Source: Candidatus Latescibacterota bacterium (GTDB taxonomy: Bacteria > Latescibacterota > UBA2968 > UBA8231). From it: a stretch of DNA of 64,000 nucleotides. The notes below the pieces were generated by a model, which was not told the DNA's origin, made no database searches, and saw only the letters and a list, made by a program, of their open reading frames with translations. The position numbers were made by a program, and so were the translations under genes. Below are positions 1 to 64,000 of the stretch, in pieces. The stretch covers positions 2,528,001 to 2,592,000 of the forward strand of contig OZ241889.1 in NCBI GenBank assembly GCA_965203355.1. Direction: 5' to 3'. Position 1 is the first letter of the stretch, and each line of letters begins with the position of its first letter.

Positions 1-273
1 GGTGTAAAAGCGTTACATGCCGAACAGAAACAATTGTGGTACGCCCATACTGAAAAAGGCTTCTACGTGTCGCCACACGGGTCCCACACCAGCCGGAAAA
101 AGGACGGGGTTCGCCACCTCAAATGGGGCGAATTCCGCTGGCTCTTCGACGATGAACACACGGCCCACGGATGCCGAGGGGGGCGGGGGCTACTGACCAC
201 TGACCACGGACGCCGCTACCGCAGCAACACCAGCTTGCGCGTGAACACGTCGTCGGCCGTCACCAGCCGATAG
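1..273 (+). CDS. possible 3' end of a hypothetical protein entering from the left window edge
   Basis: Frame +1 is open from base 1 (GVKALHAEQKQLWYAHTEKGFYVSPHG...LKWGEFRWLFDDE) to TAG at 271-273; no recognisable motif, and it overlaps the 3' end of the convergent gene by 58 nt. Confidence 0.25.
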   Translation, partial: GVKALHAEQKQLWYAHTEKGFYVSPHGSHTSRKKDGVRHLKWGEFRWLFDDEHTAHGCRGGRGLLTTDHGRRYRSNTSLRVNTSSAVTSR

Positions 274-3161
274 AAGTACACGCCGCTGGCCACCGGACGC
301 CTCAAGTCGTCGTGGCCGTCCCAGTGCAGCCGATGGTAGCCAGCCGACTGCGGCCCTTCGGACAACACCGCCACCCGTTGGCCGCTCAGCGCGAACACTT
401 CCAGCCGCACCGGACCCGGCTCCAGCAGGAAATACGAAACAACGGTCTCGCTGTTGAACGGATTGGGCGCGTTTTGCCGCAGCTCGGTGCGGCTGGGCCG
501 GGCCACCCGTTTGCTATGAGCAAAAAAGTCGTCGAAGCCCGCGAACTTGGACGCTTGTCCCGTGGCCGTAAAGGTGAGCACCGTATCCAGCTCGGCGACC
601 GTGGCCGCAACAGTGTTGGTGCCCGGAGCGGGGCCGAGTCGCAGAAAGGTTCTGACGCGGCCACGGGCATCGGTGAGCACGTGGGTCGCCGACAGGGTCC
701 CGCCGCCGGCCGTGACAGCAAAGCGGACGACCGCCCCGGCGATGGGCTTGTCGTCTTCATCGAGTACGGAAACGACCAACGGCGCGGCCAGTTGCGCCCC
801 GGCCAGCCCGGCTTGCCCGTCGCCGGCTACCTTGGCCAGCCTATCGGGAAGTATCCCGCGCGCCGTAGCGGTAAAAGTAACCGTATCAACATCAGTCAGA
901 CTACGGGGAATCTGCCCGAGGGCCGTAGCAGTAAAAGTAACCGTATCAACATCAGCGACGGTGGCTACCACCGTGTTCGGCCCCAGATTGCGGCCCAGCG
1001 TCAGTATAGTTCTGGCGCGGCCATGGGCATCGGTGAAGGCGGTGGTATCCGAGAGGGTCCCGCCGCCGGCCGTAATAGCAAAGTGGACGACCGCCCCAGC
1101 GATGGGCTTGTCGTCTTCATCGAGTACGGAAACGACCAACGGCGCGGCCAGTTGCGCCCCGGCCAGCCCGGCTTGCCCGTCGCCGGCGACCTTGGCCAGC
1201 CTATCGGGAAGTGTCCCGAGTGCCGTAGCGGTAGCGGTAGCGGTAGCGGTAAAAGTAACCGTGTCAAGACCGGCGACCGTGGCCACCACCGTGTTCGGCC
1301 CCGGCGCCCGGCCCAGCGTCAGCGTACTGTAGGCGCGGCCATTCGATCCAGTGGAGTCGGTGGTATCCGAGAGGGTCCCGCCGCCGGCCGTGACAGCAAA
1401 GCGGACGACCGCCCCGACAAAGAGCTTGCCGTTTTGATCGGACACGGAAACGACAAACGGCTCAGACAACGTGGTGTCGGCTTGGCCTACTTGTCCATCG
1501 CCGGAGAATTTAGTCAAGGTATAGGGCACGGCCTGTTGGACGACGGGGGTTTGCACTGGCTCTCTGACGACGGGGGTTTGCACCGGCTCTCTGACGACGG
1601 GAGTTTGCACCGGCTCTCTGACGACAGGGGTTTGCACCGGCTCTCTGACGACAGGGGTTTGCACCGGCTCGTTGACGACGGGGGTTTGCACCGGCTCATT
1701 GACGACGGGGGCAGTATCCGCTTCGCGCGCCGTAGCGGTAAAAGTAACCGCATCAAGACCGGCGACCGTGGCCTCCACCGTGTTCGGCCCCGGAGTGCTG
1801 CCCAGCGTCAGCGTACTGCGGGCGCGACCATTCGATCCGGTGGAGGCGGTGGCATCCGAAAGCGTCCCACCGCCGGCCGTGACTGAAAAGCGGACGACCG
1901 CTCCGGCAAAGGGCGTGCCGTTTTGATCGGACGCGGAAACGACAAACGGCTCAGACAACGTAGTGCCGGTTTGGCCTACTTGTCCATCACCGGAGACTTT
2001 AGTCAAGGTAGAGACGACAGCAGGCTCCGCTTCAAGCACAAATTCTCTATGGGTTATATTCCCATCCTTATCAACGACCTTGATCTGCATCGCATGCTCG
2101 CTTGTATCGGAAAGACTTGCAGAAGACGAAGATGGAATAGTGCCGTCATACTCGAATTTAACAACGGCCTTTTTCTTTTTTTTGGCTTTCCATCCACGAC
2201 ATGCTACCAATTCATACGATCCAACGCTGATGTGCCCGGTCCGTGTTTTGCTTTGTAGCAACACCTGATGAAGCCCTTTCGAAGCACCGACTTCGAGTTC
2301 GATAGGGACACTCGCTGCTCCCGCCGGATAGGTCAGCGGCGAAGTGAATCTGATGGAAGGACTCTGCTTGCTCTGGCTAACTGAGCTACTGGATTTGAAG
2401 TAGGGATGCACAGCCAAGAGTCTAGCATGACAGGCGGCCAAAGTCACGCCGTTTGCGACAGTCCCCCAGTGAGTACGACCGTACGACATGATGTTGACCC
2501 TGTCGCTGAAGTCGTGCTTCAAACCAAAGGCATGTCCAAATTCATGGACTTGAGACGCCAAAGGTGTTTCTGTGGAATGTATCATCGCATATCCACCACT
2601 CTTCCCCCGGTGGAATCCCATCCCACCTATCCATTTGGATTCGGTCCACTCTTCTTTTTTTAGCGTTAAACGAAAGTCAACGCTGATAAAATAAATGTTC
2701 GCCTCGAGATCAAACGTCTGTCCAATTTCATCTCTCACTTTAGGAGCCCCATTTTCTCCGTAGTTACTTACTGCGTATTGCCCATCGACGCGATGTACCA
2801 GCGGTTCGCCCGATTCATCGGTTTCAAAGCTGAACGTTTTTTTACCGTAGCCATTTGCTTGCATCTGGGCAGCAAAAAAAGCCTGTATCTGCTTTATAGA
2901 GGCTTTCATGCTATTGACCGATGCTTGAATGAAAGGGCTGTTTTTAGGCACGAAGTAAATCATCCGCACCGTCCGCGGTTGGCCTGCTTGCAGGTCCGCT
3001 AGCCGCTTGGCCGCCGGCCGGGGATGATGCTCGGGCTCAAACGGCAGGCAAAAATGCACGCTGCCGGTAGGTTGAGAAGAAGCAGCATGGACGACCGATT
3101 GTGGCGAAAGAATAAGGACGATTAACGCAAAAAAGGTAGCATGACCAATGAGGGTTTTCAT
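216..3161 (-). CDS. secreted metzincin-type zinc metallopeptidase with four Big_1/invasin Ig-like domains, a Pro/Val-rich repeat linker and a C-terminal FlgD/T9SS-type sorting domain
   Basis: N-terminal signal peptide; HEFGHAFGLKH (HExxHxxGxxH) plus NIMSY Met-turn; four 'KVxGDGQxG...VVRFAVTAGGGTLS...GPNTVxATVA' domains; C-terminal QNAPNPFN...SGVYFYRL...TRKLVLLR; AGGAG SD upstream. Confidence 0.85.
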   Translation of the reverse strand: MKTLIGHATFFALIVLILSPQSVVHAASSQPTGSVHFCLPFEPEHHPRPAAKRLADLQAGQPRTVRMIYFVPKNSPFIQASVNSMKASIKQIQAFFAAQMQANGYGKKTFSFETDESGEPLVHRVDGQYAVSNYGENGAPKVRDEIGQTFDLEANIYFISVDFRLTLKKEEWTESKWIGGMGFHRGKSGGYAMIHSTETPLASQVHEFGHAFGLKHDFSDRVNIMSYGRTHWGTVANGVTLAACHARLLAVHPYFKSSSSVSQSKQSPSIRFTSPLTYPAGAASVPIELEVGASKGLHQVLLQSKTRTGHISVGSYELVACRGWKAKKKKKAVVKFEYDGTIPSSSSASLSDTSEHAMQIKVVDKDGNITHREFVLEAEPAVVSTLTKVSGDGQVGQTGTTLSEPFVVSASDQNGTPFAGAVVRFSVTAGGGTLSDATASTGSNGRARSTLTLGSTPGPNTVEATVAGLDAVTFTATAREADTAPVVNEPVQTPVVNEPVQTPVVREPVQTPVVREPVQTPVVREPVQTPVVREPVQTPVVQQAVPYTLTKFSGDGQVGQADTTLSEPFVVSVSDQNGKLFVGAVVRFAVTAGGGTLSDTTDSTGSNGRAYSTLTLGRAPGPNTVVATVAGLDTVTFTATATATATALGTLPDRLAKVAGDGQAGLAGAQLAAPLVVSVLDEDDKPIAGAVVHFAITAGGGTLSDTTAFTDAHGRARTILTLGRNLGPNTVVATVADVDTVTFTATALGQIPRSLTDVDTVTFTATARGILPDRLAKVAGDGQAGLAGAQLAAPLVVSVLDEDDKPIAGAVVRFAVTAGGGTLSATHVLTDARGRVRTFLRLGPAPGTNTVAATVAELDTVLTFTATGQASKFAGFDDFFAHSKRVARPSRTELRQNAPNPFNSETVVSYFLLEPGPVRLEVFALSGQRVAVLSEGPQSAGYHRLHWDGHDDLRRPVASGVYFYRLVTADDVFTRKLVLLR
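694..1212. repeat. near-identical internal duplication (about 160 bp, offset 360 bp) between Ig-like domains 3 and 4
   Basis: 694-852 matches 1054-1212 with few mismatches; Ig domains 1 and 2 (about 1735-2010 and 1245-1520) are likewise similar to each other. Confidence 0.85.
1539..1711. repeat. 27-bp coding tandem repeat, 6 full copies plus a partial copy (VV[N/R]EPVQTP)
   Basis: Unit GACGACGGGGGTTTGCACCGGCTCTCT repeated head-to-tail with no spacers. Confidence 0.95.
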
Positions 3162-3299
3162 GGGGGCACTCCTTTAGCTAGCTAATATCGCGCAAGGACG
3201 AGAAAGCGATTTATGCCCTTTAGGTTAATAATTTTTACAGAGCCTGCGCAAATACGCCAAGCTCGCGGGCGTCGTCGCAGAAAAGCACAAAGGGGTTGT

Positions 3300-3764
3300 T
3301 CAGGGAGGCGGCTCCCCGCGCGAAAATGCTCGGGCGATCTGGTCGCAGCGCTCGTTGTTTGGATCGCCGGCGTGGCCTTGGGTGTATTGCCACTGGATGG
3401 CGGGCGTATTGAGTTGGTCTAGGATGCGCCACAAATCTTGGTTGAGTACGGGCTTTTTGCTCGCTGTGCGCCAGCCCCGCCGCTTCCAGCCGTGAATCCA
3501 CTCGGTAATGCCCTTGCGCAGGTACTCGCTGTCCGTAACGAGCGTGATGGCAACGCCGGGTGGCGCGGCGCGCAGCCCTTCGATGGCCGCTTGTAACTCC
3601 ATGCGATTGTTGGTCGTCTCTGGCGCAAAACCACCCAACTCCACCACGCGGCCATCGCCGTAGAGCAGCCGAGCGGCCCATCCGCCTGGTCCCGGATTGA
3701 ACGAGCAGGCCCCGTCGGTGAAAATGGTCACGGTTTGCGCGGAATTGGCTGGCTGTTGTAGCAC
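3300..3764 (-). CDS. rnhA: ribonuclease HI
   Basis: [54 protein letters not shown] motifs. Confidence 0.95.
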
Positions 3765-3924
3765 TGGATTTGCCTTTATTTGAGGTGAGCCGCTAGTTTG
3801 CTAGCATAAAACATGGTGCGCGCGGCGGCAATTGAGGCGGGTAGGAGCAGGCCCATTTGTGCCGAAGGTGATTGCCCTTAGATTAGGGGCTTCCTTTATC
3901 CGAATCGCAAAGAGAAAATGCAAT

Positions 3925-5319
3925 ATGGCAGCGTATGATGTGGTAGTTATTGGCGGTGGCCCAGGCGGGTATTCGGCCGCCATTCGCGCCCGGCAGTTGG
4001 GGTTAAAAACCGCGCTGGTTGAGGACGCTGAGTTGGGCGGCACCTGTCTCAACTGGGGCTGCATTCCCACCAAGGCTCTGCTCAAGCAAGCCGAAGTGTA
4101 CCAGCTTTTCTTGCGCGCCGACGAATTCGGCTTGCGCGTTGACCAGCCGGCCGTGGATTGGGATGCCGTCATTGGCCGGAGCCGCCAAGTCGCCGCGCAG
4201 TTGTCCAAAGGCGTGGCTTATCTGATGCAGAAGAACCAAGTCGAAGTGTTCGCTGGCCGAGGCCGGTTGACGCCCAGCCGCCAAGTCGCGGTTGAGGATG
4301 CCGAGGGGGCGGTCGTGGCCGAGCTGGACGCCGCACACGTGGTGCTGGCTACTGGCGCGTGCCCCAAATCCATTCCGGGCGTGGAATTCGATGGCGAGCG
4401 GATCATCGCCAGCCGCGAAGCCATGGTCGTGGCCGAGCAGCCCGCTTCCCTCGCCATCATTGGGGCCGGGGCCATTGGCGTAGAGTTCGCCTATTTCTAT
4501 CGCGCCTTTGGCAGCAACGTGTTGCTTTTGGAAGCCCTGCCTCAGGTCTTGCCGCGCGAAGACGAGGAGATCGCCGCGGGGCTGGCCGAGTGCTTGACGC
4601 GGCAGGGGATCGAGGTGGTGACCGGAGCCAAGGTTGAGGAGGTCAAAAGACAAAAGCGCGGGGTTGCGTTGCGTTACCGGGTCGGCCAAGAGCAGCAGAC
4701 GCGGAGGGTGGAACGAGTCTTGGTTGCCACGGGCGTCGAGGGCCATATCGAGGGGCTGGGGCTGGCAGTGCTGGGCATCCGCACCCGCGACGGCGCGATT
4801 GTGGTTGATGAGCGGATGCAGACCAGTGCCCAGGGCATCTACGCGATTGGCGATGTGGCCGGTCCACCGCTCTTGGCGCACGCGGCCGCGCAGGAAGGGA
4901 TCGCCGCTGTCGAATTTATAGCGGGCCGGGACCGGCCCACCTTGGACCCGCGCCAAGTGCCCAACTGCATCTATTGCCAGCCGCAAGTGGCCAGCGTCGG
5001 CCTGAGCGAAAGCCAAGCGCGCGCCGCCGGATACGACGTCAAGGTCGGGCGCTTCCCGTTTGCAGCCAGTGGCAAGGCGCAAGCGGCCGGGGAGACCGAG
5101 GGCTTGGTCAAGTTGGTTTTTGACGCACGCTACGGCGAGTTGCTGGGCGGGGCCGTGTTGGGGGCCGAGGCCACGGAATTGATCGCCGAATTGACGCTGG
5201 CCCTCCGGCTCGAAGCCACCTATGAAGAGCTGTTGCTGACCGTGCACGCCCATCCAACGCTGTCCGAGGCCGTGATGGAAGCGGCCGGACAGGCTTTTGG
5301 CGAGGCGATCAACTGTTGA
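3925..5319 (+). CDS. lpdA: dihydrolipoyl dehydrogenase
   Basis: YDVVVIGGGPGGY, redox disulfide GGTCLNWGCIPTK, GAGAIGVEFA, C-terminal HPTLSE; start placed at ATG 3925. Confidence 0.95.
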   Translation: MAAYDVVVIGGGPGGYSAAIRARQLGLKTALVEDAELGGTCLNWGCIPTKALLKQAEVYQLFLRADEFGLRVDQPAVDWDAVIGRSRQVAAQLSKGVAYLMQKNQVEVFAGRGRLTPSRQVAVEDAEGAVVAELDAAHVVLATGACPKSIPGVEFDGERIIASREAMVVAEQPASLAIIGAGAIGVEFAYFYRAFGSNVLLLEALPQVLPREDEEIAAGLAECLTRQGIEVVTGAKVEEVKRQKRGVALRYRVGQEQQTRRVERVLVATGVEGHIEGLGLAVLGIRTRDGAIVVDERMQTSAQGIYAIGDVAGPPLLAHAAAQEGIAAVEFIAGRDRPTLDPRQVPNCIYCQPQVASVGLSESQARAAGYDVKVGRFPFAASGKAQAAGETEGLVKLVFDARYGELLGGAVLGAEATELIAELTLALRLEATYEELLLTVHAHPTLSEAVMEAAGQAFGEAINC

Positions 5320-5335
5320 GAGTTAGGAATTGGGC

Positions 5336-6559
5336 ATGGGCAATGTAGAGTCGCGGGGCATAGAGGCTCCCGCGCTGCCACCGCTCGACCAGCTCCTGCC
5401 GGCTGAGCCGCTGCTGTTGATGGGGGCTGGGCCGGTGCCGGTGGCGGCCGAGGTTGCGCGCGCTGGTGGTATGGTTATCAACCACTTAGGGCCGACGATG
5501 GATCGGCTGGTCGAGCACATCAAACGGTTGGCTGGCTACGCCTTTCAGACGGCCGACGAGCACATCTTGGGGGTTGGGGGGCCAGCGTCGGCCGCCATGG
5601 AGATGGCGATGGGCAATCTGTTGTGGCCGGGTCGCCGCGCCTTGGTGCTGCAAAACGGCTGGTTTAGTGGGCGTTTCGCCGAGATGGCGGCTGGTGTGGG
5701 GGCTGAAGTCGAAGTGCTGGCCGTGCCCGAAGGGCAGGCTGTCTGCGCCGAGCGCGTTGCCGAGTGCCTCAAGAGTCAGCACTACGACGTGGTGACGATG
5801 GTACAGGGCGAGACCTCCAGTGGCGTCTGCACGGTGGAGCTCCCGGCGATTGTCCGCTTGTGTCGCGAGCACGGGGCGCTGGCGGTCGTCGATGCGGTCT
5901 GCACGTTGAGTACTATGCCATTGGAAAAGGACGCTTGGGGCATTGACGTGGTTTTCACGGGCAGCCAAAAGGGCCTGTCGTCGCTGCCGGGCGTGGCGCT
6001 CATTGCCTTTTCCGCCGCGGCTTGGGCGCAGGTGCAGCAGCATCCCGGGCCTAGGCCGCACTGGTGCTTGGACGCCTTGCGGGCGCAGGGCTTTTGGCAG
6101 CACCACCAGTATCACTACACGGCGCCGGTCTCCGGGCTATTGGCCCTGCACGAGGCCCTGCGGCTGGTATGCGAGGAGACGCTGGAGCGTCGCTTTGCGC
6201 GGCATCGGCACTCGTCGCTGGCTCTGCAAGCGGGCATCGAGAAGATGGGCCTCGTGCTGAATGCGCCGCGTCGCATTCGCCTCGGCTCCGTGGTGGCAAT
6301 CCAAGTGCCCGCTGGGGTGGATAGCGCTCGAGTGCGCGCCGATATGTCAAACCGCTTCCACGTCGAAATCTCCGGGGCCTTTGGCCTCGACATCGTGCGC
6401 ATCGGCCAGATGGGCGAGCAGTGCCGAGCGCCCCACTTGTTCCGCGTGTTGCACGCCTTGGGCGGTGCTTTGGCGCACGAAGGAGCCAGCGTCGATACCA
6501 GCGCCGGCATGGCGGCCCTGGAGTATTATTTAGCAGGCTATGCGGACGATTTGTTTTGA
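5336..6559 (+). CDS. alanine-glyoxylate / serine-pyruvate aminotransferase family (class V PLP enzyme)
   Basis: LLMGAGP, ETSSGV, VDAVCTL, PLP lysine in GSQKGL, YHYTAP, VRIGQMG. Confidence 0.9.
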   Translation: MGNVESRGIEAPALPPLDQLLPAEPLLLMGAGPVPVAAEVARAGGMVINHLGPTMDRLVEHIKRLAGYAFQTADEHILGVGGPASAAMEMAMGNLLWPGRRALVLQNGWFSGRFAEMAAGVGAEVEVLAVPEGQAVCAERVAECLKSQHYDVVTMVQGETSSGVCTVELPAIVRLCREHGALAVVDAVCTLSTMPLEKDAWGIDVVFTGSQKGLSSLPGVALIAFSAAAWAQVQQHPGPRPHWCLDALRAQGFWQHHQYHYTAPVSGLLALHEALRLVCEETLERRFARHRHSSLALQAGIEKMGLVLNAPRRIRLGSVVAIQVPAGVDSARVRADMSNRFHVEISGAFGLDIVRIGQMGEQCRAPHLFRVLHALGGALAHEGASVDTSAGMAALEYYLAGYADDLF

Positions 6560-6609
6560 CCTTTTAATGGATAGTTTAATTGGCTGCGTTTCTGTAGAAA
6601 GGACTACTG

Positions 6610-7716
6610 ATGAGTGATGCCCTAGCCCACCCAACCTACGAAAGCCTCGGTGTGCGTCCCCTGATCAACTGCCAAGGGACTTATACCATTATCAGCGGCT
6701 CGCTGATCTTGCCGGAGGTGCGGCAGGCCATGGTCGAGGCCTCCAAGCAATACGTCCACCTCGACGAACTAATGGAGGCGGTCGGAACGCGCATCGGTGC
6801 GCTGATGCAGTGCGAGTGGGGGCTTGTTACCAATGGTTGCGCCGCGGCGTTGTGCCAGGTTACGGCCGCTTGCGTGGCTGGCACGGATCCCGAGAAAATG
6901 GCGCGCCTGCCCGACACTACGGGCATGAAAAACCAAGTTCTCGTCCAGCCGAGTCACCGCCATGTGTACGATCACGCTGTACGCATGGTCGGCGTCGAAA
7001 TAATTGAGGTCGAGACGCGCGCCGACCTAGAGGCGGCGCTGTCGGACCGCACGGCCATGCTGTTGGTGTTTGGCGATGCGGCCGAGCGCGGAGCGATTTC
7101 GGTGGCGGATATGGCGGCGGCTGGCCGCCGCCGCGGCGTGCCGACGTTTGTCGATGCTGCGGCCGAGCGGCCGGACGCGCCCAACTGGTATCTGGAGCAG
7201 GGAGCTGATGCGGTCGCCTATTCGGGCGGCAAGTGTCTGCGCGGGCCGCAGGCGGCGGGCTTGGTTTTGGGCCGCAAAAAACTGTTGCAGGCGGCCTTCC
7301 TCAACGGGGCACCGCACCACGCGCTGGGGAGGCCGATGAAGGCGGGCAAGGAAGAAATCATGGGGCTGTTGGCGGCGGTGGAGCAGTGGGTGGTGCGCGA
7401 CCACGAGGCCGAGTGGCGGGATTGGGAGCGGCGGCTCTCCGTCATCGCCGACGCCGTGGAAAAGTTTCCCTCGGTGGCGACGCGAGTCACTCAGCCCGGG
7501 CGCTCGAATGTTGCGCCGAACTTGGCGGTGGGCTGGGACCGAGACCAGCTAGCGATTAGCGGCCACGCGCTGGCGCGAAAGCTATCGGCTGGCCAACCGC
7601 GCATCGAAATCTCGGCCCACGACAACGGCTTTGGGATTAATCCTTATATGATGGAGCCGGGCGAGGAAGATATTGTGGCGCGGCGGGTGCGCGAGGTTTT
7701 GGCCGCGGTTGCCTAG
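6610..7716 (+). CDS. SelA-like PLP-dependent enzyme (DgaE / short SelA-related family)
   Basis: LGVRPLINCQGTYT, VDAAAE, YSGGKCLRGPQAAG, GRPMKAGKEEI; 368 aa, lacking the N-terminal tRNA-binding domain of true SelA. Confidence 0.8.
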   Translation: MSDALAHPTYESLGVRPLINCQGTYTIISGSLILPEVRQAMVEASKQYVHLDELMEAVGTRIGALMQCEWGLVTNGCAAALCQVTAACVAGTDPEKMARLPDTTGMKNQVLVQPSHRHVYDHAVRMVGVEIIEVETRADLEAALSDRTAMLLVFGDAAERGAISVADMAAAGRRRGVPTFVDAAAERPDAPNWYLEQGADAVAYSGGKCLRGPQAAGLVLGRKKLLQAAFLNGAPHHALGRPMKAGKEEIMGLLAAVEQWVVRDHEAEWRDWERRLSVIADAVEKFPSVATRVTQPGRSNVAPNLAVGWDRDQLAISGHALARKLSAGQPRIEISAHDNGFGINPYMMEPGEEDIVARRVREVLAAVA

Positions 7717-7719
7717 TGA

Positions 7720-9762
7720 TTAGTTGGGCTGTTCGCCGCGGCGCAAGGCTACGGACAACGGCTGAGTCCGGTCCTTGTTGGGCTTTGAGCGCACCCGGCC
7801 GGTGCGGGGGTCCACGCTGTAGATCTGCACGTTCTCGGGCACGTTAAAATCCTGTTCCGGTCGCTCCTCATGCGCCGCAATCATAAAATCCGTCCAGATG
7901 GGCACGGCCCCGTTGCCGCCGGTAATCTGCACCCCGCGCGTATCCACCAGCTTATGGGTGCGGCGGTCGTCGAATCCCACCCAGACGCTGGCGATTAAGT
8001 CCGGCGTGAAGCCCGTAAACCAAGCGTCGGTATTGTCGTTGGTCGTGCCGGTTTTGCCGGCGGTTGGCCGGGCAAAGCCCAACGTGCGCACTCGGCGGCC
8101 TGTGCCGCGATCTACGGTCTGGCGCAAGAGGTGGACCATCTGCGCGGCGAGGTCGGGCGCAATAGCTTGGCGGATCTGCGGTTGGTGAGTAAAGATCGGT
8201 TGGTCGTTGTCATCGACGATCCGCTCTATTAAGGTCGGCTTTACTTGCAAGCCGTAGTTGGCGAAAGTCCCGTACGCGGCGGCCATTTCCAACACGGTAA
8301 CTTCGGCCACGCCCAAGGCAATGCTCTTGTAGGCCCCTATGGGTCCGGCAAATCCCAAGCGGTGGGCTGTCTCGACGACGCGGTCCGGGCCGGCCAACTC
8401 GGAGATTTGTATGGCCGTGGAGTTGGCCGAGCGGACTAAGGCCCACGCCGCCGTCGTCCGCCCCAAGTAGCGGCCGCCGTAGTTGCGCGGTTGCCACTTT
8501 TGCCCGTTGACGATATAGGTGCGCCGCTGGTCGTTGAAGACGGAGACTGGGCTTATTTTGCCCGCTTCGAGCGCCGCTAGGTAAGCTATCGGCTTGAAGC
8601 CGGAGCCAGGCTGACGGCGGGCGGTGAGTGCGCGGTTGTAGTAGCTGACGAAAATGTCCCGACCCCCGACCATAGCCAGCACTTTCCCGGTCTGCGATAG
8701 GCACACCAACGCGCCTTGGACGTAGGATGGACGCTCGGCCATCGACGCTGCCGAATAGGGCTTAAATCCCAGCCGCTCATCCAACTGAACCAGCCCCTTG
8801 GTTACGGCTTCTTCGGCCGCATCTTGCATCGCAATGTCCAAGGTGGTATAGACTTTTAGGCTGCCGTAGTGCAAAGCGGCCGGGCCCCACTGCTGGATGA
8901 TCTCGGCGTTGATGGCTTCGACCCAATAGGGCACGGGGTTGCGGGGTGGGTAGCCGGGATTGATGAGATCTTCGGCGCGGATAGCGGCGTATTCTCGGCG
9001 CGTCTCCGGGGCGAGAAAGCCGCTGGCACCCAAGCGGTCGAACACGTGTTGCAGCCGCTCGGTGGCTCGTTTGGGATGTTGTAGGGGGTTGTACGCGGTC
9101 GGGGCGTTGATCTGGCCGATGAGCATGGCGGCGCGGGGCAGGCTCAGCGAGTCCGGGGTCGTGTTGAAAAAGGTGGCCGCGGCGTCGTGAATGCCGTAGG
9201 CGTTGGTGCCGTAGAAGACCTCGTTGAGGTACAGCTCTATGAGGCGATCTTTGTACGCCGGGTGGCCGGCCGCGTTGGTGTCTGGATACGAGGCGGCAAA
9301 GAAGGCCTCCAGTTGCACGGCGAGGAGTGCTTCCGACAGCTTGCGTTCAAAGGTTTTTTGCGGCGAAAAGAACAGGCGCTTGACGATCTGTTGGGTCAAG
9401 GTGCTGCCACCGCGCGTGATGCGACCCTCGCGCAGGTTGTCGCGCACCGCGCCGACAATGGACAGCAGGTCAACGCCGCGATGGTGGTAAAAGCGCGCGT
9501 CCTCGGTGGCGATGAGTGCTTGGACCACATGGGGGCTGATGCGTTTGAAGGGCACCCATTGGCGGCTCTGATTGAAGGTGTAGATGCGCTCGCCAGAAGC
9601 CGCGTACATCTCCGTGCCGGGACGAATGCCCAGTTCGTGCGGATCCGCGGGCAGGCTGGGCAAGGTCGGGGCCACGCGCCAGACGATGTATCCCACGCCT
9701 AACCCAGCCGCCAACACGAGGACTACGGTCAGGACTGCGCCGATGGTTAGTGCGCGTCTCAT
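7720..9762 (-). CDS. class A penicillin-binding protein (PBP1A family transglycosylase/transpeptidase)
   Basis: N-terminal TM anchor; EDARFYHHRG, GGSTLTQQ, RKLSE (transglycosylase); SGFK, SAN, KTGT (transpeptidase). Confidence 0.93.
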   Translation of the reverse strand: MRRALTIGAVLTVVLVLAAGLGVGYIVWRVAPTLPSLPADPHELGIRPGTEMYAASGERIYTFNQSRQWVPFKRISPHVVQALIATEDARFYHHRGVDLLSIVGAVRDNLREGRITRGGSTLTQQIVKRLFFSPQKTFERKLSEALLAVQLEAFFAASYPDTNAAGHPAYKDRLIELYLNEVFYGTNAYGIHDAAATFFNTTPDSLSLPRAAMLIGQINAPTAYNPLQHPKRATERLQHVFDRLGASGFLAPETRREYAAIRAEDLINPGYPPRNPVPYWVEAINAEIIQQWGPAALHYGSLKVYTTLDIAMQDAAEEAVTKGLVQLDERLGFKPYSAASMAERPSYVQGALVCLSQTGKVLAMVGGRDIFVSYYNRALTARRQPGSGFKPIAYLAALEAGKISPVSVFNDQRRTYIVNGQKWQPRNYGGRYLGRTTAAWALVRSANSTAIQISELAGPDRVVETAHRLGFAGPIGAYKSIALGVAEVTVLEMAAAYGTFANYGLQVKPTLIERIVDDNDQPIFTHQPQIRQAIAPDLAAQMVHLLRQTVDRGTGRRVRTLGFARPTAGKTGTTNDNTDAWFTGFTPDLIASVWVGFDDRRTHKLVDTRGVQITGGNGAVPIWTDFMIAAHEERPEQDFNVPENVQIYSVDPRTGRVRSKPNKDRTQPLSVALRRGEQPN

Positions 9763-10643
9763 TGCGCAAATCCTAGGCGTTGTTGTACAGGCTGAGCCGG
9801 TAGCACGAGGGCTGTGGCCTCATCGCCCGGCACCAGCGCGTACGCGGCAAATTGGTCGCCCGTGTGGGTCAGGCGCAGTTCAAAGCCATCGGTCGTGTCC
9901 CAAGCCGCGAGTAGGCGTTGGGTCTCGCTTTGGCGCAGCGAGTCGGCTTGCGCTTGCACGATTTCCGCTAGGGCCGCGGTGATGATTGGTCCGGCATCGC
10001 TTTGTGCGCGCTCGGGGTTAGGCTCCAAAAGCGGCGCTAGGTGCTCGCGCCAGTAGGCCACGTCTTCCTCTTTCATCTTTAGAAAGGTCCAGGCTTCAGG
10101 CTCGTCTTTGGCCAGCAGATCCTTGTGGAGCTGGTGGAAGAGCGAACCGTCCTCTAGGGCTATTTGTGCGTTGACGAGGGCGCGGAGATGCGATTCTCTA
10201 GCCGGGACGATGGCTTGGGTTAGTAGATAGCGGCCTTGCTCGTAGATGTGTAGGGAATAGGCGAGCGCGCGCCGGATCTCCGGGTCGAAGGGACCGACTT
10301 GGAGGGCGGTGTCGCGCTGGGTGACCGCAAAGAACGCCGCGTGGGTGCCGTGGTACTGGAGTTGGTAGTGGTTTTGCAAAACCGGCAACGGGGTTTGGTC
10401 CGGCTCTAAGGCCGTTTCGGCCAGCGAGTCGGATAGGGCCATGCGAGTCTGCCGACTGGCGATGATGCCCTGCCAAAGCGCCCCGCTTGGCTGGCGTTTG
10501 GCGTTTTGCTGCATCAGGTATTGGCCGATGAAGCGGGCCGCGTACTGGGTTTGGTATTCAATAAGGAAGAGCAAGCAAGCCGCGCAGAAAGGCAGAAACG
10601 CACACTGGGCGATGCGGCTGAGACGTACAAAAAAAGCCCCCAT
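9759..10643 (-). CDS. hypothetical membrane-anchored protein
   Basis: 294-aa ORF with an N-terminal hydrophobic segment; 4-nt overlap with the PBP gene and 4-nt gap to the upstream gene. Confidence 0.7.
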   Translation of the reverse strand: MGAFFVRLSRIAQCAFLPFCAACLLFLIEYQTQYAARFIGQYLMQQNAKRQPSGALWQGIIASRQTRMALSDSLAETALEPDQTPLPVLQNHYQLQYHGTHAAFFAVTQRDTALQVGPFDPEIRRALAYSLHIYEQGRYLLTQAIVPARESHLRALVNAQIALEDGSLFHQLHKDLLAKDEPEAWTFLKMKEEDVAYWREHLAPLLEPNPERAQSDAGPIITAALAEIVQAQADSLRQSETQRLLAAWDTTDGFELRLTHTGDQFAAYALVPGDEATALVLPAQPVQQRLGFAQ

Positions 10644-10647
10644 CTAT

Positions 10648-11631
10648 TTATTCGGCTACCGTAAAGCTCTCAACCCGACTCACCGAATTCTCAATTCCCT
10701 CGGTGTGCGTACTGGCCACGACCTTCCAGTAGTACACCTGCCCGGGTTTGAGCTCGACCAAACGCCCTTCCTTAATGCGACCGGTAAACACGGCCGTGGT
10801 ATCGCTAGTCAGCGGCATGTCCGACACTTCGCCGCTGGTCAGCGAGGTGGTGACGATTACCCGGAATGCGCGCGCCTCGGGCAAGCCACCCCAAGTAAAG
10901 GTCAAAGGTGTAGAGGTCGCTTCCCCGGCGACTGGGGCCAACAGCATGGGCGAGGGCAGCGCGACATCGCTTACTTCCGCGGAGAAGTTGCTTTCCTTGT
11001 CACCGCGATCTAGCGCCGTAATCCGGTAGTAGTACACCGTGCCGACCTCGATTTCCTCGTCAATAAAGCCCGGCATCGACACCTGTACCAGCAAATGCTC
11101 GACGCTCGGGGTAAAACCCTGCTCAGTTGAGCGATACACCCGATAACCAACGAGATCGGTCTCCGAGTTCGCATCCCAGTCGAGGGTGATGTCGAGCCGG
11201 CCGAGTATTTCGAGGTGGTGGGCTGCGATGCTTACCGCAGTCGGCACCTGCGGGCTCAAGCTGTTGAGCGGCTGTCCGCTAATAGCATTCGAAGGGGTGC
11301 TCTCGCCGCCGCTGTTTATCGCGGTTATTCGATAGGTGTACTCCAACTCGTAGCGCAGGCCCTGATCCTTGAATTGGGTCTGGAACGTGGAGTCAATGGC
11401 CACGGCCGCGTCGTCCCCCACCGAGCGATAGACGACGTAGCGCATCTCACCATCGCCCTCGACCGCTTGCCAACTGAGCCATACCTCGCCATCGCCGATG
11501 CGCTCCACGCTCAGGGCGTGCGGTGCCTGCGGGGGATCGACCGGCGCGACGGGCTTGGTGCCCTTTTCGCCGTCGCTGCCGCAGTGCCACAACCCGACGA
11601 CGACAATCGCGGCAAACTTTAGGCGTTTCAT
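10648..11631 (-). CDS. fibronectin type III domain lipoprotein
   Basis: Lipoprotein-like signal (MKRLK...LWHC); FN3 signatures LSW...YVVYRS...YTYRITAIN..GES and LDWD...GYRVYRS...YYYRITALD...ES; GGAGG SD. Confidence 0.85.
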   Translation of the reverse strand: MKRLKFAAIVVVGLWHCGSDGEKGTKPVAPVDPPQAPHALSVERIGDGEVWLSWQAVEGDGEMRYVVYRSVGDDAAVAIDSTFQTQFKDQGLRYELEYTYRITAINSGGESTPSNAISGQPLNSLSPQVPTAVSIAAHHLEILGRLDITLDWDANSETDLVGYRVYRSTEQGFTPSVEHLLVQVSMPGFIDEEIEVGTVYYYRITALDRGDKESNFSAEVSDVALPSPMLLAPVAGEATSTPLTFTWGGLPEARAFRVIVTTSLTSGEVSDMPLTSDTTAVFTGRIKEGRLVELKPGQVYYWKVVASTHTEGIENSVSRVESFTVAE

Positions 11632-11707
11632 ATTTTCTACCTCCCCAGATAGATTGAGCGCCTCTCTGTCAAAAATATCATTAGCTTCCTAAAATGGGCA
11701 AGCACTT

Positions 11708-11736
11708 TTGACAAGCGGTCCGCCTACAGTTATCGT
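11708..11736 (+). promoter_or_regulatory. sigma70-type promoter for the CCA gene, probably giving a leaderless mRNA
   Basis: TTGACA (11708-11713), 17 nt, TATCGT (11731-11736); ATG follows 7 nt later with no SD. Confidence 0.5.
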
Positions 11737-11743
11737 CTCGCTA

Positions 11744-13066
11744 ATGGACGCGAATATAGACGCTGGGGCCCGGCGCGTCGTCGAGACTTTGCGCCGGGCC
11801 GGCTTCCAAGCGCTGCTAGCCGGTGGTTGCGTACGCGACTTGGCGTTGGGGCGCGTACCCAAGGACTGGGATATAGCTACGGATGCTGGGCCGGAAGAAG
11901 TGGCTGCGCTCTTTGCGCACACCGTGCCGGTGGGCGCGCAGTTTGGCATCTCATTGGTGGTGCTCGACGAGGGCGACTACGAGGTCGCACGCTTTCGCAG
12001 CGACGGCCCGTACCGCGATGGCCGCCGTCCCGCAGCGATCGAGCCGGCTGACGCCCGCGCCGATGCCGAGCGCCGCGACTTTACCATCAACGGCCTGTTC
12101 TACGACCCGGAGCGCGGTGAACTGCTCGATTATGTCGGCGGACAGCGCGACCTCGGTGCCAAGGTCATTCGCGCCATCGGCGATCCGGCCGGGCGTTTTG
12201 CCGCAGACCATCTGCGCCTGTTGCGGGCCGTGCGCTTTGCCGCCCGGCTCGGTTTTACCATTGAACCCAAAACATGGGACGCGCTCTGCGCTCAGGTCGA
12301 TTCCATTGCCAGCGTCAGTGCCGAGCGCGTCCGCGACGAGCTAACCCTGCTGTTGACCGAAGGGGGGGCTAGGGGTGGCTTGCGCCTGTTGGACCAGTCG
12401 AAGCTGCTGCCGGCCGTGCTGCCGGAAGTCGCGGCCATGCGCGGCGTGCCGCAGGAGGCTGAATTCCATCCCGAAGGCGACGTGTGGACCCACGTCCAGC
12501 TTCTCTTTGAATACCTCGACGCGCCATCGGCTGAGCTGGCTTGGAGTGCATTGCTCCACGACATTGGCAAGCCGTCAACCATGGTGCGTGCCGAGCGCAT
12601 CCGCTTCCACGGCCACGACGCGGTTGGCTCGGAAATGGCGGCGGCGATCTGCGGGCGGTTGCGGATGTCCAACGAATCGCGGCGGGTCATCTGTGTGCTC
12701 GTGGCCGAACACATGCGGATAAGCCACGTGCGTCAGATGCGCCCGAGTACGCTCATGCGTCTGTTGCGCGAGCCGCACTTTCCCGAGTTGCTCCAGTTGC
12801 ACCGCGCCGATTGCTTGGCCAGCCACGGCAAGCTCGACCTGTACGAATTTTGCCGAGATCAGTTGGCTACCTTAAAAAAGGAGCAGTTGCGCCCGCCGGC
12901 TTTGCTCACGGGCAGCGACCTCATCGCCATGGGTTTTGCTCCTGGCCCTTTGTTTAGGGAAATTCTCGCCGCGGTTGAGGATGCCCAGTTGGAGGGGCAG
13001 CTCGACAACTACCAATCCGCGCTGCGTTTTGTGCAGCGCAAATTCTGCGCGGAGCCTTCTGCTTAG
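11744..13066 (+). CDS. cca: CCA tRNA nucleotidyltransferase / poly(A) polymerase family with HD domain
   Basis: AGGCVRD...KDWDIAT, RRDFTING, DHLRLLRAVRF, HPEGDVWTH, LLHDIGK. Confidence 0.9.
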   Translation: MDANIDAGARRVVETLRRAGFQALLAGGCVRDLALGRVPKDWDIATDAGPEEVAALFAHTVPVGAQFGISLVVLDEGDYEVARFRSDGPYRDGRRPAAIEPADARADAERRDFTINGLFYDPERGELLDYVGGQRDLGAKVIRAIGDPAGRFAADHLRLLRAVRFAARLGFTIEPKTWDALCAQVDSIASVSAERVRDELTLLLTEGGARGGLRLLDQSKLLPAVLPEVAAMRGVPQEAEFHPEGDVWTHVQLLFEYLDAPSAELAWSALLHDIGKPSTMVRAERIRFHGHDAVGSEMAAAICGRLRMSNESRRVICVLVAEHMRISHVRQMRPSTLMRLLREPHFPELLQLHRADCLASHGKLDLYEFCRDQLATLKKEQLRPPALLTGSDLIAMGFAPGPLFREILAAVEDAQLEGQLDNYQSALRFVQRKFCAEPSA

Positions 13067-13077
13067 CGGCGGGCGGT

Positions 13078-14982
13078 TCAGTCCAGACCCCGCTTGAGCA
13101 CCGCTAGCACCGGCTGGGGTCCGGCCGGCGACATCAGGTACAGTCCGCTCCAGCCCTCCGCACGGACTTGACGCACCTGCTCGGCCGCCAATTCGACGCC
13201 CGCTTTAGCTTGGTCGGCCGGGTCTGCATACGCGGCCAGTCTGGCAAAAATCGCTTCCGGCACGATCACGCCGGGCACCTCGGCAATGCGCCGAGCGTGT
13301 TCCAAGCCGCGCAGCACCATGACTCCCACAAGGATCGGCACCTGAGCGCGATACGTGGCAAGGGCCGCTAGTGCCTTGCAGTCAAAGGTCGGCTGGGTCA
13401 TTACGTAATCGGCGCCGGCGTCGATTTTGTGCGCCAGCCGCTCCCACTCGCGCTGGCGATCGAGGGCTTCTGGCTCGCAACCCGTGCCAATGGTAAAGTG
13501 GGTGCGGGGGTCGCGGTGTGTGCCGAGCGGTTGGCCGCCAAAGTCCAGGCCCGCGTTGAGAAAGGCGTGGGTATAGCGAATGAGGGCCGTGGAATCGAGG
13601 TCGAAAACAGCGGTGGAGCGCGGATAGGTCGGCGCCATTTTCGGGGGATCGCCGGTGATGAAGAGGACGTTGTGGATGCGGTTGGCCCAGTAGCCGATGA
13701 GCCGACTTTGCAACCCCATGGCGTTGAGGTCGCGGCAGGTGCAATGGGGAATTAGCTCGAGGCGATCGCGCGACCAACGCAAGCGGCGGCGGATGAGCTG
13801 AGCGAAGTCGCCCGGCGGCATTAGGGGGATGCCGCGCGAGCCATCGGTTAGGTCTAGGGCATCGGCCAAGCCCGAGGCGGCCAACTCGGCGACAAAAGCG
13901 AGCCGGGCTTTTAAGCCGCCCGTGCCGCGCGGGGGCAATAGCTCAACACTGACGGCGAATTGGCCCTCGACGAGCTTGCGCGAGAATGGGCCGTTGCGGC
14001 GCTTGGCGGCGGCGGCGGTTGGTTGTTGGTCCGATGTCTTGGCCAAAGGGACGATGCGCTGCCCAGCCGCTAGGCCGTGGAGGTAGTTGTGCATCTCGTG
14101 GATGTGAGGGGGATGTACCTCGCAACAGCCGCCGATGAGGCGCACGCCTTGGCGCGCCATTTCGCGGGCAAAGCGCCCCATGGACTCGGGGTTGACGCCC
14201 GTCAGGTAGCGATGGCCCACCCGTCGGAACTCGCCGCCGTTGGGCATGGCCGCGAGCAGGACTTGGCCGTCGCGCACGGATGCACATTCTCGCGCTGCGT
14301 CGAGGAAGGCCCGCGCTTCTGCGAGCGCACAGCAGTTGATGCCAACGACATCGGCGCCCAAGGACGCGGCGGTTTGGACGTATGGTTGGGGGGCTTGTTC
14401 CCACGTGCCGCCGTGCTGGTGCAAGGCCATTTGGACGATGACGGGCGCGGGGTTGTCGAGGTCTTGTAACAGCGTTAAGAGGGCGGCGACCTGATCGAGG
14501 CAAGTAAAGGTTTCCAACAACAAGGCATCGACGCCCCCTTCGACGAGGGCCTCAATTTGGGCGCGGTACAGGTCGCTGGCGGTGCGCGGGGATTGGGCGG
14601 TTGGCAGGGGCGGACCTAGGGAGCCGAGGACGAACAAAGGATCGCTGCATTGAGCCTGTTGGCGGTACTGGTCAATGGCCTCGCGTGCCAAACACACAGC
14701 CGCCGCATTGATCGCGGCGATGGATGCGGCCGAGGGATAGGTCGCGTTGGCGGCAAAGGAATTGCTGGTCAAGCATTGGGCACCGGCTTGCAGATAGTCG
14801 AGGTGGAGCTGGCGGACGAGGGCCGGGCGGGCGAGGTTGAAGGCTTCGTAGAGGTGATTTTGCTCGGAGACGCGGCCGGTGAGCGCGAACAGGTACGAGC
14901 CCAAGGCCCCATCGGCGAGCAACGGGCGGTGGTGGAGGGCGGCGAGGAATGGGTGCATGGGGACCGTGGATGGATGGCTCAC
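13078..14982 (-). CDS. bifunctional homocysteine S-methyltransferase / 5,10-methylenetetrahydrofolate reductase (YitJ-like)
   Basis: LADGALGS, GINCC and IGGCC Zn ligands; MTHFR half with SVELLPP, CRDLN, ITGDPP, KIDAGADYVMTQP. Confidence 0.9.
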   Translation of the reverse strand: MSHPSTVPMHPFLAALHHRPLLADGALGSYLFALTGRVSEQNHLYEAFNLARPALVRQLHLDYLQAGAQCLTSNSFAANATYPSAASIAAINAAAVCLAREAIDQYRQQAQCSDPLFVLGSLGPPLPTAQSPRTASDLYRAQIEALVEGGVDALLLETFTCLDQVAALLTLLQDLDNPAPVIVQMALHQHGGTWEQAPQPYVQTAASLGADVVGINCCALAEARAFLDAARECASVRDGQVLLAAMPNGGEFRRVGHRYLTGVNPESMGRFAREMARQGVRLIGGCCEVHPPHIHEMHNYLHGLAAGQRIVPLAKTSDQQPTAAAAKRRNGPFSRKLVEGQFAVSVELLPPRGTGGLKARLAFVAELAASGLADALDLTDGSRGIPLMPPGDFAQLIRRRLRWSRDRLELIPHCTCRDLNAMGLQSRLIGYWANRIHNVLFITGDPPKMAPTYPRSTAVFDLDSTALIRYTHAFLNAGLDFGGQPLGTHRDPRTHFTIGTGCEPEALDRQREWERLAHKIDAGADYVMTQPTFDCKALAALATYRAQVPILVGVMVLRGLEHARRIAEVPGVIVPEAIFARLAAYADPADQAKAGVELAAEQVRQVRAEGWSGLYLMSPAGPQPVLAVLKRGLD

Positions 14983-16217
14983 TTGAGCGTTTGCCCACCA
15001 GCGGGCGGTTCGACTTGGTCCAATAGCTGTATGACGTCTTTGGGCTGGACTTTGTTGCGAAAAAAGAAGATCCCACCGGGCACGTTCTTAAAATCGTCCT
15101 CGCTAACATTGAGGTTGGCCGAGACGGCCACCAGCAAGTCGCGGCGCTGAGCTTGGCGCAGCTTTTCCAGCTTGCGGCGCAAATACTCGGGCCGCCAATA
15201 GCCCATGATTTCCAACAATGCCGTGCGGCCATCGGGATGGCGGAAGGTAAAGTCCGGGATCATTACGGTCTCTTTGAGATTGACGATTTCGCTTTCCCGC
15301 TCTAGCTGCCATTGGGTTTTGGCCTTGGCGAAACGCGCGGCAAACGTTTCTTCCAACAGCGAGTCATACCGGGCCTGATCTTTGTAATGCGACACTAGGC
15401 CCGATTGATCATCGAGGACGAAGTGCTGGCGGCGACCGTCTTGGCGCAAAATGTCGGCCTGCATTGACCAGCGGGTACACAGCAATAAGGCCGGGAGGAA
15501 AATGGCCATTTGCAGGCCGTATTTCTGCGAGTGGCGAAACATGCTCACCGGGCCGTCGAGCCCGATTTCATAGCCGGCATCGACATCGCCTTCGATGGTG
15601 TGGATCAGCCGGTAGAACTTGATGAACTTGAAAAGCTGCTTGTAGCGCACGGGCAGGTTGCGATATACGCTCAGGCGCAGCACTTCGCAGCGGTAGAGCA
15701 TGGCTTGGGCTAGTGCCACGTTGTAGCGCAGCAGCAACTCGTTGGCCGAGGGCGCGGCAAAGGTTGCGAGTTGGTGGTTTTCGGGCAGGTCGGCGTACAG
15801 CCCGGCGAGCACTTCTTCGCGGCTGATTTGGTGTTTGCTGGCGACTTGGTCCAGCACATCCTCGCGCTTGACCGGATAGATGAGGCTGGTCTCGCGGACG
15901 ACCGGATGGTGGGCGCGAGCCAAGGCAAAAACAGCGTGGCGCAAGGCTTCGGGGGGCTGGGGGCTATCGACTTGAAATTCGCAGTAGTGGTCGCAGAGTA
16001 GCTTGGCTAGGCCGCGCTGGATGCGGTAGTCGGTGCGGTCTCCGGCGAGCAAGTCGAGGGCTTGCTGTAGTTCGCGCCGGGTTTTGCCTTGGTGTGCGGC
16101 GTGGATTTCGATGAGGGCTTGGGCTAGATCGATGAGGGCTGGGTCTTCGACGGCGACATAGCGCGGTTCGATGTAGGGGCCGCGCGAGCGGGTCAGCAGG
16201 AGGTCTGAGGTCAGCAC
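14979..16217 (-). CDS. DUF790 family endonuclease (Bax1-like)
   Basis: MLTSDLL start, LYADL, LLRYNVALAQAML, LDGPVSMF..SQKYG, YDSLLE..FA, IPDF...LEIMGYW..EYL. Confidence 0.88.
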   Translation of the reverse strand: MLTSDLLLTRSRGPYIEPRYVAVEDPALIDLAQALIEIHAAHQGKTRRELQQALDLLAGDRTDYRIQRGLAKLLCDHYCEFQVDSPQPPEALRHAVFALARAHHPVVRETSLIYPVKREDVLDQVASKHQISREEVLAGLYADLPENHQLATFAAPSANELLLRYNVALAQAMLYRCEVLRLSVYRNLPVRYKQLFKFIKFYRLIHTIEGDVDAGYEIGLDGPVSMFRHSQKYGLQMAIFLPALLLCTRWSMQADILRQDGRRQHFVLDDQSGLVSHYKDQARYDSLLEETFAARFAKAKTQWQLERESEIVNLKETVMIPDFTFRHPDGRTALLEIMGYWRPEYLRRKLEKLRQAQRRDLLVAVSANLNVSEDDFKNVPGGIFFFRNKVQPKDVIQLLDQVEPPAGGQTLK

Positions 16218-16222
16218 CGGGC

Positions 16223-17578
16223 TTACTCGTAGGCTTCGTGGCGGCGGCGGCGGTCGCTGATGCGGTCTTCGACCGTGTCTTTGGAGACGACTTCGTAGAG
16301 CACAGCTTCCTTGCCTTGGCGGCGGCGGAGGATGCGTCCGAGGCGCTGGACGTGCTCGCGGATGGTCCCCGAGCCAGAGAGGACTACCGCGACGTTGGCT
16401 TCGGGGATGTTGACGCCCTCGTTGAGCACTTTTGAGGCGACGAGGGCGAGGTACTCCCCTTTGTTGAAGGCTTCGAGGATGGCCTTGCGCTCGCGGGTGC
16501 GGGTGCGGTGGGTGATGGCCGGGATCAAGAAAGTGCGGGCGATCTGATGGACGGTCTCGTTGTCGTTGGTAAAAACCAACACGCGATCGCGCGGATGGGC
16601 CTTGAGGATGTCTTCGAGGACGCGGAGCTTGGCGGCCGCGCCGAGGGCGAGTTGGCGGTGGCGGCGGTAGGCGTGCATGGCCCGTCGGCCGCTGGTGCTT
16701 TGGGCCGAGAGCATGACGAAGTGCCGCCAGCCATCTTTGCTGCCGAGGCGGATGTTTTTGGCGGCGAGGAAGGCTTGGTACTCGTCGCGGGCGGCTTCGT
16801 ACTGGACGCGCTCTTCAGCGACCATATCTACTTGGCGGCGCTCGACGCGATAGTCGGCTAGGTACTCACCGGACAAGGCGCGGATGCCGCGCTCGTAGAC
16901 TGTGGGACCGACGAGGGTGTCGAGGAGCACGTGGCGGCCGTCGGCGCGGGCGGGCGTGGCCGTTAGCCCTAGGCGGTAGGGCGCTAGACACATTTCGGCG
17001 GCGTGGCTATACATTTCGCCGGGCAGGTGATGGACCTCGTCGAAGACGATAAGGCCGAAGCGGTTGCCGTAGCGGTCCATCTGCATGTAGGCACTGTCGT
17101 AGGTGGCGACGGTCAGGTCGGCTAGTTCGCGATAGCCGCCGCCGAGCAGGCCGACTTCGACGGCAAATGAGCGGGTGAGCAGGTCGTACCACTGGTTCAT
17201 CAGGTCGATGGTCGGCGCGACCACGAGGGTGCTGCGCTGTACTTCTACCATCGCCATGAGCGCGACGTGCGACTTGCCCGCACCGGTCGGCAAAACGACT
17301 ACGCCGCGGCAGCCGTGCTGTTGCCAAGCGGCGATGCTTTCGGCTTGGTGCGGGTGTGGCTCAGGCGCGGTGTGTAGTTGTAGGGCCAGGGTATTGTAGC
17401 GCGGGGCTGTATTCTTAAAGGTGACATCGTGCCGTTTGAGGTGTTCGACGCTTTCGCGGTAGAAGTGGGCTTGGGCGCGCCAGTGATCGACGCGCGCATC
17501 CCAGACAAAGGCCGGGGGCGCGTCCGCGCCTCGATAGTCGCGCAGAAGCAGAGTGCCTTCTTCAAAGGTCAGACGCAT
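16223..17578 (-). CDS. XPB/Rad25-like superfamily 2 DNA helicase
   Basis: LPTGAGKS, FDEVHH, LGLTATP, LNEGVNIP, QRLGRILR; directly upstream of DUF790. Confidence 0.9.
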   Translation of the reverse strand: MRLTFEEGTLLLRDYRGADAPPAFVWDARVDHWRAQAHFYRESVEHLKRHDVTFKNTAPRYNTLALQLHTAPEPHPHQAESIAAWQQHGCRGVVVLPTGAGKSHVALMAMVEVQRSTLVVAPTIDLMNQWYDLLTRSFAVEVGLLGGGYRELADLTVATYDSAYMQMDRYGNRFGLIVFDEVHHLPGEMYSHAAEMCLAPYRLGLTATPARADGRHVLLDTLVGPTVYERGIRALSGEYLADYRVERRQVDMVAEERVQYEAARDEYQAFLAAKNIRLGSKDGWRHFVMLSAQSTSGRRAMHAYRRHRQLALGAAAKLRVLEDILKAHPRDRVLVFTNDNETVHQIARTFLIPAITHRTRTRERKAILEAFNKGEYLALVASKVLNEGVNIPEANVAVVLSGSGTIREHVQRLGRILRRRQGKEAVLYEVVSKDTVEDRISDRRRRHEAYE

Positions 17579-17834
17579 ATGAGTCGTTCCACGAGATTTG
17601 AGCGGCAACAAAATCAATGCCGTGTTTTTCTTCACTAGCCTAGCTTTTCTCAGGGTCGCACTCGAATTCCATCAATAGATTATAAAAAACAACAGACAAT
17701 GCGTCTAAATTTGCGCCATGCCCGATGGCCCAAGTCTGCGTTTGTCTTGGCCGCTAGTCGCTCCTTGTGCCCTGTTGCTCTGGGCCGTAACTTATCCAAA
17801 AAACGAGACTTATCCCAACAAAGGACGCTTCTCT

Positions 17835-19259
17835 ATGACGCCGCCCAACATCCTCTGGATCTGCACCGATCAGCAGCGCTACGACACCATCGGCGCGCTC
17901 GGTTATTCCCACGTTGATACGCCGCACCTCGATCGGCTGGTCGCCGAGGGCGTGGCTTTTACACACGCCTATTGCCAAAGCCCGATCTGTACGCCGAGCC
18001 GCGCGAGTTTTCTCACCGGCCAGTACGCTAGTGCCGTCCATATCAACGGCAACGGCCTCGACCGTTTTCCCGACCACCCGCCGCTGGTCACGCGGACGTT
18101 AGCCGAGGCCGGGTACGACTGCGGTCTGATTGGCAAGCTGCACTTGGCCAGCGCCTATCGACGCATTGAGCCGCGCGTCAATGACGGGTATCGCTACTGG
18201 GAGTACAGCCACGCACCCCGCGACGATTGGCCGCAGGGGCACGGCTATGCCGACTGGGTGCGGGCAAAGGGAGAAGTCTTAGGCGAGTTGATGAAGCAAT
18301 ATCCGCACGGATTGCCAGCCGAGTTTCACCAGACGACGTGGTGCGCTGAGAAAACCATTGAGTTTATGAGCGAAAAACGCGCCGGCCCTTGGCTCGCCAG
18401 CGTCAACGTGTACGACCCGCACCCGCCGTTCAATCCGCCGCAGAGCTACCGCGACCGCTTCGACCCAGCCGCCATGCCCGGACCGCTTTTCGCCGACCGC
18501 GACTTGGCGCAGCAGGAAAAACTGGCGGCGATTGATTTCCAGTCCAAGGGACGACGGCCAGACGCGCTCGACATCCGCGATCCCTTGCAAAAAGACCGCC
18601 CAGTGCCCGGGGCTGACGCGCGCGTGTTACAGGCGGCGTACTGCGCGATGATCAAGCAGATCGACGACCAAGTCGGGAGGATGCTAGCCGCGCTCGAAGA
18701 CACCGGCCAGCGCGACCATACCGTGGTGATTTTTACGTCTGACCACGGCGAAATGCTCGGCGATCACGGGTTGATCCAAAAGGGGTGCCGCTTTTACGAG
18801 GGTTTGGTGCGAGTGCCGCTGATTTTTTCTTGGCCGGGACACTTTGAGCGGGGCTTGGTGCGCGACGATCTGGTCGAGTTGACCGACAAAGCACCGACGC
18901 TGTTGGAACTGGCCGGGCTGGCGGTGCCAGCGCGGATGACGGGTCGCTCGCTTTTGCCGATTTTGCGCGGTGAGTGCGCGGCACCGCATCGCGATTTTGT
19001 CCGCTGCGAGTACTACGACGCCCTAGAAGCACCCGATGGCACTTTTGCCACCATGTACCGCGACGAGCGCTACAAATTGGTGCTCTATCACGGACGCGAT
19101 TTGGGCGAGCTGTACGACTTGGAAGAGGACCCCGGCGAGTTTGAAAACATGTGGGACGAGCCGGAGGCGCAGCCGCTCAAGTTGGCGCTGATGCAAAAGA
19201 GTTTCGACGCTTCCATGCTGGCGATGGACCGGGGGCCTCGGCGGGTGGGGCCGATGTGA
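17835..19259 (+). CDS. sulfatase (formylglycine-dependent, choline-sulfatase-like)
   Basis: PNILWICTDQQR, CTPSRASFLTG (CxPxR), GKLH, DPHPP, SDHGEMLGDHG; AAGGA SD. Confidence 0.93.
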   Translation: MTPPNILWICTDQQRYDTIGALGYSHVDTPHLDRLVAEGVAFTHAYCQSPICTPSRASFLTGQYASAVHINGNGLDRFPDHPPLVTRTLAEAGYDCGLIGKLHLASAYRRIEPRVNDGYRYWEYSHAPRDDWPQGHGYADWVRAKGEVLGELMKQYPHGLPAEFHQTTWCAEKTIEFMSEKRAGPWLASVNVYDPHPPFNPPQSYRDRFDPAAMPGPLFADRDLAQQEKLAAIDFQSKGRRPDALDIRDPLQKDRPVPGADARVLQAAYCAMIKQIDDQVGRMLAALEDTGQRDHTVVIFTSDHGEMLGDHGLIQKGCRFYEGLVRVPLIFSWPGHFERGLVRDDLVELTDKAPTLLELAGLAVPARMTGRSLLPILRGECAAPHRDFVRCEYYDALEAPDGTFATMYRDERYKLVLYHGRDLGELYDLEEDPGEFENMWDEPEAQPLKLALMQKSFDASMLAMDRGPRRVGPM

Positions 19260-20077
19260 TGGAGCGGCAGCAGCGAGTGGCGCAGCGACCGATTCGGCGC
19301 TTCCGCGAGGCCGACCAAGCGGCCGAAGACGACTGCGTGACCGTCGAGGAGCCGCTGGAAATCCGCGTGGAAGAGACGCCGATTGCGGTGGTCATGCGCA
19401 CCCCGCGCCACGACTTTGAATTGGCGGCGGGTTTTTTGTGTACCGAGGGCCTGATCAAATCGCCGCAGGAGTTGGGTGCCATCTCGTACTGCACGGCGGC
19501 GGAGCCGCCCAACGAGCAAAATATCGTCGAGGTCAAGCTGGCCGCTGGCGTGGTCTTTGACCGGCAACGCCTCCAGCGCAACTTCTACGCCTCGTCGAGT
19601 TGCGGGGTCTGCGGCAAGGCCAGCATTGAAGCTATCACCTGCGAGGCCCCGGCGCTGACGGGCGATTTTACCGTACCGCTAGCCGTGCTCTACGGCCTCG
19701 GCGACCGCATGCGTCAGGCCCAAGATGTATTCGAACAAACCGGCTCGCTACACGCGGCGGCTCTATTTAGCCGAGCGGGCGCCTTGCGCGTTTTGCGCGA
19801 GGACGTGGGGCGGCACAACGCAGTAGATAAGCTCATCGGCCACTACGCGCTGCACAACGCATCGGTCCCCGCCAAAAGCGTGCTGATGGTCAGCGGCCGC
19901 ACCAGCTTTGAAATCGTGCAGAAGGCGCGGATGGCGGGGATTGCGGTGGTCGCGGCCGTATCGGCACCGTCGAGCTTGGCGGTGGATCTGGCGCGGGAAT
20001 CCGGCATGACGCTGTTGGGATTTTTGCGCGGGCGCGGGTTCAATGTATATACCGGAGAAAAGCGGATTGTCGTTTAG
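19259..20077 (+). CDS. fdhD: formate dehydrogenase accessory sulfurtransferase FdhD
   Basis: VEEPLEI, MRTP..DFELAAGFL, SSCGVCG, TGSLHAAA, REDVGRHNAVDK, SGRTSFE; TGATG overlap with the sulfatase stop. Confidence 0.95.
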   Translation: MERQQRVAQRPIRRFREADQAAEDDCVTVEEPLEIRVEETPIAVVMRTPRHDFELAAGFLCTEGLIKSPQELGAISYCTAAEPPNEQNIVEVKLAAGVVFDRQRLQRNFYASSSCGVCGKASIEAITCEAPALTGDFTVPLAVLYGLGDRMRQAQDVFEQTGSLHAAALFSRAGALRVLREDVGRHNAVDKLIGHYALHNASVPAKSVLMVSGRTSFEIVQKARMAGIAVVAAVSAPSSLAVDLARESGMTLLGFLRGRGFNVYTGEKRIVV

Positions 20078-20095
20078 GCGCGATCGACCGCGACC

Positions 20096-20441
20096 GTTGT
20101 TGAAGCCGGTGCCGAGTACCGCCCCGACCTGCTCAAAATGAGCGAGTTGATTCACTTTCGTCCCTTTACGGGCAGCCATTGCCAGACGCCAGTCACCAAC
20201 GGCCGCGGGGTGCTCGACGCGGATTTTATCACGTGGCGCGACAACTTTCTCAAGCACTTGCTCTGACCATTGGGTCAAGGGACAGCGCCGGGCCACCGAG
20301 CTATGGGCGGTCGTCGAGCTGGGGCCGAAGGGTTCGGGCTACGCGCTCGACTGTTTTCCCGATGTGTGGAAGGACGCGATCGTCGCGCGCAGTGAGATTG
20401 ATAAGGCGTTCAAGGGGGTGCTGCGGCAGGCGAAGAAGTAG
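20096..20441 (+). pseudogene. 5'-truncated, frameshifted remnant of a sugar-phosphate-isomerase / TIM-barrel-like gene
   Basis: Frame A ...LIHFRPFTGSHCQTPVTNGRG...FLKHLL* shifts by +1 near 20263 into DHWVKG...ELWAVVELGPKGSGYALDCFPDVWKDAIVAR...KK*; together they read as one coherent C-terminus; family assignment from memory. Confidence 0.55.
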
Positions 20442-20634
20442 CGTTTTACTCAGAGATCGGCTCGCGCGGCGGTATGTCCGCCCAAGGGCGCGACGAATAG
20501 ATCTGGTAACAATGAGGGCGATCCTTGGCGACATGAAGCGCGCCGGATGCTGCCGGTGACAACGGCGAGAGCGAGCAGGCGTTTTCAACCGCCGCCCGGC
20601 ACGCCTCGGTGGATTGCACGCTGTTGTCCTCGCC

Positions 20635-22260
<1,626 letters not shown>

Positions 22261-22386
22261 TGGAATCCTTAGTTAGAGGGCTATGGGGCGGTGTTTGACC
22301 TGTGCCAGCGTTGGCAGCACCGAGGGGACAACGTAGAATCGCGCAGAGTCGCGGCGTCTCTCGTCTAATATAGTACAAAAGCGCGA

Positions 22387-23430
22387 CTACAAAGCCAACG
22401 CCCAGTGGACCGCTTCGGCGGCCAGTTCCACAGCCCGGTCGATGTCGTCGGCCGCGATGTCTGGATGGGTCACCCAGCGGCAGAACCGCTCCGGCTCGAA
22501 GCCGCCGGTTAATACGCCATGCCGGGCCATAAAGTCCGACCAGGCCGCTAGATCTAGGCGATCTTCGGTCACCTGCATGTAGAGAATATTCGTCACTACT
22601 CGACTGCGATCGACGGCCAGCCCTTCGACGGCGTCGAGCCCGATGGCCAGCCGTGCGGCATGCTCGTGATCTTGCACCATGCGCTCGTTTGTGGTGTCCA
22701 GTGCCGCCAGACAGGCTGCGGCCACGACCCCGCCTTGCTTCCAGTTGCCCCCAAGCATCCAGCGGTTGTGCCGCGCCTGTTCAATGAATTTGCCCGAACC
22801 GGCCAACAAGGCACCGCATGGGGCGGCTAGGACTTTTGATAGCCCTAGGAATACTGAATCGGCGCAAGAAGCCAATTCTTGGGGCGCGACGCCCAACCCG
22901 ATGCAGGCGTTGAAAAGCCGCGCCCCATCGAGATGCACTGGTATCCCGCGTTCCGCCGCCCACCCGGCCAAATGGCCGAGATGATCCAACTCAATCAAGG
23001 TGCCACCGGGGGTATTGACCGAATTCTCCAGACAAAGCAGACCCGGCTTCAGCCCTTCGCCCTCTGCTTCTTCGACCATCAGCCGCGTGCTTCCCGCGTG
23101 CGTCTGGTCTGACACCACTGCGAGTTCGACCCCGGCGACTCGCCGCATTGCCACGCGCTCGTAGTCGAATATGTGAAAGTGCTCCCCCACGATGATGGTT
23201 GCACCGGCTTCGACGTGAGACATCACGGCCGTTAGATTGGCCATGGTGCCGCTGTGTACAAAGAGTGCCGCTTCTTTGCCCAGCAAATGCGCTCCTCTTT
23301 CCTCCAACTGATTTATGGTCGGATCGTCGCGAAAATCGTCGTTGCCCACTTGGGCCTCGGCCATGGCTCGGCGCATGGCGGGCGTCGGCTGACTTGAGGC
23401 ATCGCTGCGAAAATCGAGAATTTTGCTCAA
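22387..23430 (-). CDS. ltaE: low-specificity L-threonine aldolase family (beta-eliminating lyase)
   Basis: DFRSD..SQPT..MR, SGTMAN, HLDGARLFN, LSKVLAAPCG. Confidence 0.85.
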   Translation of the reverse strand: MSKILDFRSDASSQPTPAMRRAMAEAQVGNDDFRDDPTINQLEERGAHLLGKEAALFVHSGTMANLTAVMSHVEAGATIIVGEHFHIFDYERVAMRRVAGVELAVVSDQTHAGSTRLMVEEAEGEGLKPGLLCLENSVNTPGGTLIELDHLGHLAGWAAERGIPVHLDGARLFNACIGLGVAPQELASCADSVFLGLSKVLAAPCGALLAGSGKFIEQARHNRWMLGGNWKQGGVVAAACLAALDTTNERMVQDHEHAARLAIGLDAVEGLAVDRSRVVTNILYMQVTEDRLDLAAWSDFMARHGVLTGGFEPERFCRWVTHPDIAADDIDRAVELAAEAVHWALAL

Positions 23431-23447
23431 GTATGGTTTCCTTTCCC

Positions 23448-24722
23448 TTAGTTGAGTTGGGAAAAGCGATTGGGTGTGAAGAGGGTTTGGAGGGTTTGGG
23501 CGATGTTAGCGCGGGTTACTTGTCGGCCCGCGTCGTGCAGGTCTTGGTATTTTTCGCTTAGGACTTTGGCGAGGATGTCCCGGAAGCGCTGCCACTTGGG
23601 GATGAGGTTTTCCAGTACGCGCGCGTCCGAGTTGAAGGGGATGAAGCGGTCGCCGGTCATCTCTAGGCGCGTCCGCAGGTCCTGTTCGACTAAGCCTGGA
23701 TGGTAATTGAACCACCAGTGGCCAATGACCATGATGTTGTCGTTGTGACAGGAGAGGACGCTGGCGTCGTACTGATTGGCGTTGTGAAGCGGGGTGATGA
23801 AGAAGGCGTTGTCGGGATGGCGGCGCACTAGCTGCTGGTAGGGATACATGTCGGCTAGGCCGAGGCCATCACCGGCGTCGCGCCATTCGGGCTTGAGCTG
23901 GCGGATGGGGCCGGGCATCATGAAGAAGGGCAAGTTGAGTTCGCGCAGGGCTGGTAGCACCGAGTGGTGGAGGACGGCCCCCTCCAGCCCGCTGAGGTCG
24001 TGGACTTGGCAGTGAGGCGGGAACGAACACGCGCCGTACGCGACGCCGTGCAACTTGTCGTACCAGTCGGCGAGGAAGCGACGGATGGCTTGGGCTGTGG
24101 CTGGCTGGCTGGGGTCGTTGCCGACCGCGTAGCCCCAGGCGTTGAGCTGTACCGCGGCGCGCGGGTAGTGCAAGACGAGTTCGTCGAGGCGGTAGCCGGA
24201 CCGATAGCATTCGTCCCACTCGCCGCTTTCGTAATAGACGCGCTCTTGGTCGTTGAATACGTCTTGGGTGCCGACGATGCGGCGCACGCCCGCCAGTTCC
24301 ATACAGCGGCGTTGGATTTCTTCCGGGGCCGTGTCCGCGTAGAACTGACGCGCCTGGTCGAGGGTGGTGGCGTTGGCGTCGAGGCCGAGGGCTTCTAGCG
24401 CGACGATCACGCCGCGACAGCCTTCGTCGAACGGGTCGGAAGCCGCGTCGGCAAACAGCTTCTGCCAAGTAAAGTCGCCTTGTTTTTCTAGCGGCCACGA
24501 ATAAAAGGTAGCCGGGTCGATGTGCCCGGCGGCGAAAAGTTTGCGGCGCACGTAGTGATAGACGAGCTGCTGGTCAATGCCGTACAGGCAGAGCTGGGGG
24601 CCGGCTTGAGGGCCGAGGAGATGGGTATGCCAGTCGTCGACAATCAGCCGTTGGGCCGAGGTTTCTTCGGCGACGACAGCGGGGATTTGGTCGCGGGATA
24701 GGGGTAGGGTCGCAGTGCTCAT
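23448..24722 (-). CDS. uxaC: glucuronate (uronate) isomerase, divergent amidohydrolase-superfamily type
   Basis: DWHTHL metal motif, GID..L.YHY, WWF, SDARVLE.LI.KW. Confidence 0.8.
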   Translation of the reverse strand: MSTATLPLSRDQIPAVVAEETSAQRLIVDDWHTHLLGPQAGPQLCLYGIDQQLVYHYVRRKLFAAGHIDPATFYSWPLEKQGDFTWQKLFADAASDPFDEGCRGVIVALEALGLDANATTLDQARQFYADTAPEEIQRRCMELAGVRRIVGTQDVFNDQERVYYESGEWDECYRSGYRLDELVLHYPRAAVQLNAWGYAVGNDPSQPATAQAIRRFLADWYDKLHGVAYGACSFPPHCQVHDLSGLEGAVLHHSVLPALRELNLPFFMMPGPIRQLKPEWRDAGDGLGLADMYPYQQLVRRHPDNAFFITPLHNANQYDASVLSCHNDNIMVIGHWWFNYHPGLVEQDLRTRLEMTGDRFIPFNSDARVLENLIPKWQRFRDILAKVLSEKYQDLHDAGRQVTRANIAQTLQTLFTPNRFSQLN

Positions 24723-24845
24723 GGTGGAAGGCTCCGGTCGAGTTAAAGGGCCTAACAGTAGGCCAAGTGCAACGGGGCGTCAAAGTTGCCCTTGTATGTC
24801 AACAGACGCAGAGCCTTTGTCGTCAGATGGAGCCGATGTGAAAGT

Positions 24846-27551
24846 TTATTGTGGATACCGAAACGCCTCGACGCGCACCGGGCAGACCTTGAGCTCAGCC
24901 GTGTGGGTGACGGGGTCGTAGCCGGAGCCGGTGAGGACGTTGATCGGCACGTCGTTGAAGCTGAAACTGGCAAAGACCGTGCCGCGCGGCGAGCGGGTGG
25001 TGGCTTTGACGCGGATTTTAATGGTGCCGCGGGCGCTGGACAGGCGGCACAAGTCGCCGTCTGCGAGGCCCCAAGCCGCGAGGTCTTCGGGGTGGACTTC
25101 GAGGCGTTCTTCGGCGAGTAGGTAGTCGATCCCTTGGGCGCGGCCGGTCTGAGTGCGGGTATGGTAGGATTGGAGTCGGCGGCCAGTCGTCAGCCAGATC
25201 GGGAACTCAGCCGACAGAGTCTCGGCCGGGTCGCGGTAGCGGATGACCTTGAAAAGGCCGCGGCCGTTTTTGAAGGTCCCCTCGTGTAAAATTGGCGTCC
25301 CCGGGTGGCCCTTTTCGGGTACGGGCCAGTGGTACTCTCCCTTGTCGATTCGCTCCCAATCGAGGCCAGCATAGATGGGCGAGAGGCCGCACAGTTCGTT
25401 GAATACGTCCTCGGCCGCGGTGTAGTCGAAGCCGCTAAAGCCCAGCCGCTGGGCGAGCTGACTGATGATCCACCAGTCGGGCTTGGCCTCGCCGGGCGGG
25501 GGCACGGCTTGGCGCAGGCGCTGGACCCGGCGCTCGGTGTTGACGCAGACCCCGTCGGTCTCGGCAAAGGCGCTGGCCGGGAAGACCACGTCGGCTAGCT
25601 GGGCGGTCTCGGTGAGAAAAATGTCGATGACCACGAGGTGATCCAGGCTTTTGAGGGCGTGTTCGCAGTGGTTGCGGTCTGGGTCGGAGACGACGGTGTT
25701 TTCGCCGTCGATAATCATGGCGAAAATCTCGCTGCCGCAGCGGTTGAGTGCTTGGACCTTGGTGATGCCTTTGTCCGGGTCTATTTCGCGTCCGTAGAGC
25801 GCGGTGAATTTTGCCCGATTTTCAGGCCGATCAACCGGCTGGAAGCCGGGGTAATTGGATGGGATGGCCCCAGAGTCGCCGGCGCCTTGGATGTTGTTTT
25901 GCCCGCGCATGGGATTGATGCCGGTGCCCTCGCGGCCGATGTTGCCCGTCAGCAGGGCGAGATTGCACAGGCTCTGGACGTTATCGACGCCGCAGATGTG
26001 CTCGGTGATGCCGAGCGTGTAGTAGATGGCGGCTTTGTCGGCGGCCCCGTACCAACGGGCGGCCTGTTCAATGGCGGCGGCGGGCACCTCGGTAATGGTC
26101 GCAGCCCACTCGGGCGTGAACTCGACGACATGCGCTAGGAACGGCTCAAAGTCGGCCGTGCGCGCTTCCATAAAGGCGCGATCGGCTAGATTGTCGCGGG
26201 CGATCACGTGGGCCATAGCCAGCAAGAGTGCCACGTCCGAGCCAACGCGGATCGGCAGGTACAGGTCGGCCATCTGCGCGAGGTCGATCTTGCGCGGATC
26301 GGCCACGATCATTTTGGCCCCGCGCTTGAGTGCCTTCTTAAGGCGCGTCGCGGCCACTGGGTGGCACTCGGTCATGTTGGTGCCGATGCAAAAAATCAGG
26401 TCCGGTTTGTCCATGTCGGCCAAAGGGTTCGACATGGCTCCGCGTCCGATGGTGGCTGCCAGACCGGCAACCGTGGGGGCGTGTCAGGCACGGCTACAGT
26501 TGTCTATGTAGTGCGTACCGTAGCCTCGGCGGATAAACTTTTGCAGGCAGTAGTTGGCTTCCGACGGCGTGCGGCCGGAGGCGACGCCGTAGATGGCGTG
26601 GCGACCGTGTTTGGCGAGCACCTGGGCAAAGCCTTGGGCGGCGCGGTCGAGCGCGGTCTCCCAATCGGTGGGGTGAAGCTGGCCGTCCTCGCCGCGGACT
26701 AGGGGCTGTGTGAGCCGGTCGCGGTGCTGGACGAAGTCAAAGGCAAACTGGCCCTTAATGCACAGCGCACCCTCGTTGGCCGGGCCGTCCATGGCCGGTT
26801 GGATGCCGACGAGCCTATCCCCTTTGGACAGCAGATCCACGGCGCAGCCAACGCCGCAATACGGGCAGACCGAACGGGTCTTTTCGATGGCGCCGGGCAA
26901 GTCGGCGGCGCGCAGGGCCTTTTTGTCGGCGAGGGCCCCGGTGGGGCAGGTCTGGACGCATTGGCCGCAGAAGGTGCAGGACGAATCCTTGAGCAAGCCA
27001 TTGAATTCGGTGGTGATCTGCTTGTGAAAGCCGCGCCCCATCGCGGCAATGGCGTGGTCGCCTTCCTGCTCGGCGCAGACGCGGACGCAGCGATTGCACG
27101 AGATGCACAAGTCGTAATCGCGCAAGATGAAGGGGTTGTCGTCGGCTGGATGTGCTTGGCCTGATCGCTTGCCTTGGAAGCGGCCAGAGCGCGCTTGGTA
27201 GCGGTCGGCGAGGTCGGTTAGCTCTTGCGAAGCGTATCCGCGCAGGGGATCCACCTCGACTGCGCGGTTTTCCGAGACCACCATTTCGAGCAGGGTCTTG
27301 CGGTGCTTTTCAATGGTCGCAGTCGCCGTTTTGACGACCATGCCGGGCGCGGCTTGGGCCGTGCAGGAGGCGACTGGATTGCGCGCTCCCTCGACTTCGA
27401 CCACGCAGAGCCGACAGGCCCCAAAAGGTTCTAGGCGCGGGTCGTAGCAGAGGGTGGGGATGTCGCGGTGCTGGCGTTGGGCAATCTCGTAGAGGGTCTC
27501 GTTAGGAGCAAAGGGAATTTCTTCGCCGTCTAGAGTCAGGGTGGTATCCAT
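24846..27551 (-). CDS. fdhF: selenocysteine-containing formate dehydrogenase alpha subunit (901 aa; UGA = Sec at 26486-26484)
   Basis: ORFs 26484..27551 and 24846..26435 are in the same frame and join through IDNCSRA-U-HAPTVAGL; 2Fe-2S, two ferredoxin 4Fe-4S and CPYCGVGC motifs; RGQNNIQG; molybdopterin-binding C-terminus; SECIS directly 3' of the UGA. Confidence 0.93.
26454..26486 (-). promoter_or_regulatory. bacterial SECIS element
   Basis: mRNA reads UGA, 11 nt, then GGUUGCC-GGUCU-GGCAGCC hairpin with a G-first apical loop, resembling the E. coli fdhF SECIS geometry. Confidence 0.85.
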
Positions 27552-27553
27552 GG

Positions 27554-29224
27554 TCAGGTTCTCGTTCGAGCGCAGACGCGCTGGGCCACTTGGTCGAGAA
27601 AGTACTTGAGCAGGCTATCGGTGATAAGGGGGGCGGCCATGCCGAGGCCACAGGCGCTGGTGGCCTTCATGGCGTCGCCGATGTCTTCTACTTCGCCGCG
27701 CCAAGCCGCTAGGTCGGCAGGCCCTTGGCCGGCGAGTCGCTCGGTCAGCCGCTGGGTGCCGATGCGGCAGGGAAAGCACTTGCCGCAGGACTCCTCGGCA
27801 AAAAAGACCATGGCTTGGCGCGCAATTTCTACCATGTCGCGGCGGTCGTCAAAGGCCATGATGCCGCCCGCGCCGAGCATGGAGCCGCGGGCGCGGAGCG
27901 CCGGCTCATCGAGGGTGACGTTGAGATCGTCGCCAGCGAGAAAACCGCCCGAGAGGCCGGCCATGGTAACGGCTTGGAGCTGGCGACCTGATCCTGGCCC
28001 GCCGGCCCATTCGTGGAGCAAGGTGCCGAGGGGCAGACCAAAGGGAACTTCGTAGTTGCCCGGCCGCTGCACATCGCCCGAGAGGCTGATAACCTTGGTG
28101 CCCGGGCGGCCATCGAGGCCCAGCGAGCGATACCACGCCGCACCGCGTCGTGCGATTTGGGGCACCGAGGCCAAGGTTTCGACGTTGTTGACGGCCGTGG
28201 GCAAGTTTTCAAAACCGTGTGTCACCGGGAAGGGGGGGCGATTGCGCGGATAGGGGTGTTTGCCTTCGAGGCTATTGAGCAAAGAGCCTTCCTCGCCGCA
28301 GATGTACGCGCCGGCCCCGCGGCGGATGTGGAGCGCACAGGAGAAATCGCTGCCGAGAATATGCGCGCCGATTAGCTGGGCGGCGTGCGCCTCGGCCAAT
28401 GCGTTGGCGAGGATGGCGTGGATTTCCGGGTATTCGTAGCGCAGATAGATAAAGGCGCGGGTTGCACCGGTGGCGTACGCGGCGAGCAGCATGCCTTCGA
28501 TGACCGCGTGTGGGTCCCATTCGAGGAGGGCGCGGTCCTTAAAGCAGCCCGGCTCGCCCTCGTCGGCATTGCAGACGACCGTTTTGGGTGCGCCCGGGGC
28601 CTCGGCGACCGCCTGCCACTTCTGGCCGGTGGGAAAGCCGGCCCCGCCCCGCCCCGCCAGTTGGCTGTCGGCAATGAGGGCCAAAAGATCGGCGGGCTTT
28701 CCGGCGAGGGCTTGTTGCAACGCTCGGTACCCGCCGGTTTGGCGATAGCCGGATAAGGTGGCGCGACCGGGGGTGCGGATGTCGGCAAAGACGCATTCTT
28801 CATAGCCGCCGGGATTGGGCGCAGGCCGGGGCGATGGCTTGGGTGCCAGGGCCTCGGCGTTGGCTCCGACCCATACTTGCTGGCCTTTGATGACCGGAAT
28901 GGGATCGTCGCAGCGGCCAGCGCACGGCATGGGCGCGGCATGGGCGAGGCTGGCGCAGAGCGCGTCGGCTCCGCGCAGTGAGCATATCGGCCCGGTGCAG
29001 ACGCGCGGGGTGCTTTGGCCGGGGGCTTGGCGCGCGAAGTGGTGGTAAAAGGTAACGGTGGCGAAAAGCTCGGCGAGGGGGATTTTCAGGCCCGTTGATA
29101 CGGCCTTGAGTGCTGCTTCCGACAAGTAGCCGTCGCGGTCGTGGAAGGCGTGTAGGAGCGGCAAGAGGGGAGCGGTTTCGCATTGCCAACGCGCGACGAG
29201 CGCGTCGTCTGTCCGGGAGATCAA
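27554..29224 (-). CDS. NAD-dependent formate dehydrogenase diaphorase subunit (NuoE-NuoF / FdsG-FdsB fusion)
   Basis: NuoE part: TFYHHF, CTGPIC...CAGRC; NuoF part: GRGGAGFPTG, NADEGEPG, GAGAYICGEE, ESCGKCFPCRIG; start uncertain (TTG 29224 after AAAGG; frame open to 29326). Confidence 0.9.
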   Translation of the reverse strand: MISRTDDALVARWQCETAPLLPLLHAFHDRDGYLSEAALKAVSTGLKIPLAELFATVTFYHHFARQAPGQSTPRVCTGPICSLRGADALCASLAHAAPMPCAGRCDDPIPVIKGQQVWVGANAEALAPKPSPRPAPNPGGYEECVFADIRTPGRATLSGYRQTGGYRALQQALAGKPADLLALIADSQLAGRGGAGFPTGQKWQAVAEAPGAPKTVVCNADEGEPGCFKDRALLEWDPHAVIEGMLLAAYATGATRAFIYLRYEYPEIHAILANALAEAHAAQLIGAHILGSDFSCALHIRRGAGAYICGEEGSLLNSLEGKHPYPRNRPPFPVTHGFENLPTAVNNVETLASVPQIARRGAAWYRSLGLDGRPGTKVISLSGDVQRPGNYEVPFGLPLGTLLHEWAGGPGSGRQLQAVTMAGLSGGFLAGDDLNVTLDEPALRARGSMLGAGGIMAFDDRRDMVEIARQAMVFFAEESCGKCFPCRIGTQRLTERLAGQGPADLAAWRGEVEDIGDAMKATSACGLGMAAPLITDSLLKYFLDQVAQRVCARTRT

Positions 29225-29402
29225 GTTAGATACCTTTGTAATAGAGGACCACCTAAATGAACAATCTATCGGTTGCGCCAACCGAGGGCAACCGAGGACC
29301 GCCGCTCTGGACCATTTGGCCTCCATTCCTTTTACCCCGTGAGACCATTGCGTAGGTTACTGGAAGAAAGTAAAGCGACGGCTAATACAATGGTCATTGA
29401 AC

Positions 29403-32400
29403 ATGGACTCCAACCTTTTGTTGCGCGGCCTTTCGCTCGACCTTGAAGTCGGCAAGCAGGACCGCCGCATTCATGCCTTTGCCGCGGTGCGCCCGGATGT
29501 CGATCGACCCTTGGTATTCCGCGATGGCGACTTGGCAACGGCGTTGGCCGCACTCGACGAATTTGCTGATGGCGCGGCCTTTTTGCTCGGCCACAACCTG
29601 ATCGATTTCGATCGACCCCATCTGAAAGCAGCAAAACCCGATCTCCAGTTGTTGAAGCTGCCGGCCGTGGATACGCTGCGGCTCAATCCCCTCGCCTTTC
29701 CCCGCAATCCCTATCATCACCTCGTCAAACACTATCAGGACGGACCGCTAAAACGCGGGCGCCGGAACGATCCAGAACTCGACGCTCGGATCGCGCTAGA
29801 GGTCTTCGACGATCAGCAAAGCGCGTTACGCGATGCGCCGAGGGGCTTGCTCAAAGCGTGGCATTGGCTGACCGGGACCGGACCCGACGGCGCAGGATTT
29901 GACGCCGTTTTCGACGCCATACGGTGTGCGCCCCGCCCCGCTGACGCGGCCGCGAGCGCAGTAATCCGCGATCAGCTTGCGGGTATTACCTGTCAAAATC
30001 GCGGTCGGGATATTGTCGAGAATGCCACCCAAAGCGGCTGGCCACTGGCTTATGCGCTGGCCTATCTGTCCGTTGCTGGCGGCAATTCCGTGATGCCGCC
30101 GTGGGTTCGACATCAGTTTCCAGCAGCCGGGGCGTTGGTGCGCCAACTACGGGATAGGTCCTGTGGCGAGGCAGACTGCGATTGGTGCCGGGAGCGACAC
30201 GATCCGCGCAAAGAGCTCAAGCGTTGGTTCGGCTTTGATGATTTTCGCCCGGAGCCATTAAACTCCGATGGCCGGCCCATGCAGCAGGCCATCGTCGAAG
30301 CAGCAATGGCTGGGGAACACGTTCTGGGCATTCTGCCCACGGGCACCGGCAAATCGATCTGCTACCAGATACCGGCTTTGTCTCGCTACTACAAGACGGG
30401 TGCTCTCACGGTGGTGATTTCGCCCTTGGTCGCGCTCATGGCGGATCAGGTGGCCGGGCTGGAGGCGCGTGGAGTCGACTCGTGCGTGGCCATCAATGGG
30501 TTGTTGTCTGTGCCCGAGCGCGCCGATGCGCTGGATCGAGTGCGCTTGGGGGATGCGGGTATCCTCATCATCTCGCCAGAGCAACTTCGCAACCGTTCTC
30601 TGCGCCGTGCGCTCGACCAACGCGAGATAGGGGCTTGGGTGCTGGACGAGGCCCATTGCTTGTCGAAGTGGGGGCACGACTTTCGACCGGATTATCGCTA
30701 CGTGGGACGCTTCATTCGCGAAAAGGCGGAACCGGACCCGATCCCACCGGTGCTGTGCCTGACGGCGACCGCCAAGCCCGACGTGATAGCGGACATCAAG
30801 CAACATTTTCGGGACGATCTTGGTACAGGACTGAAGATTTTTGACGGAGGTGCCCAGCGGACCAATCTAGAGTTCACCGTGGTGCCGACGACCGAGGCCG
30901 AGAAATTCGCGCATATCCATCAGATCCTGATGGCCGACCTGCCGCCGGACGCGCCCGGTGGTGCCATCGTCTATTGTGCGACGCAACGACAGACCAAAGA
31001 GGTGGCGGAATTTCTACAGGATAAGGAGATCGCGGCTGACTATTTTCACGCGGGGCTACCGCCGGAGACCAAAAAGAACGTACAGCAATGTTTCATCCTC
31101 GGCGAATTGCGCGTGATCGCGGCTACCAATGCCTTCGGTATGGGCATTGACAAGCCGGATGTGCGGCTGGTGATCCACGCCGACATCCCAGGCTCACTGG
31201 AGAACTACCTACAGGAGGCGGGACGCGCTGGCCGCGACCGTCAGATGGCGCGCTGTGTGCTGCTCTATATGTCGGACGATGTGGATTGGAATTTCCGCCA
31301 ATTAGCGCGTTCGCGGCTCACTCGACGAGAGATTCACGGCGTACTGAGAGCCTTGCGCAATTTGGACCGGAGGAAGCGCATGAAGGGCGAAATCGTGGCT
31401 ACGGCTGGCGAGATCCTCGGCGCGGATGACGAAAAGGTCTTTGAGCGGGACTCCGCCACTGATGATACCCGCGTGCGAACCGCCATTTCTTGGCTTGAGG
31501 AGACGGTACTACTGACCCGGGAAGATAACCAAGTGCAGGTGTTTCCTTCGTCGCTCCGGGTGGACTCGGTGCAGGAAGCACGGAGTCGGTTGGCGAAGGC
31601 GTCCCTGACCGATGACTACCGGCAACGGCTACTTAGAGTCGCCGAGACGCTGATCGACGCCGATCCCGACGAAGGCATCTCCACCGATGAACTGATGGGT
31701 GTATCCGGCCTGAGCGCCGAAGGGGTGCGCGGTGCTCTGTACGACTTGGAGCGGCTAGGCGTCTCCAGCAACGATACGGCCCTGACCGCCTTCGTCCACG
31801 CGGGGGTGGAGCGCAACTCGCGGAAGCGCTTTGACGAGGCAGCGGAGCTGGAGACGGCCCTGATCGCGCATCTGCGCGAGGCGGCCCCGGACATGGGCAA
31901 AGGGGATACCTCAACCCTGCATTTGCGCGTCGCCGCGCAAACCCTGCGAGATGCCGGATTGGTCGATCCGCTGCCGGAACGGCTGCAGCACATTCTCCGC
32001 AGCATAGCCCGCGATGGGCGCGGCGAAAAGGGCGGCACTGGCAGCATCGGAATGCAAAAGCGAGACTCGGAGACGGTTCGGGTGACGCTGCGACGCGAGT
32101 GGTCGGATATGGCGGAACTCGCGGCGCGTCGGCGCGATGGGGCGAAGCTCCTGCTGGATCACTTGCTCGCTTGCCTGCCGTCCGGGAGTCGGGGTACGGA
32201 CTTGCTAGCTGAGACTACCCTCGGCAAGCTGTTGGAAGCGATTACTGCCGACCTGTTTTTCAAGAGCAGAAATCCTGAGAAACTACTAGACCGCGCCCTC
32301 CTGTGGCTACACGAGCAGGAGGTCATTCGCCTGCACAAGGGTTTGGCCGTGTTCCGTCAGGCCATGACTATCCGACTGGCTGAGGAGAAGCGCGGCTTTG

Positions 32401-34568
32401 CCAAGGCCGACTTTGCACCGCTCGCTCTGCACTATAATGGGCAGGTCCTGCAGGTCCATGTGATGAAGGAGTTTGCCGAGCAGGGACTTGAGGCCATGGC
32501 TGATGCCCTGCGACTGGCTATGGACTACTTCAATCTAAAGGAGGGGGATTTCCTAAGCCGTTGGCTACCCGATCGGGACAAGGAGCTTGCGCGGCAGACC
32601 ACGCCCGAATCGTGGCGGGCCATCGTCGAAAGCCTGAAGAATCCCATCCAACAACGCATTGTCGCGGATGATCGGGAGCAGACCAACGTGCTGGTACTGG
32701 CAGGTCCCGGCTCTGGCAAGACGCGCGTACTCGTGCATCGCATCGCCTACCTAGTGCGTGCAAGGCGCGAAAATCCCCGCGGCATCCTCGCCTTGGCCTA
32801 CAACCGGCACGCGGCGGTCGAGATCCGGCGACGCCTCGTGGACTTGATCGGAAGCGACGCCCGCGAAGTGACCGTGCTCACCTGTCACGCGTTGGCCATG
32901 CGAATAGTCGGCATCAGCTTCCAAGAGCGGGAAAGGAAACGGCTTGACGACGGTGCATTTCGGGCGGTGCTGCGCCAAGCAATAGCGTTGTTGCGCGGAG
33001 AGGGTCTGGAGCCGGAGGAAGCGGACGATCAGCGGGAACGGCTCCTTGCGGGCTTCCGCTGGATACTCGTAGATGAATACCAAGACATCGGCGCGGATCA
33101 ATACGAGTTGATATCGGCCTTGGCTGGTCGGACCCTAGAGGATGAAGAGCGCAAACTCACGCTCTTTGCAGTAGGCGACGACGATCAGAATATCTACGCC
33201 TTTAACGGTGCTTCGGTGGAGTTCATTCGCCGTTTTGAAGCAGATTATGGGCCCAAGCCCACCTACCTGATCGAAAACTACCGTTCCAGCGGCCACATCA
33301 TCACAGCGGCCAATGCGTTGATTGAGTCGGCTCGACAACGAATGAAAACGGGCCATCCCATCCGCATTGACCGGATGCGTACGAAGAATCCACCTGGCGG
33401 CGACTGGAGTGCGTTGGATTCGGTCGCTCAAGGTCGGGTGCAGATTCTGCCAGCGTCCCCCGATCCAGTCTCCCAGGCGCAAGTTGCGCTGGCCGAATTG
33501 CAGCGCCTCGCTACCCTTTCGTCGGGCTGGGATTGGTCCAAGTGCGCGGTGATCGCCCGCGAATGGAAATATCTGGATTCGGTGCGCGCCGGCTGCGAAG
33601 TCCACCGCATCCCGGTGCAGATGGGAAATGAAGAAATCCCCAGCTTCTGGCACCTGCGAGAAACCCGCATGCTTGTTGAATGGCTGCGCGGACGGGAGCC
33701 GCGGATCGCGAGCAGTGCTGACATGAGGGGCTGGCTGGCCGCGCAAACGCCCGGCCCATGGAACGACCTGCTGCGGCAAGCCTTGGACGAGCACTCCTTA
33801 GAAACCAATGCTGCGGAAATGCCAGTGGATCACTTCATTGAATGGCTGGCCGAGTGGGGGCGAGACATCCGCCGCCGCCAGCGCGGGCTCTTGCTGCTGA
33901 CCGCACACCGCGCCAAGGGATTGGAGTTTGACCACGTGGCCGTGCTCGATGGAGGCTGGAACAATGTCGATAAGAGCGAGGACCCGGACGCGCCGCGCCG
34001 GCTCTACTATGTGGCCATGACGCGCGCCCGGCAGACTCTGGCGCTTGTGCGTTTTCGCGGATCGCGCCCGGCCAGAAGTCGCACTCGGCCTGATTTCGCC
34101 AAAGAGCCTGAACCACCGGCGTATTGGGAGCACTCGCTACCGCATGCCTTTCCGCATAACGGTTCAGTTTTACACCGCACGTCTGACGCTTTACAGCCGG
34201 AAACCCCGAAACTCTCACGTCAATATCGGCGACCCAGCCTGCGCGAAGTCTATCTGAGCTTCGCGGGGCATTGCCGCGCCAACCATCCGGTGCATCGTGC
34301 GATTGCTGCTCTGGCGCCCGGCGATCCGCTAAAAACGCGGATTGCCCAAACTGGATCTTGGGAATTGCTGAACCGGTCAGGGACGGTGGTGGGGCGTCTG
34401 GCCCGAGCGTTTGAGCCTCCACCAGGAACGCGATGTCGATCCGCCGAGGTTTTTGCCATCGTGGCTTGGAGCCGCGAAGCGTCGGAGCCTCAGTACCGCG
34501 ACCGCATACAATGCGATGCTTGGGAGGTAGTGGTGCCGGAATTGGTGTTTGAGCCAGCAGGCGAGTAA
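29403..34568 (+). CDS. RecQ-family helicase fused to an N-terminal DEDD-like exonuclease and a C-terminal UvrD/Rep helicase
   Basis: LDLE / GHNLIDFD / VDTL (exonuclease); PTGTGKS, DEAH, TATA, FGMGIDKPDVR, QEAGRAGRD (RecQ); AGPGSGKT, DEYQD, GDDDQNIY, NYRS, HRAKGLEF, YVAMTRA (UvrD). Confidence 0.92.
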   Translation: MDSNLLLRGLSLDLEVGKQDRRIHAFAAVRPDVDRPLVFRDGDLATALAALDEFADGAAFLLGHNLIDFDRPHLKAAKPDLQLLKLPAVDTLRLNPLAFPRNPYHHLVKHYQDGPLKRGRRNDPELDARIALEVFDDQQSALRDAPRGLLKAWHWLTGTGPDGAGFDAVFDAIRCAPRPADAAASAVIRDQLAGITCQNRGRDIVENATQSGWPLAYALAYLSVAGGNSVMPPWVRHQFPAAGALVRQLRDRSCGEADCDWCRERHDPRKELKRWFGFDDFRPEPLNSDGRPMQQAIVEAAMAGEHVLGILPTGTGKSICYQIPALSRYYKTGALTVVISPLVALMADQVAGLEARGVDSCVAINGLLSVPERADALDRVRLGDAGILIISPEQLRNRSLRRALDQREIGAWVLDEAHCLSKWGHDFRPDYRYVGRFIREKAEPDPIPPVLCLTATAKPDVIADIKQHFRDDLGTGLKIFDGGAQRTNLEFTVVPTTEAEKFAHIHQILMADLPPDAPGGAIVYCATQRQTKEVAEFLQDKEIAADYFHAGLPPETKKNVQQCFILGELRVIAATNAFGMGIDKPDVRLVIHADIPGSLENYLQEAGRAGRDRQMARCVLLYMSDDVDWNFRQLARSRLTRREIHGVLRALRNLDRRKRMKGEIVATAGEILGADDEKVFERDSATDDTRVRTAISWLEETVLLTREDNQVQVFPSSLRVDSVQEARSRLAKASLTDDYRQRLLRVAETLIDADPDEGISTDELMGVSGLSAEGVRGALYDLERLGVSSNDTALTAFVHAGVERNSRKRFDEAAELETALIAHLREAAPDMGKGDTSTLHLRVAAQTLRDAGLVDPLPERLQHILRSIARDGRGEKGGTGSIGMQKRDSETVRVTLRREWSDMAELAARRRDGAKLLLDHLLACLPSGSRGTDLLAETTLGKLLEAITADLFFKSRNPEKLLDRALLWLHEQEVIRLHKGLAVFRQAMTIRLAEEKRGFAKADFAPLALHYNGQVLQVHVMKEFAEQGLEAMADALRLAMDYFNLKEGDFLSRWLPDRDKELARQTTPESWRAIVESLKNPIQQRIVADDREQTNVLVLAGPGSGKTRVLVHRIAYLVRARRENPRGILALAYNRHAAVEIRRRLVDLIGSDAREVTVLTCHALAMRIVGISFQERERKRLDDGAFRAVLRQAIALLRGEGLEPEEADDQRERLLAGFRWILVDEYQDIGADQYELISALAGRTLEDEERKLTLFAVGDDDQNIYAFNGASVEFIRRFEADYGPKPTYLIENYRSSGHIITAANALIESARQRMKTGHPIRIDRMRTKNPPGGDWSALDSVAQGRVQILPASPDPVSQAQVALAELQRLATLSSGWDWSKCAVIAREWKYLDSVRAGCEVHRIPVQMGNEEIPSFWHLRETRMLVEWLRGREPRIASSADMRGWLAAQTPGPWNDLLRQALDEHSLETNAAEMPVDHFIEWLAEWGRDIRRRQRGLLLLTAHRAKGLEFDHVAVLDGGWNNVDKSEDPDAPRRLYYVAMTRARQTLALVRFRGSRPARSRTRPDFAKEPEPPAYWEHSLPHAFPHNGSVLHRTSDALQPETPKLSRQYRRPSLREVYLSFAGHCRANHPVHRAIAALAPGDPLKTRIAQTGSWELLNRSGTVVGRLARAFEPPPGTRCRSAEVFAIVAWSREASEPQYRDRIQCDAWEVVVPELVFEPAGE

Positions 34569-34702
34569 TTCGACGACAGCCCTTGGTGTGCGGGGATTGC
34601 GTCCACAATTGGCACCGCATCGCCCGCGCCGGAAAAGTTGACAGCCAACGCGGGAACGGCCTTATTTGCGCCCGCCAACCCAATAGCTAAAGGAGTCTGA
34701 AA

Positions 34703-35254
34703 ATGCCGGATGTTATCGTCGTCGGAGATGGGCCGGGTGGATTGAGCGCGGCGCTCTTTCTCGCCAAAAACGACCTGCGCGTTACCGTCTTTGGCCAAGA
34801 CAAAACGCTCATGCACAAAGCCCTGTTGTACAATTATTTGGGCATTCCCAAGATCGCCGGACCCGAGTTCCAGCAGATTGGCCGCCAACAAGTGCGCCAC
34901 TTTGGCGGGGACATTCAGGACATTGAAGTCAGCCGCGTCGAAAAGGGCGATGGGGGCTTTGTCGTTGAAACCGCCGACGGCCAAAGCCATCAAGCCCAAT
35001 ATCTGATCTTGGCTACCGGGCCGAGCAACCCGCTGGCCGAGAGCTTGGGCGTGGCCAAAGAAGCCGATGGATTGGTCGCCGACCGCCATGGCCGCACCGC
35101 GGTCGCCGGGCTATACGTCATTGGCTGGAGTACTCGTCTGAAGAAGATCCAAGCCATTATCTCGGCTGGAGACGGAGCCTGCGCCGCGCTGGACATCCTG
35201 TCGGCCGAGGCCGGCGAGGACATCCACGACTTCGATCGGATCGAAGACGAGTAG
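34703..35254 (+). CDS. short FAD-dependent oxidoreductase (thioredoxin-reductase-like)
   Basis: DVIVVGDGPGGLSAA, LILATG, QAIISAGDG; AAGGAG SD. Confidence 0.85.
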   Translation: MPDVIVVGDGPGGLSAALFLAKNDLRVTVFGQDKTLMHKALLYNYLGIPKIAGPEFQQIGRQQVRHFGGDIQDIEVSRVEKGDGGFVVETADGQSHQAQYLILATGPSNPLAESLGVAKEADGLVADRHGRTAVAGLYVIGWSTRLKKIQAIISAGDGACAALDILSAEAGEDIHDFDRIEDE

Positions 35255-35255
35255 C

Positions 35256-36218
35256 CTACAGCGCGACGACGCGTTCTTCTATGGCGGATTGGGTGGCCGC
35301 GTGCGTTACGGCTAAGGTCTTGACCGCTTCGGCGTAGGAGCAGCGAATGCCGCTAGCATCGCCGGTTTGTACGGCTTGGAGAAAGGCGCGATCTTGGGCT
35401 TGCGTTGGATTGTTGCCCAGTTCAACGACTTCTCGGCCGCTGGGGCGGTCGATGGTGAGCGCACCGGATGCGAGGCGCAGGACTTGGTTTTTCTGGTAGA
35501 GGTCTAAGCCTACGTGCCCGCCCGCGGAGAGCATACAGGCCGAGGTGATGCTGGCTACCGCGCCGCTTTGGAAGCGGAGGTTGGTGACCGAGGCGTCGTG
35601 GACATCGTAGTTGGGGACGTCTTCCATCAGGCCGGTGCGCGCCATGGCGTGGACGCTTTCGACCTCGCCGAGCAGGTAGCGGGCCAAATCGAAAATATGC
35701 GTGGTTTGCTCGACGATTTGGCCCCCGCTCTCGGCCAGTACCCGCCACCAAGACACCCCGGGCATGCCGCCCAGCCAAGAGCCAAGGGCAAACCCCACCG
35801 GCGCATCGCCGAGGAGTTTGATTGCTTTGGCGGTCGTGTCCATGTAGCGCCAGTGATAGCCCACGGCGCTGATTAGGTTTTGGGCGCGGAGGGCCGCTTC
35901 AACGGCGCGGGCTTGTTCTAGGGAAGTCGCCACAGGTTTTTCGACGAAAATGGGCAAGCCGCGCTCAATGGCCGCTAACTCGGGCTGGGCGTGGGCAAAA
36001 GGCGGCAGGCAGATATAGACCGCGTCGAGTGCCTCGCTGTCGTACAGCGCTTCGTAGTGGCTATAGGCCCGGCCCCCGTACTCGCTGGCCGCGGCGAGCG
36101 CCTTTTCTTCGACTACGTCGCAACAGGCAACCAGCTCGGCCTCGTCGAGTTGGGCGAGGGTGCGCAGATGGTGGTTGGCGATGCCGCCCGTGCCGACAAA
36201 GCCGATTTTAATCGCCAT
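35256..36218 (-). CDS. Gfo/Idh/MocA family oxidoreductase
   Basis: IGFVGTGGIA, FVEKP, GGQIVEQTTHIFD. Confidence 0.92.
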   Translation of the reverse strand: MAIKIGFVGTGGIANHHLRTLAQLDEAELVACCDVVEEKALAAASEYGGRAYSHYEALYDSEALDAVYICLPPFAHAQPELAAIERGLPIFVEKPVATSLEQARAVEAALRAQNLISAVGYHWRYMDTTAKAIKLLGDAPVGFALGSWLGGMPGVSWWRVLAESGGQIVEQTTHIFDLARYLLGEVESVHAMARTGLMEDVPNYDVHDASVTNLRFQSGAVASITSACMLSAGGHVGLDLYQKNQVLRLASGALTIDRPSGREVVELGNNPTQAQDRAFLQAVQTGDASGIRCSYAEAVKTLAVTHAATQSAIEERVVAL

Positions 36219-36287
36219 GGAAAACTTGATCCGTAGTTAGAGGATGCCAGGCCTGAGAAACAGACCATTTTAAGACTAACGAGTGGC

Positions 36288-36317
36288 ATAGTATGGGGCC
36301 TGCGCCGCCATTGTCAA
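36288..36317 (-). promoter_or_regulatory. sigma70-type promoter for the Gfo/Idh/MocA gene
   Basis: TTGACA (36317-36312), 18 nt, TACTAT (36293-36288), about 70 nt upstream of the ATG. Confidence 0.45.
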
Positions 36318-36333
36318 GAGACCATCGGATATA

Positions 36334-37062
36334 ATGAACACAACGCAAAAAGGCCAACTCAGCGACTACAAGGTCCACTACAAGGCCGATGCCGAGGCAA
36401 TTGTCGATCCGCAAGCATTGGACCCGAGGCGTCGAGCCTCGGAAGAACGGCGACTGGAGACCCTCGTGCGCCTACTCGACTTGCACCGCGGCGAACGCGT
36501 CCTCGACATCGGGTGTGGATCGGGTTGGCTGGGGGCGCACTGCCAGCGCCGGGGGGCCCTAGTCTGTGCCATGGACATCGGCTGGGTAGGGGTGGCCGGT
36601 GCCAAGGCCCGCTTTGCGGAAGCAGCCTATCAGGTCGGCGATTTGTACTATCTCCCCTTTGCCGCCGAGTGTTTCGACGCGGTAGTGCTTTCCGAAGTGC
36701 TCGAACACCTCGAAGATATTGGCGCGGCCCTAGCGGAGGCGCGACGGGTGTTGCGCCCGCGAGGGCGGCTGGTGGTGAGTGTGCCGTACCGCGAGACCAT
36801 TATCGAGCACTTGTGTATCCACTGCAATAGGCTAACGCCAGCCCACGCGCATCTCCACCGCTTTGATGAGGAGACGCTCGCCGCCTATCTCCAAGGCGAG
36901 GGCTTTGAAATACGCGCGGTGCGGTTGACGACCAACAAACTGCTAGAATTGGCTGGGTGTGCTGGCTGGCCCTATGCCGCTTGGCACTTGGCCGATGCGC
37001 TTTTGAACAAGATCGTTCCCAAACCGGCCTTCCTTTGCATGTTGGGCGTCCGCCGCGACTGA
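36334..37062 (+). CDS. class I SAM-dependent methyltransferase
   Basis: VLDIGCGSG, LPFA..CFDAVVLSEVLEH, RVLRPRG; small CIHC..HLH motif. Confidence 0.88.
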   Translation: MNTTQKGQLSDYKVHYKADAEAIVDPQALDPRRRASEERRLETLVRLLDLHRGERVLDIGCGSGWLGAHCQRRGALVCAMDIGWVGVAGAKARFAEAAYQVGDLYYLPFAAECFDAVVLSEVLEHLEDIGAALAEARRVLRPRGRLVVSVPYRETIIEHLCIHCNRLTPAHAHLHRFDEETLAAYLQGEGFEIRAVRLTTNKLLELAGCAGWPYAAWHLADALLNKIVPKPAFLCMLGVRRD

Positions 37063-37157
37063 GCCGTCGCCGCCGATCATCGACTGGGTTTTACCGCAAA
37101 TTCAATGATAGATACGGTGCTAAGCCGAGCGGCGTGGGCACTGTCAAGTTGGGTGCC

Positions 37158-38663
37158 ATGGCTGGACAGAATCGACAGGATCGAAGGGGGCGGCTGACGC
37201 GCAAGATCGGCGTTGTCGCTGCCGGGCGCGCGGCCAATACCGCCGGCATCCTCGCTGTTTATGCGCTGGTCGCCCGCGCTTGGACGCCGGAAGAATGCGG
37301 GCTTTTTGGCGCGGTCTGGCTCGTGGGCAATGCGTTGATCCCGGTGTTTTTGTGCGGGTTGCCTACGAGTTTACTCTACTTCTTTCCCCGGCGGGCCGCG
37401 CCGCGCTTGCTCGTCGGCCAAGTGATGCTGTGCTTGGCCGCATCGGGTTTGGCATTGGCCGGAAGCCTGTGGCTGTGGGGAGGGCCGTTGGCCGATGTGC
37501 TGGTGCAAGCGACCCGCGATGGCGAGCAGGTGGCCGCGTACCTGCTGTTGTTCCTGCCCTATCTCTTTGCGGCGGTCGCGGCCGGTGGGGGCGAAGCCGC
37601 CTTGGTGGCTGCCGATCGCGAGCACTATCTGGCTTGGCTGCAACTGGCCATGAGTGGGGCCTTAGTTGCCGGTGCGGGGGGGGCACTGGGGCTAGGGTGG
37701 ACGCCCGCGCAGGTGCTGGTGCTGTTTTCTGGGGTGGGCGTGTTGCGCTTGCTCGCCATCTGCTGGCTAGTGCGCTTGGCATTGGCCGGGGGGCGATGGT
37801 GGGGGTGGGAAGGGCTGGGTGAACTGATGCGCTATGCGCGCCCGGTTGGCTTCAACGACGCGGTAAATAGCCTCTCGCGCTACGTCGATCGCTTTGTGAT
37901 CTTGCACTTTTTCGCGGCTGGCACTTTCGCCGAATACCATTTCGGGGCCATTGAAGTGCCGATTAGCCTGCTGCTGTCGGCGGTGACATCCGTGTTGATC
38001 CCGGAGATTAGTCGGCTCTTTCAGGCGGACCGGCGCGCCGACATATTGGCATTGTGGCAGCGCGCGGTTTTGCGCTTGGCTTTGTTGGTGTTGCCGCTGG
38101 CGGCCTTTCTGCTCGCTTTTGCTGGACCGCTGATTGGCTGGCTCTTTCCAGAATACGACCGCTCGGCTTGGGTTTTCCGCATCTACCTATTGATGCTGCC
38201 GCTGCGCTGTGCCGCGTACAATCCGCTGCTGGTAGGCATAGGTAAGGCCCGCTGGGCGCTGTGGAGTAGCGTGGGGGACTTGTGCTGCAATATCGGCTTG
38301 AGTTGGGTGCTGATTAGCTACTTGCAGGGGGCGCACCCTGAGTGGGCCTTTCTCGGCCCGGCCGTGGCCACCACCGGGGCGACGTACTTGCAGGTAGCCT
38401 TCTTGTTGGCGGCGATTGGCTGGCACTTGCGCTGTGGCTTGCACCGGCTCTTGCCGTGGGGTCGCCTGCTGAAGACCAGCGCAAGGGTCGGAGCCGCGGC
38501 CGTGGTCAGCCGTTGGGTTAGTGCGGATGTGGGCGGCGATTTTTTGCAGGTGGTTGTAGGGGGGATATGCTTTGTGGTGCTGGCCGGCGTCGCGATTTGG
38601 GCCAACCTGCAAGACCGCGCGGAACTGACCCACACTTGGCGGGCGTTGACGCGGAGGCCTTAG
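37158..38663 (+). CDS. oligosaccharide flippase (Wzx/MOP superfamily polysaccharide exporter)
   Basis: About 12-14 hydrophobic segments, GLPTSLLYF, YVDRFVI, LIPEISRL; start placed at ATG 37158. Confidence 0.8.
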   Translation: MAGQNRQDRRGRLTRKIGVVAAGRAANTAGILAVYALVARAWTPEECGLFGAVWLVGNALIPVFLCGLPTSLLYFFPRRAAPRLLVGQVMLCLAASGLALAGSLWLWGGPLADVLVQATRDGEQVAAYLLLFLPYLFAAVAAGGGEAALVAADREHYLAWLQLAMSGALVAGAGGALGLGWTPAQVLVLFSGVGVLRLLAICWLVRLALAGGRWWGWEGLGELMRYARPVGFNDAVNSLSRYVDRFVILHFFAAGTFAEYHFGAIEVPISLLLSAVTSVLIPEISRLFQADRRADILALWQRAVLRLALLVLPLAAFLLAFAGPLIGWLFPEYDRSAWVFRIYLLMLPLRCAAYNPLLVGIGKARWALWSSVGDLCCNIGLSWVLISYLQGAHPEWAFLGPAVATTGATYLQVAFLLAAIGWHLRCGLHRLLPWGRLLKTSARVGAAAVVSRWVSADVGGDFLQVVVGGICFVVLAGVAIWANLQDRAELTHTWRALTRRP

Positions 38664-38947
38664 CCGCTGAGCAAGGCGCTGGCGATCGCCTCCCACTCTT
38701 CGGGCAGCGACGCCTTGCTGTGGGGCTTTTGCGCCCGCTGGTACCAATAGCCGGCGTTGTTTTCGTCGCCTTCGACCCGATGTAAATAAGCATGGACCCA
38801 AGCCCCGATGGGATCGGGCGTTTGCTGGGCTAGCTCGTGGGCTTTGTCCCATTGACCCTTGGCATCGTACCAGAGGGCTTGCAGGGCTTGGGAGGTCTCC
38901 GGCGGGGTTTGTTTTTGCAGGCTTAGTTTGAAGGCTTTGAGGTCCAT
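38660..38947 (-). CDS. conserved small hypothetical protein
   Basis: LQALWYDAKGQWDKAHELAQ...AWVHAYLHRVEGD..NAGYWY, a pattern recalled from a widespread uncharacterised family; GGAG SD. Confidence 0.8.
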   Translation of the reverse strand: MDLKAFKLSLQKQTPPETSQALQALWYDAKGQWDKAHELAQQTPDPIGAWVHAYLHRVEGDENNAGYWYQRAQKPHSKASLPEEWEAIASALLSG

Positions 38948-39024
38948 AAGGGTCGGCTCCAATCGTCGGGTGCGTCCCCTTAATATAGGCTATCGTAGTG
39001 CGGCCATCCACCGGGGGATCCGCC

Positions 39025-39054
39025 TTGCCCAAAAAGTGCGTCGCCCTCTATATT
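39025..39054 (+). promoter_or_regulatory. candidate sigma70 promoter of the hom-(R-M)-apgM-asd operon
   Basis: TTGCCC, 18 nt, TATATT in the AT-rich divergent intergenic region. Confidence 0.4.
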
Positions 39055-39070
39055 TAAAACTTTTAACTTG

Positions 39071-40390
39071 ATGCGAAACAAGGAATTGAGCAAAGACATG
39101 CCAGTAGGAGTGGGATTGATTGGTTTGGGCACGGTCGGCAGCGGCGTGGTCGAGCTGTTGCAGAACGCGCCCGCGTCGTTGCGGCGGCGCAAGCACGTGG
39201 ATTTTGCATTGCGGAGCGCGGCGGTGCGCGACTTGGACAAGCCGCGCAGTCTCGCCATCGCACCGGAGCTGTTGACGGCAGACGCCGGCGCGGTCGTCGC
39301 CGACCCGCAGGTGCAACTGGTGGTGGAATTGACGGGTGCGCCCCCGGCTTTTGAGTGGGTGAGCGAGGCCCTGCGACAAGGCAAGGATGTGGTGACGGCC
39401 AACAAGGCCCTGCTTGCCGAGCGGGGTGAGGAGCTTTTTGAACTGGCACTGGCCAATGGAGCAGATTTGATGTTTGAAGCCAGCGTCGCGGCCGGCATCC
39501 CCATCATCCGCTCGTTGCGCAACGGCTTGGTCGCCAATCGGGTCGAGTCCCTGTACGGCATTCTCAACGGCACTACGAACTACATGCTCACGCGCATGAG
39601 TCGCGGCGCGGGCGACTACGCCGCCGTCCTCAAAGAAGCCCAAGCCCAAGGCTACGCCGAACCGGACCCCACTATGGACGTGAGCGGCATGGACGCCGCG
39701 CAGAAGTTGGCCATCCTCTGCCGCATTGCCTTCCACTGCACGGGCACGGGCCGCGACGTATTTTGCGAAGGCATCGAGCCGATCGAGAGCCGGGATATTG
39801 AATACGCCCGCGAGCTGGGGTATGCGATCAAGTTGCTGGCTATTGCCAAGCAACAGGACGGGCGCGTCGAGGCCCGGGTGCATCCGGCCATGGTGCCAAA
39901 AGACGCGCTATTGGCCAACATCCACGATGAGTTCAACGCCATTCAGGTGCAGGGGTCTGCGGTGGGGCCGCAAGTGTTTTCTGGCCGCGGTGCTGGGCGA
40001 CTGCCCACGGCCAGCGCTGTGGTGGCGGATATGGTCGAGCTGGTCGAGCGCAAGGCCGCCGGTGCGAGCACGTCCATTGGCGACATGGTTTTGGGCGAGG
40101 ACGCCGTCTCGGTTGTGCCCATTGAGAATGTGCCGATGCGCTACTTTATGCGCGTCTTAGTCCGCGACCAGCCCGGGGTGCTCGCTGGTATCTCGCGCAT
40201 TTTGGCCGAGGAGCGCATCAGCATTGCCTCGGTCATCCAAAAGGAGCGCGACTTTGAGGGCGGCTTTGTGCCGCTGGTCATCGTCACGCACGAGGCGCGC
40301 GAAGCCGCGATGCAGCGGGCGCAGCAGGCCGCGGCCACACTCGATGCGGTACAAGGGGCGGTCAAGCTCATCCGCATGGAGGATCTCTAA
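39071..40390 (+). CDS. hom: homoserine dehydrogenase with C-terminal ACT domain
   Basis: GLIGLGTVGSG, VVTANK, FEASVAAGIP, ILNGTTNY, GYAEPDP..DVSG.DAAQK, GAGRLPTASAV, DQPGVLA (ACT); start may be 39098. Confidence 0.95.
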   Translation: MRNKELSKDMPVGVGLIGLGTVGSGVVELLQNAPASLRRRKHVDFALRSAAVRDLDKPRSLAIAPELLTADAGAVVADPQVQLVVELTGAPPAFEWVSEALRQGKDVVTANKALLAERGEELFELALANGADLMFEASVAAGIPIIRSLRNGLVANRVESLYGILNGTTNYMLTRMSRGAGDYAAVLKEAQAQGYAEPDPTMDVSGMDAAQKLAILCRIAFHCTGTGRDVFCEGIEPIESRDIEYARELGYAIKLLAIAKQQDGRVEARVHPAMVPKDALLANIHDEFNAIQVQGSAVGPQVFSGRGAGRLPTASAVVADMVELVERKAAGASTSIGDMVLGEDAVSVVPIENVPMRYFMRVLVRDQPGVLAGISRILAEERISIASVIQKERDFEGGFVPLVIVTHEAREAAMQRAQQAAATLDAVQGAVKLIRMEDL

Positions 40391-40501
40391 CGTGCGCTAC
40401 GTGGTGTTGGTGCCCGACGGGGCGGCCGACTATCCGCTCGACGAACTGGACGGGCAGACGCCGTTGGAGGTGGCCGCTACGCCCTGCATGGATCGCTTGG
40501 C
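40380..40501 (+). repeat. left copy of a 122-bp direct repeat (hom stop plus 5' end of apgM) flanking the R-M cassette
   Basis: Identical to 42912-43033 except T40471 versus C43003. Confidence 0.97.
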
Positions 40502-40535
40502 CAGAGAGGAGAATCTTTATGTTGAAACAATCTGA
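40392..40535 (+). pseudogene. truncated duplicate of the apgM 5' end (47 codons)
   Basis: [41 protein letters not shown], then diverges and stops at 40535, overlapping the endonuclease start. Confidence 0.85.
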
Positions 40536-42911
40536 TGTGTTACACTCATGCTGTGATGGGGATAACTGGATTAGAGAAGCTCTGTGTAAAACGGAACCAT
40601 ATATATACGAAGAAGTAGAAAAGTCTTTGGCAACCAAACTATTAGATAAAATTTATCTTGATGCTGATGCTATCGAAAAACCCCTCCACCTAGCGGCAGC
40701 TTTTGACTTGCTAGTAGCAGCAGAGTACTACCGCACTGTCGCTTCTGAAGGATGGGGGCATTGCCTCGATAAAGGTTGTTCGCTTCTATTCTATCCGTAT
40801 GTCAATGCCTGTCCAAGATGTTTACTCCAAGGCCAATTTGTGTTTCACAAGGCCAATAAACCGAAGTCTGGTTCGATTGGTTTAGCAACCTCAAAACTTT
40901 TAGCTCTTTTTTTGCAAAAACTGCTTCATAAGAAGGGGTCTCCCATTGAGGTCGTGAAGGGAAATGAGCCAGTAGATTTGGTTTTTAGAGATAACTCATC
41001 GGGTTCCGAAGTGGTCTTCTTTGCAGAGATTAAAGCAGCACCTCTTTTCACGTTACCATTGGCTATTAAAGACCAGAGATCGGCTACAGCAGTGGAGCAT
41101 TCAATGGAAACTACTCAGCATGAGGAGATATATTGTACAGGACTTTACGATTCTGAAATAGGCATATATTTACCATACAAAAAGGATGAGGTTACTTGGG
41201 GCGGACAGATTTTCCCATTAGGAAAAAAGGTTGATCAAGAAGATGAGGCATGGGCATACAATGGATTAATTAATCTTTTAGACTCAGATCCTTCATTTAT
41301 AGAGGGTTATTTTGAATTCTGGAAAGAGGCATTTGAATGCTATGGTAGCCGCCTTAAGAAAAACCCATACTGGTTTACTAATGCCTGTGGAGGTCCTGAT
41401 CCAAGACCTATTACTTGGCCAAAAAGAAAAGGAACAGGTTATGAGACTATTTCTGACGGCAAAACAAGTGTGGGTATGGATAGGACAGATGATCTTAAAA
41501 AAGCTATCTATCAAGTATTGAAGATTGGGACTGCTGGTAAGCCCACGTGTACCTTTAAGTATAAAGTGGGCATTGTGACGAACATTCCCGCAGTTAGGCA
41601 TCATGGAGAGTACATAGAGCCAGTTAAAGATATAATTTGGGCAAGGGACGAATCAGCATCTGCTCAATACGTTGGTGATTTAGCTAAAGATAAAGGGCTG
41701 TTTAATCTCTTTGATGGTATAGTTTCTTTGACTGAGGTTTCAGCTCGTGATGAATGGATTAAGGCTACATTCACTTTTTGATATGAGGAGGTATATTGTG
41801 GTGGAAGTTTTTAATCATCAACCCCGTAAGGTTGGAATGGAAGTCCAACGTAGGATCAATGCACTAGGTATTGGGCAGAAAATGCAAGATTTGCCAGAGG
41901 AACTATGGCATAAAAGCTTCCGTTACTATGTCAAAGAAGATCCTAGTCGCAAAGGGGGACCAAATCTGAGAATGATAAGACTTGATCCAGACCAGCCTTC
42001 TCTAACAGTAACAGGTTATATTTTCAATAAGTTTGTTCATCCATATGAGGACCGATTTATTACGCCGAGAGAAGCTGCGAGATTACAAGGATTTCCTGAT
42101 GACCTAGAATTTAAAGGGGTGCTCACTAGTGTTCAGAGTCAAGTCGGTGATGCAGTCCCAATCGAACTCGGTAGATCCATCTTTGAGTCACTAATGATTC
42201 TTTTAAAGAAACATTGGCCGAAGAAGAAGATTTTCAAAACTCTTAGTTTGTTTAGTGGAGCAGGTGGATTAGATATAGCCTCAGAGAGAATAAAATTTAA
42301 AGATAATAGTCATTTTGAGCTAGTCGCTTGTATTGAAATTGAAGAGGATCGCTGCGATACACTAAAAGGATATTTTAAAGATAAAGTAAAAGTATTTAAC
42401 GTAGATATTTCAGAAGTAACTACTGACACTTTACTTAGCACATGCAAAGTGTCAAAAGATGACATTTGGGTAATTTATGGCGGTCCTCCTTGCCAGTCTT
42501 TTAGCCAAGCAGGAAAACAAAAAGGAACCGACGATTCAAGAGGAATATTGGTTTTTGAATTTATACGTTTTCTAAAGGAAATAAATCCTCCTTACTTTGT
42601 CATGGAAAATGTGGCAAATATAAATGGTATTGAGAAGGGGTTTTTACTTAAAAAAATAGTACAGAAAATGAACAAAATAGGTTATAATGTCGAGAGTGGT
42701 ATACTAAATTCCGTAGATTATGGTAACGCACAGAAGAGAAGGAGATTTATCTGTTTGGGTTCAAAAAAAGGATGGCCAATAGCTAAATTGCCTTTACCGA
42801 CGCACTGTGAACAGGAAAATTTGCTTGGGTTACCACTTTTCAAAACAGTAGGTGAAGCGTTAGAGGGATTACCTTCACCAGAGTGCGAGAAAATTGCCCT
42901 AGAAAATGGGA
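40502..42911 (+). mobile_element. horizontally acquired AT-rich restriction-modification cassette (no integrase or transposase) bounded by a long target duplication
   Basis: Abrupt drop in GC and changed codon usage between the two 122-bp repeats; contains only the R and M genes. Confidence 0.85.
40519..41781 (+). CDS. putative type II restriction endonuclease (PD-(D/E)xK, BssHII-like)
   Basis: PVDLVF...AEIKAAP catalytic pattern; GMDRTDDLKKAIYQVLK block that I recall from BssHII-family enzymes; adjacent to a C5-MTase; GAGGAG SD. Confidence 0.75.
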   Translation: MLKQSDVLHSCCDGDNWIREALCKTEPYIYEEVEKSLATKLLDKIYLDADAIEKPLHLAAAFDLLVAAEYYRTVASEGWGHCLDKGCSLLFYPYVNACPRCLLQGQFVFHKANKPKSGSIGLATSKLLALFLQKLLHKKGSPIEVVKGNEPVDLVFRDNSSGSEVVFFAEIKAAPLFTLPLAIKDQRSATAVEHSMETTQHEEIYCTGLYDSEIGIYLPYKKDEVTWGGQIFPLGKKVDQEDEAWAYNGLINLLDSDPSFIEGYFEFWKEAFECYGSRLKKNPYWFTNACGGPDPRPITWPKRKGTGYETISDGKTSVGMDRTDDLKKAIYQVLKIGTAGKPTCTFKYKVGIVTNIPAVRHHGEYIEPVKDIIWARDESASAQYVGDLAKDKGLFNLFDGIVSLTEVSARDEWIKATFTF

Positions 42912-42922
42912 AGGATCTCTAA
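41801..42922 (+). CDS. DNA cytosine-5 methyltransferase with circularly permuted motif order (M.BssHII-like)
   Basis: TRD, motif IX (TPREAARLQGFPD) and X (QVGDAVP) precede I (SLFSGAGG), IV (GGPPCQSFS), VI (ENV) and VIII (QKRRR); AGGAGGT SD before GTG 41798/41801. Confidence 0.92.
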   Translation: MEVFNHQPRKVGMEVQRRINALGIGQKMQDLPEELWHKSFRYYVKEDPSRKGGPNLRMIRLDPDQPSLTVTGYIFNKFVHPYEDRFITPREAARLQGFPDDLEFKGVLTSVQSQVGDAVPIELGRSIFESLMILLKKHWPKKKIFKTLSLFSGAGGLDIASERIKFKDNSHFELVACIEIEEDRCDTLKGYFKDKVKVFNVDISEVTTDTLLSTCKVSKDDIWVIYGGPPCQSFSQAGKQKGTDDSRGILVFEFIRFLKEINPPYFVMENVANINGIEKGFLLKKIVQKMNKIGYNVESGILNSVDYGNAQKRRRFICLGSKKGWPIAKLPLPTHCEQENLLGLPLFKTVGEALEGLPSPECEKIALENGKDL

Positions 42923-43033
42923 CGTGCGCTACGTGGTGTTGGTGCCCGACGGGGCGGCCGACTATCCGCTCGACGAACTGGACGGGCAGACGCCGTTGGA
43001 GGCGGCCGCTACGCCCTGCATGGATCGCTTGGC
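42912..43033 (+). repeat. right copy of the 122-bp direct repeat
   Basis: Matches 40380-40501; supplies the MTase stop codon and the intact apgM start. Confidence 0.97.
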
Positions 43034-44114
43034 GCGCGAAGGGGCCGGGGGCTTGGTACAGATGATCCCGGCCGAGCGGCACCCAGGCAGCGACATCGGC
43101 AACCTCGAAATTTTCGGCTACGACAGCCGCATGTACTACACGGGCCGGGCGCCGTTGGAAGCCGCGAGCATGGGGGTCGATTTGGGCGCCGACGGGGTGG
43201 CTTTCCGCCTGAACCTGATCTACGGAGAGGACGACGTGCTGGTCGATTACAGCGCCGGCCACATCGCCAGCCAAGAAGCGGCTGAGCTGGTGGGGGCCTT
43301 GGCGGCTGAGTTGGGCGGGCCGACTTTGCGCTTCTATCCCGGGGTCGGCTATCGCCACTTGTTGGTGTGGGATCGCGGCCCAGAAGCCGTGGAAACCTAT
43401 CCGCCGCACGACATCATGGGCGAGTCCATGGCCGCGCATGAGCCGACGGGCGTCGGGGCCGATAAAATCTGCGCTCTTATGGACGCGGCCGGTCCCATTC
43501 TCGCGGCCTCACCGGTCAATGCCGCCCGCACCGCCCGCGGCGAGCGGCCAGCCAACGCGATATGGCTCTGGGGGGCCGGGCGCGCCCTGCGGTTGGCTTC
43601 TCTGTCGGAGCGCTACGGCTTGCAGGGCGGCGTTATCTCGGCTGTTGACTTGGTGCGCGGGATCGGCAAAAGCGCGGGCTTAGAGGTCATTGAGGTGCCC
43701 GGTATTACCGGATACCTCGATACCAACTACGAAGGCAAGGCCGAATACGCGCTGGCCGCCTTGCAGCACGCTGATTTTGTCTATGTCCACGTCGAGGCTC
43801 CTGACGAAGCCGGGCACAACGGCGACTCACGGGCCAAGGTGCAGGCCATTGAGGATTTTGATGCCCGCGTCGTCGGCCCGATTTTGGCGGGACTAGCGTC
43901 GATGGGGCCGCATCGAGTGCTGCTGACTCCCGACCACCGCACGCCCATTGCGCGGCGCACCCACAGCCGCGAGCCCGTGCCCTTTGTGTTGTGGGGGACG
44001 GGTATTGAGGCCGACTCGATGCAAGCCTATGGGGAGCGGGCGGCCGAGTGGGGTAGTATGCAGGTGGAGCACGGACATGTATTGATGGATTATCTAACGG
44101 AGAAATGCAGGTGA
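42924..44114 (+). CDS. apgM: cofactor-independent phosphoglycerate mutase family protein (ApgM; also proposed as a homoserine kinase)
   Basis: VPDGAAD...TPLEAA.TP.MD, PGSDIGN, GRAPLEAASMG, YRHLL, HVEAPDEAGH, TPDHRTP; GTG start 1 nt after the TAA. Confidence 0.9.
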   Translation: MRYVVLVPDGAADYPLDELDGQTPLEAAATPCMDRLAREGAGGLVQMIPAERHPGSDIGNLEIFGYDSRMYYTGRAPLEAASMGVDLGADGVAFRLNLIYGEDDVLVDYSAGHIASQEAAELVGALAAELGGPTLRFYPGVGYRHLLVWDRGPEAVETYPPHDIMGESMAAHEPTGVGADKICALMDAAGPILAASPVNAARTARGERPANAIWLWGAGRALRLASLSERYGLQGGVISAVDLVRGIGKSAGLEVIEVPGITGYLDTNYEGKAEYALAALQHADFVYVHVEAPDEAGHNGDSRAKVQAIEDFDARVVGPILAGLASMGPHRVLLTPDHRTPIARRTHSREPVPFVLWGTGIEADSMQAYGERAAEWGSMQVEHGHVLMDYLTEKCR

Positions 44115-45133
44115 CCAAAGCGTACAACGTAGCTATTATGGGCGCGACCGGCGCCGTAGGACAGGTGTTGTTAGAAATACTCGCCGAGCGCGCATTTCCC
44201 GTCGGCGAGTTGCGGCTGTTGGCCTCAGCCCGCTCGGCGGGCCGCTCCATTTCCTTTGATGGCCGCTCGATTCAGGTGCAGGAGTTAAAGGAGGATTCCT
44301 TTGGCGGCGTGGATATCGTCTTGGCTTCGGCCGGGGGCCACTTGAGCAAGCGGTTTAACCCGCACGCGGTCGCTGCGGGCGCGGTGGTCGTCGATAACAC
44401 GTCGGCCTATCGCCTGGACCCGGACGTGCCGCTGGTGGTGCCCGAGATCAACCCCGAGGATTTGGCGGCGCATCGCGGCATCATCGCCAATCCGAATTGT
44501 TCGACGATCATCATGGACCTGGCGATCTGGCCGCTCTATCAGCGGCGGCGGATCAAGCGCATCGTGGTCTCGACCTATCAGGCCGTTAGTGGCGCGGGGG
44601 CGCGGGCCATGGAGGAGTTAGAGACGCAAACGCGGCAGGTGCTCGCCGGGCAGGAGGCTGAACCGGCGGAATTCCCGCACCCGATCGCCTTTAACTTGTT
44701 TTCGCACGACTCGGCTGTTGGGCCGGAAGGGTATTGCGAAGAAGAACTAAAAATGATGCGCGAGACCCGCAAGATGTTCCACGACGACGCGCTGCAGATC
44801 TCGGCCACGACCATCCGCGTACCCGTGCTGCGGGCGCATTCCGAGGCGATCAACGTGGAGTTTGCCGAACCCTTTCCGGCAGCCGAGGCCGAAGCTGTTT
44901 TGGCGCAGGCCGCGGGCGTGCGGATAGTACACGATCCCGAGCAGAATTATTTCCCCATGCCGATTGAAGCCTCCGGCTGCGACGAGGTACTGGTCGGGCG
45001 CATTCGCCAGGATATTTCGCGGCCCGACGGCACTGGGCTGGACTTGTGGGTCAGCGGCGATCAGTTGCGCAAGGGCGCGGCCCTAAACGCCGTACAAATC
45101 GCCGAGCATCTCATCGCCCGCCAATTGCTATAA
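44105..45133 (+). CDS. asd: aspartate-semialdehyde dehydrogenase
   Basis: GATGAVG, VDNTSAYR, IANPNCSTI, STYQAVSGAG, RVPVLRAHSE, DQLRKGAALNAVQIAE. Confidence 0.96.
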   Translation: MQVTKAYNVAIMGATGAVGQVLLEILAERAFPVGELRLLASARSAGRSISFDGRSIQVQELKEDSFGGVDIVLASAGGHLSKRFNPHAVAAGAVVVDNTSAYRLDPDVPLVVPEINPEDLAAHRGIIANPNCSTIIMDLAIWPLYQRRRIKRIVVSTYQAVSGAGARAMEELETQTRQVLAGQEAEPAEFPHPIAFNLFSHDSAVGPEGYCEEELKMMRETRKMFHDDALQISATTIRVPVLRAHSEAINVEFAEPFPAAEAEAVLAQAAGVRIVHDPEQNYFPMPIEASGCDEVLVGRIRQDISRPDGTGLDLWVSGDQLRKGAALNAVQIAEHLIARQLL

Positions 45134-45147
45134 CGAGGGAGACCGCC

Positions 45148-45957
45148 ATGGATGTCTTGAGCAGGGCAGAACTGGATTTCTTTGCCGAACAGGGATACGT
45201 GGTCGCACGCCAAGTGATCGACCGCGACCAAGCCGAGCGCACCGGGCGCGCGGTGTGGGCATTTGCCGGCCTGGACCCAGCCGATCCCGCGACTTGGTAT
45301 CGAGCGGACCGGCGCGGCATCATGGTCGAGATTTATCACCACCAAACCATGTGGGACAATCGCACGGCTCCTCGGGTTCACCAAGCCTTTAGCCAGATTT
45401 GGGGCACGGACAAGCTATGGGTCAGCCACGACCGAGCCAGCATCAGTCCGCCAGCCTTAGACAAAGAGGCACCCGAACACAATCTGCACTGGGATGCCTC
45501 CTTGGAGCAGCGTCCTTTGTCCTTTGGCGTGCAGGGTGTGCTCTATCTGAGCGACACGCCAGCCGAGCAGGGGGCCTTTGTCTGCGTACCGGGATTCCAC
45601 CAGCGTCTAGAGGCGTGGCTCGACCAATTGCCGGCGGGGGCCAACCCCGGCGAGCAAGATCTGCTGGCCTTGGGGACGCGGCGCATTGGTGCTGAAGCGG
45701 GCGACTTGATTATTTGGCGCACGGCCTTGCCGCATACGGCGAGCGTCAATCGCGGCGACGCGCCTCGCGTGGTGCAGTACATCACCATGAGTCCGGCCGG
45801 CGATGGCGCAGAGGCGCGGCGGTTGCACCGCGACTTTTGGCAGCAACGCTTGTCCGGGTTGGGTCGCTACGCCAAGGAGCGCGAGCACTACGAGGAAAAG
45901 ACGGCGGAGTTGACGAGTGTGGGGCGGAAGCTGGCTGGGGTGGATTCTTGGGATTGA
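45148..45957 (+). CDS. phytanoyl-CoA dioxygenase (PhyH) family 2OG-Fe(II) oxygenase
   Basis: FFAEQGYVV, HWD, GAFVCVPGFH, GDLIIW...PH...N; GAGGGAG SD. Confidence 0.88.
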   Translation: MDVLSRAELDFFAEQGYVVARQVIDRDQAERTGRAVWAFAGLDPADPATWYRADRRGIMVEIYHHQTMWDNRTAPRVHQAFSQIWGTDKLWVSHDRASISPPALDKEAPEHNLHWDASLEQRPLSFGVQGVLYLSDTPAEQGAFVCVPGFHQRLEAWLDQLPAGANPGEQDLLALGTRRIGAEAGDLIIWRTALPHTASVNRGDAPRVVQYITMSPAGDGAEARRLHRDFWQQRLSGLGRYAKEREHYEEKTAELTSVGRKLAGVDSWD

Positions 45958-45972
45958 GGGGGGCGCTGGTTC

Positions 45973-47103
45973 CTAAGCGCAGATGTGTTCGATGAAGCGG
46001 GCATAGAGATCGACGCTGGCCCGCAGTTGGTCGGTTTTGATCCATTCGTTGGCGGTGTGGGCTTGCGCGATGTCGCCCGGGCCGAGGACGATCATTTGTT
46101 TCATCTTCTCGACAAAAGCCATTCCGTCCGTGCCGTAGGCTACTGTGGTGGGTTTGCGGCGTCCCGTTAGCTTGAGTGCCGTGCGGACTAGCTGGGCATC
46201 CACTGCCGTGTAGAGCGGCTCGCCGCGATGCTTGAGCGCGAAGTCGAGGCCGTGCTTTTGTGCGCTTTGGCGGGTTTTGTCGATGATATCATCGACGTCA
46301 ATGCCGGGCATGGGGCGGTAGTGGAGGGTGCAGATGCTCTGGGCGGGGGAGATGTTGGTGGCGCGATTGTGATCGTTGATGCCGATGCACCACTCGGAAT
46401 GCGGCGGCGCGAATTCCTCGTTGCGGTAGCGGTGTGCGCTGAGCACTCGCTCGTTGAATCGCTTCATCTCCGCGAGAAAGGGAATCATCTTGAGGTTCGC
46501 GTTGAGGCCCTTCAAAGTGCTGGTGTGTGCGGGGCGTCCTTTGGCGGTGATTTGCATGGCCAGCGAGCCTTTGTGGGCGTGGACCACGCGGAGGCTGGTG
46601 GGTTCGCAGATGATGCCGCAGCCGGTGCTGGCTGCGGCAAAGAGCTTGGAATGGGCCGCGACCTTTTGCGCGCCGACGGCGTGTACCTCTTCGTCGGCTG
46701 TGACGACAAGGTAGAGCGGGGCGGCAAGATCGGCCGCCTTGAAGCGGGCGGCGGCGCAAATCGAAGCGGCGAGCGGGCCTTTCATGTCGCAGGAGCCGCG
46801 GCCGTAGAGCTTGCCGTTGGCCTCGTAGGCTTCGTAGGGGTCGCCAAGCCAACCGTCGGCGGGATTGGCGGGAACGACGTCGTCGTGGCTCATCAGGGCC
46901 AGCCCACCCTCTCCAGTGCCCAGCTTGCCGACGATGGAGAGCTTGGCCACGCCCGCCTCATCGGCGTAGGGCACCTCTTCTATTTGGAAACCAAGCTGGT
47001 CTAAGATCCCGGCTATGTGTTGGGTAACTTCGACATTGCTGGTTTGGCTTTCGGACGGGTAGGCGACTAATGCCTTGGTTAGTTTGACGACATCGAGTTT
47101 CAT
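45973..47103 (-). CDS. M20 family acetylornithine deacetylase-like metallopeptidase (ArgE/DapE)
   Basis: SHDDVVP, YGRGSCDMKG, ADEE, CEPT, YGTDG, GPGDIAQAHTANE. Confidence 0.9.
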   Translation of the reverse strand: MKLDVVKLTKALVAYPSESQTSNVEVTQHIAGILDQLGFQIEEVPYADEAGVAKLSIVGKLGTGEGGLALMSHDDVVPANPADGWLGDPYEAYEANGKLYGRGSCDMKGPLAASICAAARFKAADLAAPLYLVVTADEEVHAVGAQKVAAHSKLFAAASTGCGIICEPTSLRVVHAHKGSLAMQITAKGRPAHTSTLKGLNANLKMIPFLAEMKRFNERVLSAHRYRNEEFAPPHSEWCIGINDHNRATNISPAQSICTLHYRPMPGIDVDDIIDKTRQSAQKHGLDFALKHRGEPLYTAVDAQLVRTALKLTGRRKPTTVAYGTDGMAFVEKMKQMIVLGPGDIAQAHTANEWIKTDQLRASVDLYARFIEHICA

Positions 47104-47206
47104 GGCAGATTTTCTTTCGCCGAGGAGAAAAGTTGGCACAAGGTTACAAACTTAGTAGCGGGCTATCAAGGGCCTTGACCGATCGGCCAAAAGTGGTATG
47201 TATAGC

Positions 47207-47246
47207 ACAAAAGCGGCCCGCCTCCAAAGAGTGGAAGCAGGCCGGC
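47207..47246 (-). terminator. intrinsic terminator downstream of the DUF5069-like gene
   Basis: Minus strand GGCCTGCTTCCA-CTCTT-TGGAGGCGGGCC hairpin (12 bp with G-U pairs) followed by GCTTTTGT. Confidence 0.65.
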
Positions 47247-47267
47247 AGACGAATGGGGCGCGTCCTG

Positions 47268-47702
47268 TTAGCTCAGGGCGTTGTGTAGTTCAGTCCAGTC
47301 GTCGAGGTTATTGAGGTTGACGGCGTCGAGGATGCTGCCATCGTCGCTTAGGCCAGCGGCGGCGAGGATGCTGGTGCGGGTCTCGTCGTCGTGGTTGTAG
47401 CCGCGAATGGCGGCGTTGGAAGCGTCGATTTCGCGCTGGGGAATGGAGCCGCCGCGCTGGGCTTGGACCCAATTTTCAAATTCGATGTAGCTGGCTTTGT
47501 TGTCCTTGACGTAGGCTACGGCCGCGTCGCGGTCAACGCCGAGGCCGTCGAGGACCATTTGGTCGAAGCCCGCGCCGCATTCCGGGTAATCCGCCGGCAA
47601 TTCGCCAGCCGCGCTCAGGCGCAGCTTAGACCATAGGCGGGGCAGGTGAATCGCGCCGAGCGGCCCGGCGATATCCGAGCTAATGTTAGGTATAATGGCC
47701 AT
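47268..47702 (-). CDS. DUF5069-like protein
   Basis: GPLGAIHLPRLWSK...YP.CG.GFDQMVLDGLG...YIEFENWV...LNNLDDW; GGAAGGA SD. Confidence 0.8.
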   Translation of the reverse strand: MAIIPNISSDIAGPLGAIHLPRLWSKLRLSAAGELPADYPECGAGFDQMVLDGLGVDRDAAVAYVKDNKASYIEFENWVQAQRGGSIPQREIDASNAAIRGYNHDDETRTSILAAAGLSDDGSILDAVNLNNLDDWTELHNALS

Positions 47703-47744
47703 GAGATTCCTTCCATGGGAAATAGGTTAGAAAAAACGGCTTCA

Positions 47745-47773
47745 ATAGTACGGTTGCTGAGGTCGGTTGTCAA
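47745..47773 (-). promoter_or_regulatory. near-consensus sigma70 promoter for the DUF5069-like gene
   Basis: TTGACA (47773-47768), 17 nt, TACTAT (47750-47745). Confidence 0.65.
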
Positions 47774-47785
47774 ACGGATATAAAA

Positions 47786-48889
47786 ATGGACAAAATACGC
47801 GTTGGCGTCATTGGGGCCGCTGGCCGCGGAAGCAGCTTTATCCCCACCTTGCTGGCCCATCCAGCCACGGAACTTACCGCCCTGTGCGATGTCTGCCGAG
47901 AAGAGGTTGAACGCCGTGCGGCCCAAGTGGGCGTTGGGCAGGTTTTTGCGGACGCCGACGCCATGCTCGACTCTGGAGCGGTGGATGCGATCGTCGTGGG
48001 TACGCCGATGCCGTGGCACGCGCCCCAAGCCATTGCAGCCTTAGCGCGCGACATCCACGTGCTCAGCGAGGTGCCGGCCGGCGTATCGGTCGAGGAGTGC
48101 CGCGATTTGACGCGGGCGGTGCGGCGCAGTCGAGCCGTCTATATGATGGCCGAGAATTACGTGTACACCAAGCCCAACACACTGGTAAAAGCGTTGGTCG
48201 AGCGCGGTTTTTTCGGCGAGCTGTACTATGCCGAAGGGGCGTATATCCACGAGTTGAAACAACTCAACGAGACCACGCCTTGGCGGCGACACTGGCAGAC
48301 GGGCGTCAATGGCTGTACCTATGGCACGCACAGCTTGGGGCCGGTGCTGACGTGGTTCGCCGGGCAGCGGGTCGCGGCCGTCTGCGCCGTGGGCACCGGG
48401 CACCACTACCGCGATCCGCGCGGCGATTGGTATGAAATGGAGGACTCGGTGACCATGATGTGTCGGCTCTCGGGCGGCGGGCTGGCGCACATCCGGGTCG
48501 ATATGCTCTCGGAGCGACCCCACCACATGGCACACTATGCGTTGCAGGGAACGGATGGCGCGTACGAATCGGCCGACGGTTTTGCGGCCGACGCCAAAAT
48601 CTGGTTGCGCAATCGCAGTGAGCAGCCGCGTTGGGAGCCCTTGGCGGCACTAGCGGAATTTTTGCCGGACCCTTGGCGGCACCCGCCCGCCGCCGCCCTT
48701 GCCGCCGGCCATGGCGGCGGTGACTATTGGGAGGTACAGGACTTTGTCGCGGCCATTCGCGGGGAAAGGGAACCGGCCATTGGTATTGACTTGGCCATGG
48801 CCATGACCCTGCCCGGCCTCGTCAGCCAACAGTCGATCGCCCAAGGGGCGGCTTGGGTGGCCGTGCCCGATTCGCGCAATTGGACCTAG
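47786..48889 (+). CDS. Gfo/Idh/MocA family oxidoreductase
   Basis: IRVGVIG, HVLSEVP, YMMAENY, YAEGAYIH, YGTHSLGP, GHGGGD. Confidence 0.9.
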   Translation: MDKIRVGVIGAAGRGSSFIPTLLAHPATELTALCDVCREEVERRAAQVGVGQVFADADAMLDSGAVDAIVVGTPMPWHAPQAIAALARDIHVLSEVPAGVSVEECRDLTRAVRRSRAVYMMAENYVYTKPNTLVKALVERGFFGELYYAEGAYIHELKQLNETTPWRRHWQTGVNGCTYGTHSLGPVLTWFAGQRVAAVCAVGTGHHYRDPRGDWYEMEDSVTMMCRLSGGGLAHIRVDMLSERPHHMAHYALQGTDGAYESADGFAADAKIWLRNRSEQPRWEPLAALAEFLPDPWRHPPAAALAAGHGGGDYWEVQDFVAAIRGEREPAIGIDLAMAMTLPGLVSQQSIAQGAAWVAVPDSRNWT

Positions 48890-48901
48890 CAGAGCCAAAC
48901 C

Positions 48902-50485
48902 ATGTCCAAACCCAAACTTGTGTTTTACCACGACGGTCGGCATCCGCTGATTTACATGTACGAGCCGCCGATCCAGCCGGAGGAATACGAACAGGGCGTG
49001 GACGAACTGTTGGGGACGCCGGTTGAGGCCATCATGTTCTGCCTCGGCGATGGCCGCACTATGCTGCACGACACCGAGGTGGGGGAGTTGTGGGGCCACA
49101 ATGTGAAGCGGTGGCCGCATCTGATTTTTCGCCGTGCCCACCAAAACGCCCGCGACTTAATTCGCAAGGGACGAGATCCCCTGCGCTTGATTTGCGACCG
49201 CGCTCACCAGTACGGCAAGCTGGTCTATCCGACGCTGTTGGTGCAGCAGGGCCGCGGGCCGCGAGAAGAGGACGTGCGCTGCTCGGACTTCCGCTTTGAC
49301 AACGCCCATCTTGAGATCGGGGCGCGAGACGGTGTGCCCGCCGATTTTCCTGGCTACACTTGTCTCGACTTTAAGCACCAAGCGGTCCGCGACGAGCGCT
49401 TTGCCCTGATTGCCGAGACGCTAGAAAAATATCCGGTTGATGGCTTTGAACTGCAGATGAACTACCAGCCCTACTACTTCCATCCTGACGAGGTTGCGGC
49501 GGGTCGCAAAATCATGACCGAGTGGGTGCGCCAGGTGTATGGCGCGGTCAAGCGGCGCGGGGCGCAACGCGAGTTGGCCATCCGCATTCCCCACAGCATC
49601 CGAGGGTGTTATGCCGTCGGCATGGACGTCGAGGCGTGGCTGCGCGAAGGGCTGGTTGACGTGCTGATCGGCGAGGCGTTTTCCGGCCCGGAACTGCTGG
49701 ATTCGACCCTTGATTTCCGGCCCTTGGTTGCCGCCGCCGCTGGCACGGGTTGTCGGGTATTCGCGGCTTTGCAAAGCCACGTGGACTCGGATCGCTTGGG
49801 GGAGGCGACTATTGAACTGGTGCGCGGGGCTGCTTGCAATTACTGGGCGCAGGGCGTCGATGGCCTGTACTTGGCGGACTGGTTTGGGAACTGGCCGTAT
49901 CCGGCTTCTTTTTACGAAAAGCTGCGGGAATTGCCCTATCCAGAAGTCATGGCCGCCCGCGACAAAATTTACTACGCACCGACCCCGACCGGGCGTTACC
50001 CCAATCCCCCCACCGAGCCCGGGACGACCCTGCCGTTACCGGCCTATTTGCAAAAGGGCCGCAAGGCTTTGATCACCCTAGCGGTCAGCGACGATCTACG
50101 GCGTTGGGCCAAAGTCGGTCGGGTCCACGAAGTGTTGCTGCGGGTGCGGGTGATGGGCCACACCGAGCGCGACCGGCTAAAATTCTATTTCAACGGGCGA
50201 GAGTTGCCCGCCGGTCTGTTGCGCAAAATCAACGAGATGTACCGGATGTCGGCCCCGCGCTACCGCACGGGATCGGGGTACTGGTATGCGTTTAAGTTAG
50301 ATGCCAAACACTGGCCGAAAAAAGGGAATAACACGCTCAAAGTCGAATTGGTGCGGCGCGACGCGCAGGCCCTACCGGAGATTTTCGTGCGCGATGTGGA
50401 ACTCGATATCAAATACCTGATGGGGCGCAATTTCCACCGAGGCCAAGACGTGGATTTGGGGCCGAGCGAACCATCGGGTATATGA
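48902..50485 (+). CDS. putative glycoside-hydrolase-like TIM-barrel protein (GHL10/DUF187-like)
   Basis: LDFKHQAVRDERF...YPVDGFEL, MTEWVR, DVEAWLREGLVD, GVDGLYL; beta-rich C-terminal domain. Confidence 0.6.
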   Translation: MSKPKLVFYHDGRHPLIYMYEPPIQPEEYEQGVDELLGTPVEAIMFCLGDGRTMLHDTEVGELWGHNVKRWPHLIFRRAHQNARDLIRKGRDPLRLICDRAHQYGKLVYPTLLVQQGRGPREEDVRCSDFRFDNAHLEIGARDGVPADFPGYTCLDFKHQAVRDERFALIAETLEKYPVDGFELQMNYQPYYFHPDEVAAGRKIMTEWVRQVYGAVKRRGAQRELAIRIPHSIRGCYAVGMDVEAWLREGLVDVLIGEAFSGPELLDSTLDFRPLVAAAAGTGCRVFAALQSHVDSDRLGEATIELVRGAACNYWAQGVDGLYLADWFGNWPYPASFYEKLRELPYPEVMAARDKIYYAPTPTGRYPNPPTEPGTTLPLPAYLQKGRKALITLAVSDDLRRWAKVGRVHEVLLRVRVMGHTERDRLKFYFNGRELPAGLLRKINEMYRMSAPRYRTGSGYWYAFKLDAKHWPKKGNNTLKVELVRRDAQALPEIFVRDVELDIKYLMGRNFHRGQDVDLGPSEPSGI

Positions 50486-50503
50486 GTTGATAAGCAAAAG
50501 AAG

Positions 50504-52939
50504 ATGATATTGAACAGAGGCTACAAAGTTGTGCTGGCGGTGTGCATTGTCGGTTGGGGCGGCGCCGAGCCGACGGCCGCTAGCTACATCCCTGACATGC
50601 CTTATTTTCACCAGCAGAGCAACCGCATTAACCCGGCCGGCTCCTGCCAGAACACCTGCATCGCTATCGTGCTCAAGTACTACGGAGCCGACGACATTAC
50701 GCCCGACCTGATCTCGGCCAAATGGGGCACGTACGTCGCTCAGACCACGGGTGGCCTCGAAAGGGTTTTTAACGAGGAAGCGGCGCGGCGCGGCCTGAGC
50801 GTCCGCGATCAAGCGACCGAAACCGGACTGCTGCGGGAATTGCACGCGCTGTTGGACGCTGGCCGGCCCGTCATCGTCCACGGCGGCTTTTCCGCTGTCG
50901 GGCACCTAATGGTGCTGGTCGGGTACGACGAGCGTTTTTACTACGCAATGGATCCGGCGGGCCAGTGGACCGAGCGGCTGAACCGGGGCTTTACCCATAC
51001 CAACGATCCGCACATAGGCCGCTACACGCGCTATGGCCGCGCCGCCGTAGAAAACGCCATCGTTTCTCGGGGCTTTATCCGCATGCACCAGATTTATTTT
51101 GCGCCGGGGGCCTTGGCCGCCGAGTGGGAGGGCCACTTTGCCGATTCGGTCGCAGTGGGTGCGGAGGTGGAGTTTGCCGGTGGCATCCGCGTCCGCGGTG
51201 GGTCTGCTGCTGGGGCGCGTCGGCGCGTGTCTGCGGATCTAAGTGCGTTGGGCGGTCCGCCGGACCAAGTGCTGGCCGAAGCCTCGCCGGGGTTTTACCC
51301 TTTGGCCGAGACCCTAGTGGCCGCTGGGCGTGCCGGGCGCAAGTCCGTCGTCTTCCGCGTCCGCCAAGGCGAAGCCTCCATTGAGGTCAAGCGGACGCTA
51401 GTACTGATGCCAGCCGAAAATCAAGTGGTCTTCGATGGCGGAATGGGGGCTGGTTGGCACGTAGGCTTTACCGCTGGTGCGGAGCTTGCGGTGTCAGCCG
51501 GGGGCCCGCTAACTGTGGCGGCGCGCAGCTTCACGGTGGAATGGCGACCTGCCGCGCCCGTAGAACCAGTCGGCTATCGCGCGCTGCGCTTTGCCTTTCA
51601 CCCCGGGGATGCAGTGGCCGGTGTGAACGGGGCGTTTTCCGTGCAACTCAACGAGGATCCGCGCAAGATCGAACCGCTAATCAATGGGTTTTTCCGCGGC
51701 ATTGACATGGCGCGGGCCGATTGGCAGACGGTGGAAGTGCCGCTGTGGGCTTTCGCGCCGCTGGAAGAACCGATTGAGTCCATTCGCTTCTTCGGCAATC
51801 TGCGCGGCGCGTTCTATCTCGACAGCATAGCACTAGTCAGCGCCTTGTTCCCGCGGCCGCGCCTGATGGCCGATTGGCAGAGCGCGTTGCTGGACTCGGC
51901 CATGGCTGGGGCCGAGTTGATCCTACACGAGCGTCTGCGCGTAACCAGCCCGGTGCCCGATGGTGCTGTGCCCGAAGTTTTAGCCGACCTCAGTGCGCTA
52001 GGGGGTGGCTCGGCGGTGGCGCTAGCGCGGATCGGCGCGGGCCGGTACCAACTAACGGGAACGCTTGCTGCCGATGTGCCTAACGGCCTGAAGTCCGTGC
52101 AAATTCACATCCGCCAGCAGACGCCAGACGGGCCGCTAGAGACGACCCTGATAAAGGAGTTGGTGCTGCTGCCGATGGCGGACCAAGTCATTTTTGCCGA
52201 CCAGTACGGTGAGAACTGGACCGAGGGATTTACCTCTAATGTCGAGGTACATGAGCAGGTCTTTGCCGACCTTGGGGCGCAGAGGCTGGCGGCCGAGGCG
52301 TTTACCCTCGAATACAAACCGCTGACTCCTGTGGCGCCGGTAGGGTACCGCGCCTTGCGACTGGCCTTCCATCCCGGCGATGCCAAAGGGGGGCCGCAGC
52401 CTACATTCAATGTGATGGTTAATAAGGATGCGCCGTCGCTGGTCGCGCTGTTTGAAGGGGCTGGCTTGGATTTGGCGCGGAAAGAATGGCAGGCGATAGA
52501 GATTCCGCTGGCGCGTTTCAATCGGCTCGACGGGCCGATTGAATCCATCCGCCTGTTCGGCAACTTGCGCGGCGCGTTCTACCTAGCCGATGTGCGCTTG
52601 GTCGCCGCTAAGACTTCCGCGCCCACGGCGGTGTCGCACCGGCAGCAAGCAATAGGGCCGGAGGCGTTCGCGCTGGCGCAGAACTACCCTAATCCATTTA
52701 ACAGTACCACGGCGATTGGTTTTGCCCTGCCGCAAGCCGGGGCGGTCCAGCTCGCAATTTTTAACGCACTCGGCCAGCGGGTCGCTGTCTTAGCCGAGGG
52801 AACCTATCCGGCCGGCTCCTACACGCTGCGCTGGGATGGAGTAAGAGACGGCGACCGCGCTTTGGCCGCGGGCTTGTATTTCTACCGATTGCAAACCCCT
52901 TGGGGAGGGCAAACGCGCAAACTGCTTTTGCTCAAGTAA
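50504..52939 (+). CDS. secreted C39-like cysteine peptidase with two repeated Ig/CBM-like modules and a FlgD/T9SS-type C-terminal domain
   Basis: Signal peptide; PYFHQ...[16 protein letters not shown]...DP (Q/C/H/D residues); duplicated ADLSALGG...[15 protein letters not shown]...[15 protein letters not shown]; QNYPNPFN...TRKLLLLK. Confidence 0.8.
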
Positions 52940-52973
52940 AGCTACTATTCACCATCAAACCGAAAGGAACCTC

Positions 52974-54692
52974 ATGTCTAGAGGCATTCGCAACTTCGCG
53001 GTTTTTGCCATCGCGCTGCTCTCGTCGTGGATCATAGGTATCAACGTAGCGCCGACGTGGACGGTGGAGTGGATCGGGTTGGACGCGAAGACGGACAGCG
53101 ACGGCAAGCTATACTATATCTATCGCGAAAAACCGGCCTATTTCGAGGCCGTGCCTATGGCGCAAGCCCAACTCGCCCCGGCCAAAATTCACGGGTCGAG
53201 GACGGCCCCGCCGATCGCGGAAGAATTTGTCTTGGTGGCGGAGACTGGCCGCTACTACAAACTGATAGCCAAGCACCACTGGGGCTATTGGTCGCTTTTG
53301 CCAGCGATCGTGGCCGTGCTGTTGTGCTGGCTGACCAAAGAACCGGTCACTTCGCTATTGAGCGGCATCCTCGCTGGTGCTCTGCTGATGGGCCGCTACG
53401 ACTTCACTGGCGAGGTGCTGATCCCTTCGTTGGCGACCAAAAATGCCGCTGGCGTTTTGCTGCTTTACTTGTGGCTGTTGGGCGGGCTGATGGGGATATG
53501 GTCTCGCACGGGCGCGGCCCAGGCCTTTGCCGAGTTTATGACGGTGCGCTTTGTGCGCGGCCCCAGAAGTGCCAAGTTGGTCGCTTGGCTGCTCGGGGTC
53601 GTCTTTTTCCAAGGCGGCACCGTCAGTACGGTACTGGTCGGCACCACGGTCAAACCGATTGCTGACAACGAAAAAATCAGCCACGAAGAACTGGCGTACG
53701 TGGTGGATTCAACGGCTTCGCCGATTGCGTCCCAGCTTGCGTTCAACGCCTGGCCCGGCTACGTGCAGGCGTTCATTTTTGTCTCTGGCGTCAGCTTCCT
53801 GGCGACTGAAGCGGATCGCCTGGCCTTCTTCTTTCAAAGCGTGCCCTTTTGTTTTTACGCCATCTTTGCCGTCTTGGGCACGTTTCTGCTCAGCATTGAA
53901 AAACCGATCTTTTTGGGCAAGCAACTCAAAGAGGCGATGCATCGCTCGCGCACGACCGGTCAACTCGACGCCCCAGGGGCCGATCCCCTGAGCGCCAAGG
54001 AACTGCAAGGGAGCAACGTCCCCGAAGGCTATACCCCGCATGTCCTCGAATTTTTCTTGCCGCTGGGCACGCTCATCGGCGTTGCCGTTGGCACGTTTGT
54101 CGCCAGCGGATCGCCCAATGTGCAGTGGGCTTTTGGCATTGCGCTGCTGTTGGCTGCGGGCATGGCTTTGGCCAAGGGCATGGCGCTCCGAGATCTGATC
54201 GCTGGTTTTCACGATGGCATCAAGGGCGTGGTGCTCGGCTCGGTCATTTTGCTGCTGGCGATTACCATCGGCGGCATTAGTAAGGAGACGGGCGGCAGCA
54301 TCTTTTTGGTCGAACAGCTCGGCGAGACCATTCCGTATTTTCTCCTGCCGGTCCTGCTTCAGCTTCTGACGATGGCCATTGCCTTTTCCACCGGCACGAG
54401 CTGGGGCACGTATGCGGTGGCCTTCCCGCTGGCGATGCCGCTGGCTTGGGCGGTGGCCGGGGCCAATGGGCTGGCGCATCCAGAGCTTTTTATGACCTTG
54501 TGTTTTGCTGCGGTCATGGACGGCAGCGTGTACGGCGACCAGTGCTCGCCGATTTCAGATACTACCGTGCTTAGTTCCATGTGTACGGGCTGCGACCTGA
54601 TGGATCACGTCAAGACGCAAATTCCGCAGGCGACGCTTGCGGCGGGCGCGGCCGCTGTGTGCTGGACCGTCGCGGCGTTGTTTACCGCCTAG
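52974..54692 (+). CDS. Na+/H+ antiporter NhaC family transporter
   Basis: [56 protein letters not shown]; many TM helices. Confidence 0.9.
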
Positions 54693-54797
54693 GTTTTCCA
54701 ACTGATAGTTAGACTTGCCGACCTTTCCGCGCGGGACCGCAAGAGCCGACGGCCATGGACCGTTGGCTCTTGTTGTTTGGTAATGAGGCGCGACCGC

Positions 54798-54839
54798 AGT
54801 AACACACCGGGCCACCATGGGTGTTTAAGTAGCACACCG
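54798..54839 (+). promoter_or_regulatory. candidate ECF-dependent (autoregulatory) promoter / direct repeat
   Basis: GTAAC (54799-54803), 17 nt, GTGTTT (54821-54826); AGTA(A/G)CACACCG repeated at 54798 and 54828. Confidence 0.3.
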
Positions 54840-54850
54840 CCAGGGGATAC

Positions 54851-55324
54851 ATGGACGTAGATACACTGTACCGTCGCTACGGACCGATGGTCATGCGTCG
54901 TTGTCGGCAGCTTCTGCGCGACGAAGACCAAGCACTCGACGCCACGCAAGATGTCTTTGTGCGGCTCTTGACGCGGCGCGACCGCCTGCAGGACGACGCG
55001 CCCTCTAGCCTGCTCTATCGCATGGCCACCAATCTCTGCCTCAATCGCATCCGCGATACCCGGCGGCGGAAGACCACGGCCGACTCGACGCTGTTGGAGC
55101 AGATAGCCTGCTGGCAGGACGCCGAGGGCCGGATAGATGCGCGTGCTGCGCTGGCCAAGCTCTTTGGCCAACAGCTCGAATCAACGCGCACGATGGCTGT
55201 CTTATACTACGTGGACGGCATGACCTTGGCCGAGGTAGCCCAGGAAGTGGGCATGTCCGTGTCTGGCGTACGCAAGCGGCTGCTCGGCCTGCGCGCATCG
55301 CTGCAAGAGATGGAGAAGCCATGA
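54851..55324 (+). CDS. ECF-type sigma-70 family RNA polymerase sigma factor
   Basis: Region 2 LYRRYGP.V...DATQDVF...LYRMATNLCLN; region 4 GMTLAEVA..VGMSVSGVRKRL; 157 aa. Confidence 0.93.
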   Translation: MDVDTLYRRYGPMVMRRCRQLLRDEDQALDATQDVFVRLLTRRDRLQDDAPSSLLYRMATNLCLNRIRDTRRRKTTADSTLLEQIACWQDAEGRIDARAALAKLFGQQLESTRTMAVLYYVDGMTLAEVAQEVGMSVSGVRKRLLGLRASLQEMEKP

Positions 55325-56082
55325 ACCAGCAAGACAAGCGCCCCATAAGCGACTACCAGCTAGAGCGCTATCTGCTGCGCGAGGGAACGGACGACGAGTT
55401 GGCGGATTTGGAACGCCGGTTGGCGGACGATCCAGCGCTCGCCCAGCGGCTAGCGGCCCTAGCGCACTCCAACGAGGAATTGCATCGGCGCTACCCACCC
55501 GAGTGGATGCGCGGCCAGATCGAGCTAAAACTCAAGCGGGCGCCGGGTCGGCCCGTCCAGCGAGCTTGGAGTGGGTATCGCCTTTGGGCCGTGCCAGCCG
55601 TGGCCCTGATCCTGGCGGTGGTGGCGGTGCCCACTCTCCTCGATCGAGAAGCCCCGGAAACCCCGGCGACGCGCAGCAAGGGCCGCGAACAGGAGCCGCG
55701 CTTGTTGGTTTTCCGCCAACGGGCCAGCGGGGTGGAACGCCTACAGGACGAAGCATTGGCCCACAGTGGGGACGTGGTACAGCTCGCCTACCGCTCGGGT
55801 GGCTTGCCGTACGGGGCGATCCTATCGGTCGATGGGCGCGGTACTGTAACTCAGCACCTGCCAGCGACTGGCGTGGTGGCCGTGCCGCTGGCGGCGCAAG
55901 ACACCCTCGATGTTGCCTACGAACTGGACGACGCGCCCCGGTGGGAGCGGTTTTATTTGCTGGCGGCGGATCGTCGATTTGGCCTAGCGGCGTTTAAGGC
56001 CAAACTCGCGGCTGGCGATGTGGCGTTGGCCGATGATGTCCGTCTGTTCCGATTTACCGTAAAAAAACCGAGTCAGCCTTAA
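55321..56082 (+). CDS. putative anti-sigma factor (single TM, extracytoplasmic DUF4384/'ActD-like' domain)
   Basis: ATGA overlap with the sigma gene; helical N-terminus (LERYLL.E), TM LWAVPAVALILAVVAV, TRSKG linker, GDVVQLAY...ILSVDGRG.VT.H.P...YELDDAP.WERF domain. Confidence 0.75.
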   Translation: MNQQDKRPISDYQLERYLLREGTDDELADLERRLADDPALAQRLAALAHSNEELHRRYPPEWMRGQIELKLKRAPGRPVQRAWSGYRLWAVPAVALILAVVAVPTLLDREAPETPATRSKGREQEPRLLVFRQRASGVERLQDEALAHSGDVVQLAYRSGGLPYGAILSVDGRGTVTQHLPATGVVAVPLAAQDTLDVAYELDDAPRWERFYLLAADRRFGLAAFKAKLAAGDVALADDVRLFRFTVKKPSQP

Positions 56083-56102
56083 CCCGGCGAGGAGTTGTGC
56101 CC

Positions 56103-58154
56103 ATGTCTTTGGTGCGGGTCCTGCTAGTCGTTATCGCGGCGGGTCTGTCCCAGCCGGTGGCGGCGGAAGTGCGGCGGTTGATCTTGGCGGCGGGCGCTAA
56201 CAACGGTGGGGTGGATCGCGAGTTGCTGCGCTACGCGGTGTCGGACGCGGAACAATTCGTCGAGGTGTTGCAGGAGATGGGGGGACTGGACCCCGCCGAT
56301 GTGTTGCTGTTGCGCGATCCCGACTTGGCGGCCTTTGAGCGCGGGCTGGCCGATCTGGGTCGGCGGGTACAGGCGGCCAGCCGACGGGGCGACCGCTTGG
56401 AGGTGCTGCTGTACTACTCGGGCCACGCCGACGAAGAGGGCCTGCTGTTGGCCGGCGATCACCTCGGGTATCAGCAATTACTCGACTCGCTGAAGACGGC
56501 CAACGCTGCGGTCCGCATCGCCGTCCTCGATGCCTGCAACTCTGGCAGCATAACCCGCATCAAGGGAGGCAAGCCCAAGCCGCCCTTTTTGGTTGATGAA
56601 TCCTTTGACATGCGGGGCTACGCCTTCCTCACGTCGAGTTCAGCCGACGAAGCAGCGCAAGAGTCGGACCTGATCGAAGCGTCCTTTTTTACGCACTATC
56701 TAATTTCCGGGCTGCGCGGCGCCGCCGACGTTACTGGCGATGGCCGGGTGACGCTACACGAGGCGTACCAGTTCGCATTCGACGAGACGCGGGCGCGGAC
56801 GCTTGGCACTGTGGGCGGGACTCAGCACCCAGCCTATGAGGGCCAGATGCGCGGCACGGGCGGCGTGGTGATGACCGAGGTGCGCCGCAACGCGGCCGGC
56901 CTGTTGCTAGACGAGGCACTCGCCGGTCGAGTGTCCATCCACAATGCCCAACAGCGCCTCGTCGCCGAACTAAACAAATCCCCTGGGCGCGCGGTCGAGT
57001 TGGGATTGGTGCCCGGGGCTTATACCCTGTTTTTGGAAACGTGGGACGAGGACTGGCGCTGGGCCGAATTGGTTTTGACCGAGGGCACTTTCGCCGAGGT
57101 GCGCACCAGTGATTTTCGCGCCTTGACCCCAGAGGAAACGAAGCTGCGCGGCGGTTCGGGGCGGCGCATTACCTTGGGACGCCAGATCGAGGTTGCCACC
57201 CACGAGGGATATACGCTGTCGCTGGGGCTGTTGACCAATACGCAGGACGAAGCGTTTCGCGGCATTCAGTTCGCTTGGCTGGTCAACCAAGCGCGCGAGC
57301 GGACCGGCCATCAGATTGGCGGGTTGGGCAACTTGGCACTCAAAGAGATCGATGGCTTGCAGGTATCCGTCGTCGGCGTCAACTGGGCGATGGGGCCATT
57401 GCAGGGCGGACAGGCGGGGCTGCTCAACATTGCTTCGCAAGTGCGCGGCTGGCAGGTGGCGCAAACGACCAACATCGTCGGCAAGATTCGCGGTTGGCAA
57501 CTCGCTGGAGTTACCAATTTTGTCGGCGAGGTCAAGGGCGGTCAGGTCGGATTATTAAACGTGGCGAGCAAGGTCAAGGGGTGGCAGATTGGCGTGGTCA
57601 ACCTTTCCGGCCACATCGAAGGCGGCCTGCCCATCGGATTGATCAACTACTCGCACAGCGGGCTTTTCAATCTCAGCACTTGGCGCGACGAAGTCGGCTT
57701 TACCCTATTCACCATTGCCTCGGGTAGCCGCTCGTTTTACACCGCTTTTACCATGGGCTTTACCGCCGAGGACGACCAGCGGCGCTGGGCGCTCGGCCTC
57801 GGCGGTGGGGTGCAGAAGCGTTGGCAGCGGTTTTTCCTCGGCCTTGATATGCACGCCTACCGGATCAGCCGCGCCCTCAACGACGATTACAGTGCGGGCA
57901 TTGGGTTTTGGCCGCCGGCCGTGAACTTTGACCTCGATCGCTTGGCTAAAGACAACTATCTGGCGCGGGTCAAACTTGAGACCGGGTGTTCTTTGCACGG
58001 CCATCTGGCGCTGTTTGGCGGCGTCTCCCTCAACCAATTGTGGACCGACGGTCACCTGCGGCTGATTGAGTCGAAAAGCCGCTACGAGCAGGAGTGGGAG
58101 GCCGGGCTTTTTGCGTGGCCGGGGTTTTTCTTTGGCCTGCGCTACGGGCGCTAG
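56103..58154 (+). CDS. exported caspase-family (C14) protease with GxQ beta-solenoid repeats and a beta-strand-rich, outer-membrane-like C-terminus
   Basis: Signal peptide (..PVAA); LRYAVSDA, YYSGHA (His 56424), LDACNSG (Cys 56535), AQESD...SFFTHYL..GLRGAAD; about 8 GxQ...N repeats (57255-57655); ends FFFGLRYGR. Confidence 0.88.
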   Translation: MSLVRVLLVVIAAGLSQPVAAEVRRLILAAGANNGGVDRELLRYAVSDAEQFVEVLQEMGGLDPADVLLLRDPDLAAFERGLADLGRRVQAASRRGDRLEVLLYYSGHADEEGLLLAGDHLGYQQLLDSLKTANAAVRIAVLDACNSGSITRIKGGKPKPPFLVDESFDMRGYAFLTSSSADEAAQESDLIEASFFTHYLISGLRGAADVTGDGRVTLHEAYQFAFDETRARTLGTVGGTQHPAYEGQMRGTGGVVMTEVRRNAAGLLLDEALAGRVSIHNAQQRLVAELNKSPGRAVELGLVPGAYTLFLETWDEDWRWAELVLTEGTFAEVRTSDFRALTPEETKLRGGSGRRITLGRQIEVATHEGYTLSLGLLTNTQDEAFRGIQFAWLVNQARERTGHQIGGLGNLALKEIDGLQVSVVGVNWAMGPLQGGQAGLLNIASQVRGWQVAQTTNIVGKIRGWQLAGVTNFVGEVKGGQVGLLNVASKVKGWQIGVVNLSGHIEGGLPIGLINYSHSGLFNLSTWRDEVGFTLFTIASGSRSFYTAFTMGFTAEDDQRRWALGLGGGVQKRWQRFFLGLDMHAYRISRALNDDYSAGIGFWPPAVNFDLDRLAKDNYLARVKLETGCSLHGHLALFGGVSLNQLWTDGHLRLIESKSRYEQEWEAGLFAWPGFFFGLRYGR

Positions 58155-58167
58155 ACGGAGCGGTAGG

Positions 58168-58392
58168 ATGGCGAGAAAGTGGATGCTCGGCATGGCGTTG
58201 ATCGGTTGCGGGATGAGCGATCCCTACGGGCCAGCCGACCTGCCCGAAGCCCCGTGGCAGCGCACCGAGGAGCAGCGGCTCGAAGCGATTGAGGAAAGTT
58301 GTCGTGGCCTGCCTTGGGAGCGCGGATGGCTCTGTCCGCACGGCGCGGCCGAGGCCGACACGACGAAAGCGCAAGGTGGAAAGGAGTTTTAG
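58168..58392 (+). CDS. small putative lipoprotein (74 aa)
   Basis: GGAG SD; MARKWMLGMALIGC lipobox-like signal; two further Cys; 13 nt after the caspase stop. Confidence 0.5.
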   Translation: MARKWMLGMALIGCGMSDPYGPADLPEAPWQRTEEQRLEAIEESCRGLPWERGWLCPHGAAEADTTKAQGGKEF

Positions 58393-58393
58393 G

Positions 58394-58685
58394 ATGGAAA
58401 ACCCCATATTACAGGCCGTCGATGCGCAACGCCTACTTGATACGACCAAGAAGCTGATTGCGGTGCCAGTGTCGGGTTGAAGGGACGCGTCGCTGGGTAG
58501 CGGCTGGATCAGAGCCGGACGCACGCCGAGAAATAGAAGACCGGCTCGCCGACTGGAACATGCCCGGCGCCGCCTTTGCGATAGAGCACAACAGCCCGCT
58601 AGTGAGCGCGTTCCAGTCGGCGCACGAGCAGGTGACGGGGGCCGCGCTGCCCATGTCTTTATGGCTGCCGGGATTGAGGCCCTAA
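58394..58685 (+). pseudogene. internally deleted remnant of an M20/ArgE-like peptidase
   Basis: AAGGAG SD plus MENPILQAVDAQRLLDTTKKLIAVP (M20-like N-terminal helix), joined out of frame near 58468 to CRVEGTRRW...SPLVSAFQSAHEQVTG (late M20-like segments). Confidence 0.55.
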
Positions 58686-58760
58686 CGCACGGACCTTGCG
58701 CCACAGGGGCGCAGGTGTCGGGGTAGCGAAGGTGTATGCGCTGACGCCGCCGGCGTTTTG

Positions 58761-60041
58761 CTAAGTACCTTCAATGGCGCGTGCGGCGGCCGTGCCTTGC
58801 TCCTCGTCGACGAAGTAGAGCAAGGCTCCGCCCGCCACAAAGAGGATGACGATTGACAAGATGCCCAAGCGCGGGCTGCCGGTCAGCACCCCAATCCAGC
58901 CGACCAGCACCGGGCCGATGACCGCGGCGAACTTGCCCAGCATGTTGTAAAAGCCGAAAAATTCCGCGGCGCGATCGCGGGGAATGAGTCTTGAGTAGAG
59001 CGAGCGGCTCAGGGATTGGACCCCGCCTTGGACTAGGCCGATGGTGACGGCCAAGGCGTAAAATTCCCAGACGGCATCTAAAAAGTAGCCCCAGATCGTC
59101 GCCGCAATATAGACAGCCAAGCCGATGAAAATCCCCTTGCGCGTGCCGATCCGCTCGCCGAGCCAGCCAAAGGCCATGGCCGCGGGGAAGCCCACGAACT
59201 GGGTAATACCTAAAGCGAGGAGCAAGTCGTTGTCGGCAAGGCCCAGCGATAAGCCGTAGTCGATGGCCATGCGGATGATGGTATCGACGCCGTCGATGTA
59301 CAGCCAGTAGCTGATGAGAAAAACAAAGGTCGTGCGCAACTGCCGGATGTCGCGGCCGGTCGCGATGAGCCGTCGATAGCCGGCCAAGACCGCGTTCCAG
59401 CCGCGATGATCGCGCACGGGCGGCGATTCTTCGACCCACAAAAAGAGCGGCAATGAAAAGCCAGCCCACCAGATGGCAACTAGCAAAAAGGACGTGCGCA
59501 CGGCCTCGCTGGCATCGGCCAACCCAAAGGGCGCGGGATGGAGGACCATCACCACATTGAGCGCAAACAGCAAGCCGCCGCCGAGATAGCCGAGACTGTA
59601 TCCGAGCGCCGAGACCGAGTCGGACTTGTCGCGTCCGGCCACCTCCACGAGCAGCGCGTCGTAAAAGGTGTTGCTCCCTGAAAAGCCGATGGCGGCCAAG
59701 ACATAGACCACCACCGCCAACTCCCACGCGCCTTGGCCCACCAGGTAGAGGCACCCGGTGGCGAGGACGCCCAAGAAGGCGAAGGCAAACAGGAACTTGC
59801 GCCGGGTGCCGCCTTGGTCGGCAATAGCCCCTAAGAGCGGTGCTAGCAACACGACGATCAGGCTGCTGAGCGAGTTGGCCAACCCCAGTTGGAAGGTACT
59901 CTCGGTGACGTCGTGGCCGGTGCTCCAGTAGGATTTAAAAAACACCGGGAAGAAGGCGGCGATGACCGTGGTGGCAAAGGCCGAATTGGCCCAGTCGTAC
60001 CAGGCCCAAGCGATGATTGGTTTTTTGGCGTTGAGCGGCAT
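58761..60041 (-). CDS. MFS transporter (UMF1/Atg22-like)
   Basis: AWAWYDWANSAF, PLLGAIAD, FYDALL, GYLGGG, QSLSRSLYSRLIP...EFFGFY. Confidence 0.92.
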   Translation of the reverse strand: MPLNAKKPIIAWAWYDWANSAFATTVIAAFFPVFFKSYWSTGHDVTESTFQLGLANSLSSLIVVLLAPLLGAIADQGGTRRKFLFAFAFLGVLATGCLYLVGQGAWELAVVVYVLAAIGFSGSNTFYDALLVEVAGRDKSDSVSALGYSLGYLGGGLLFALNVVMVLHPAPFGLADASEAVRTSFLLVAIWWAGFSLPLFLWVEESPPVRDHRGWNAVLAGYRRLIATGRDIRQLRTTFVFLISYWLYIDGVDTIIRMAIDYGLSLGLADNDLLLALGITQFVGFPAAMAFGWLGERIGTRKGIFIGLAVYIAATIWGYFLDAVWEFYALAVTIGLVQGGVQSLSRSLYSRLIPRDRAAEFFGFYNMLGKFAAVIGPVLVGWIGVLTGSPRLGILSIVILFVAGGALLYFVDEEQGTAAARAIEGT

Positions 60042-60154
60042 GATATTGATTGGGTGTGAGAAAACCGCGCGCATAACATAAGGCAAAAAGGGCGTGGTTG
60101 CCGCTGGCATCTTTTATGAATAGCCTAGGAAGGCTCTACAAAGGACGATTTCTC

Positions 60155-61174
60155 ATGACCGACAAATGGCTGCGCTTTGACGCGGCGACGAATCCGTATG
60201 GGCCGTCGCCCCAGGTCCGGGAGGCGATGGCTGCCTTTGCCCGCACTGGCGACTTTAGCCGCTACAGCGACGAGGAACGCGCCGAGTCGCTGCGCGAGGA
60301 TTTGGCGGCGCATTGGGGGCTTTCGCCCGATCACTTCATAGTGTACAACGGGTCTGGGGAGGCGGTAGTATGGCTTTTTTTGGCGCGGTTGCTGTTAGAG
60401 CGGCAGGGCTTGCTCATTCCGTTTCCGTCGTACGAGCGCTTTGTGGCGCTGGGGCAGCGGTGCGCGGCCGAAGTGATCGCGGTGCCCTTACACGAGCAGG
60501 ACTTTGCGCTGGTGCCCGAGCGTTTTATCGCCGCGGGTCGGCAGTCGGGGGCGCGCGTGTTGCTGCTGAGCAGCCCCAACAATCCCACGGGCAATCTCCT
60601 ATGCGGCCAAGCGGAACTGGCGCGTTTGCTCGACGAACTGCCCGACTGCCTGTGCATCATCGACGAAGCCTACGCCGATTATGCCGGCCATAGCTGCGTA
60701 CCTTGGGTGCGAGAGCACGCAAACTTGGTGGTACTGCGGACCTTTTCCAAAGCATACGGCATGGCGGGTTTGCGCGTTGGCTACGCCATTGGGCCTAAGC
60801 CGGTTGTCGCGGCGCTCGGTCAGATGCAGGTTCCGTGGGCGGTCAATGCGCTGTCGTTGGTGGCGGCGCAGGCCGCGCTAGCGGACCAGCGCTATTTGCA
60901 GGAAGTCGTCGCTCAGATCCGCAGCGATTGTCAGTCGCTCTATGCAGGGCTAAACGAGCGTCCGTGGTTGCGGGCCTATCCGAGCGCGGCGAATTTCTTT
61001 TGGCTGCGCTGCGAGGGGATTGGGCCGGAGCGGCTGCGGCTGGGTCTGGAGGAGCGCCGGATCCGCGTGCGCTGGCGGCAAGACGCGCCCGGCTTTGTGC
61101 GACTGACCTCGTTGCGTCCCCAAGACAACGAGTATTTATTGACCGCACTCGATGCGATCAGGCCATTAGACTAA
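60155..61174 (+). CDS. hisC: histidinol-phosphate aminotransferase family (class II PLP enzyme)
   Basis: NPYGPSP, NGSGE, SPNNPTG, IDEAY, RTFSKAYGMAGLRVGY; exact substrate uncertain. Confidence 0.75.
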   Translation: MTDKWLRFDAATNPYGPSPQVREAMAAFARTGDFSRYSDEERAESLREDLAAHWGLSPDHFIVYNGSGEAVVWLFLARLLLERQGLLIPFPSYERFVALGQRCAAEVIAVPLHEQDFALVPERFIAAGRQSGARVLLLSSPNNPTGNLLCGQAELARLLDELPDCLCIIDEAYADYAGHSCVPWVREHANLVVLRTFSKAYGMAGLRVGYAIGPKPVVAALGQMQVPWAVNALSLVAAQAALADQRYLQEVVAQIRSDCQSLYAGLNERPWLRAYPSAANFFWLRCEGIGPERLRLGLEERRIRVRWRQDAPGFVRLTSLRPQDNEYLLTALDAIRPLD

Positions 61175-61189
61175 CCCAAGAGGAGCGTT

Positions 61190-62170
61190 ATGGAATACCG
61201 CAATTTAGGCAAGGCTGGCGTCAAGGTATCTAAGGTGTGCTTGGGCGCGGCATTTCGCGGCCAAGAGGACGAGCAGGTTTGCATTGAGGTGGTGCAGCGG
61301 GCCTTGGATTTGGGCTGCAATTTTATCGATACCGCGCTGTATGGACAGGGCCGCTCCGAACAGGTGGTGGGCAAAGCCATCAAGGGACGGCGCGAGGAGG
61401 TGGTGCTGACGACCAAAGTTTTTGGCACCTTGGGCACTAGCCCCAATCACGTGGGCCTGTCGCGGGTCAATCTGCTGCGGGGCATTGAGGCGTCGCTACA
61501 GCGGCTACAGACCGATTACGTCGATCTGTACCTGCTGCACTCCTTTGATCCGCACACGCCGCTGGAGGAGACCTTGGGGGCCCTCGACGACTTGGTGCGG
61601 CAGGGCAAGGTGCGCTATGTGGGGTGTTCTAACTTCCCGCCGTGGAAAATCGTCGAGGCCCTGTGGATTTCGCAGCGCGAGCACTTGGCTTCCTTTGCCT
61701 GTATCCAAAATCAGTACAATCTGCTCAATCGCTGGGAGATGGAACCGGAACTGATGCCCCTCTGCCGTCAGTTCGGTTTGGGCATTATGACCTACAGCCC
61801 GCTGGCCATCGGCCTGCTCTCCGGCCGCTTTCGCCGCGGGCAAGCACCGCCGCCGGGGACGCCGTGGAGCACGGACGAGTTGCGCGGCATGAGTCCGGGC
61901 AAATACAACTTTGCCGAGGCCATGACCGAGCGGGTCGATACCATCATTCAGACGCTGATCGACATTGGAGCACAGCACGGCAAGACCCCGGCGCAGGTGG
62001 CCATTGCTTGGATTTTAGATCACGACGAGATCAGTGCTCCCATTTTGGGTGCCGACGAGCCAGCGCACGTCGAAGAGATATGCGCGGGTTTGGACTGGTC
62101 TTTGGCCGCGGAAGAACGGGCTTTGTTGGACGAGGTATCCGAGGTAAAGAGGTCGCGGAAATACGCTTGA
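61190..62170 (+). CDS. aldo/keto reductase
   Basis: [59 protein letters not shown]. Confidence 0.95.
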
Positions 62171-62183
62171 AGGAGGTGCGCCC

Positions 62184-63125
62184 ATGCCCCAACGCAAACT
62201 GCCCATCGGCATTCAGACCTTCCGCGAGCTCCGTGAAGAGAACTACTACTACGTCGATAAGACCGCCTACATCGGCCGGCTGCTCGACGAGGGGAAGCAC
62301 TATTTCCTGTCGCGCCCGCGGCGTTTCGGCAAGAGCCTGTTCTTGGATACGTGCAAGGAACTGTTCGAGGGCAATGAGTCGCTCTTCGCGGGACTTTACA
62401 TCCACGACCGCTGGGATTGGTCGGTTTGCCGTCCCGTCCTGCGGCTCAGCCTGTACCAGCGCCGCGTTAGTTCCCTGGAGCTCGGTGAGATGTTCGGCAG
62501 CGACGAACTGCTATCGACCTTCGACATCGATCATATCGCGACCGAGGCCCTGCTGTTCCAGACCGGCTACCTGACGATAACAGACGAGGAGGACGTTGGC
62601 GGCAGAGTCCTCTATCGCCTCGGCTATCCCAACCGGGAGGTGCGACAGAGTCTCAACGAGAGCCTGCTGCGCTACTTGGTGCAGGATTCGACGCGACAGA
62701 TGGCCAACAGCGTACGGCTCTACCGGCTGTTGGAGGCCCGCGACTTCGCCGGGCTGGAGATGCTATTCCACGCCTTTTTCGCCAGCATTCCCTATGCGTG
62801 GTACACCAACAATGACATGGCGCATTACGAGGGGTACTATGCGAGTGTATTTTACTCGTATTTCGCCGCGTTGGGGCTGGATGTTCGGGTGGAGGATAGT
62901 ACCAGTCAAGGACGGCTGGATATGGCGGTTTTATTCGACAGCACCGTCTATTTGTTCGAGTTCAAGGTGGTCGAGCTGTCGTCGGCGGGGGCGGCGTTGG
63001 GGCCGTTGAAGGAGCGGGGGTATGCGGATAAGTATCGGGGGCTGGGGCAACCTATTTACTTGATCGGCGTGGAGTTTAGCCGGGATACGCGCAATGTGGC
63101 CGGGTTTGGGGTGGAGCCAGCGTGA
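62184..63125 (+). pseudogene. AAA-ATPase-like / PD-(D/E)xK (DUF1703) protein with a large in-frame internal deletion
   Basis: [23 protein letters not shown] (Walker A), then a jump near 62450 to [24 protein letters not shown]...FEFK; Walker B (LIDEYD) region absent; only 313 aa. Confidence 0.7.
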
Positions 63126-63141
63126 AGCGCGGCCGGTGGTT

Positions 63142-63369
63142 ATGCTAAACGAGCTACGCAAAATCCGCTACGCCCGCTTCCGCTTGGAGATGACCGCGGT
63201 GAGCCGATTGAAGTTGCCCCCTTACAAGGGTTCCACCTTTAGGGGGGCCTTTGGCCATACCTTCAAACGGCTGGTTTGCGTCAAGCGCGACCTGGACTGT
63301 TCCACCTGTCTGATCAGCGATCGATGCGTGTATTACTTCAGAATGTTGACCCGATTTGTAGGGGATTGA
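63142..63369 (+). pseudogene. cas6: truncated Cas6 (RAMP crRNA-processing endoribonuclease), N-terminal fragment
   Basis: LPPYKGSTFRGAFGHTFKRLVC..C..C..CVY N-terminal motif of the Cys-cluster Cas6 family; breaks off after about 64 codons into a CRISPR repeat; no C-terminal G-rich loop. Confidence 0.75.
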
Positions 63370-63372
63370 AAC
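63336..63372 (+). CRISPR. single orphan CRISPR direct repeat (37 nt)
   Basis: CTTCAGAATGTTGACCCGATTTGTAGGGGATTGAAAC: typical length, CCC/GGG hairpin and 3' ATTGAAAC handle; abuts the cas6 fragment; no second copy seen. Confidence 0.7.
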
Positions 63373-63764
63373 TCCTTATTCGCGGCAAATCCTGGAAAGG
63401 ACAGTTGGCCCAAAGCCAACAAGCTCACTCTGAGCCTTCTACATAGGGCTATTTAGCCCTACCGCACCTAAACCTGAGCAGTTGATTCTATGAGCACGTC
63501 TCGCCAAGGTGGCTAGTGGAATTAGCAAAGCGAGATGTCGGCCTTGTTTGCCGAAGGCGCGACGGTCGCCTTGCAATTACCACAGATCGCCAACGACCAC
63601 CACCGCACGGGATAGCACATCAGCGTCAATGGCGGCGACCACACCGCGTCCTATCATTTAGAGTTAGACACCCAGTCTAACAGCTTCTATATTAGGAAGA
63701 TAGGCCCTTCTGGAATGTGGGGATCGCTTCTATTGGTCTAAACGACCTTACTTAACGAAAATCA

Positions 63765-64000
63765 ATGAAGTACTTGCTCACCGGGGGCGGCACAGGTGGC
63801 CACGTGTACCCGGCCTTGGCCATTGCCAACGAAATTCGGCAGACGAGAGCAGACGCCGAATTCCTCTACGTCGGCCACCGGGACAGGCTGGATGCGTGGG
63901 TCGTGCCCGAGCAGGGGTACCGCATCCGCTTTGTGCGTGCTCGTTCCTTCCCGCGCACTCGTTCTCTTGGGCCCCTGCTGGGATTTGCCATCGCACTCGC
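63765..64000 (+). CDS. murG: MurG-type GT28 glycosyltransferase, partial (runs off the window)
   Basis: MKYLLTGGGTGGHVYPALAIA...FLYVG; missing from the ORF track because it has no stop in the window. Confidence 0.88.
   Translation, partial: MKYLLTGGGTGGHVYPALAIANEIRQTRADAEFLYVGHRDRLDAWVVPEQGYRIRFVRARSFPRTRSLGPLLGFAIAL

Follow-up and report, generated by a model that had tools for sequence, protein, structure and literature searches.

Results

We analysed a 64-kb stretch of DNA, referred to as the window, in which a restriction-modification (R-M) gene pair lies between hom and apgM. The features of the locus are as follows.

39025..39054, + strand: promoter-like site TTGCCC-18-TATATT directly 5' of hom, from a consensus scan only (9/12 matches)
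39068..40390, + strand: hom, homoserine dehydrogenase; Pfam PF00742 (Homoserine_dh), PF03447 (NAD_binding_3) and ACT; NCBIfam PRK06349, positions 3-428 of 430
40380..40501, + strand: left repeat copy: 11 nt from the 3' end of hom, a single base, then the 5' 110 nt of apgM
40392..40535, + strand: apgM stub ORF from a GTG, 47 codons (37 native and 10 from the insert); Pfam Metalloenzyme fragment
40502..42911, + strand: foreign DNA: a 17-nt stretch carrying a ribosome-binding site, then R, a spacer of 16 nt, and M minus its own stop
40519..41781, + strand: R, candidate Type II restriction endonuclease, 420 aa; PADLOC PDLC03440 REase_II
41798..42922, + strand: M, circularly permuted C5-cytosine methyltransferase, 374 aa; Pfam PF00145 (DNA_methylase) and TIGR00675; ORF from 41747
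42912..43033, + strand: right repeat copy, supplying the ..DL* of M and the 5' end of the intact apgM
42924..44114, + strand: apgM-type phosphoglycerate mutase homologue, proposed homoserine kinase; NCBIfam PRK04200 (530.9 bits, positions 2-394 of 395) and TIGR02535 (499.8 bits)
44105..45133, + strand: asd, aspartate-semialdehyde dehydrogenase; Pfam PF01118 and PF02774; overlaps the end of apgM

The genes hom, R, M, apgM and asd were all on the + strand, neighbours being separated or overlapping by 1-17 nt. A repeat search found one repeat family, consisting of two direct 122-nt copies (40380-40501 and 42912-43033; start-to-start 2532). The copies were identical at 121 of 122 positions, the sole mismatch being T40468 versus C43000. 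A 51-nt core of the repeat had exactly two occurrences in the 64-kb window; this was seen in 0 of 100 shuffles. Between the copies lay 2,410 bp of foreign DNA (40502-42911) of about 39% G+C, the edges of which were set by a four-way junction alignment and by comparing both ends with those of a homologous locus (L080). G+C fell from 0.61-0.66 in the host flanks to 0.34-0.44 inside the repeats. These results bear out the first-pass annotation, which had described an R+M cassette bracketed by a duplicated hom/apgM junction without loss of a host gene: hom, apgM and asd were all intact.

Both repeat copies contained a stop codon, one base and a GTG (TAA-C-GTG), with the hom stop and the apgM start adjacent but not overlapping. 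In the left copy, GTG 40392 opened the 47-codon stub, which ran past the R ATG at 40519 as had been claimed; its stop (40533-40535) lay 14 nt beyond that ATG, giving a stub/R overlap of 17 nt. The right copy supplied the final three codons and the stop of M. M ended in ..ENGKDL* through the repeat's GAT CTC TAA and hom in ..RMEDL*, in agreement with the earlier description of an M whose end is borrowed from the right repeat (..KDL* versus ..EDL*). The M stop sat 1 base before the apgM GTG. The ATG at 42906, chosen by the ORF finder as the apgM start, fell within the insert, and the native start was GTG 42924.

M matched Pfam PF00145 at 2.5e-63. Its likeliest start was GTG 41798, which has GAGGAGG upstream and agrees with the N-termini of homologues; ATG 41783 is the alternative. 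When the M ORF was aligned with M.HaeIII (1dct), residues 74-149 corresponded to residues 242-320 and residues 165-372 to residues 3-188, a permuted order in which motifs IX-X come first, followed by I-VIII. All 19 of the 19 aligned M homologues were permuted alike, and their ends came 4-5 residues earlier. M.BssHII was the first natural circularly permuted m5C methyltransferase (Xu et al. 1997, as cited in PMC5944983). The motif strings of M, compared by eye, matched the M.BssHII rows in the supplement alignment of PMC5944983. M was 53-56% identical to P0114, a protein that, also by eye, was near-identical to M.BssHII over the stretches in print.

R matched the PADLOC model PDLC03440 REase_II over its full length (E 9.7e-105, model positions 9-417 of 417). 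Its sequence had zero matches in Pfam, NCBIfam and a PDB sequence search, and every one of its 691 homologues was listed as nameless or hypothetical. The PD-(D/E)XK-like residues E150-P151-x-D153 ... E170-x-K172 were invariant in an alignment of 26 sequences. In an AlphaFold2 model of R (pLDDT 83.7; strands 144-147, 154-158 and 165-172), E150, P151, D153, E170 and K172 lay on or beside strands 154-158 and 165-172. Because a Foldseek search of this model against the PDB gave nothing significant (best E 0.26), a nuclease fold is proposed from the motif and the strand order. In 67 of 80 genome loci an R homologue and an M homologue were linked in the order seen here, and in 13 of the 80 the R family was partnered with an amino-MTase instead. 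In the Firmicutes loci L023 and L030, R homologues adjoined M genes of the BssHII subgroup. Judged by sequence, R is a member of a Type II restriction endonuclease family and a candidate enzyme, and the cassette is a BssHII-family Type II R-M pair. Its putative GCGCGC specificity is taken from the M family only. GCGCGC occurred 58 times versus 126 +/- 11 in shuffles, a depletion no greater than that of other G+C palindromes (observed/expected 0.59-0.61 versus 0.54 for CGCGCG).

The foreign DNA 5' of the R ATG amounted to only 17 nt. In the nearest homologue in another context (L080), a promoter-like site, TTGATA-17-TATAAT, lies 5' of the ribosome-binding site, and this site was missing in front of R in the window. 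The insert probably has no promoter of its own, since just 17 nt precede R and the insert ends at the lost stop codon of M. Dependence of R and M on an upstream host promoter is plausible, and to this extent the claim that the cassette borrows the hom promoter can be kept, as a reading of the sequence. The site at 39025..39054 is a candidate promoter for a hom-R-M-apgM-asd unit. Between 35.5 and 47.5 kb we found 11 promoter-like matches versus 5.0 +/- 2.4 in shuffles, four of them on the + strand inside the AT-rich cassette, and internal promoters may also be present there.

The first-pass annotation had related this arrangement to R-M genes of Helicobacter pylori. The link to H. pylori holds but understates the record: according to Furuta, Abe and Kobayashi (2010, PMC2853133), 'insertion with long target duplication' spans many phyla and involves R-M genes of Types I-IV, and they also report a gene fusion made at such an insertion junction. 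The earlier H. pylori work, ref. 37 of that paper, is reportedly that of Nobusato et al. (2000). As in the criteria of PMC2853133, R and M were both within the insert, the insert was <20 kb, the target duplication was >30 bp and no mobility gene was linked. For the last point, no integrase, transposase or phage family had a Pfam match in 22 of 24 ORFs between 24.8 and 58.2 kb, in line with the earlier description of the cassette as integrase-free. The ORFs scanned (8 + 14) were non-nested, at least 150 aa long and covered about 14 kb on each side of the cassette.

Direct repeats of at least 28 nt flanked 6 of 74 testable R-M units and 2 of 245 mock units from the same loci (Fisher p 0.0025). 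The R family shows the duplication habit repeatedly: the 3' end of metH was duplicated over 80 nt at an R-M unit in Acidobacteriota (L033), and in a Chloroflexi MAG (L010) a TauE-family gene had 33 nt of its 3' end duplicated.

An alternative is site-specific integration, with the 122-nt repeats as att sites and an integrase elsewhere or lost. Flanking direct repeats are what this would produce, and tRNA- and integrase-linked R-M units likewise give long direct repeats according to PMC2853133. However, the insert consisted of R and M only, the scan of 22 of the 24 ORFs between 24.8 and 58.2 kb had no integrase or transposase match, the 64-kb window contained no tRNA, and the repeat was ordinary coding sequence. 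In addition, the repeats at other loci of the R family (33, 80, 81 and 325 nt) had other sequences and other targets. We consider site-specific integration hardly credible.

We compared the locus with the only close relative retrieved, MAG OZ220721.1 (L001), which belongs to another species. The two were collinear over 8,788 bp at 90.8% nucleotide identity. The site was filled in the relative, which had the same cassette between the same two junctions and the same host flanks, not unrelated ones. R and M were both intact there, and each assembly contained one copy of the unit. The relative carried an in-frame stop in apgM; because it is a MAG with such a stop, some of its differences may be errors. 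An assembly artefact at the locus itself, whether from chimeric joining or from a repeat that was collapsed or expanded, had no evidence in its favour and deserves next to no weight: two independent assemblies agreed in structure while differing as expected of separate species, and every reading frame was continuous and under purifying selection.

Nucleotide identity between the window and the relative was 91.6% for the cassette, 92.5% for hom, 88.4% for apgM and 90.0% for asd. Purifying selection was evident in hom (94.3% aa identity, dN/dS 0.095), apgM (92.9% aa identity, dN/dS 0.074) and asd (dN/dS 0.123). M was under strong constraint (dN/dS 0.096), and R under weaker constraint than M (dN/dS 0.42, below 1, Fisher p 0.001). 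The dS of R was 0.12, unusually low when M and the host genes ranged from 0.27 to 0.47, and its dN was 0.05. The relatively high dN/dS and low dS of R could reflect a later exchange of this block from one lineage to another, or a constraint on R that is decaying.

These values bear on whether homologous recombination in hom and apgM carried the filled allele (repeat, R-M, repeat), wholly or partly, from one related lineage to another, as opposed to strictly vertical descent. In a block at about 40.2-42.0 kb, covering R and the first 200 nt of M, third-codon-position identity to the relative was 89-94% versus 71-84% elsewhere, and together with the low dS of R this speaks for such spread. However, divergence was equal in the remainder of M, the two repeats and the flanks, the dN of R was not lowered as a simple recent transfer would predict, and the comparison involves two genomes only. 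We regard lateral spread as unlikely, although it deserves some weight.

Comparison with the relative suggests that the ancestral duplication was about 125 nt long and began 3 nt further left, and that the right copy in the window has since changed from GGAGGA to GAAGGA. The left copy of the relative had 1-nt insertions; because one of these falls within the stub, the stub peptide is not conserved. Among the 122 repeat columns of the two genomes, we found six concerted sites, at which the copies agree within a genome and differ between genomes, and no orthologous site. The copies matched at 121 of 122 positions within the window, at 115 of 122 within the relative and at 110-114 of 122 between genomes. 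With six concerted versus zero orthologous sites, the near-identity of the repeats is attributable to gene conversion, which homogenises the copies, and not to youth.

The first-pass annotation had called the insertion recent. On such a reading the cassette would have arrived at strain level, and the 99% identity of the repeats would reflect their youth. Repeats alike at 121 of 122 positions would suit this reading, as would an insert whose 39% G+C is still far from the host's. But the same cassette sits at the same junctions in another species at about 91% nucleotide identity, the cassette (91.6%) and its flanks (88.4-92.5%) have diverged equally, the repeats have been homogenised, and those of the relative are only 115/122 alike. 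A recent insertion is therefore very unlikely, and this part of the annotation was not upheld.

Discussion

We consider it probable that a BssHII-family R-M unit, itself probably lacking a promoter, inserted at the hom/apgM junction with a long target duplication in an ancestor of at least two species, and was then retained. The polarity of the insertion is read from composition and duplication structure, since the one close relative retrieved is filled and no genome with an empty site was found. In the proposed history, a minimal Type II unit would have entered the junction of a threonine-pathway operon, in the ancestor of at least two Latescibacterota-like species, by recombinase-independent 'insertion with long target duplication', and about 125 nt of target would have been doubled. 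The left copy would have retained the end of hom, and the right copy would have restored the last codons of hom, its stop and the ribosome-binding region before apgM. Because the right copy re-creates the hom end and the ribosome-binding region ahead of apgM, no host function would have been lost. The cassette would thus have joined an operon reading hom, stub, R, M, apgM, asd, in which M lost its own stop and came to terminate at the duplicated hom stop. Transcription would most likely start from the hom promoter. The unit would then have passed through speciation, with strong purifying selection on M and weaker selection on R, while the repeats went on recombining by gene conversion without loss of the cassette.

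The repeats appear to recombine, yet the cassette was kept, which fits selection for its retention through a defence benefit, post-segregational killing or both. That R and M have been kept for so long while the repeats recombine would accord with post-segregational killing, which has been reviewed for Type II R-M systems (PMC3874152). A further reading, which we offer tentatively and hold to be possible but doubtful, is that the duplication is not just a scar: it would be kept in place and recombine actively, allowing an R-M unit that has no promoter to persist as a permanent 'operon passenger'. Translational coupling would have been rebuilt, with M fused to the terminal codons of hom and apgM now coupled to M; the flanks would be kept identical by repeated unequal recombination or by amplification and collapse, and loss would be selected against. 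If this were true, the concerted evolution of such flanks in different species would be the first trace, from genome comparison, of the amplification/recombination step in the R-M 'life cycle' that has been proposed.

The locus resembles BssHII in an M that has motifs IX-X before I-VIII and both termini in the variable region, and in long runs of identity to the M.BssHII rows, located in the variable-region half and near motifs IX-X. It differs in that M is about 53-56% identical to P0114, read as near-identical to M.BssHII, and in that the same R family is paired with an amino-MTase in 13/80 loci. Like post-segregational killing systems, it has a Type II R+M pair, and loss by recombination between the repeats would leave decaying methylation; the weaker constraint on R than on M also fits a gradual loss of restriction. 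The Discussion of PMC2853133 treats amplification of R-M units between long direct repeats and a 'virus-like life cycle' hypothesis. The window shares with such units the order of long direct repeat, R-M unit and long direct repeat, and its traces of repeat-repeat recombination are the residue expected of unequal crossing-over or of amplification followed by collapse; unlike them, the window and OZ220721.1 assemblies each have a single unit copy.

The locus is a clean example of an R-M insertion mode that has already been described, and it is far older than its appearance suggests. As in the cases of Furuta et al. (2010), R and M lie inside an insert <20 kb with a target repeat >30 bp, no mobility gene and a G+C below that of the host. 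Unlike those cases, the event is fixed in two species and is not a strain polymorphism, and its repeats evolve in concert. The insert is trimmed to a ribosome-binding site, R and M, with the 1-nt spacing of a tight operon junction restored, and the host is a Latescibacterota-like uncultured lineage.

Structure of the cassette at the hom/apgM junction

The first-pass annotation placed an R-M cassette, consisting of a restriction endonuclease candidate (R) and a C5-cytosine methyltransferase (M), between 122-nt direct repeats with one mismatch. The repeat search and the reading of the junctions agreed on this structure. The 122-nt sequence has exactly two copies in the window, in direct orientation, with one base different and 2,532 nt from start to start. 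Its 51-nt core occurred 2 times in the 64 kb and 0 times in 100 shuffles. G+C was 0.34-0.44 between the repeats and 0.61-0.66 outside. The limits of the foreign DNA were determined using a four-way junction alignment of the window with L001 (the same filled site in a second species) and a comparison with L080, the nearest R-M homologue outside the hom/apgM site, from another Latescibacteria MAG.

Features of the locus (window coordinates)
39068-40390, + strand: hom, homoserine dehydrogenase gene upstream of the cassette
40380-40501, + strand: left repeat copy (last 11 nt of hom, one base, first 110 nt of apgM)
40502-42911: foreign DNA
40519-41781, + strand: R, 420-aa ORF
41798 (likely start GTG, with GAGGAGG in front) to 42922, + strand: M, C5-methyltransferase ORF
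42912-43033, + strand: right repeat copy (gives M its ..DL and stop, plus the working apgM start)
42924-44114, + strand: apgM-type mutase, proposed homoserine kinase
44105-45133, + strand: asd

Every repeat copy carries the hom end ..GAG GAT CTC TAA, one base, and then the apgM GTG. As the annotation had described, the left copy produces a 47-codon apgM stub, and the right copy supplies the end of M and the intact apgM; its descriptive statements all held, small corrections aside. The stub enters the insert and stops 14 nt past the R ATG, which is preceded by 17 foreign nt containing a GAGGAG ribosome-binding site. The R stop is separated from the M start by 16 nt. The right limit of the foreign DNA is the position of the natural stop codon of M: the gene ends ..CCT GTA GAT TGA in L080, ..CTA GAA AAT GGG AAG GAT CTC TAA in the window and ..ATA GAA GGA GTG GAG GAT CTC TAG in L001. 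One base lies between the M stop and the apgM GTG, and the spacing of hom and apgM in the left copy is identical.

Some smaller features of the window were also recorded. The insert introduced an ATG in frame with apgM, 18 nt ahead of its native GTG (42906-42926), and the working apgM ribosome-binding site is GAAGGA instead of the native GGAGGA, which L001 retains. A milder second G+C dip (0.45-0.52) was found at 2000-3000, in the 5' part of a 981-aa minus-strand ORF (216-3161) with Big_1 and other Ig-like domains. As the right repeat ends inside GCGCGC (43032-43037), the enzyme's own cut was considered as the maker of the junction and rejected. In the junction alignment, L001 has GGCCCGCGAGG at this position and both left copies have TTGGCC; thus, the GCGCGC of the window is a later synonymous change.

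From hom to asd the reading frames form an unbroken, tightly spaced chain, and no convincing terminator was found in a scan of this interval. Therefore, read-through from a promoter upstream of hom appears to be the simplest reading. A weak promoter consensus match lies upstream of hom at 39025-39054, and promoter-like matches also occur inside the AT-rich insert. In L080, a TTGATA-17-TATAAT site precedes R by about 45 nt; the window insert is too short there to hold one.

R belongs to a large unnamed family of putative restriction enzymes

PADLOC assigned R to its Type II restriction enzyme model PDLC03440 (E 9.7e-105), with a match spanning the full length. Pfam, NCBIfam and a sequence search of PDB found no match, so that PADLOC alone gives R its name. 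At E <= 0.001 there were 691 homologues out of 5,377 candidates scored, and the best 120 of the 691 were all nameless or "hypothetical protein". A large unnamed family is now linked to a Type II restriction enzyme role. E150-P151-x-D153 and E170-x-K172 were invariant in an alignment of 26 sequences. In the AlphaFold2 model (pLDDT 83.7, pTM 0.87), these residues are on or beside the consecutive strands 154-158 and 165-172, and a long helix (117-138) precedes them. This order of strands and motifs is that expected of a PD-(D/E)XK core. Since a Foldseek search of the model against PDB returned nothing significant (best E 0.26; R.SwaI at rank 31, E 1.0), the PD-(D/E)XK fold is graded as probable. 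Searches for carriage on plasmids and phages yielded one distant match each, to an Acinetobacter plasmid and to a Vibrio "phage" record, both 31% identical, and pointed to no vehicle.

M is a permuted methyltransferase related to M.BssHII

Residues 165-372 of the M ORF aligned with residues 3-188 of M.HaeIII (motifs I-VIII), and residues 74-149 with 242-320 (motifs IX-X). By this order, M is a circularly permuted m5C methyltransferase. The permuted order was common to all 19 aligned M homologues, taken from the 120 best of 7,282 matches, which begin ..EVFNHQPR.. and finish ..GLPSPEYEEVPVD or similar. M.BssHII is the classic natural permutant, and its rows are printed in a supplementary alignment (PMC5944983). 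The printed M.BssHII and the M of the window share the strings ..IGQKMQDLPEELWH.. and ..PSLTVTGYIFNKFVHPYENRFIT.., and another M homologue, P0114, was near-identical by eye to the printed rows and 53-56% identical to the M of the window. On the basis of these string matches and the kinship of P0114, the R-M pair is placed in the BssHII family. By analogy, the pair may recognise GCGCGC, and R may be homologous to R.BssHII. Circularly permuted BssHII-like methyltransferases were already known (PMC5944983), and this locus enlarges the small set of natural ones.

GCGCGC avoidance was rejected as evidence of specificity, as the depletion is unspecific. In the window minus 40502-42911, AAGCTT and CAGCTG were each observed 0 times (10.8-16.3 and 13.1-20.5 expected, respectively), GTCGAC 3 times (28-42 expected) and CTCGAG 4 times (22-24 expected). 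This near-absence is far stronger than the GCGCGC depletion and suggests a history with other restriction systems.

The insertion is shared by two species

A scan of species-representative genomes with the R alignment gave 194 R relatives, and 80 loci were kept. One of them, L001, lies in a complete-chromosome MAG labelled Candidatus Latescibacterota (OZ220721.1). The window and L001 are collinear across 8,788 bp at 90.8% identity, with the same gene order and amino acid identities of 94.3% for hom, 89% for R, 91% for M, 92.9% for apgM and 92.1% for asd. Nucleotide identity by segment was 92.5% for hom, 91.6% for the cassette, 88.4% for apgM and 90.0% for asd. Both junctions are identical in kind, and the repeats of L001 are 129 nt long and 93.8% identical. 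As the same structure is present in two independent assemblies, an assembly artefact is excluded; the locus is a real, well-formed feature, and the insertion has a shared ancestry in the two species.

The usual species boundary is about 95% identity. Since the two genomes are well under it, at about 91%, the insertion predates the split of the two species (about 9% nucleotide divergence), or else the whole filled allele moved between them long ago. The annotation had called the insertion recent; with the same cassette and junctions in L001, this dating was wrong. The locus cautions against dating an insertion from the similarity of its repeats or from its G+C: with repeats 99% identical and an insert 23-26 points under the host G+C, it is nonetheless old. 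An insertion of this kind can outlast a speciation event, here in a poorly known phylum. An amelioration test with L080 as the outgroup counted 58 AT>GC against 43 GC>AT changes in the window, and 36 against 23 in L001. The net drift to G+C is weak, and L080, at 75% identity, is too distant an outgroup to carry weight. The apgM of L001 (L001:10400-11640) is interrupted by an in-frame TAG (..PILAGL*SMGPH..) at a codon for Ala in the window, which indicates either a pseudogene in that species or a MAG assembly error.

Selection on the cassette

R and M are intact in the window and in L001. For M, dN/dS between them was 0.096, much like the values for hom (0.095), apgM (0.074) and asd (0.123). 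For R it was 0.42 (48 non-synonymous and 30 synonymous differences), which is below 1 (Fisher p 0.001). These values indicate purifying selection on M and, more weakly, on R.

The synonymous divergence of R was low, with a dS of 0.12 versus 0.27-0.47 in the rest of M and the host genes, and its dN was not lower. Third-position identity to L001 was 89-94% in R and the first ~200 nt of M (to ~42000); outside this block, in the remainder of M and in the host genes, it was 71-84%. One reading of this block is a later recombination tract at ~40.2-42.0 kb, and another is constraint on synonymous sites. Conserved internal or antisense promoters were also considered as the cause. The window and L001 do share promoter-like hexamers, but R as a whole is conserved between the two, and L080 does not retain the hexamers.

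The repeats have been homogenised within each genome

Among the 122 repeat columns, we found 6 sites at which both copies of one genome were alike and unlike both copies of the other, and 0 sites at which the left copies matched each other and the right copies likewise. All other differences were singletons (1 in the window and 7 in L001), together with 2 single-base insertions in the left copy of L001. Repeat identity within a genome was 121/122 in the window and 115/122 in L001, and between genomes it was 110-114/122. The stub in L001 contains a frameshifting insertion and is not conserved as a protein, so purifying selection cannot account for the identity of the repeats. This site pattern indicates that the repeats have exchanged sequence after the species split, very recently in the lineage of the window. 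Recombination between the repeats thus occurs, and the cassette has nonetheless been kept.

No recombinase was found near the cassette

The annotation had called the cassette integrase-free, and Pfam scans agreed. Among 22 of the 24 non-nested ORFs of at least 150 aa at 24.8-58.2 kb, no integrase or transposase family was found. Those with a match belonged to metabolic or other unremarkable host families (formate-dehydrogenase-like subunits, a large helicase, oxidoreductases, peptidases, an antiporter), and 4 of the 22 had none at the cut-offs applied (R, 34490-35089, 48902-50485 and 55321-56082). No tRNA gene was found in the 64-kb window.

Flanking repeats recur in the R family

The commonest arrangement, seen in 67 of the 80 loci, was that of the window, with a permuted M after R. 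In the other 13 (L013-L015, L020-L022, L024, L027, L028, L033-L035 and L069), a 543-601-aa ORF followed instead, and an N6_N4 amino-methyltransferase was found in all 5 of these ORFs scanned. We searched for flanking direct repeats of at least 28 nt and at least 85% identity, up to 450 nt upstream and up to 750 nt downstream of the unit. They were present in 6 of 74 testable loci versus 2 of 245 mock units set at other positions of these loci (odds ratio 10.7, Fisher p 0.0025); the six include L001, whose insertion is that of the window, and L038 and both mock matches, from repeat-rich cyanobacteria, carry less weight.

L033 and L010 are the clearest independent cases. In two Acidobacteriota loci, L033 (3874-7027) and L035 (4401-10937), metH and R are separated by 2-3 nt, 2 nt in L033. 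In L033, 80-103 nt of the metH 3' end recur behind M; L035 shares the metH-R-M arrangement without the right copy. In L010, a Chloroflexi MAG locus, the last 33 nt of a TauE-family gene, including its stop, are repeated after M, and the G+C of the unit is 0.45 with flanks of 0.61-0.64. Further candidates are L029 (81 nt) and L034 (325 nt).

In a rough ORF map, R lay within 30 nt of the upstream co-directional ORF in 13 of the 53 loci having one. A preference for amino-acid operons was rejected as a rule: two contexts fit (hom/apgM and metH), and the 14 upstream neighbours scanned were miscellaneous (e.g., NurA, a glycosylase, radical SAM, a transporter and one DDE transposase). The L080 pair (6428-12788), with its own promoter-like site, has a Schlafen/AlbA_2 gene on one side and a GmrSD Type IV restriction gene on the other, a setting that resembles a defence island. 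In L047 (Hormoscilla), the R-M unit sits between the two copies of a 938-nt direct repeat (5445-6367 and 10687-11624; 97.5% identical), possibly two insertion sequences. A DDE_3 transposase ORF precedes R in L075, with 27 nt between them.

Proposed mechanism and comparison with known insertions

We propose that a linear R-M fragment, cut down to its coding core, joined the chromosome at two points about 125 nt apart, by the known mode of insertion with long target duplication. The duplication would have made the insertion harmless, because hom kept its end and apgM regained the terminal codons and stop of hom and the ribosome-binding region. The cassette would be transcribed from the hom promoter, and with the loss of its own stop M would terminate one base before the apgM start, as hom did originally. 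The pair may be retained through a defence benefit, through the killing of cells that lose it, or both. At base resolution, the locus illustrates the entry of a selfish or defensive gene pair into an essential biosynthetic operon without a recombinase and with nothing broken.

Four of the features that Furuta et al. 2010 (PMC2853133) set out for insertion with long target duplication are present: the insert carries both R and M, is below 20 kb, is flanked by a repeat longer than 30 bp and has no mobility gene. The paper suggests double-strand breakage for this mode, and already reports it in several phyla and for all R-M types, with junctional gene fusion. What the present locus and its family add is the host lineage, an insert fitted very tightly into the operon, its survival across species, and flanking duplications that recur in a single R family. 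We count concerted evolution of the flanking repeats among these points too, with no claim that it is unpublished.

Follow-up and report, generated by a model that had tools for sequence, protein, structure and literature searches.

A co-encoded exported caspase as candidate site-1 protease for a predicted membrane anti-sigma factor of an ECF sigma factor

What might an exported caspase do in an operon with an ECF sigma factor? Anti-sigma factors of ECF sigma factors are known to undergo regulated intramembrane proteolysis, as in the DegS/RseA/RseP/sigmaE and PrsW/RsiW systems. The question is raised by three genes in a 64,000-nucleotide stretch of Candidatus Latescibacterota contig OZ241889.1 (hereafter the window), for which an earlier note had proposed that a surface repeat or barrel domain senses a ligand, contact or phage and activates a tethered caspase, which then serves as dedicated site-1 protease and frees the sigma factor. 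The gene coordinates, the ATGA overlap and the short gap before the caspase were all as described there (Table 1); the gap measures 14 nt if the caspase begins at GTG 56097 and 20 nt if it begins at ATG 56103.

Table 1. Features of the locus; a slash between residues marks a predicted cut.
Feature	Coordinates	Strand	Basis or remark
Predicted autoregulatory ECF promoter, GTAACA-N16-GTGTT	54799..54825	+	starts 52 nt 5' of the sigma ATG
ECF sigma factor gene, 157 aa, sigma2 and sigma4 without extension	54851..55324	+	profile matches
Middle gene, predicted anti-sigma factor, 253 aa, single-pass	55321..56082	+	ATGA overlap with sigma gene
Helical cytoplasmic domain, residues 1-73, anti-sigma-domain-like	55321..55539	+	four helices, pLDDT 86-98
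Transmembrane helix, about residues 88-107	55582..55641	+	hydrophobicity, model
R118-S-K120/G121, predicted site-1 cleavage site	55672..55683	+	end of variable low-confidence linker
Periplasmic Ig-like beta-sandwich, DUF4384-like	55699..56064	+	invariant acids D171, D203, E209
Exported C14 caspase with beta-domain, GxQ solenoid and outer-membrane barrel, 683 aa	56103..58154	+	
Predicted Sec signal peptide, residues 1-21	56103..56165	+	hydrophobicity alone
D48, aligned with Asp of the metacaspase LRGCxND segment	56244..56246	+	motif in 117/124
Catalytic His108 (SGH)	56424..56426	+	invariant, 124/124
D143-A-C145, second S1 acid and catalytic Cys	56529..56537	+	invariant
R152-I-K154/G155, predicted self-activation site	56556..56567	+	disordered loop past catalytic Cys
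Seven-strand beta-domain, residues 265-340	56895..57122	+	model
T346-K-L-R349/G350, predicted site for release of the protease from its anchor	57138..57152	+	
GxQ (LA_2272/VC2662-like) beta-solenoid, predicted periplasmic	57213..57653	+	absent in about half of homologues
Predicted 8-strand outer-membrane beta-barrel	57663..58148	+	model, fold matches

A neighbourhood survey bore out the expected co-occurrence from both sides. The middle gene lay directly 5' of the caspase at 76 of 78 loci picked via the caspase, and the caspase lay directly 3' of the middle gene at 88 of 90 Myxococcota loci picked via the middle gene. Because it recurs in most loci examined, the triad arrangement is not a chance one; it is present across many bacterial phyla, and the sigma and middle genes share the 4-nt overlap at 63 of 73 loci. 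No neighbour was conserved across phyla. Of the 37 loci surveyed for this, at most 4 shared any one neighbour family, and a second protease gene was not a conserved neighbour in them either. A small lipoprotein gene (58168-58392) was rejected as a fourth operon member, lying 1.6-4 kb further away in most relatives. PADLOC analysis of six window proteins returned one weak caspase match.

The first gene had been called an ECF sigma factor, and its short product, with sigma2 and sigma4 as its only domains, scored above cut-off against Pfam Sigma70_r2 (55.6 bits), Pfam r4_2 (27.8 bits) and TIGR02937 (80.3 bits). The promoter sequence in front of it occurs once in the window. Its family consensus, GTRACA-N16-GTGTY, was found upstream of 64 of 71 sigma genes versus 28 of 10,422 control windows; by Myxococcota subfamily, it accompanied 23 of 28 near loci and none of 58 distant-subfamily loci. 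We regard it as a promoter-like motif that is predicted to be autoregulatory and to be recognised by this sigma factor. A large regulon is unsupported: a genome-wide scan of five genomes yielded four extra matches, not above the six of a reversed control pattern, and a second set of five genomes carried the motif at the sigma promoter only (in 4/5). Other genes behind the motif encode envelope proteins, some of them outer-membrane proteins. TonB-dependent receptors are among the predicted targets, and two solo caspases (L053 and L046) also stand behind it.

The middle protein resembles, to judge from its model, a membrane anti-sigma factor of the ASD type, with a helical domain, one transmembrane helix and a periplasmic domain. 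The single-pass topology described before was recovered, with one hydrophobic segment that separates helices at the N-terminus from a beta-sandwich at the C-terminus. Comparison of the N-terminal domain with RslA (3hug_B) gave a middling Z of 6.2 (rmsd 3.5, 62 residues aligned), and the protein has a weak NF052375 match. The HxxxCxxC zinc site of the ZAS subtype occurs in 36 of 124 relatives, while its ligands are absent from the window's protein. The label DUF4384-like, previously given to the periplasmic domain, is fair but weak, in that 27 of 150 aligned relatives matched PF14326 at E<=0.01 (best 8.3e-6) while profile search of the window's own protein gave no DUF4384 match; Atlas clusters among the near matches were 33% and 12% DUF4384. 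Sequence search against solved structures returned nothing for the middle protein. Fold search with the periplasmic domain returned generic Ig-like structures, including an alpha2-macroglobulin MG domain (Z 8.6, rmsd 2.3, 87 aligned) and also PEBP, with no Csx30 chain among the matches listed; we draw no function from such generic matches. Close relatives are named 'ActD-like' in databases, and it is by this name alone that the protein is likened to ActD of the Myxococcus xanthus act operon.

The third product scored 31.9 bits against Peptidase_C14 (cut-off 21.4). Its His-Cys dyad is intact, as previously noted (S106-G-H108 and D143-A-C145), and the hydrophobic N-terminus earlier read as a signal peptide recurs in 122 of 124 relatives. 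The nearest solved relatives by sequence search were metacaspases only, with which the fold search agreed. From general knowledge of metacaspases, we take D48 and D143 to be the acidic S1 residues that accept Arg or Lys at P1. The enzyme thus appears to be of the C14 metacaspase/orthocaspase type with acidic S1 residues, and both proteolysis and self-processing are predicted for it. A preference for basic residues and self-processing are described for the orthocaspase MaOC1 (excerpt of PMC8283722).

The C-terminal part of the caspase decides where such a protease would act. Ten GxQ were counted in the beta-solenoid repeats reported before (the LA_2272-repeat match is below cut-off), and the outer-membrane-like C-terminus forms eight strands in the model, similar to NspA and the OprF barrel. 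A hydrophobic N-terminus, eight antiparallel strands and alternating short and long loops are all present in the prediction; profile search and model gave no plug or TonB-receptor family match. Barrels of eight strands usually direct their long loops outward and keep an N-terminal extension in the periplasm. In the model the long loops connect strands 5-6 and 7-8, and the repeats and the caspase would therefore be periplasmic, leaving the barrel loops alone to face out. On this topology surface exposure of the repeats, as the earlier note had it, was rejected, and since about half of the homologues lack the repeats, these cannot be a universal sensor. The suggestion of phage sensing found no support either in the neighbourhoods or in the envelope functions behind the promoter motif described above. 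The C-terminal modules are indeed swapped: of 35 non-redundant caspases, 17 combine GxQ with a barrel and 16 have a barrel without GxQ. OMP_b-brl matched 11 of 14 barrel-only C-termini versus 0 of 9 GxQ-type C-termini scanned. The long barrel loop at residues 590-617 is the most variable stretch among close relatives (identity among 23 close sequences 0.75, versus 0.96 for the protease domain).

Cleavage is argued chiefly from a motif, R-x-K/G, that the middle protein and the caspase have in common. In the middle-protein linker, K is found in 141/141 representatives, G in 140/141 and R in 128/141, and the flanking columns are 11-31% conserved, so the motif forms an island in a variable linker. 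It was detected in 126 of 141 representatives versus 12.9 in shuffles and in 0 of 23 control anti-sigma factors (unrelated zf-HC2 membrane anti-sigmas). All 69 intact middle genes that were picked via the caspase alone encode K-G at the linker position (63 by pattern, 6 by eye). The site lies at the end of a low-pLDDT segment; a median of 17 residues separates it from the membrane helix, and the cap domain begins just after it. In the caspase, the loop after Cys145 has K in 124/124 and G in 122/124. Over 124 triads the middle protein has K (120) or R (4) at P1, G at P1' (113) and Arg at P3 (99); the corresponding counts for the caspase loop are 124 for K, 122 for G and 115 for Arg. A third site, before the caspase anchor, has K or R followed by G in 121 of 121 sequences versus 3-43 of 119-124 in seven control windows. 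Both caspase sites fall in segments with pLDDT below 50 (residues 147-184 and 346-358). Two middle genes (L145, L146) have no adjacent caspase and keep the motif; both genomes have other triads. Co-variation at P2/P3 between the two proteins was considered and dropped: P2 is identical in 30 of 124 triads versus 16.9 expected, and the permutation test made the co-variation look significant, but with phylogenetically independent pairs (FastTree tree) the signal was gone (median p 1).

The motif occurs once in the putative inhibitor and twice in the protease, and the protease therefore likely frees itself and then cuts the inhibitor. From its own S1 acids an Arg/Lys specificity is predicted that matches these basic-Gly sites. 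The motif, on which the earlier note had not remarked, lends the site-1-protease idea specific support. The same residues could have other uses: conservation of the basic residue past the catalytic Cys might reflect a structural need, and the invariant acids of the middle protein's Ig domain might offer a docking place for K120. More generally, the motifs might be structural or be read by some other basic-specific protease, foreign or chromosomal, the triad then serving as a tripwire for proteases or as an ordinary stress operon that has the caspase as its downstream gene. By eye, about 5 of 16 other proteins have a basic-Gly pair ahead of a canonical DUF4384 domain, and the Haliangium PCaspase is switched on by another protease, SAVED-CHAT (excerpt of 10.1101/2023.06.23.546230). 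We nevertheless consider this very unlikely, as the S1 acids of the caspase predict exactly a basic specificity, the survey gave no second protease gene as a conserved neighbour, and two related caspase-less copies consisting of beta-domain and barrel (L056, L063; by eye) lack the third site.

The resemblance of the linker motif to the caspase loop can also be read as mimicry, the middle protein being mainly a bait-type caspase inhibitor and the caspase the effector of the sigma factor on other periplasmic targets. The solo caspases behind the promoter motif would suit such an output role, and in Haliangium PCi is both cut by PCaspase and inhibits it, with a sigma factor in the locus (excerpt of 10.1101/2023.06.23.546230). 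However, the position of the linker site suits exposure of a substrate for the site-2 protease RseP, the N-terminus of the middle protein is anti-sigma-like, and inhibition and signalling by cleavage are compatible with each other; as the main function of the middle protein, we find the bait role unlikely.

The reading that we favour, and hold to be rather probable as a full stepwise model, is that the first cut in the predicted anti-sigma factor falls to the tethered, periplasm-facing caspase of the same operon, which would be its dedicated site-1 protease. The anti-sigma factor would keep the sigma factor at the inner membrane until something changes at the outer membrane. Candidate triggers are a ligand that binds, or a contact made with, the barrel loops, and barrels that cluster or assemble wrongly; the Arg/Lys-specific zymogen would then be able to cleave itself in the loop, between K154 and G155. 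A second self-cut, between R349 and G350, would detach the protease from its anchor and bring the inner membrane within reach, where it would cut the anti-sigma factor between K120 and G121 and take off the Ig-like cap. Such a cut, near the membrane helix and before the cap, would leave an RseP substrate exposed; RseP scored above cut-off in 5/5 close-relative genomes. RseP and cytoplasmic proteases would complete degradation, and the sigma factor would then act at GTRACA-N16-GTGTY promoters, transcribing the operon that encodes it along with a few genes for outer-membrane proteins. Of the earlier proposal, this model retains the co-occurrence, the swapped modules and the anti-sigma appearance of the middle protein, and gives up the surface repeats and, as unsupported, phage sensing. 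Complex prediction with caspase residues 22-350 and the periplasmic part of the middle protein scored 0.00 and was used neither way. A broader conception, which we entertain more tentatively, is of a receptor, sited in the outer membrane, that is itself a caspase zymogen and yields a self-freed catalytic messenger crossing the periplasm, with swappable barrels and caspase-less copies under the same promoter setting or damping the input.

The order of events might also be reversed, with the caspase cutting the anti-sigma factor beforehand, the bound pieces or a caspase fragment shielding it, and the signal breaking the complex. In other systems, anti-sigma factors are described that cleave themselves constitutively and whose products stay stably bound (excerpt of PMC11506125), the signalling domain of FoxA is removed by cleavage and shields FoxR when signal is absent (excerpt of PMC11637429), and the translational coupling through the 4-nt overlap suggests near-equal amounts of sigma factor and middle protein. 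Yet the zymogen-like loop site and the separate release site suggest regulated steps, and the precedent systems have no separate priming protease; we accord constitutive priming a low probability.

How does the triad compare with described systems? With regulated intramembrane proteolysis systems (excerpt of PMC10028731) it shares an ECF sigma factor, a putative single-pass anti-sigma factor, a predicted periplasmic cut followed by RseP, predicted autoregulation and an envelope-protein output; it differs in that a C14 cysteine protease of the same operon is the candidate for site 1, carried on an outer-membrane barrel and bearing the substrate motif in its own linkers. In M. xanthus, the periplasmic CHAT of DdvA itself is proposed to make the cut in DdvA that precedes RseP (excerpt of PMC11506125). 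The DdvS/DdvA pair likewise has an ECF sigma factor, a transmembrane anti-sigma factor with an N-terminal helical domain (with zinc in DdvA) and a periplasmic caspase-fold protease. However, the TPR-CHAT of DdvA is fused inside the anti-sigma factor and controls a CBASS-CRISPR island (same excerpt), whereas the protease of the triad is a separate C14 protein on a barrel, no defence genes were found beside it among the six window proteins scanned, and the 253-aa middle protein, with its Ig-like periplasmic part, lacks a TPR-CHAT fusion.

In the type III-E Craspase, Csx29 cuts Csx30 and frees CASP-sigma (excerpt of PMC10028731), and some Csx30 carry DUF4384 (excerpt of 10.1101/2022.08.17.504292). 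As proposed for the triad, a caspase-fold protease cuts an anti-sigma factor in the linker that precedes its C-terminal domain, which can be DUF4384; unlike the triad, the enzyme is cytoplasmic, RNA-triggered, of the CHAT family and CRISPR-linked, and cuts between M427 and K428. The Haliangium type III-B PCaspase/PCi/PCc-sigma set combines a sigma factor and a small partner with a C14 caspase activated by cleavage, as predicted for the triad, but is distinguished by SAVED-CHAT activation, broad specificity and abortive infection, and neither an export signal nor a barrel nor a membrane anti-sigma factor is described in the excerpt of 10.1101/2023.06.23.546230. FoxA/FoxR/FoxI (excerpt of PMC11637429) offers a barrel with a removable periplasmic N-terminal extension and an inner-membrane anti-sigma factor, and TonB-dependent receptors are among the predicted targets of the triad's sigma factor. 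In contrast to FoxA and to FecA/FecR/FecI, the predicted barrel of the triad is 8-stranded and plugless, and its extension is itself a protease.

The characterised sigma-linked proteases of the caspase family compared here are tied to phage defence. Literature searches, judged by titles and the openings of abstracts and covering the ECF classification supplement in part, did not find the triad described; in PMC7826278, the main text and a portion of the supplement do not contain the word 'caspase', and DUF4384 appears once, under ECF25. If the proposed model is true, it would represent a new class of site-1 protease, give bacterial caspases a signalling role other than in death, and show a route by which outer-membrane proteins could signal without TonB.

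To our knowledge, natural substrates have been identified for few bacterial proteases of the caspase family; this module supplies a candidate enzyme, a candidate substrate, three predicted cut sites at residue level and a reporter promoter. Should the model hold, this trans-envelope signalling route would be widespread as well as undescribed: the family of the module comprises 4,174 clusters at 50% identity, and 97 of the 251 Myxococcota genomes sampled gave matches to it, while each of the five close-relative genomes has a single caspase of this triad's family.

Analysis of the triad confirmed three open reading frames in the arrangement previously described, with an ATGA overlap between the first two genes and a gap of 14 or 20 nt before the third. 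Domain matches identified the first product as an ECF sigma, and the middle protein has a single transmembrane segment. The third product matches Peptidase_C14, carries H108 and C145, begins with a hydrophobic N-terminus and contains GxQ repeats, in agreement with the earlier note. Scanning with the caspase alignment gave 565 confirmed stretches, and the 78 top-ranked loci were analysed; the nearest genomes among these (caspase identity 78-92%) are MAGs titled Candidatus Latescibacterota or Gemmatimonadetes. Close relatives account for approximately 23 of the 78, and a 75% identity filter left 36 loci plus the window (37 non-redundant), spanning Latescibacterota, Acidobacteriota, Fibrobacterota, Myxococcota, spirochaetes and others by record title. 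The middle gene lies immediately 5' of the caspase in 76 of the 78 (the exceptions being the solo caspases L046 and L053), and the sigma is present in 73, three further gaps being contig ends. When the middle-protein profile was run against 251 genomes from the phylum to which a Myxococcales record belongs, 97 had matches, 181 in all. We examined 90 of these (the 30 best and 60 picked among weak rows); the caspase lies immediately 3' of the middle gene in 88 and the sigma 5' of it in 88. The expected co-occurrence of the three genes was therefore recovered from either starting gene. At 50% identity the middle family forms 4,174 clusters with E<=0.001, or 1,309 with 1e-30. Flanking gene families each recur in at most 4 of the 37 non-redundant loci, so the triad is a self-contained unit.

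Coordinates of the triad, of other features of the window and of selected features in loci (L) fetched from other genomes
Feature	Location	Strand	Remarks
ECF sigma gene	54851-55324	+	
Middle gene	55321-56082	+	253 aa
Caspase gene	56103 (or 56097)-58154	+	683 aa
Promoter-like GTRACA-N16-GTGTY	54799-54825		5' of sigma gene; motif match
Peptidase_C39-like/FlgD-Ig gene	50504-52939	+	811 aa, exported, FlgD-Ig C-terminal; two genes 5' of triad
Predicted lipoprotein gene	58168-58392	+	74 aa
28-codon stump	58394-58480		directly after lipoprotein gene
Low GC	~2001-4000 and 40001-44000		0.47-0.53 (~0.62 elsewhere)
Caspase-less C-terminal modules	L056:7775-8857, L063:7717-8685, L070:8443-9540		immediately 3' of triad, behind promoter motif
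RGG/KGG peptide genes	L019:8237-8474, L025:8229-8464, L021		3' of caspase
Homologous promoter cassette	L083, L196, L198, position 1501 on		three close-relative genomes

The middle protein, three listed relatives of which carry the database name 'ActD-like', is modelled with four N-terminal helices, a membrane helix (92-107), a low-confidence linker (108-118) and an Ig-like sandwich from residue 127. Over residues 7-70 the protein aligns to the anti-sigma RslA at a middling score (Z 6.2, rmsd 3.5, 62 of 62), and we read it as a predicted anti-sigma. HxxxCxxC occurs in 36 of 124 relatives and is absent from the window's protein. DUF4384 is matched by 27 of 150 relatives but not by the window protein itself, which leaves the description of its periplasmic domain as DUF4384-like reasonable yet weak. 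Approximately 5 of 16 canonical DUF4384 proteins carry a basic-Gly shortly ahead of the domain, and one contig (G286:C24, L190-L191) has about nine weak caspase-like ORFs scattered among its eight DUF4384 matches.

In the caspase model (mean pLDDT 80.7) the caspase domain leads into a seven-strand beta-domain and then the GxQ solenoid, with eight strands (521-682) at the C-terminus; Foldseek matched it to metacaspases and caspases and to the NspA and OprF barrels. Among 124 caspases the His motif is present in all, the first S1 Asp motif in 117 and a hydrophobic N-terminus in 122. D48 aligns with the Asp of the metacaspase ND, from which cutting after Arg/Lys is predicted; basic-residue preference and self-processing are reported for MaOC1 (PMC8283722). 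The modelled barrel has long loops between strands 5-6 and 7-8 and short turns at 2-3, 4-5 and 6-7. Eight-strand barrels direct their long loops outward and their N-terminus toward the periplasm, so the GxQ repeats and the protease probably lie in the periplasm rather than at the surface, where the earlier note had placed the repeats. Loop 590-617 is the most variable part of the caspase among 23 close sequences (identity 0.75 vs 0.96 for the protease domain). The suggested swapping of C-terminal modules was found: in the 35 caspases scored (2 of 37 were not parsed), the part after the beta-domain is GxQ plus barrel in 17, barrel alone in 16 and a singleton in 2, and OMP_b-brl matched 11 of 14 barrel-only tails.

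A basic residue followed by glycine marks the middle protein (K120/G121), the caspase loop (K154/G155) and the caspase segment before the anchor (R349/G350). Among 141 full-length middle proteins (of 151 retrieved), found by a profile that itself contains the motif, K120 is kept in 141, G121 in 140 and R118 in 128, and the ten preceding columns average 13% conservation; in 126 of them, against 12.9 in shuffles, R-x-[KR]-G occurs no more than 70 residues past the membrane helix, the median distance being 17. The 69 intact middle genes chosen solely via the caspase all have K-G in the same position, and the motif was found in none of 23 other zf-HC2 single-pass proteins, which were those that qualified among 54 loci parsed out of 60 fetched as controls. 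Scoring of 124 pairs, made up of 87 Myxococcota pairs (L145, L146 and L149 excluded) and the 37 non-redundant ones, showed Lys 124 times and Gly 122 times in the loop that follows the caspase's catalytic Cys; in the middle protein the basic position is K in 120 pairs and R in 4, and the Gly is kept in 113. P2 co-variation of the two motifs was dropped, having been lost with independent pairs. The third site, ~200 residues past the Cys and just ahead of the anchor, is present in all 121 caspases with enough sequence, against 3-43 in seven control windows, and by eye is absent from two related genes (L056, L063) that encode a signal peptide, beta-domain and barrel but no caspase. Both caspase sites fall within segments of pLDDT<50.

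Beyond gene content and motif conservation, we infer each step of what we consider the probable mechanism. An outer-membrane signal would activate the tethered caspase zymogen via a self-cut at K154/G155, a second self-cut at R349/G350 would free it, and the freed caspase would cut the anti-sigma at K120/G121; RseP would act next, and the sigma would switch on its own operon along with a small number of outer-membrane genes. The release cut would account for how the caspase, anchored at the outer membrane, gets to a target near the inner membrane. RseP is present in all five close-relative genomes, and each of these encodes just one member of this caspase family. That the middle protein is a bait inhibitor of the caspase, or that the anti-sigma cut is constitutive priming, appears equally unlikely to us, and a different protease reading the motifs, or a structural role for them, is slightly less probable again. 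Two loci (L145, L146) keep the motif in the middle protein despite having no adjoining caspase, which counts against the cleavage reading. Phage had been suggested as a signal, and nothing in the analysis points to it.

The triad is genuine, appears to be an undescribed form of a familiar type of system, and is directly testable. It would work in the same way as regulated intramembrane proteolysis; it resembles cell-surface signalling in layout, although not of the TonB type, and in a PADLOC scan of 6 window proteins, which gave one weak caspase match, it shows no clear tie to the CRISPR-linked caspase systems. DdvA contains a fused TPR-CHAT (PMC11506125), which the triad's middle protein lacks. 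Literature word searches, whose reach did not include the act-operon papers, found no paper on the three-gene unit, and caspases go unmentioned in the accessible portions of the ECF classification text and supplement.

Of 71 loci, 64 carry GTRACA-N16-GTGTY 5' of the sigma, 63 of them with the 16-nt spacer, and the non-redundant set gives 31 of 36; the background is 28 in 10,422 control windows. Among Myxococcota it occurs at 23 of 28 near loci and at none of the 58 distant ones. Further copies precede both solo caspases, the caspase-less barrel modules of L056, L063 and L070, TonB-dependent receptors (L053, L064, L068, L198), and DUF3450, LptE-like, FG-GAP and OMP-like proteins; several have no clear gene behind them (L006, L034, L067). 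The resulting envelope bias is suggestive only. Genome-wide searches returned 5 sigma promoters and 4 others vs 6 control matches in five close relatives, and the sigma promoter only, in 4 of 5 other genomes; from so few matches the sigma regulon is predicted to be small. The caspase-less modules may be decoys or effectors. The homologous cassette stands ahead of a different exported-protein gene in each of its three genomes (FG-GAP, OMP-like, TonB-dependent receptor). The Gly/Lys/Arg-rich peptide (45-49 aa, repeated RGG/KGG), without an evident signal peptide in L019, L021 or L025, has its own motif copy in L019 and L025.

GC of the triad is average for the window. The Peptidase_C39-like gene is not conserved beside the triad in the 37-locus neighbour comparison. 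An extra ORF or remnant (<= ~190 aa), which may be Uma2-like, separates middle gene and caspase in L019, L020, L022 and L025, with a similar gap in L021. Six loci (L031, L032, L036, L040, L041 and L044) have, 3' of the triad, a DUF4252 plus Omp85-like gene of 556-559 aa and a second caspase-barrel gene. The 74-aa lipoprotein has counterparts of 68-80% identity at 17 close-relative loci and one further counterpart of 43%; its gene usually lies 1.6-4 kb beyond the caspase in relatives and adjoins the operon in the window, which, together with the 28-codon stump, suggests a local deletion.
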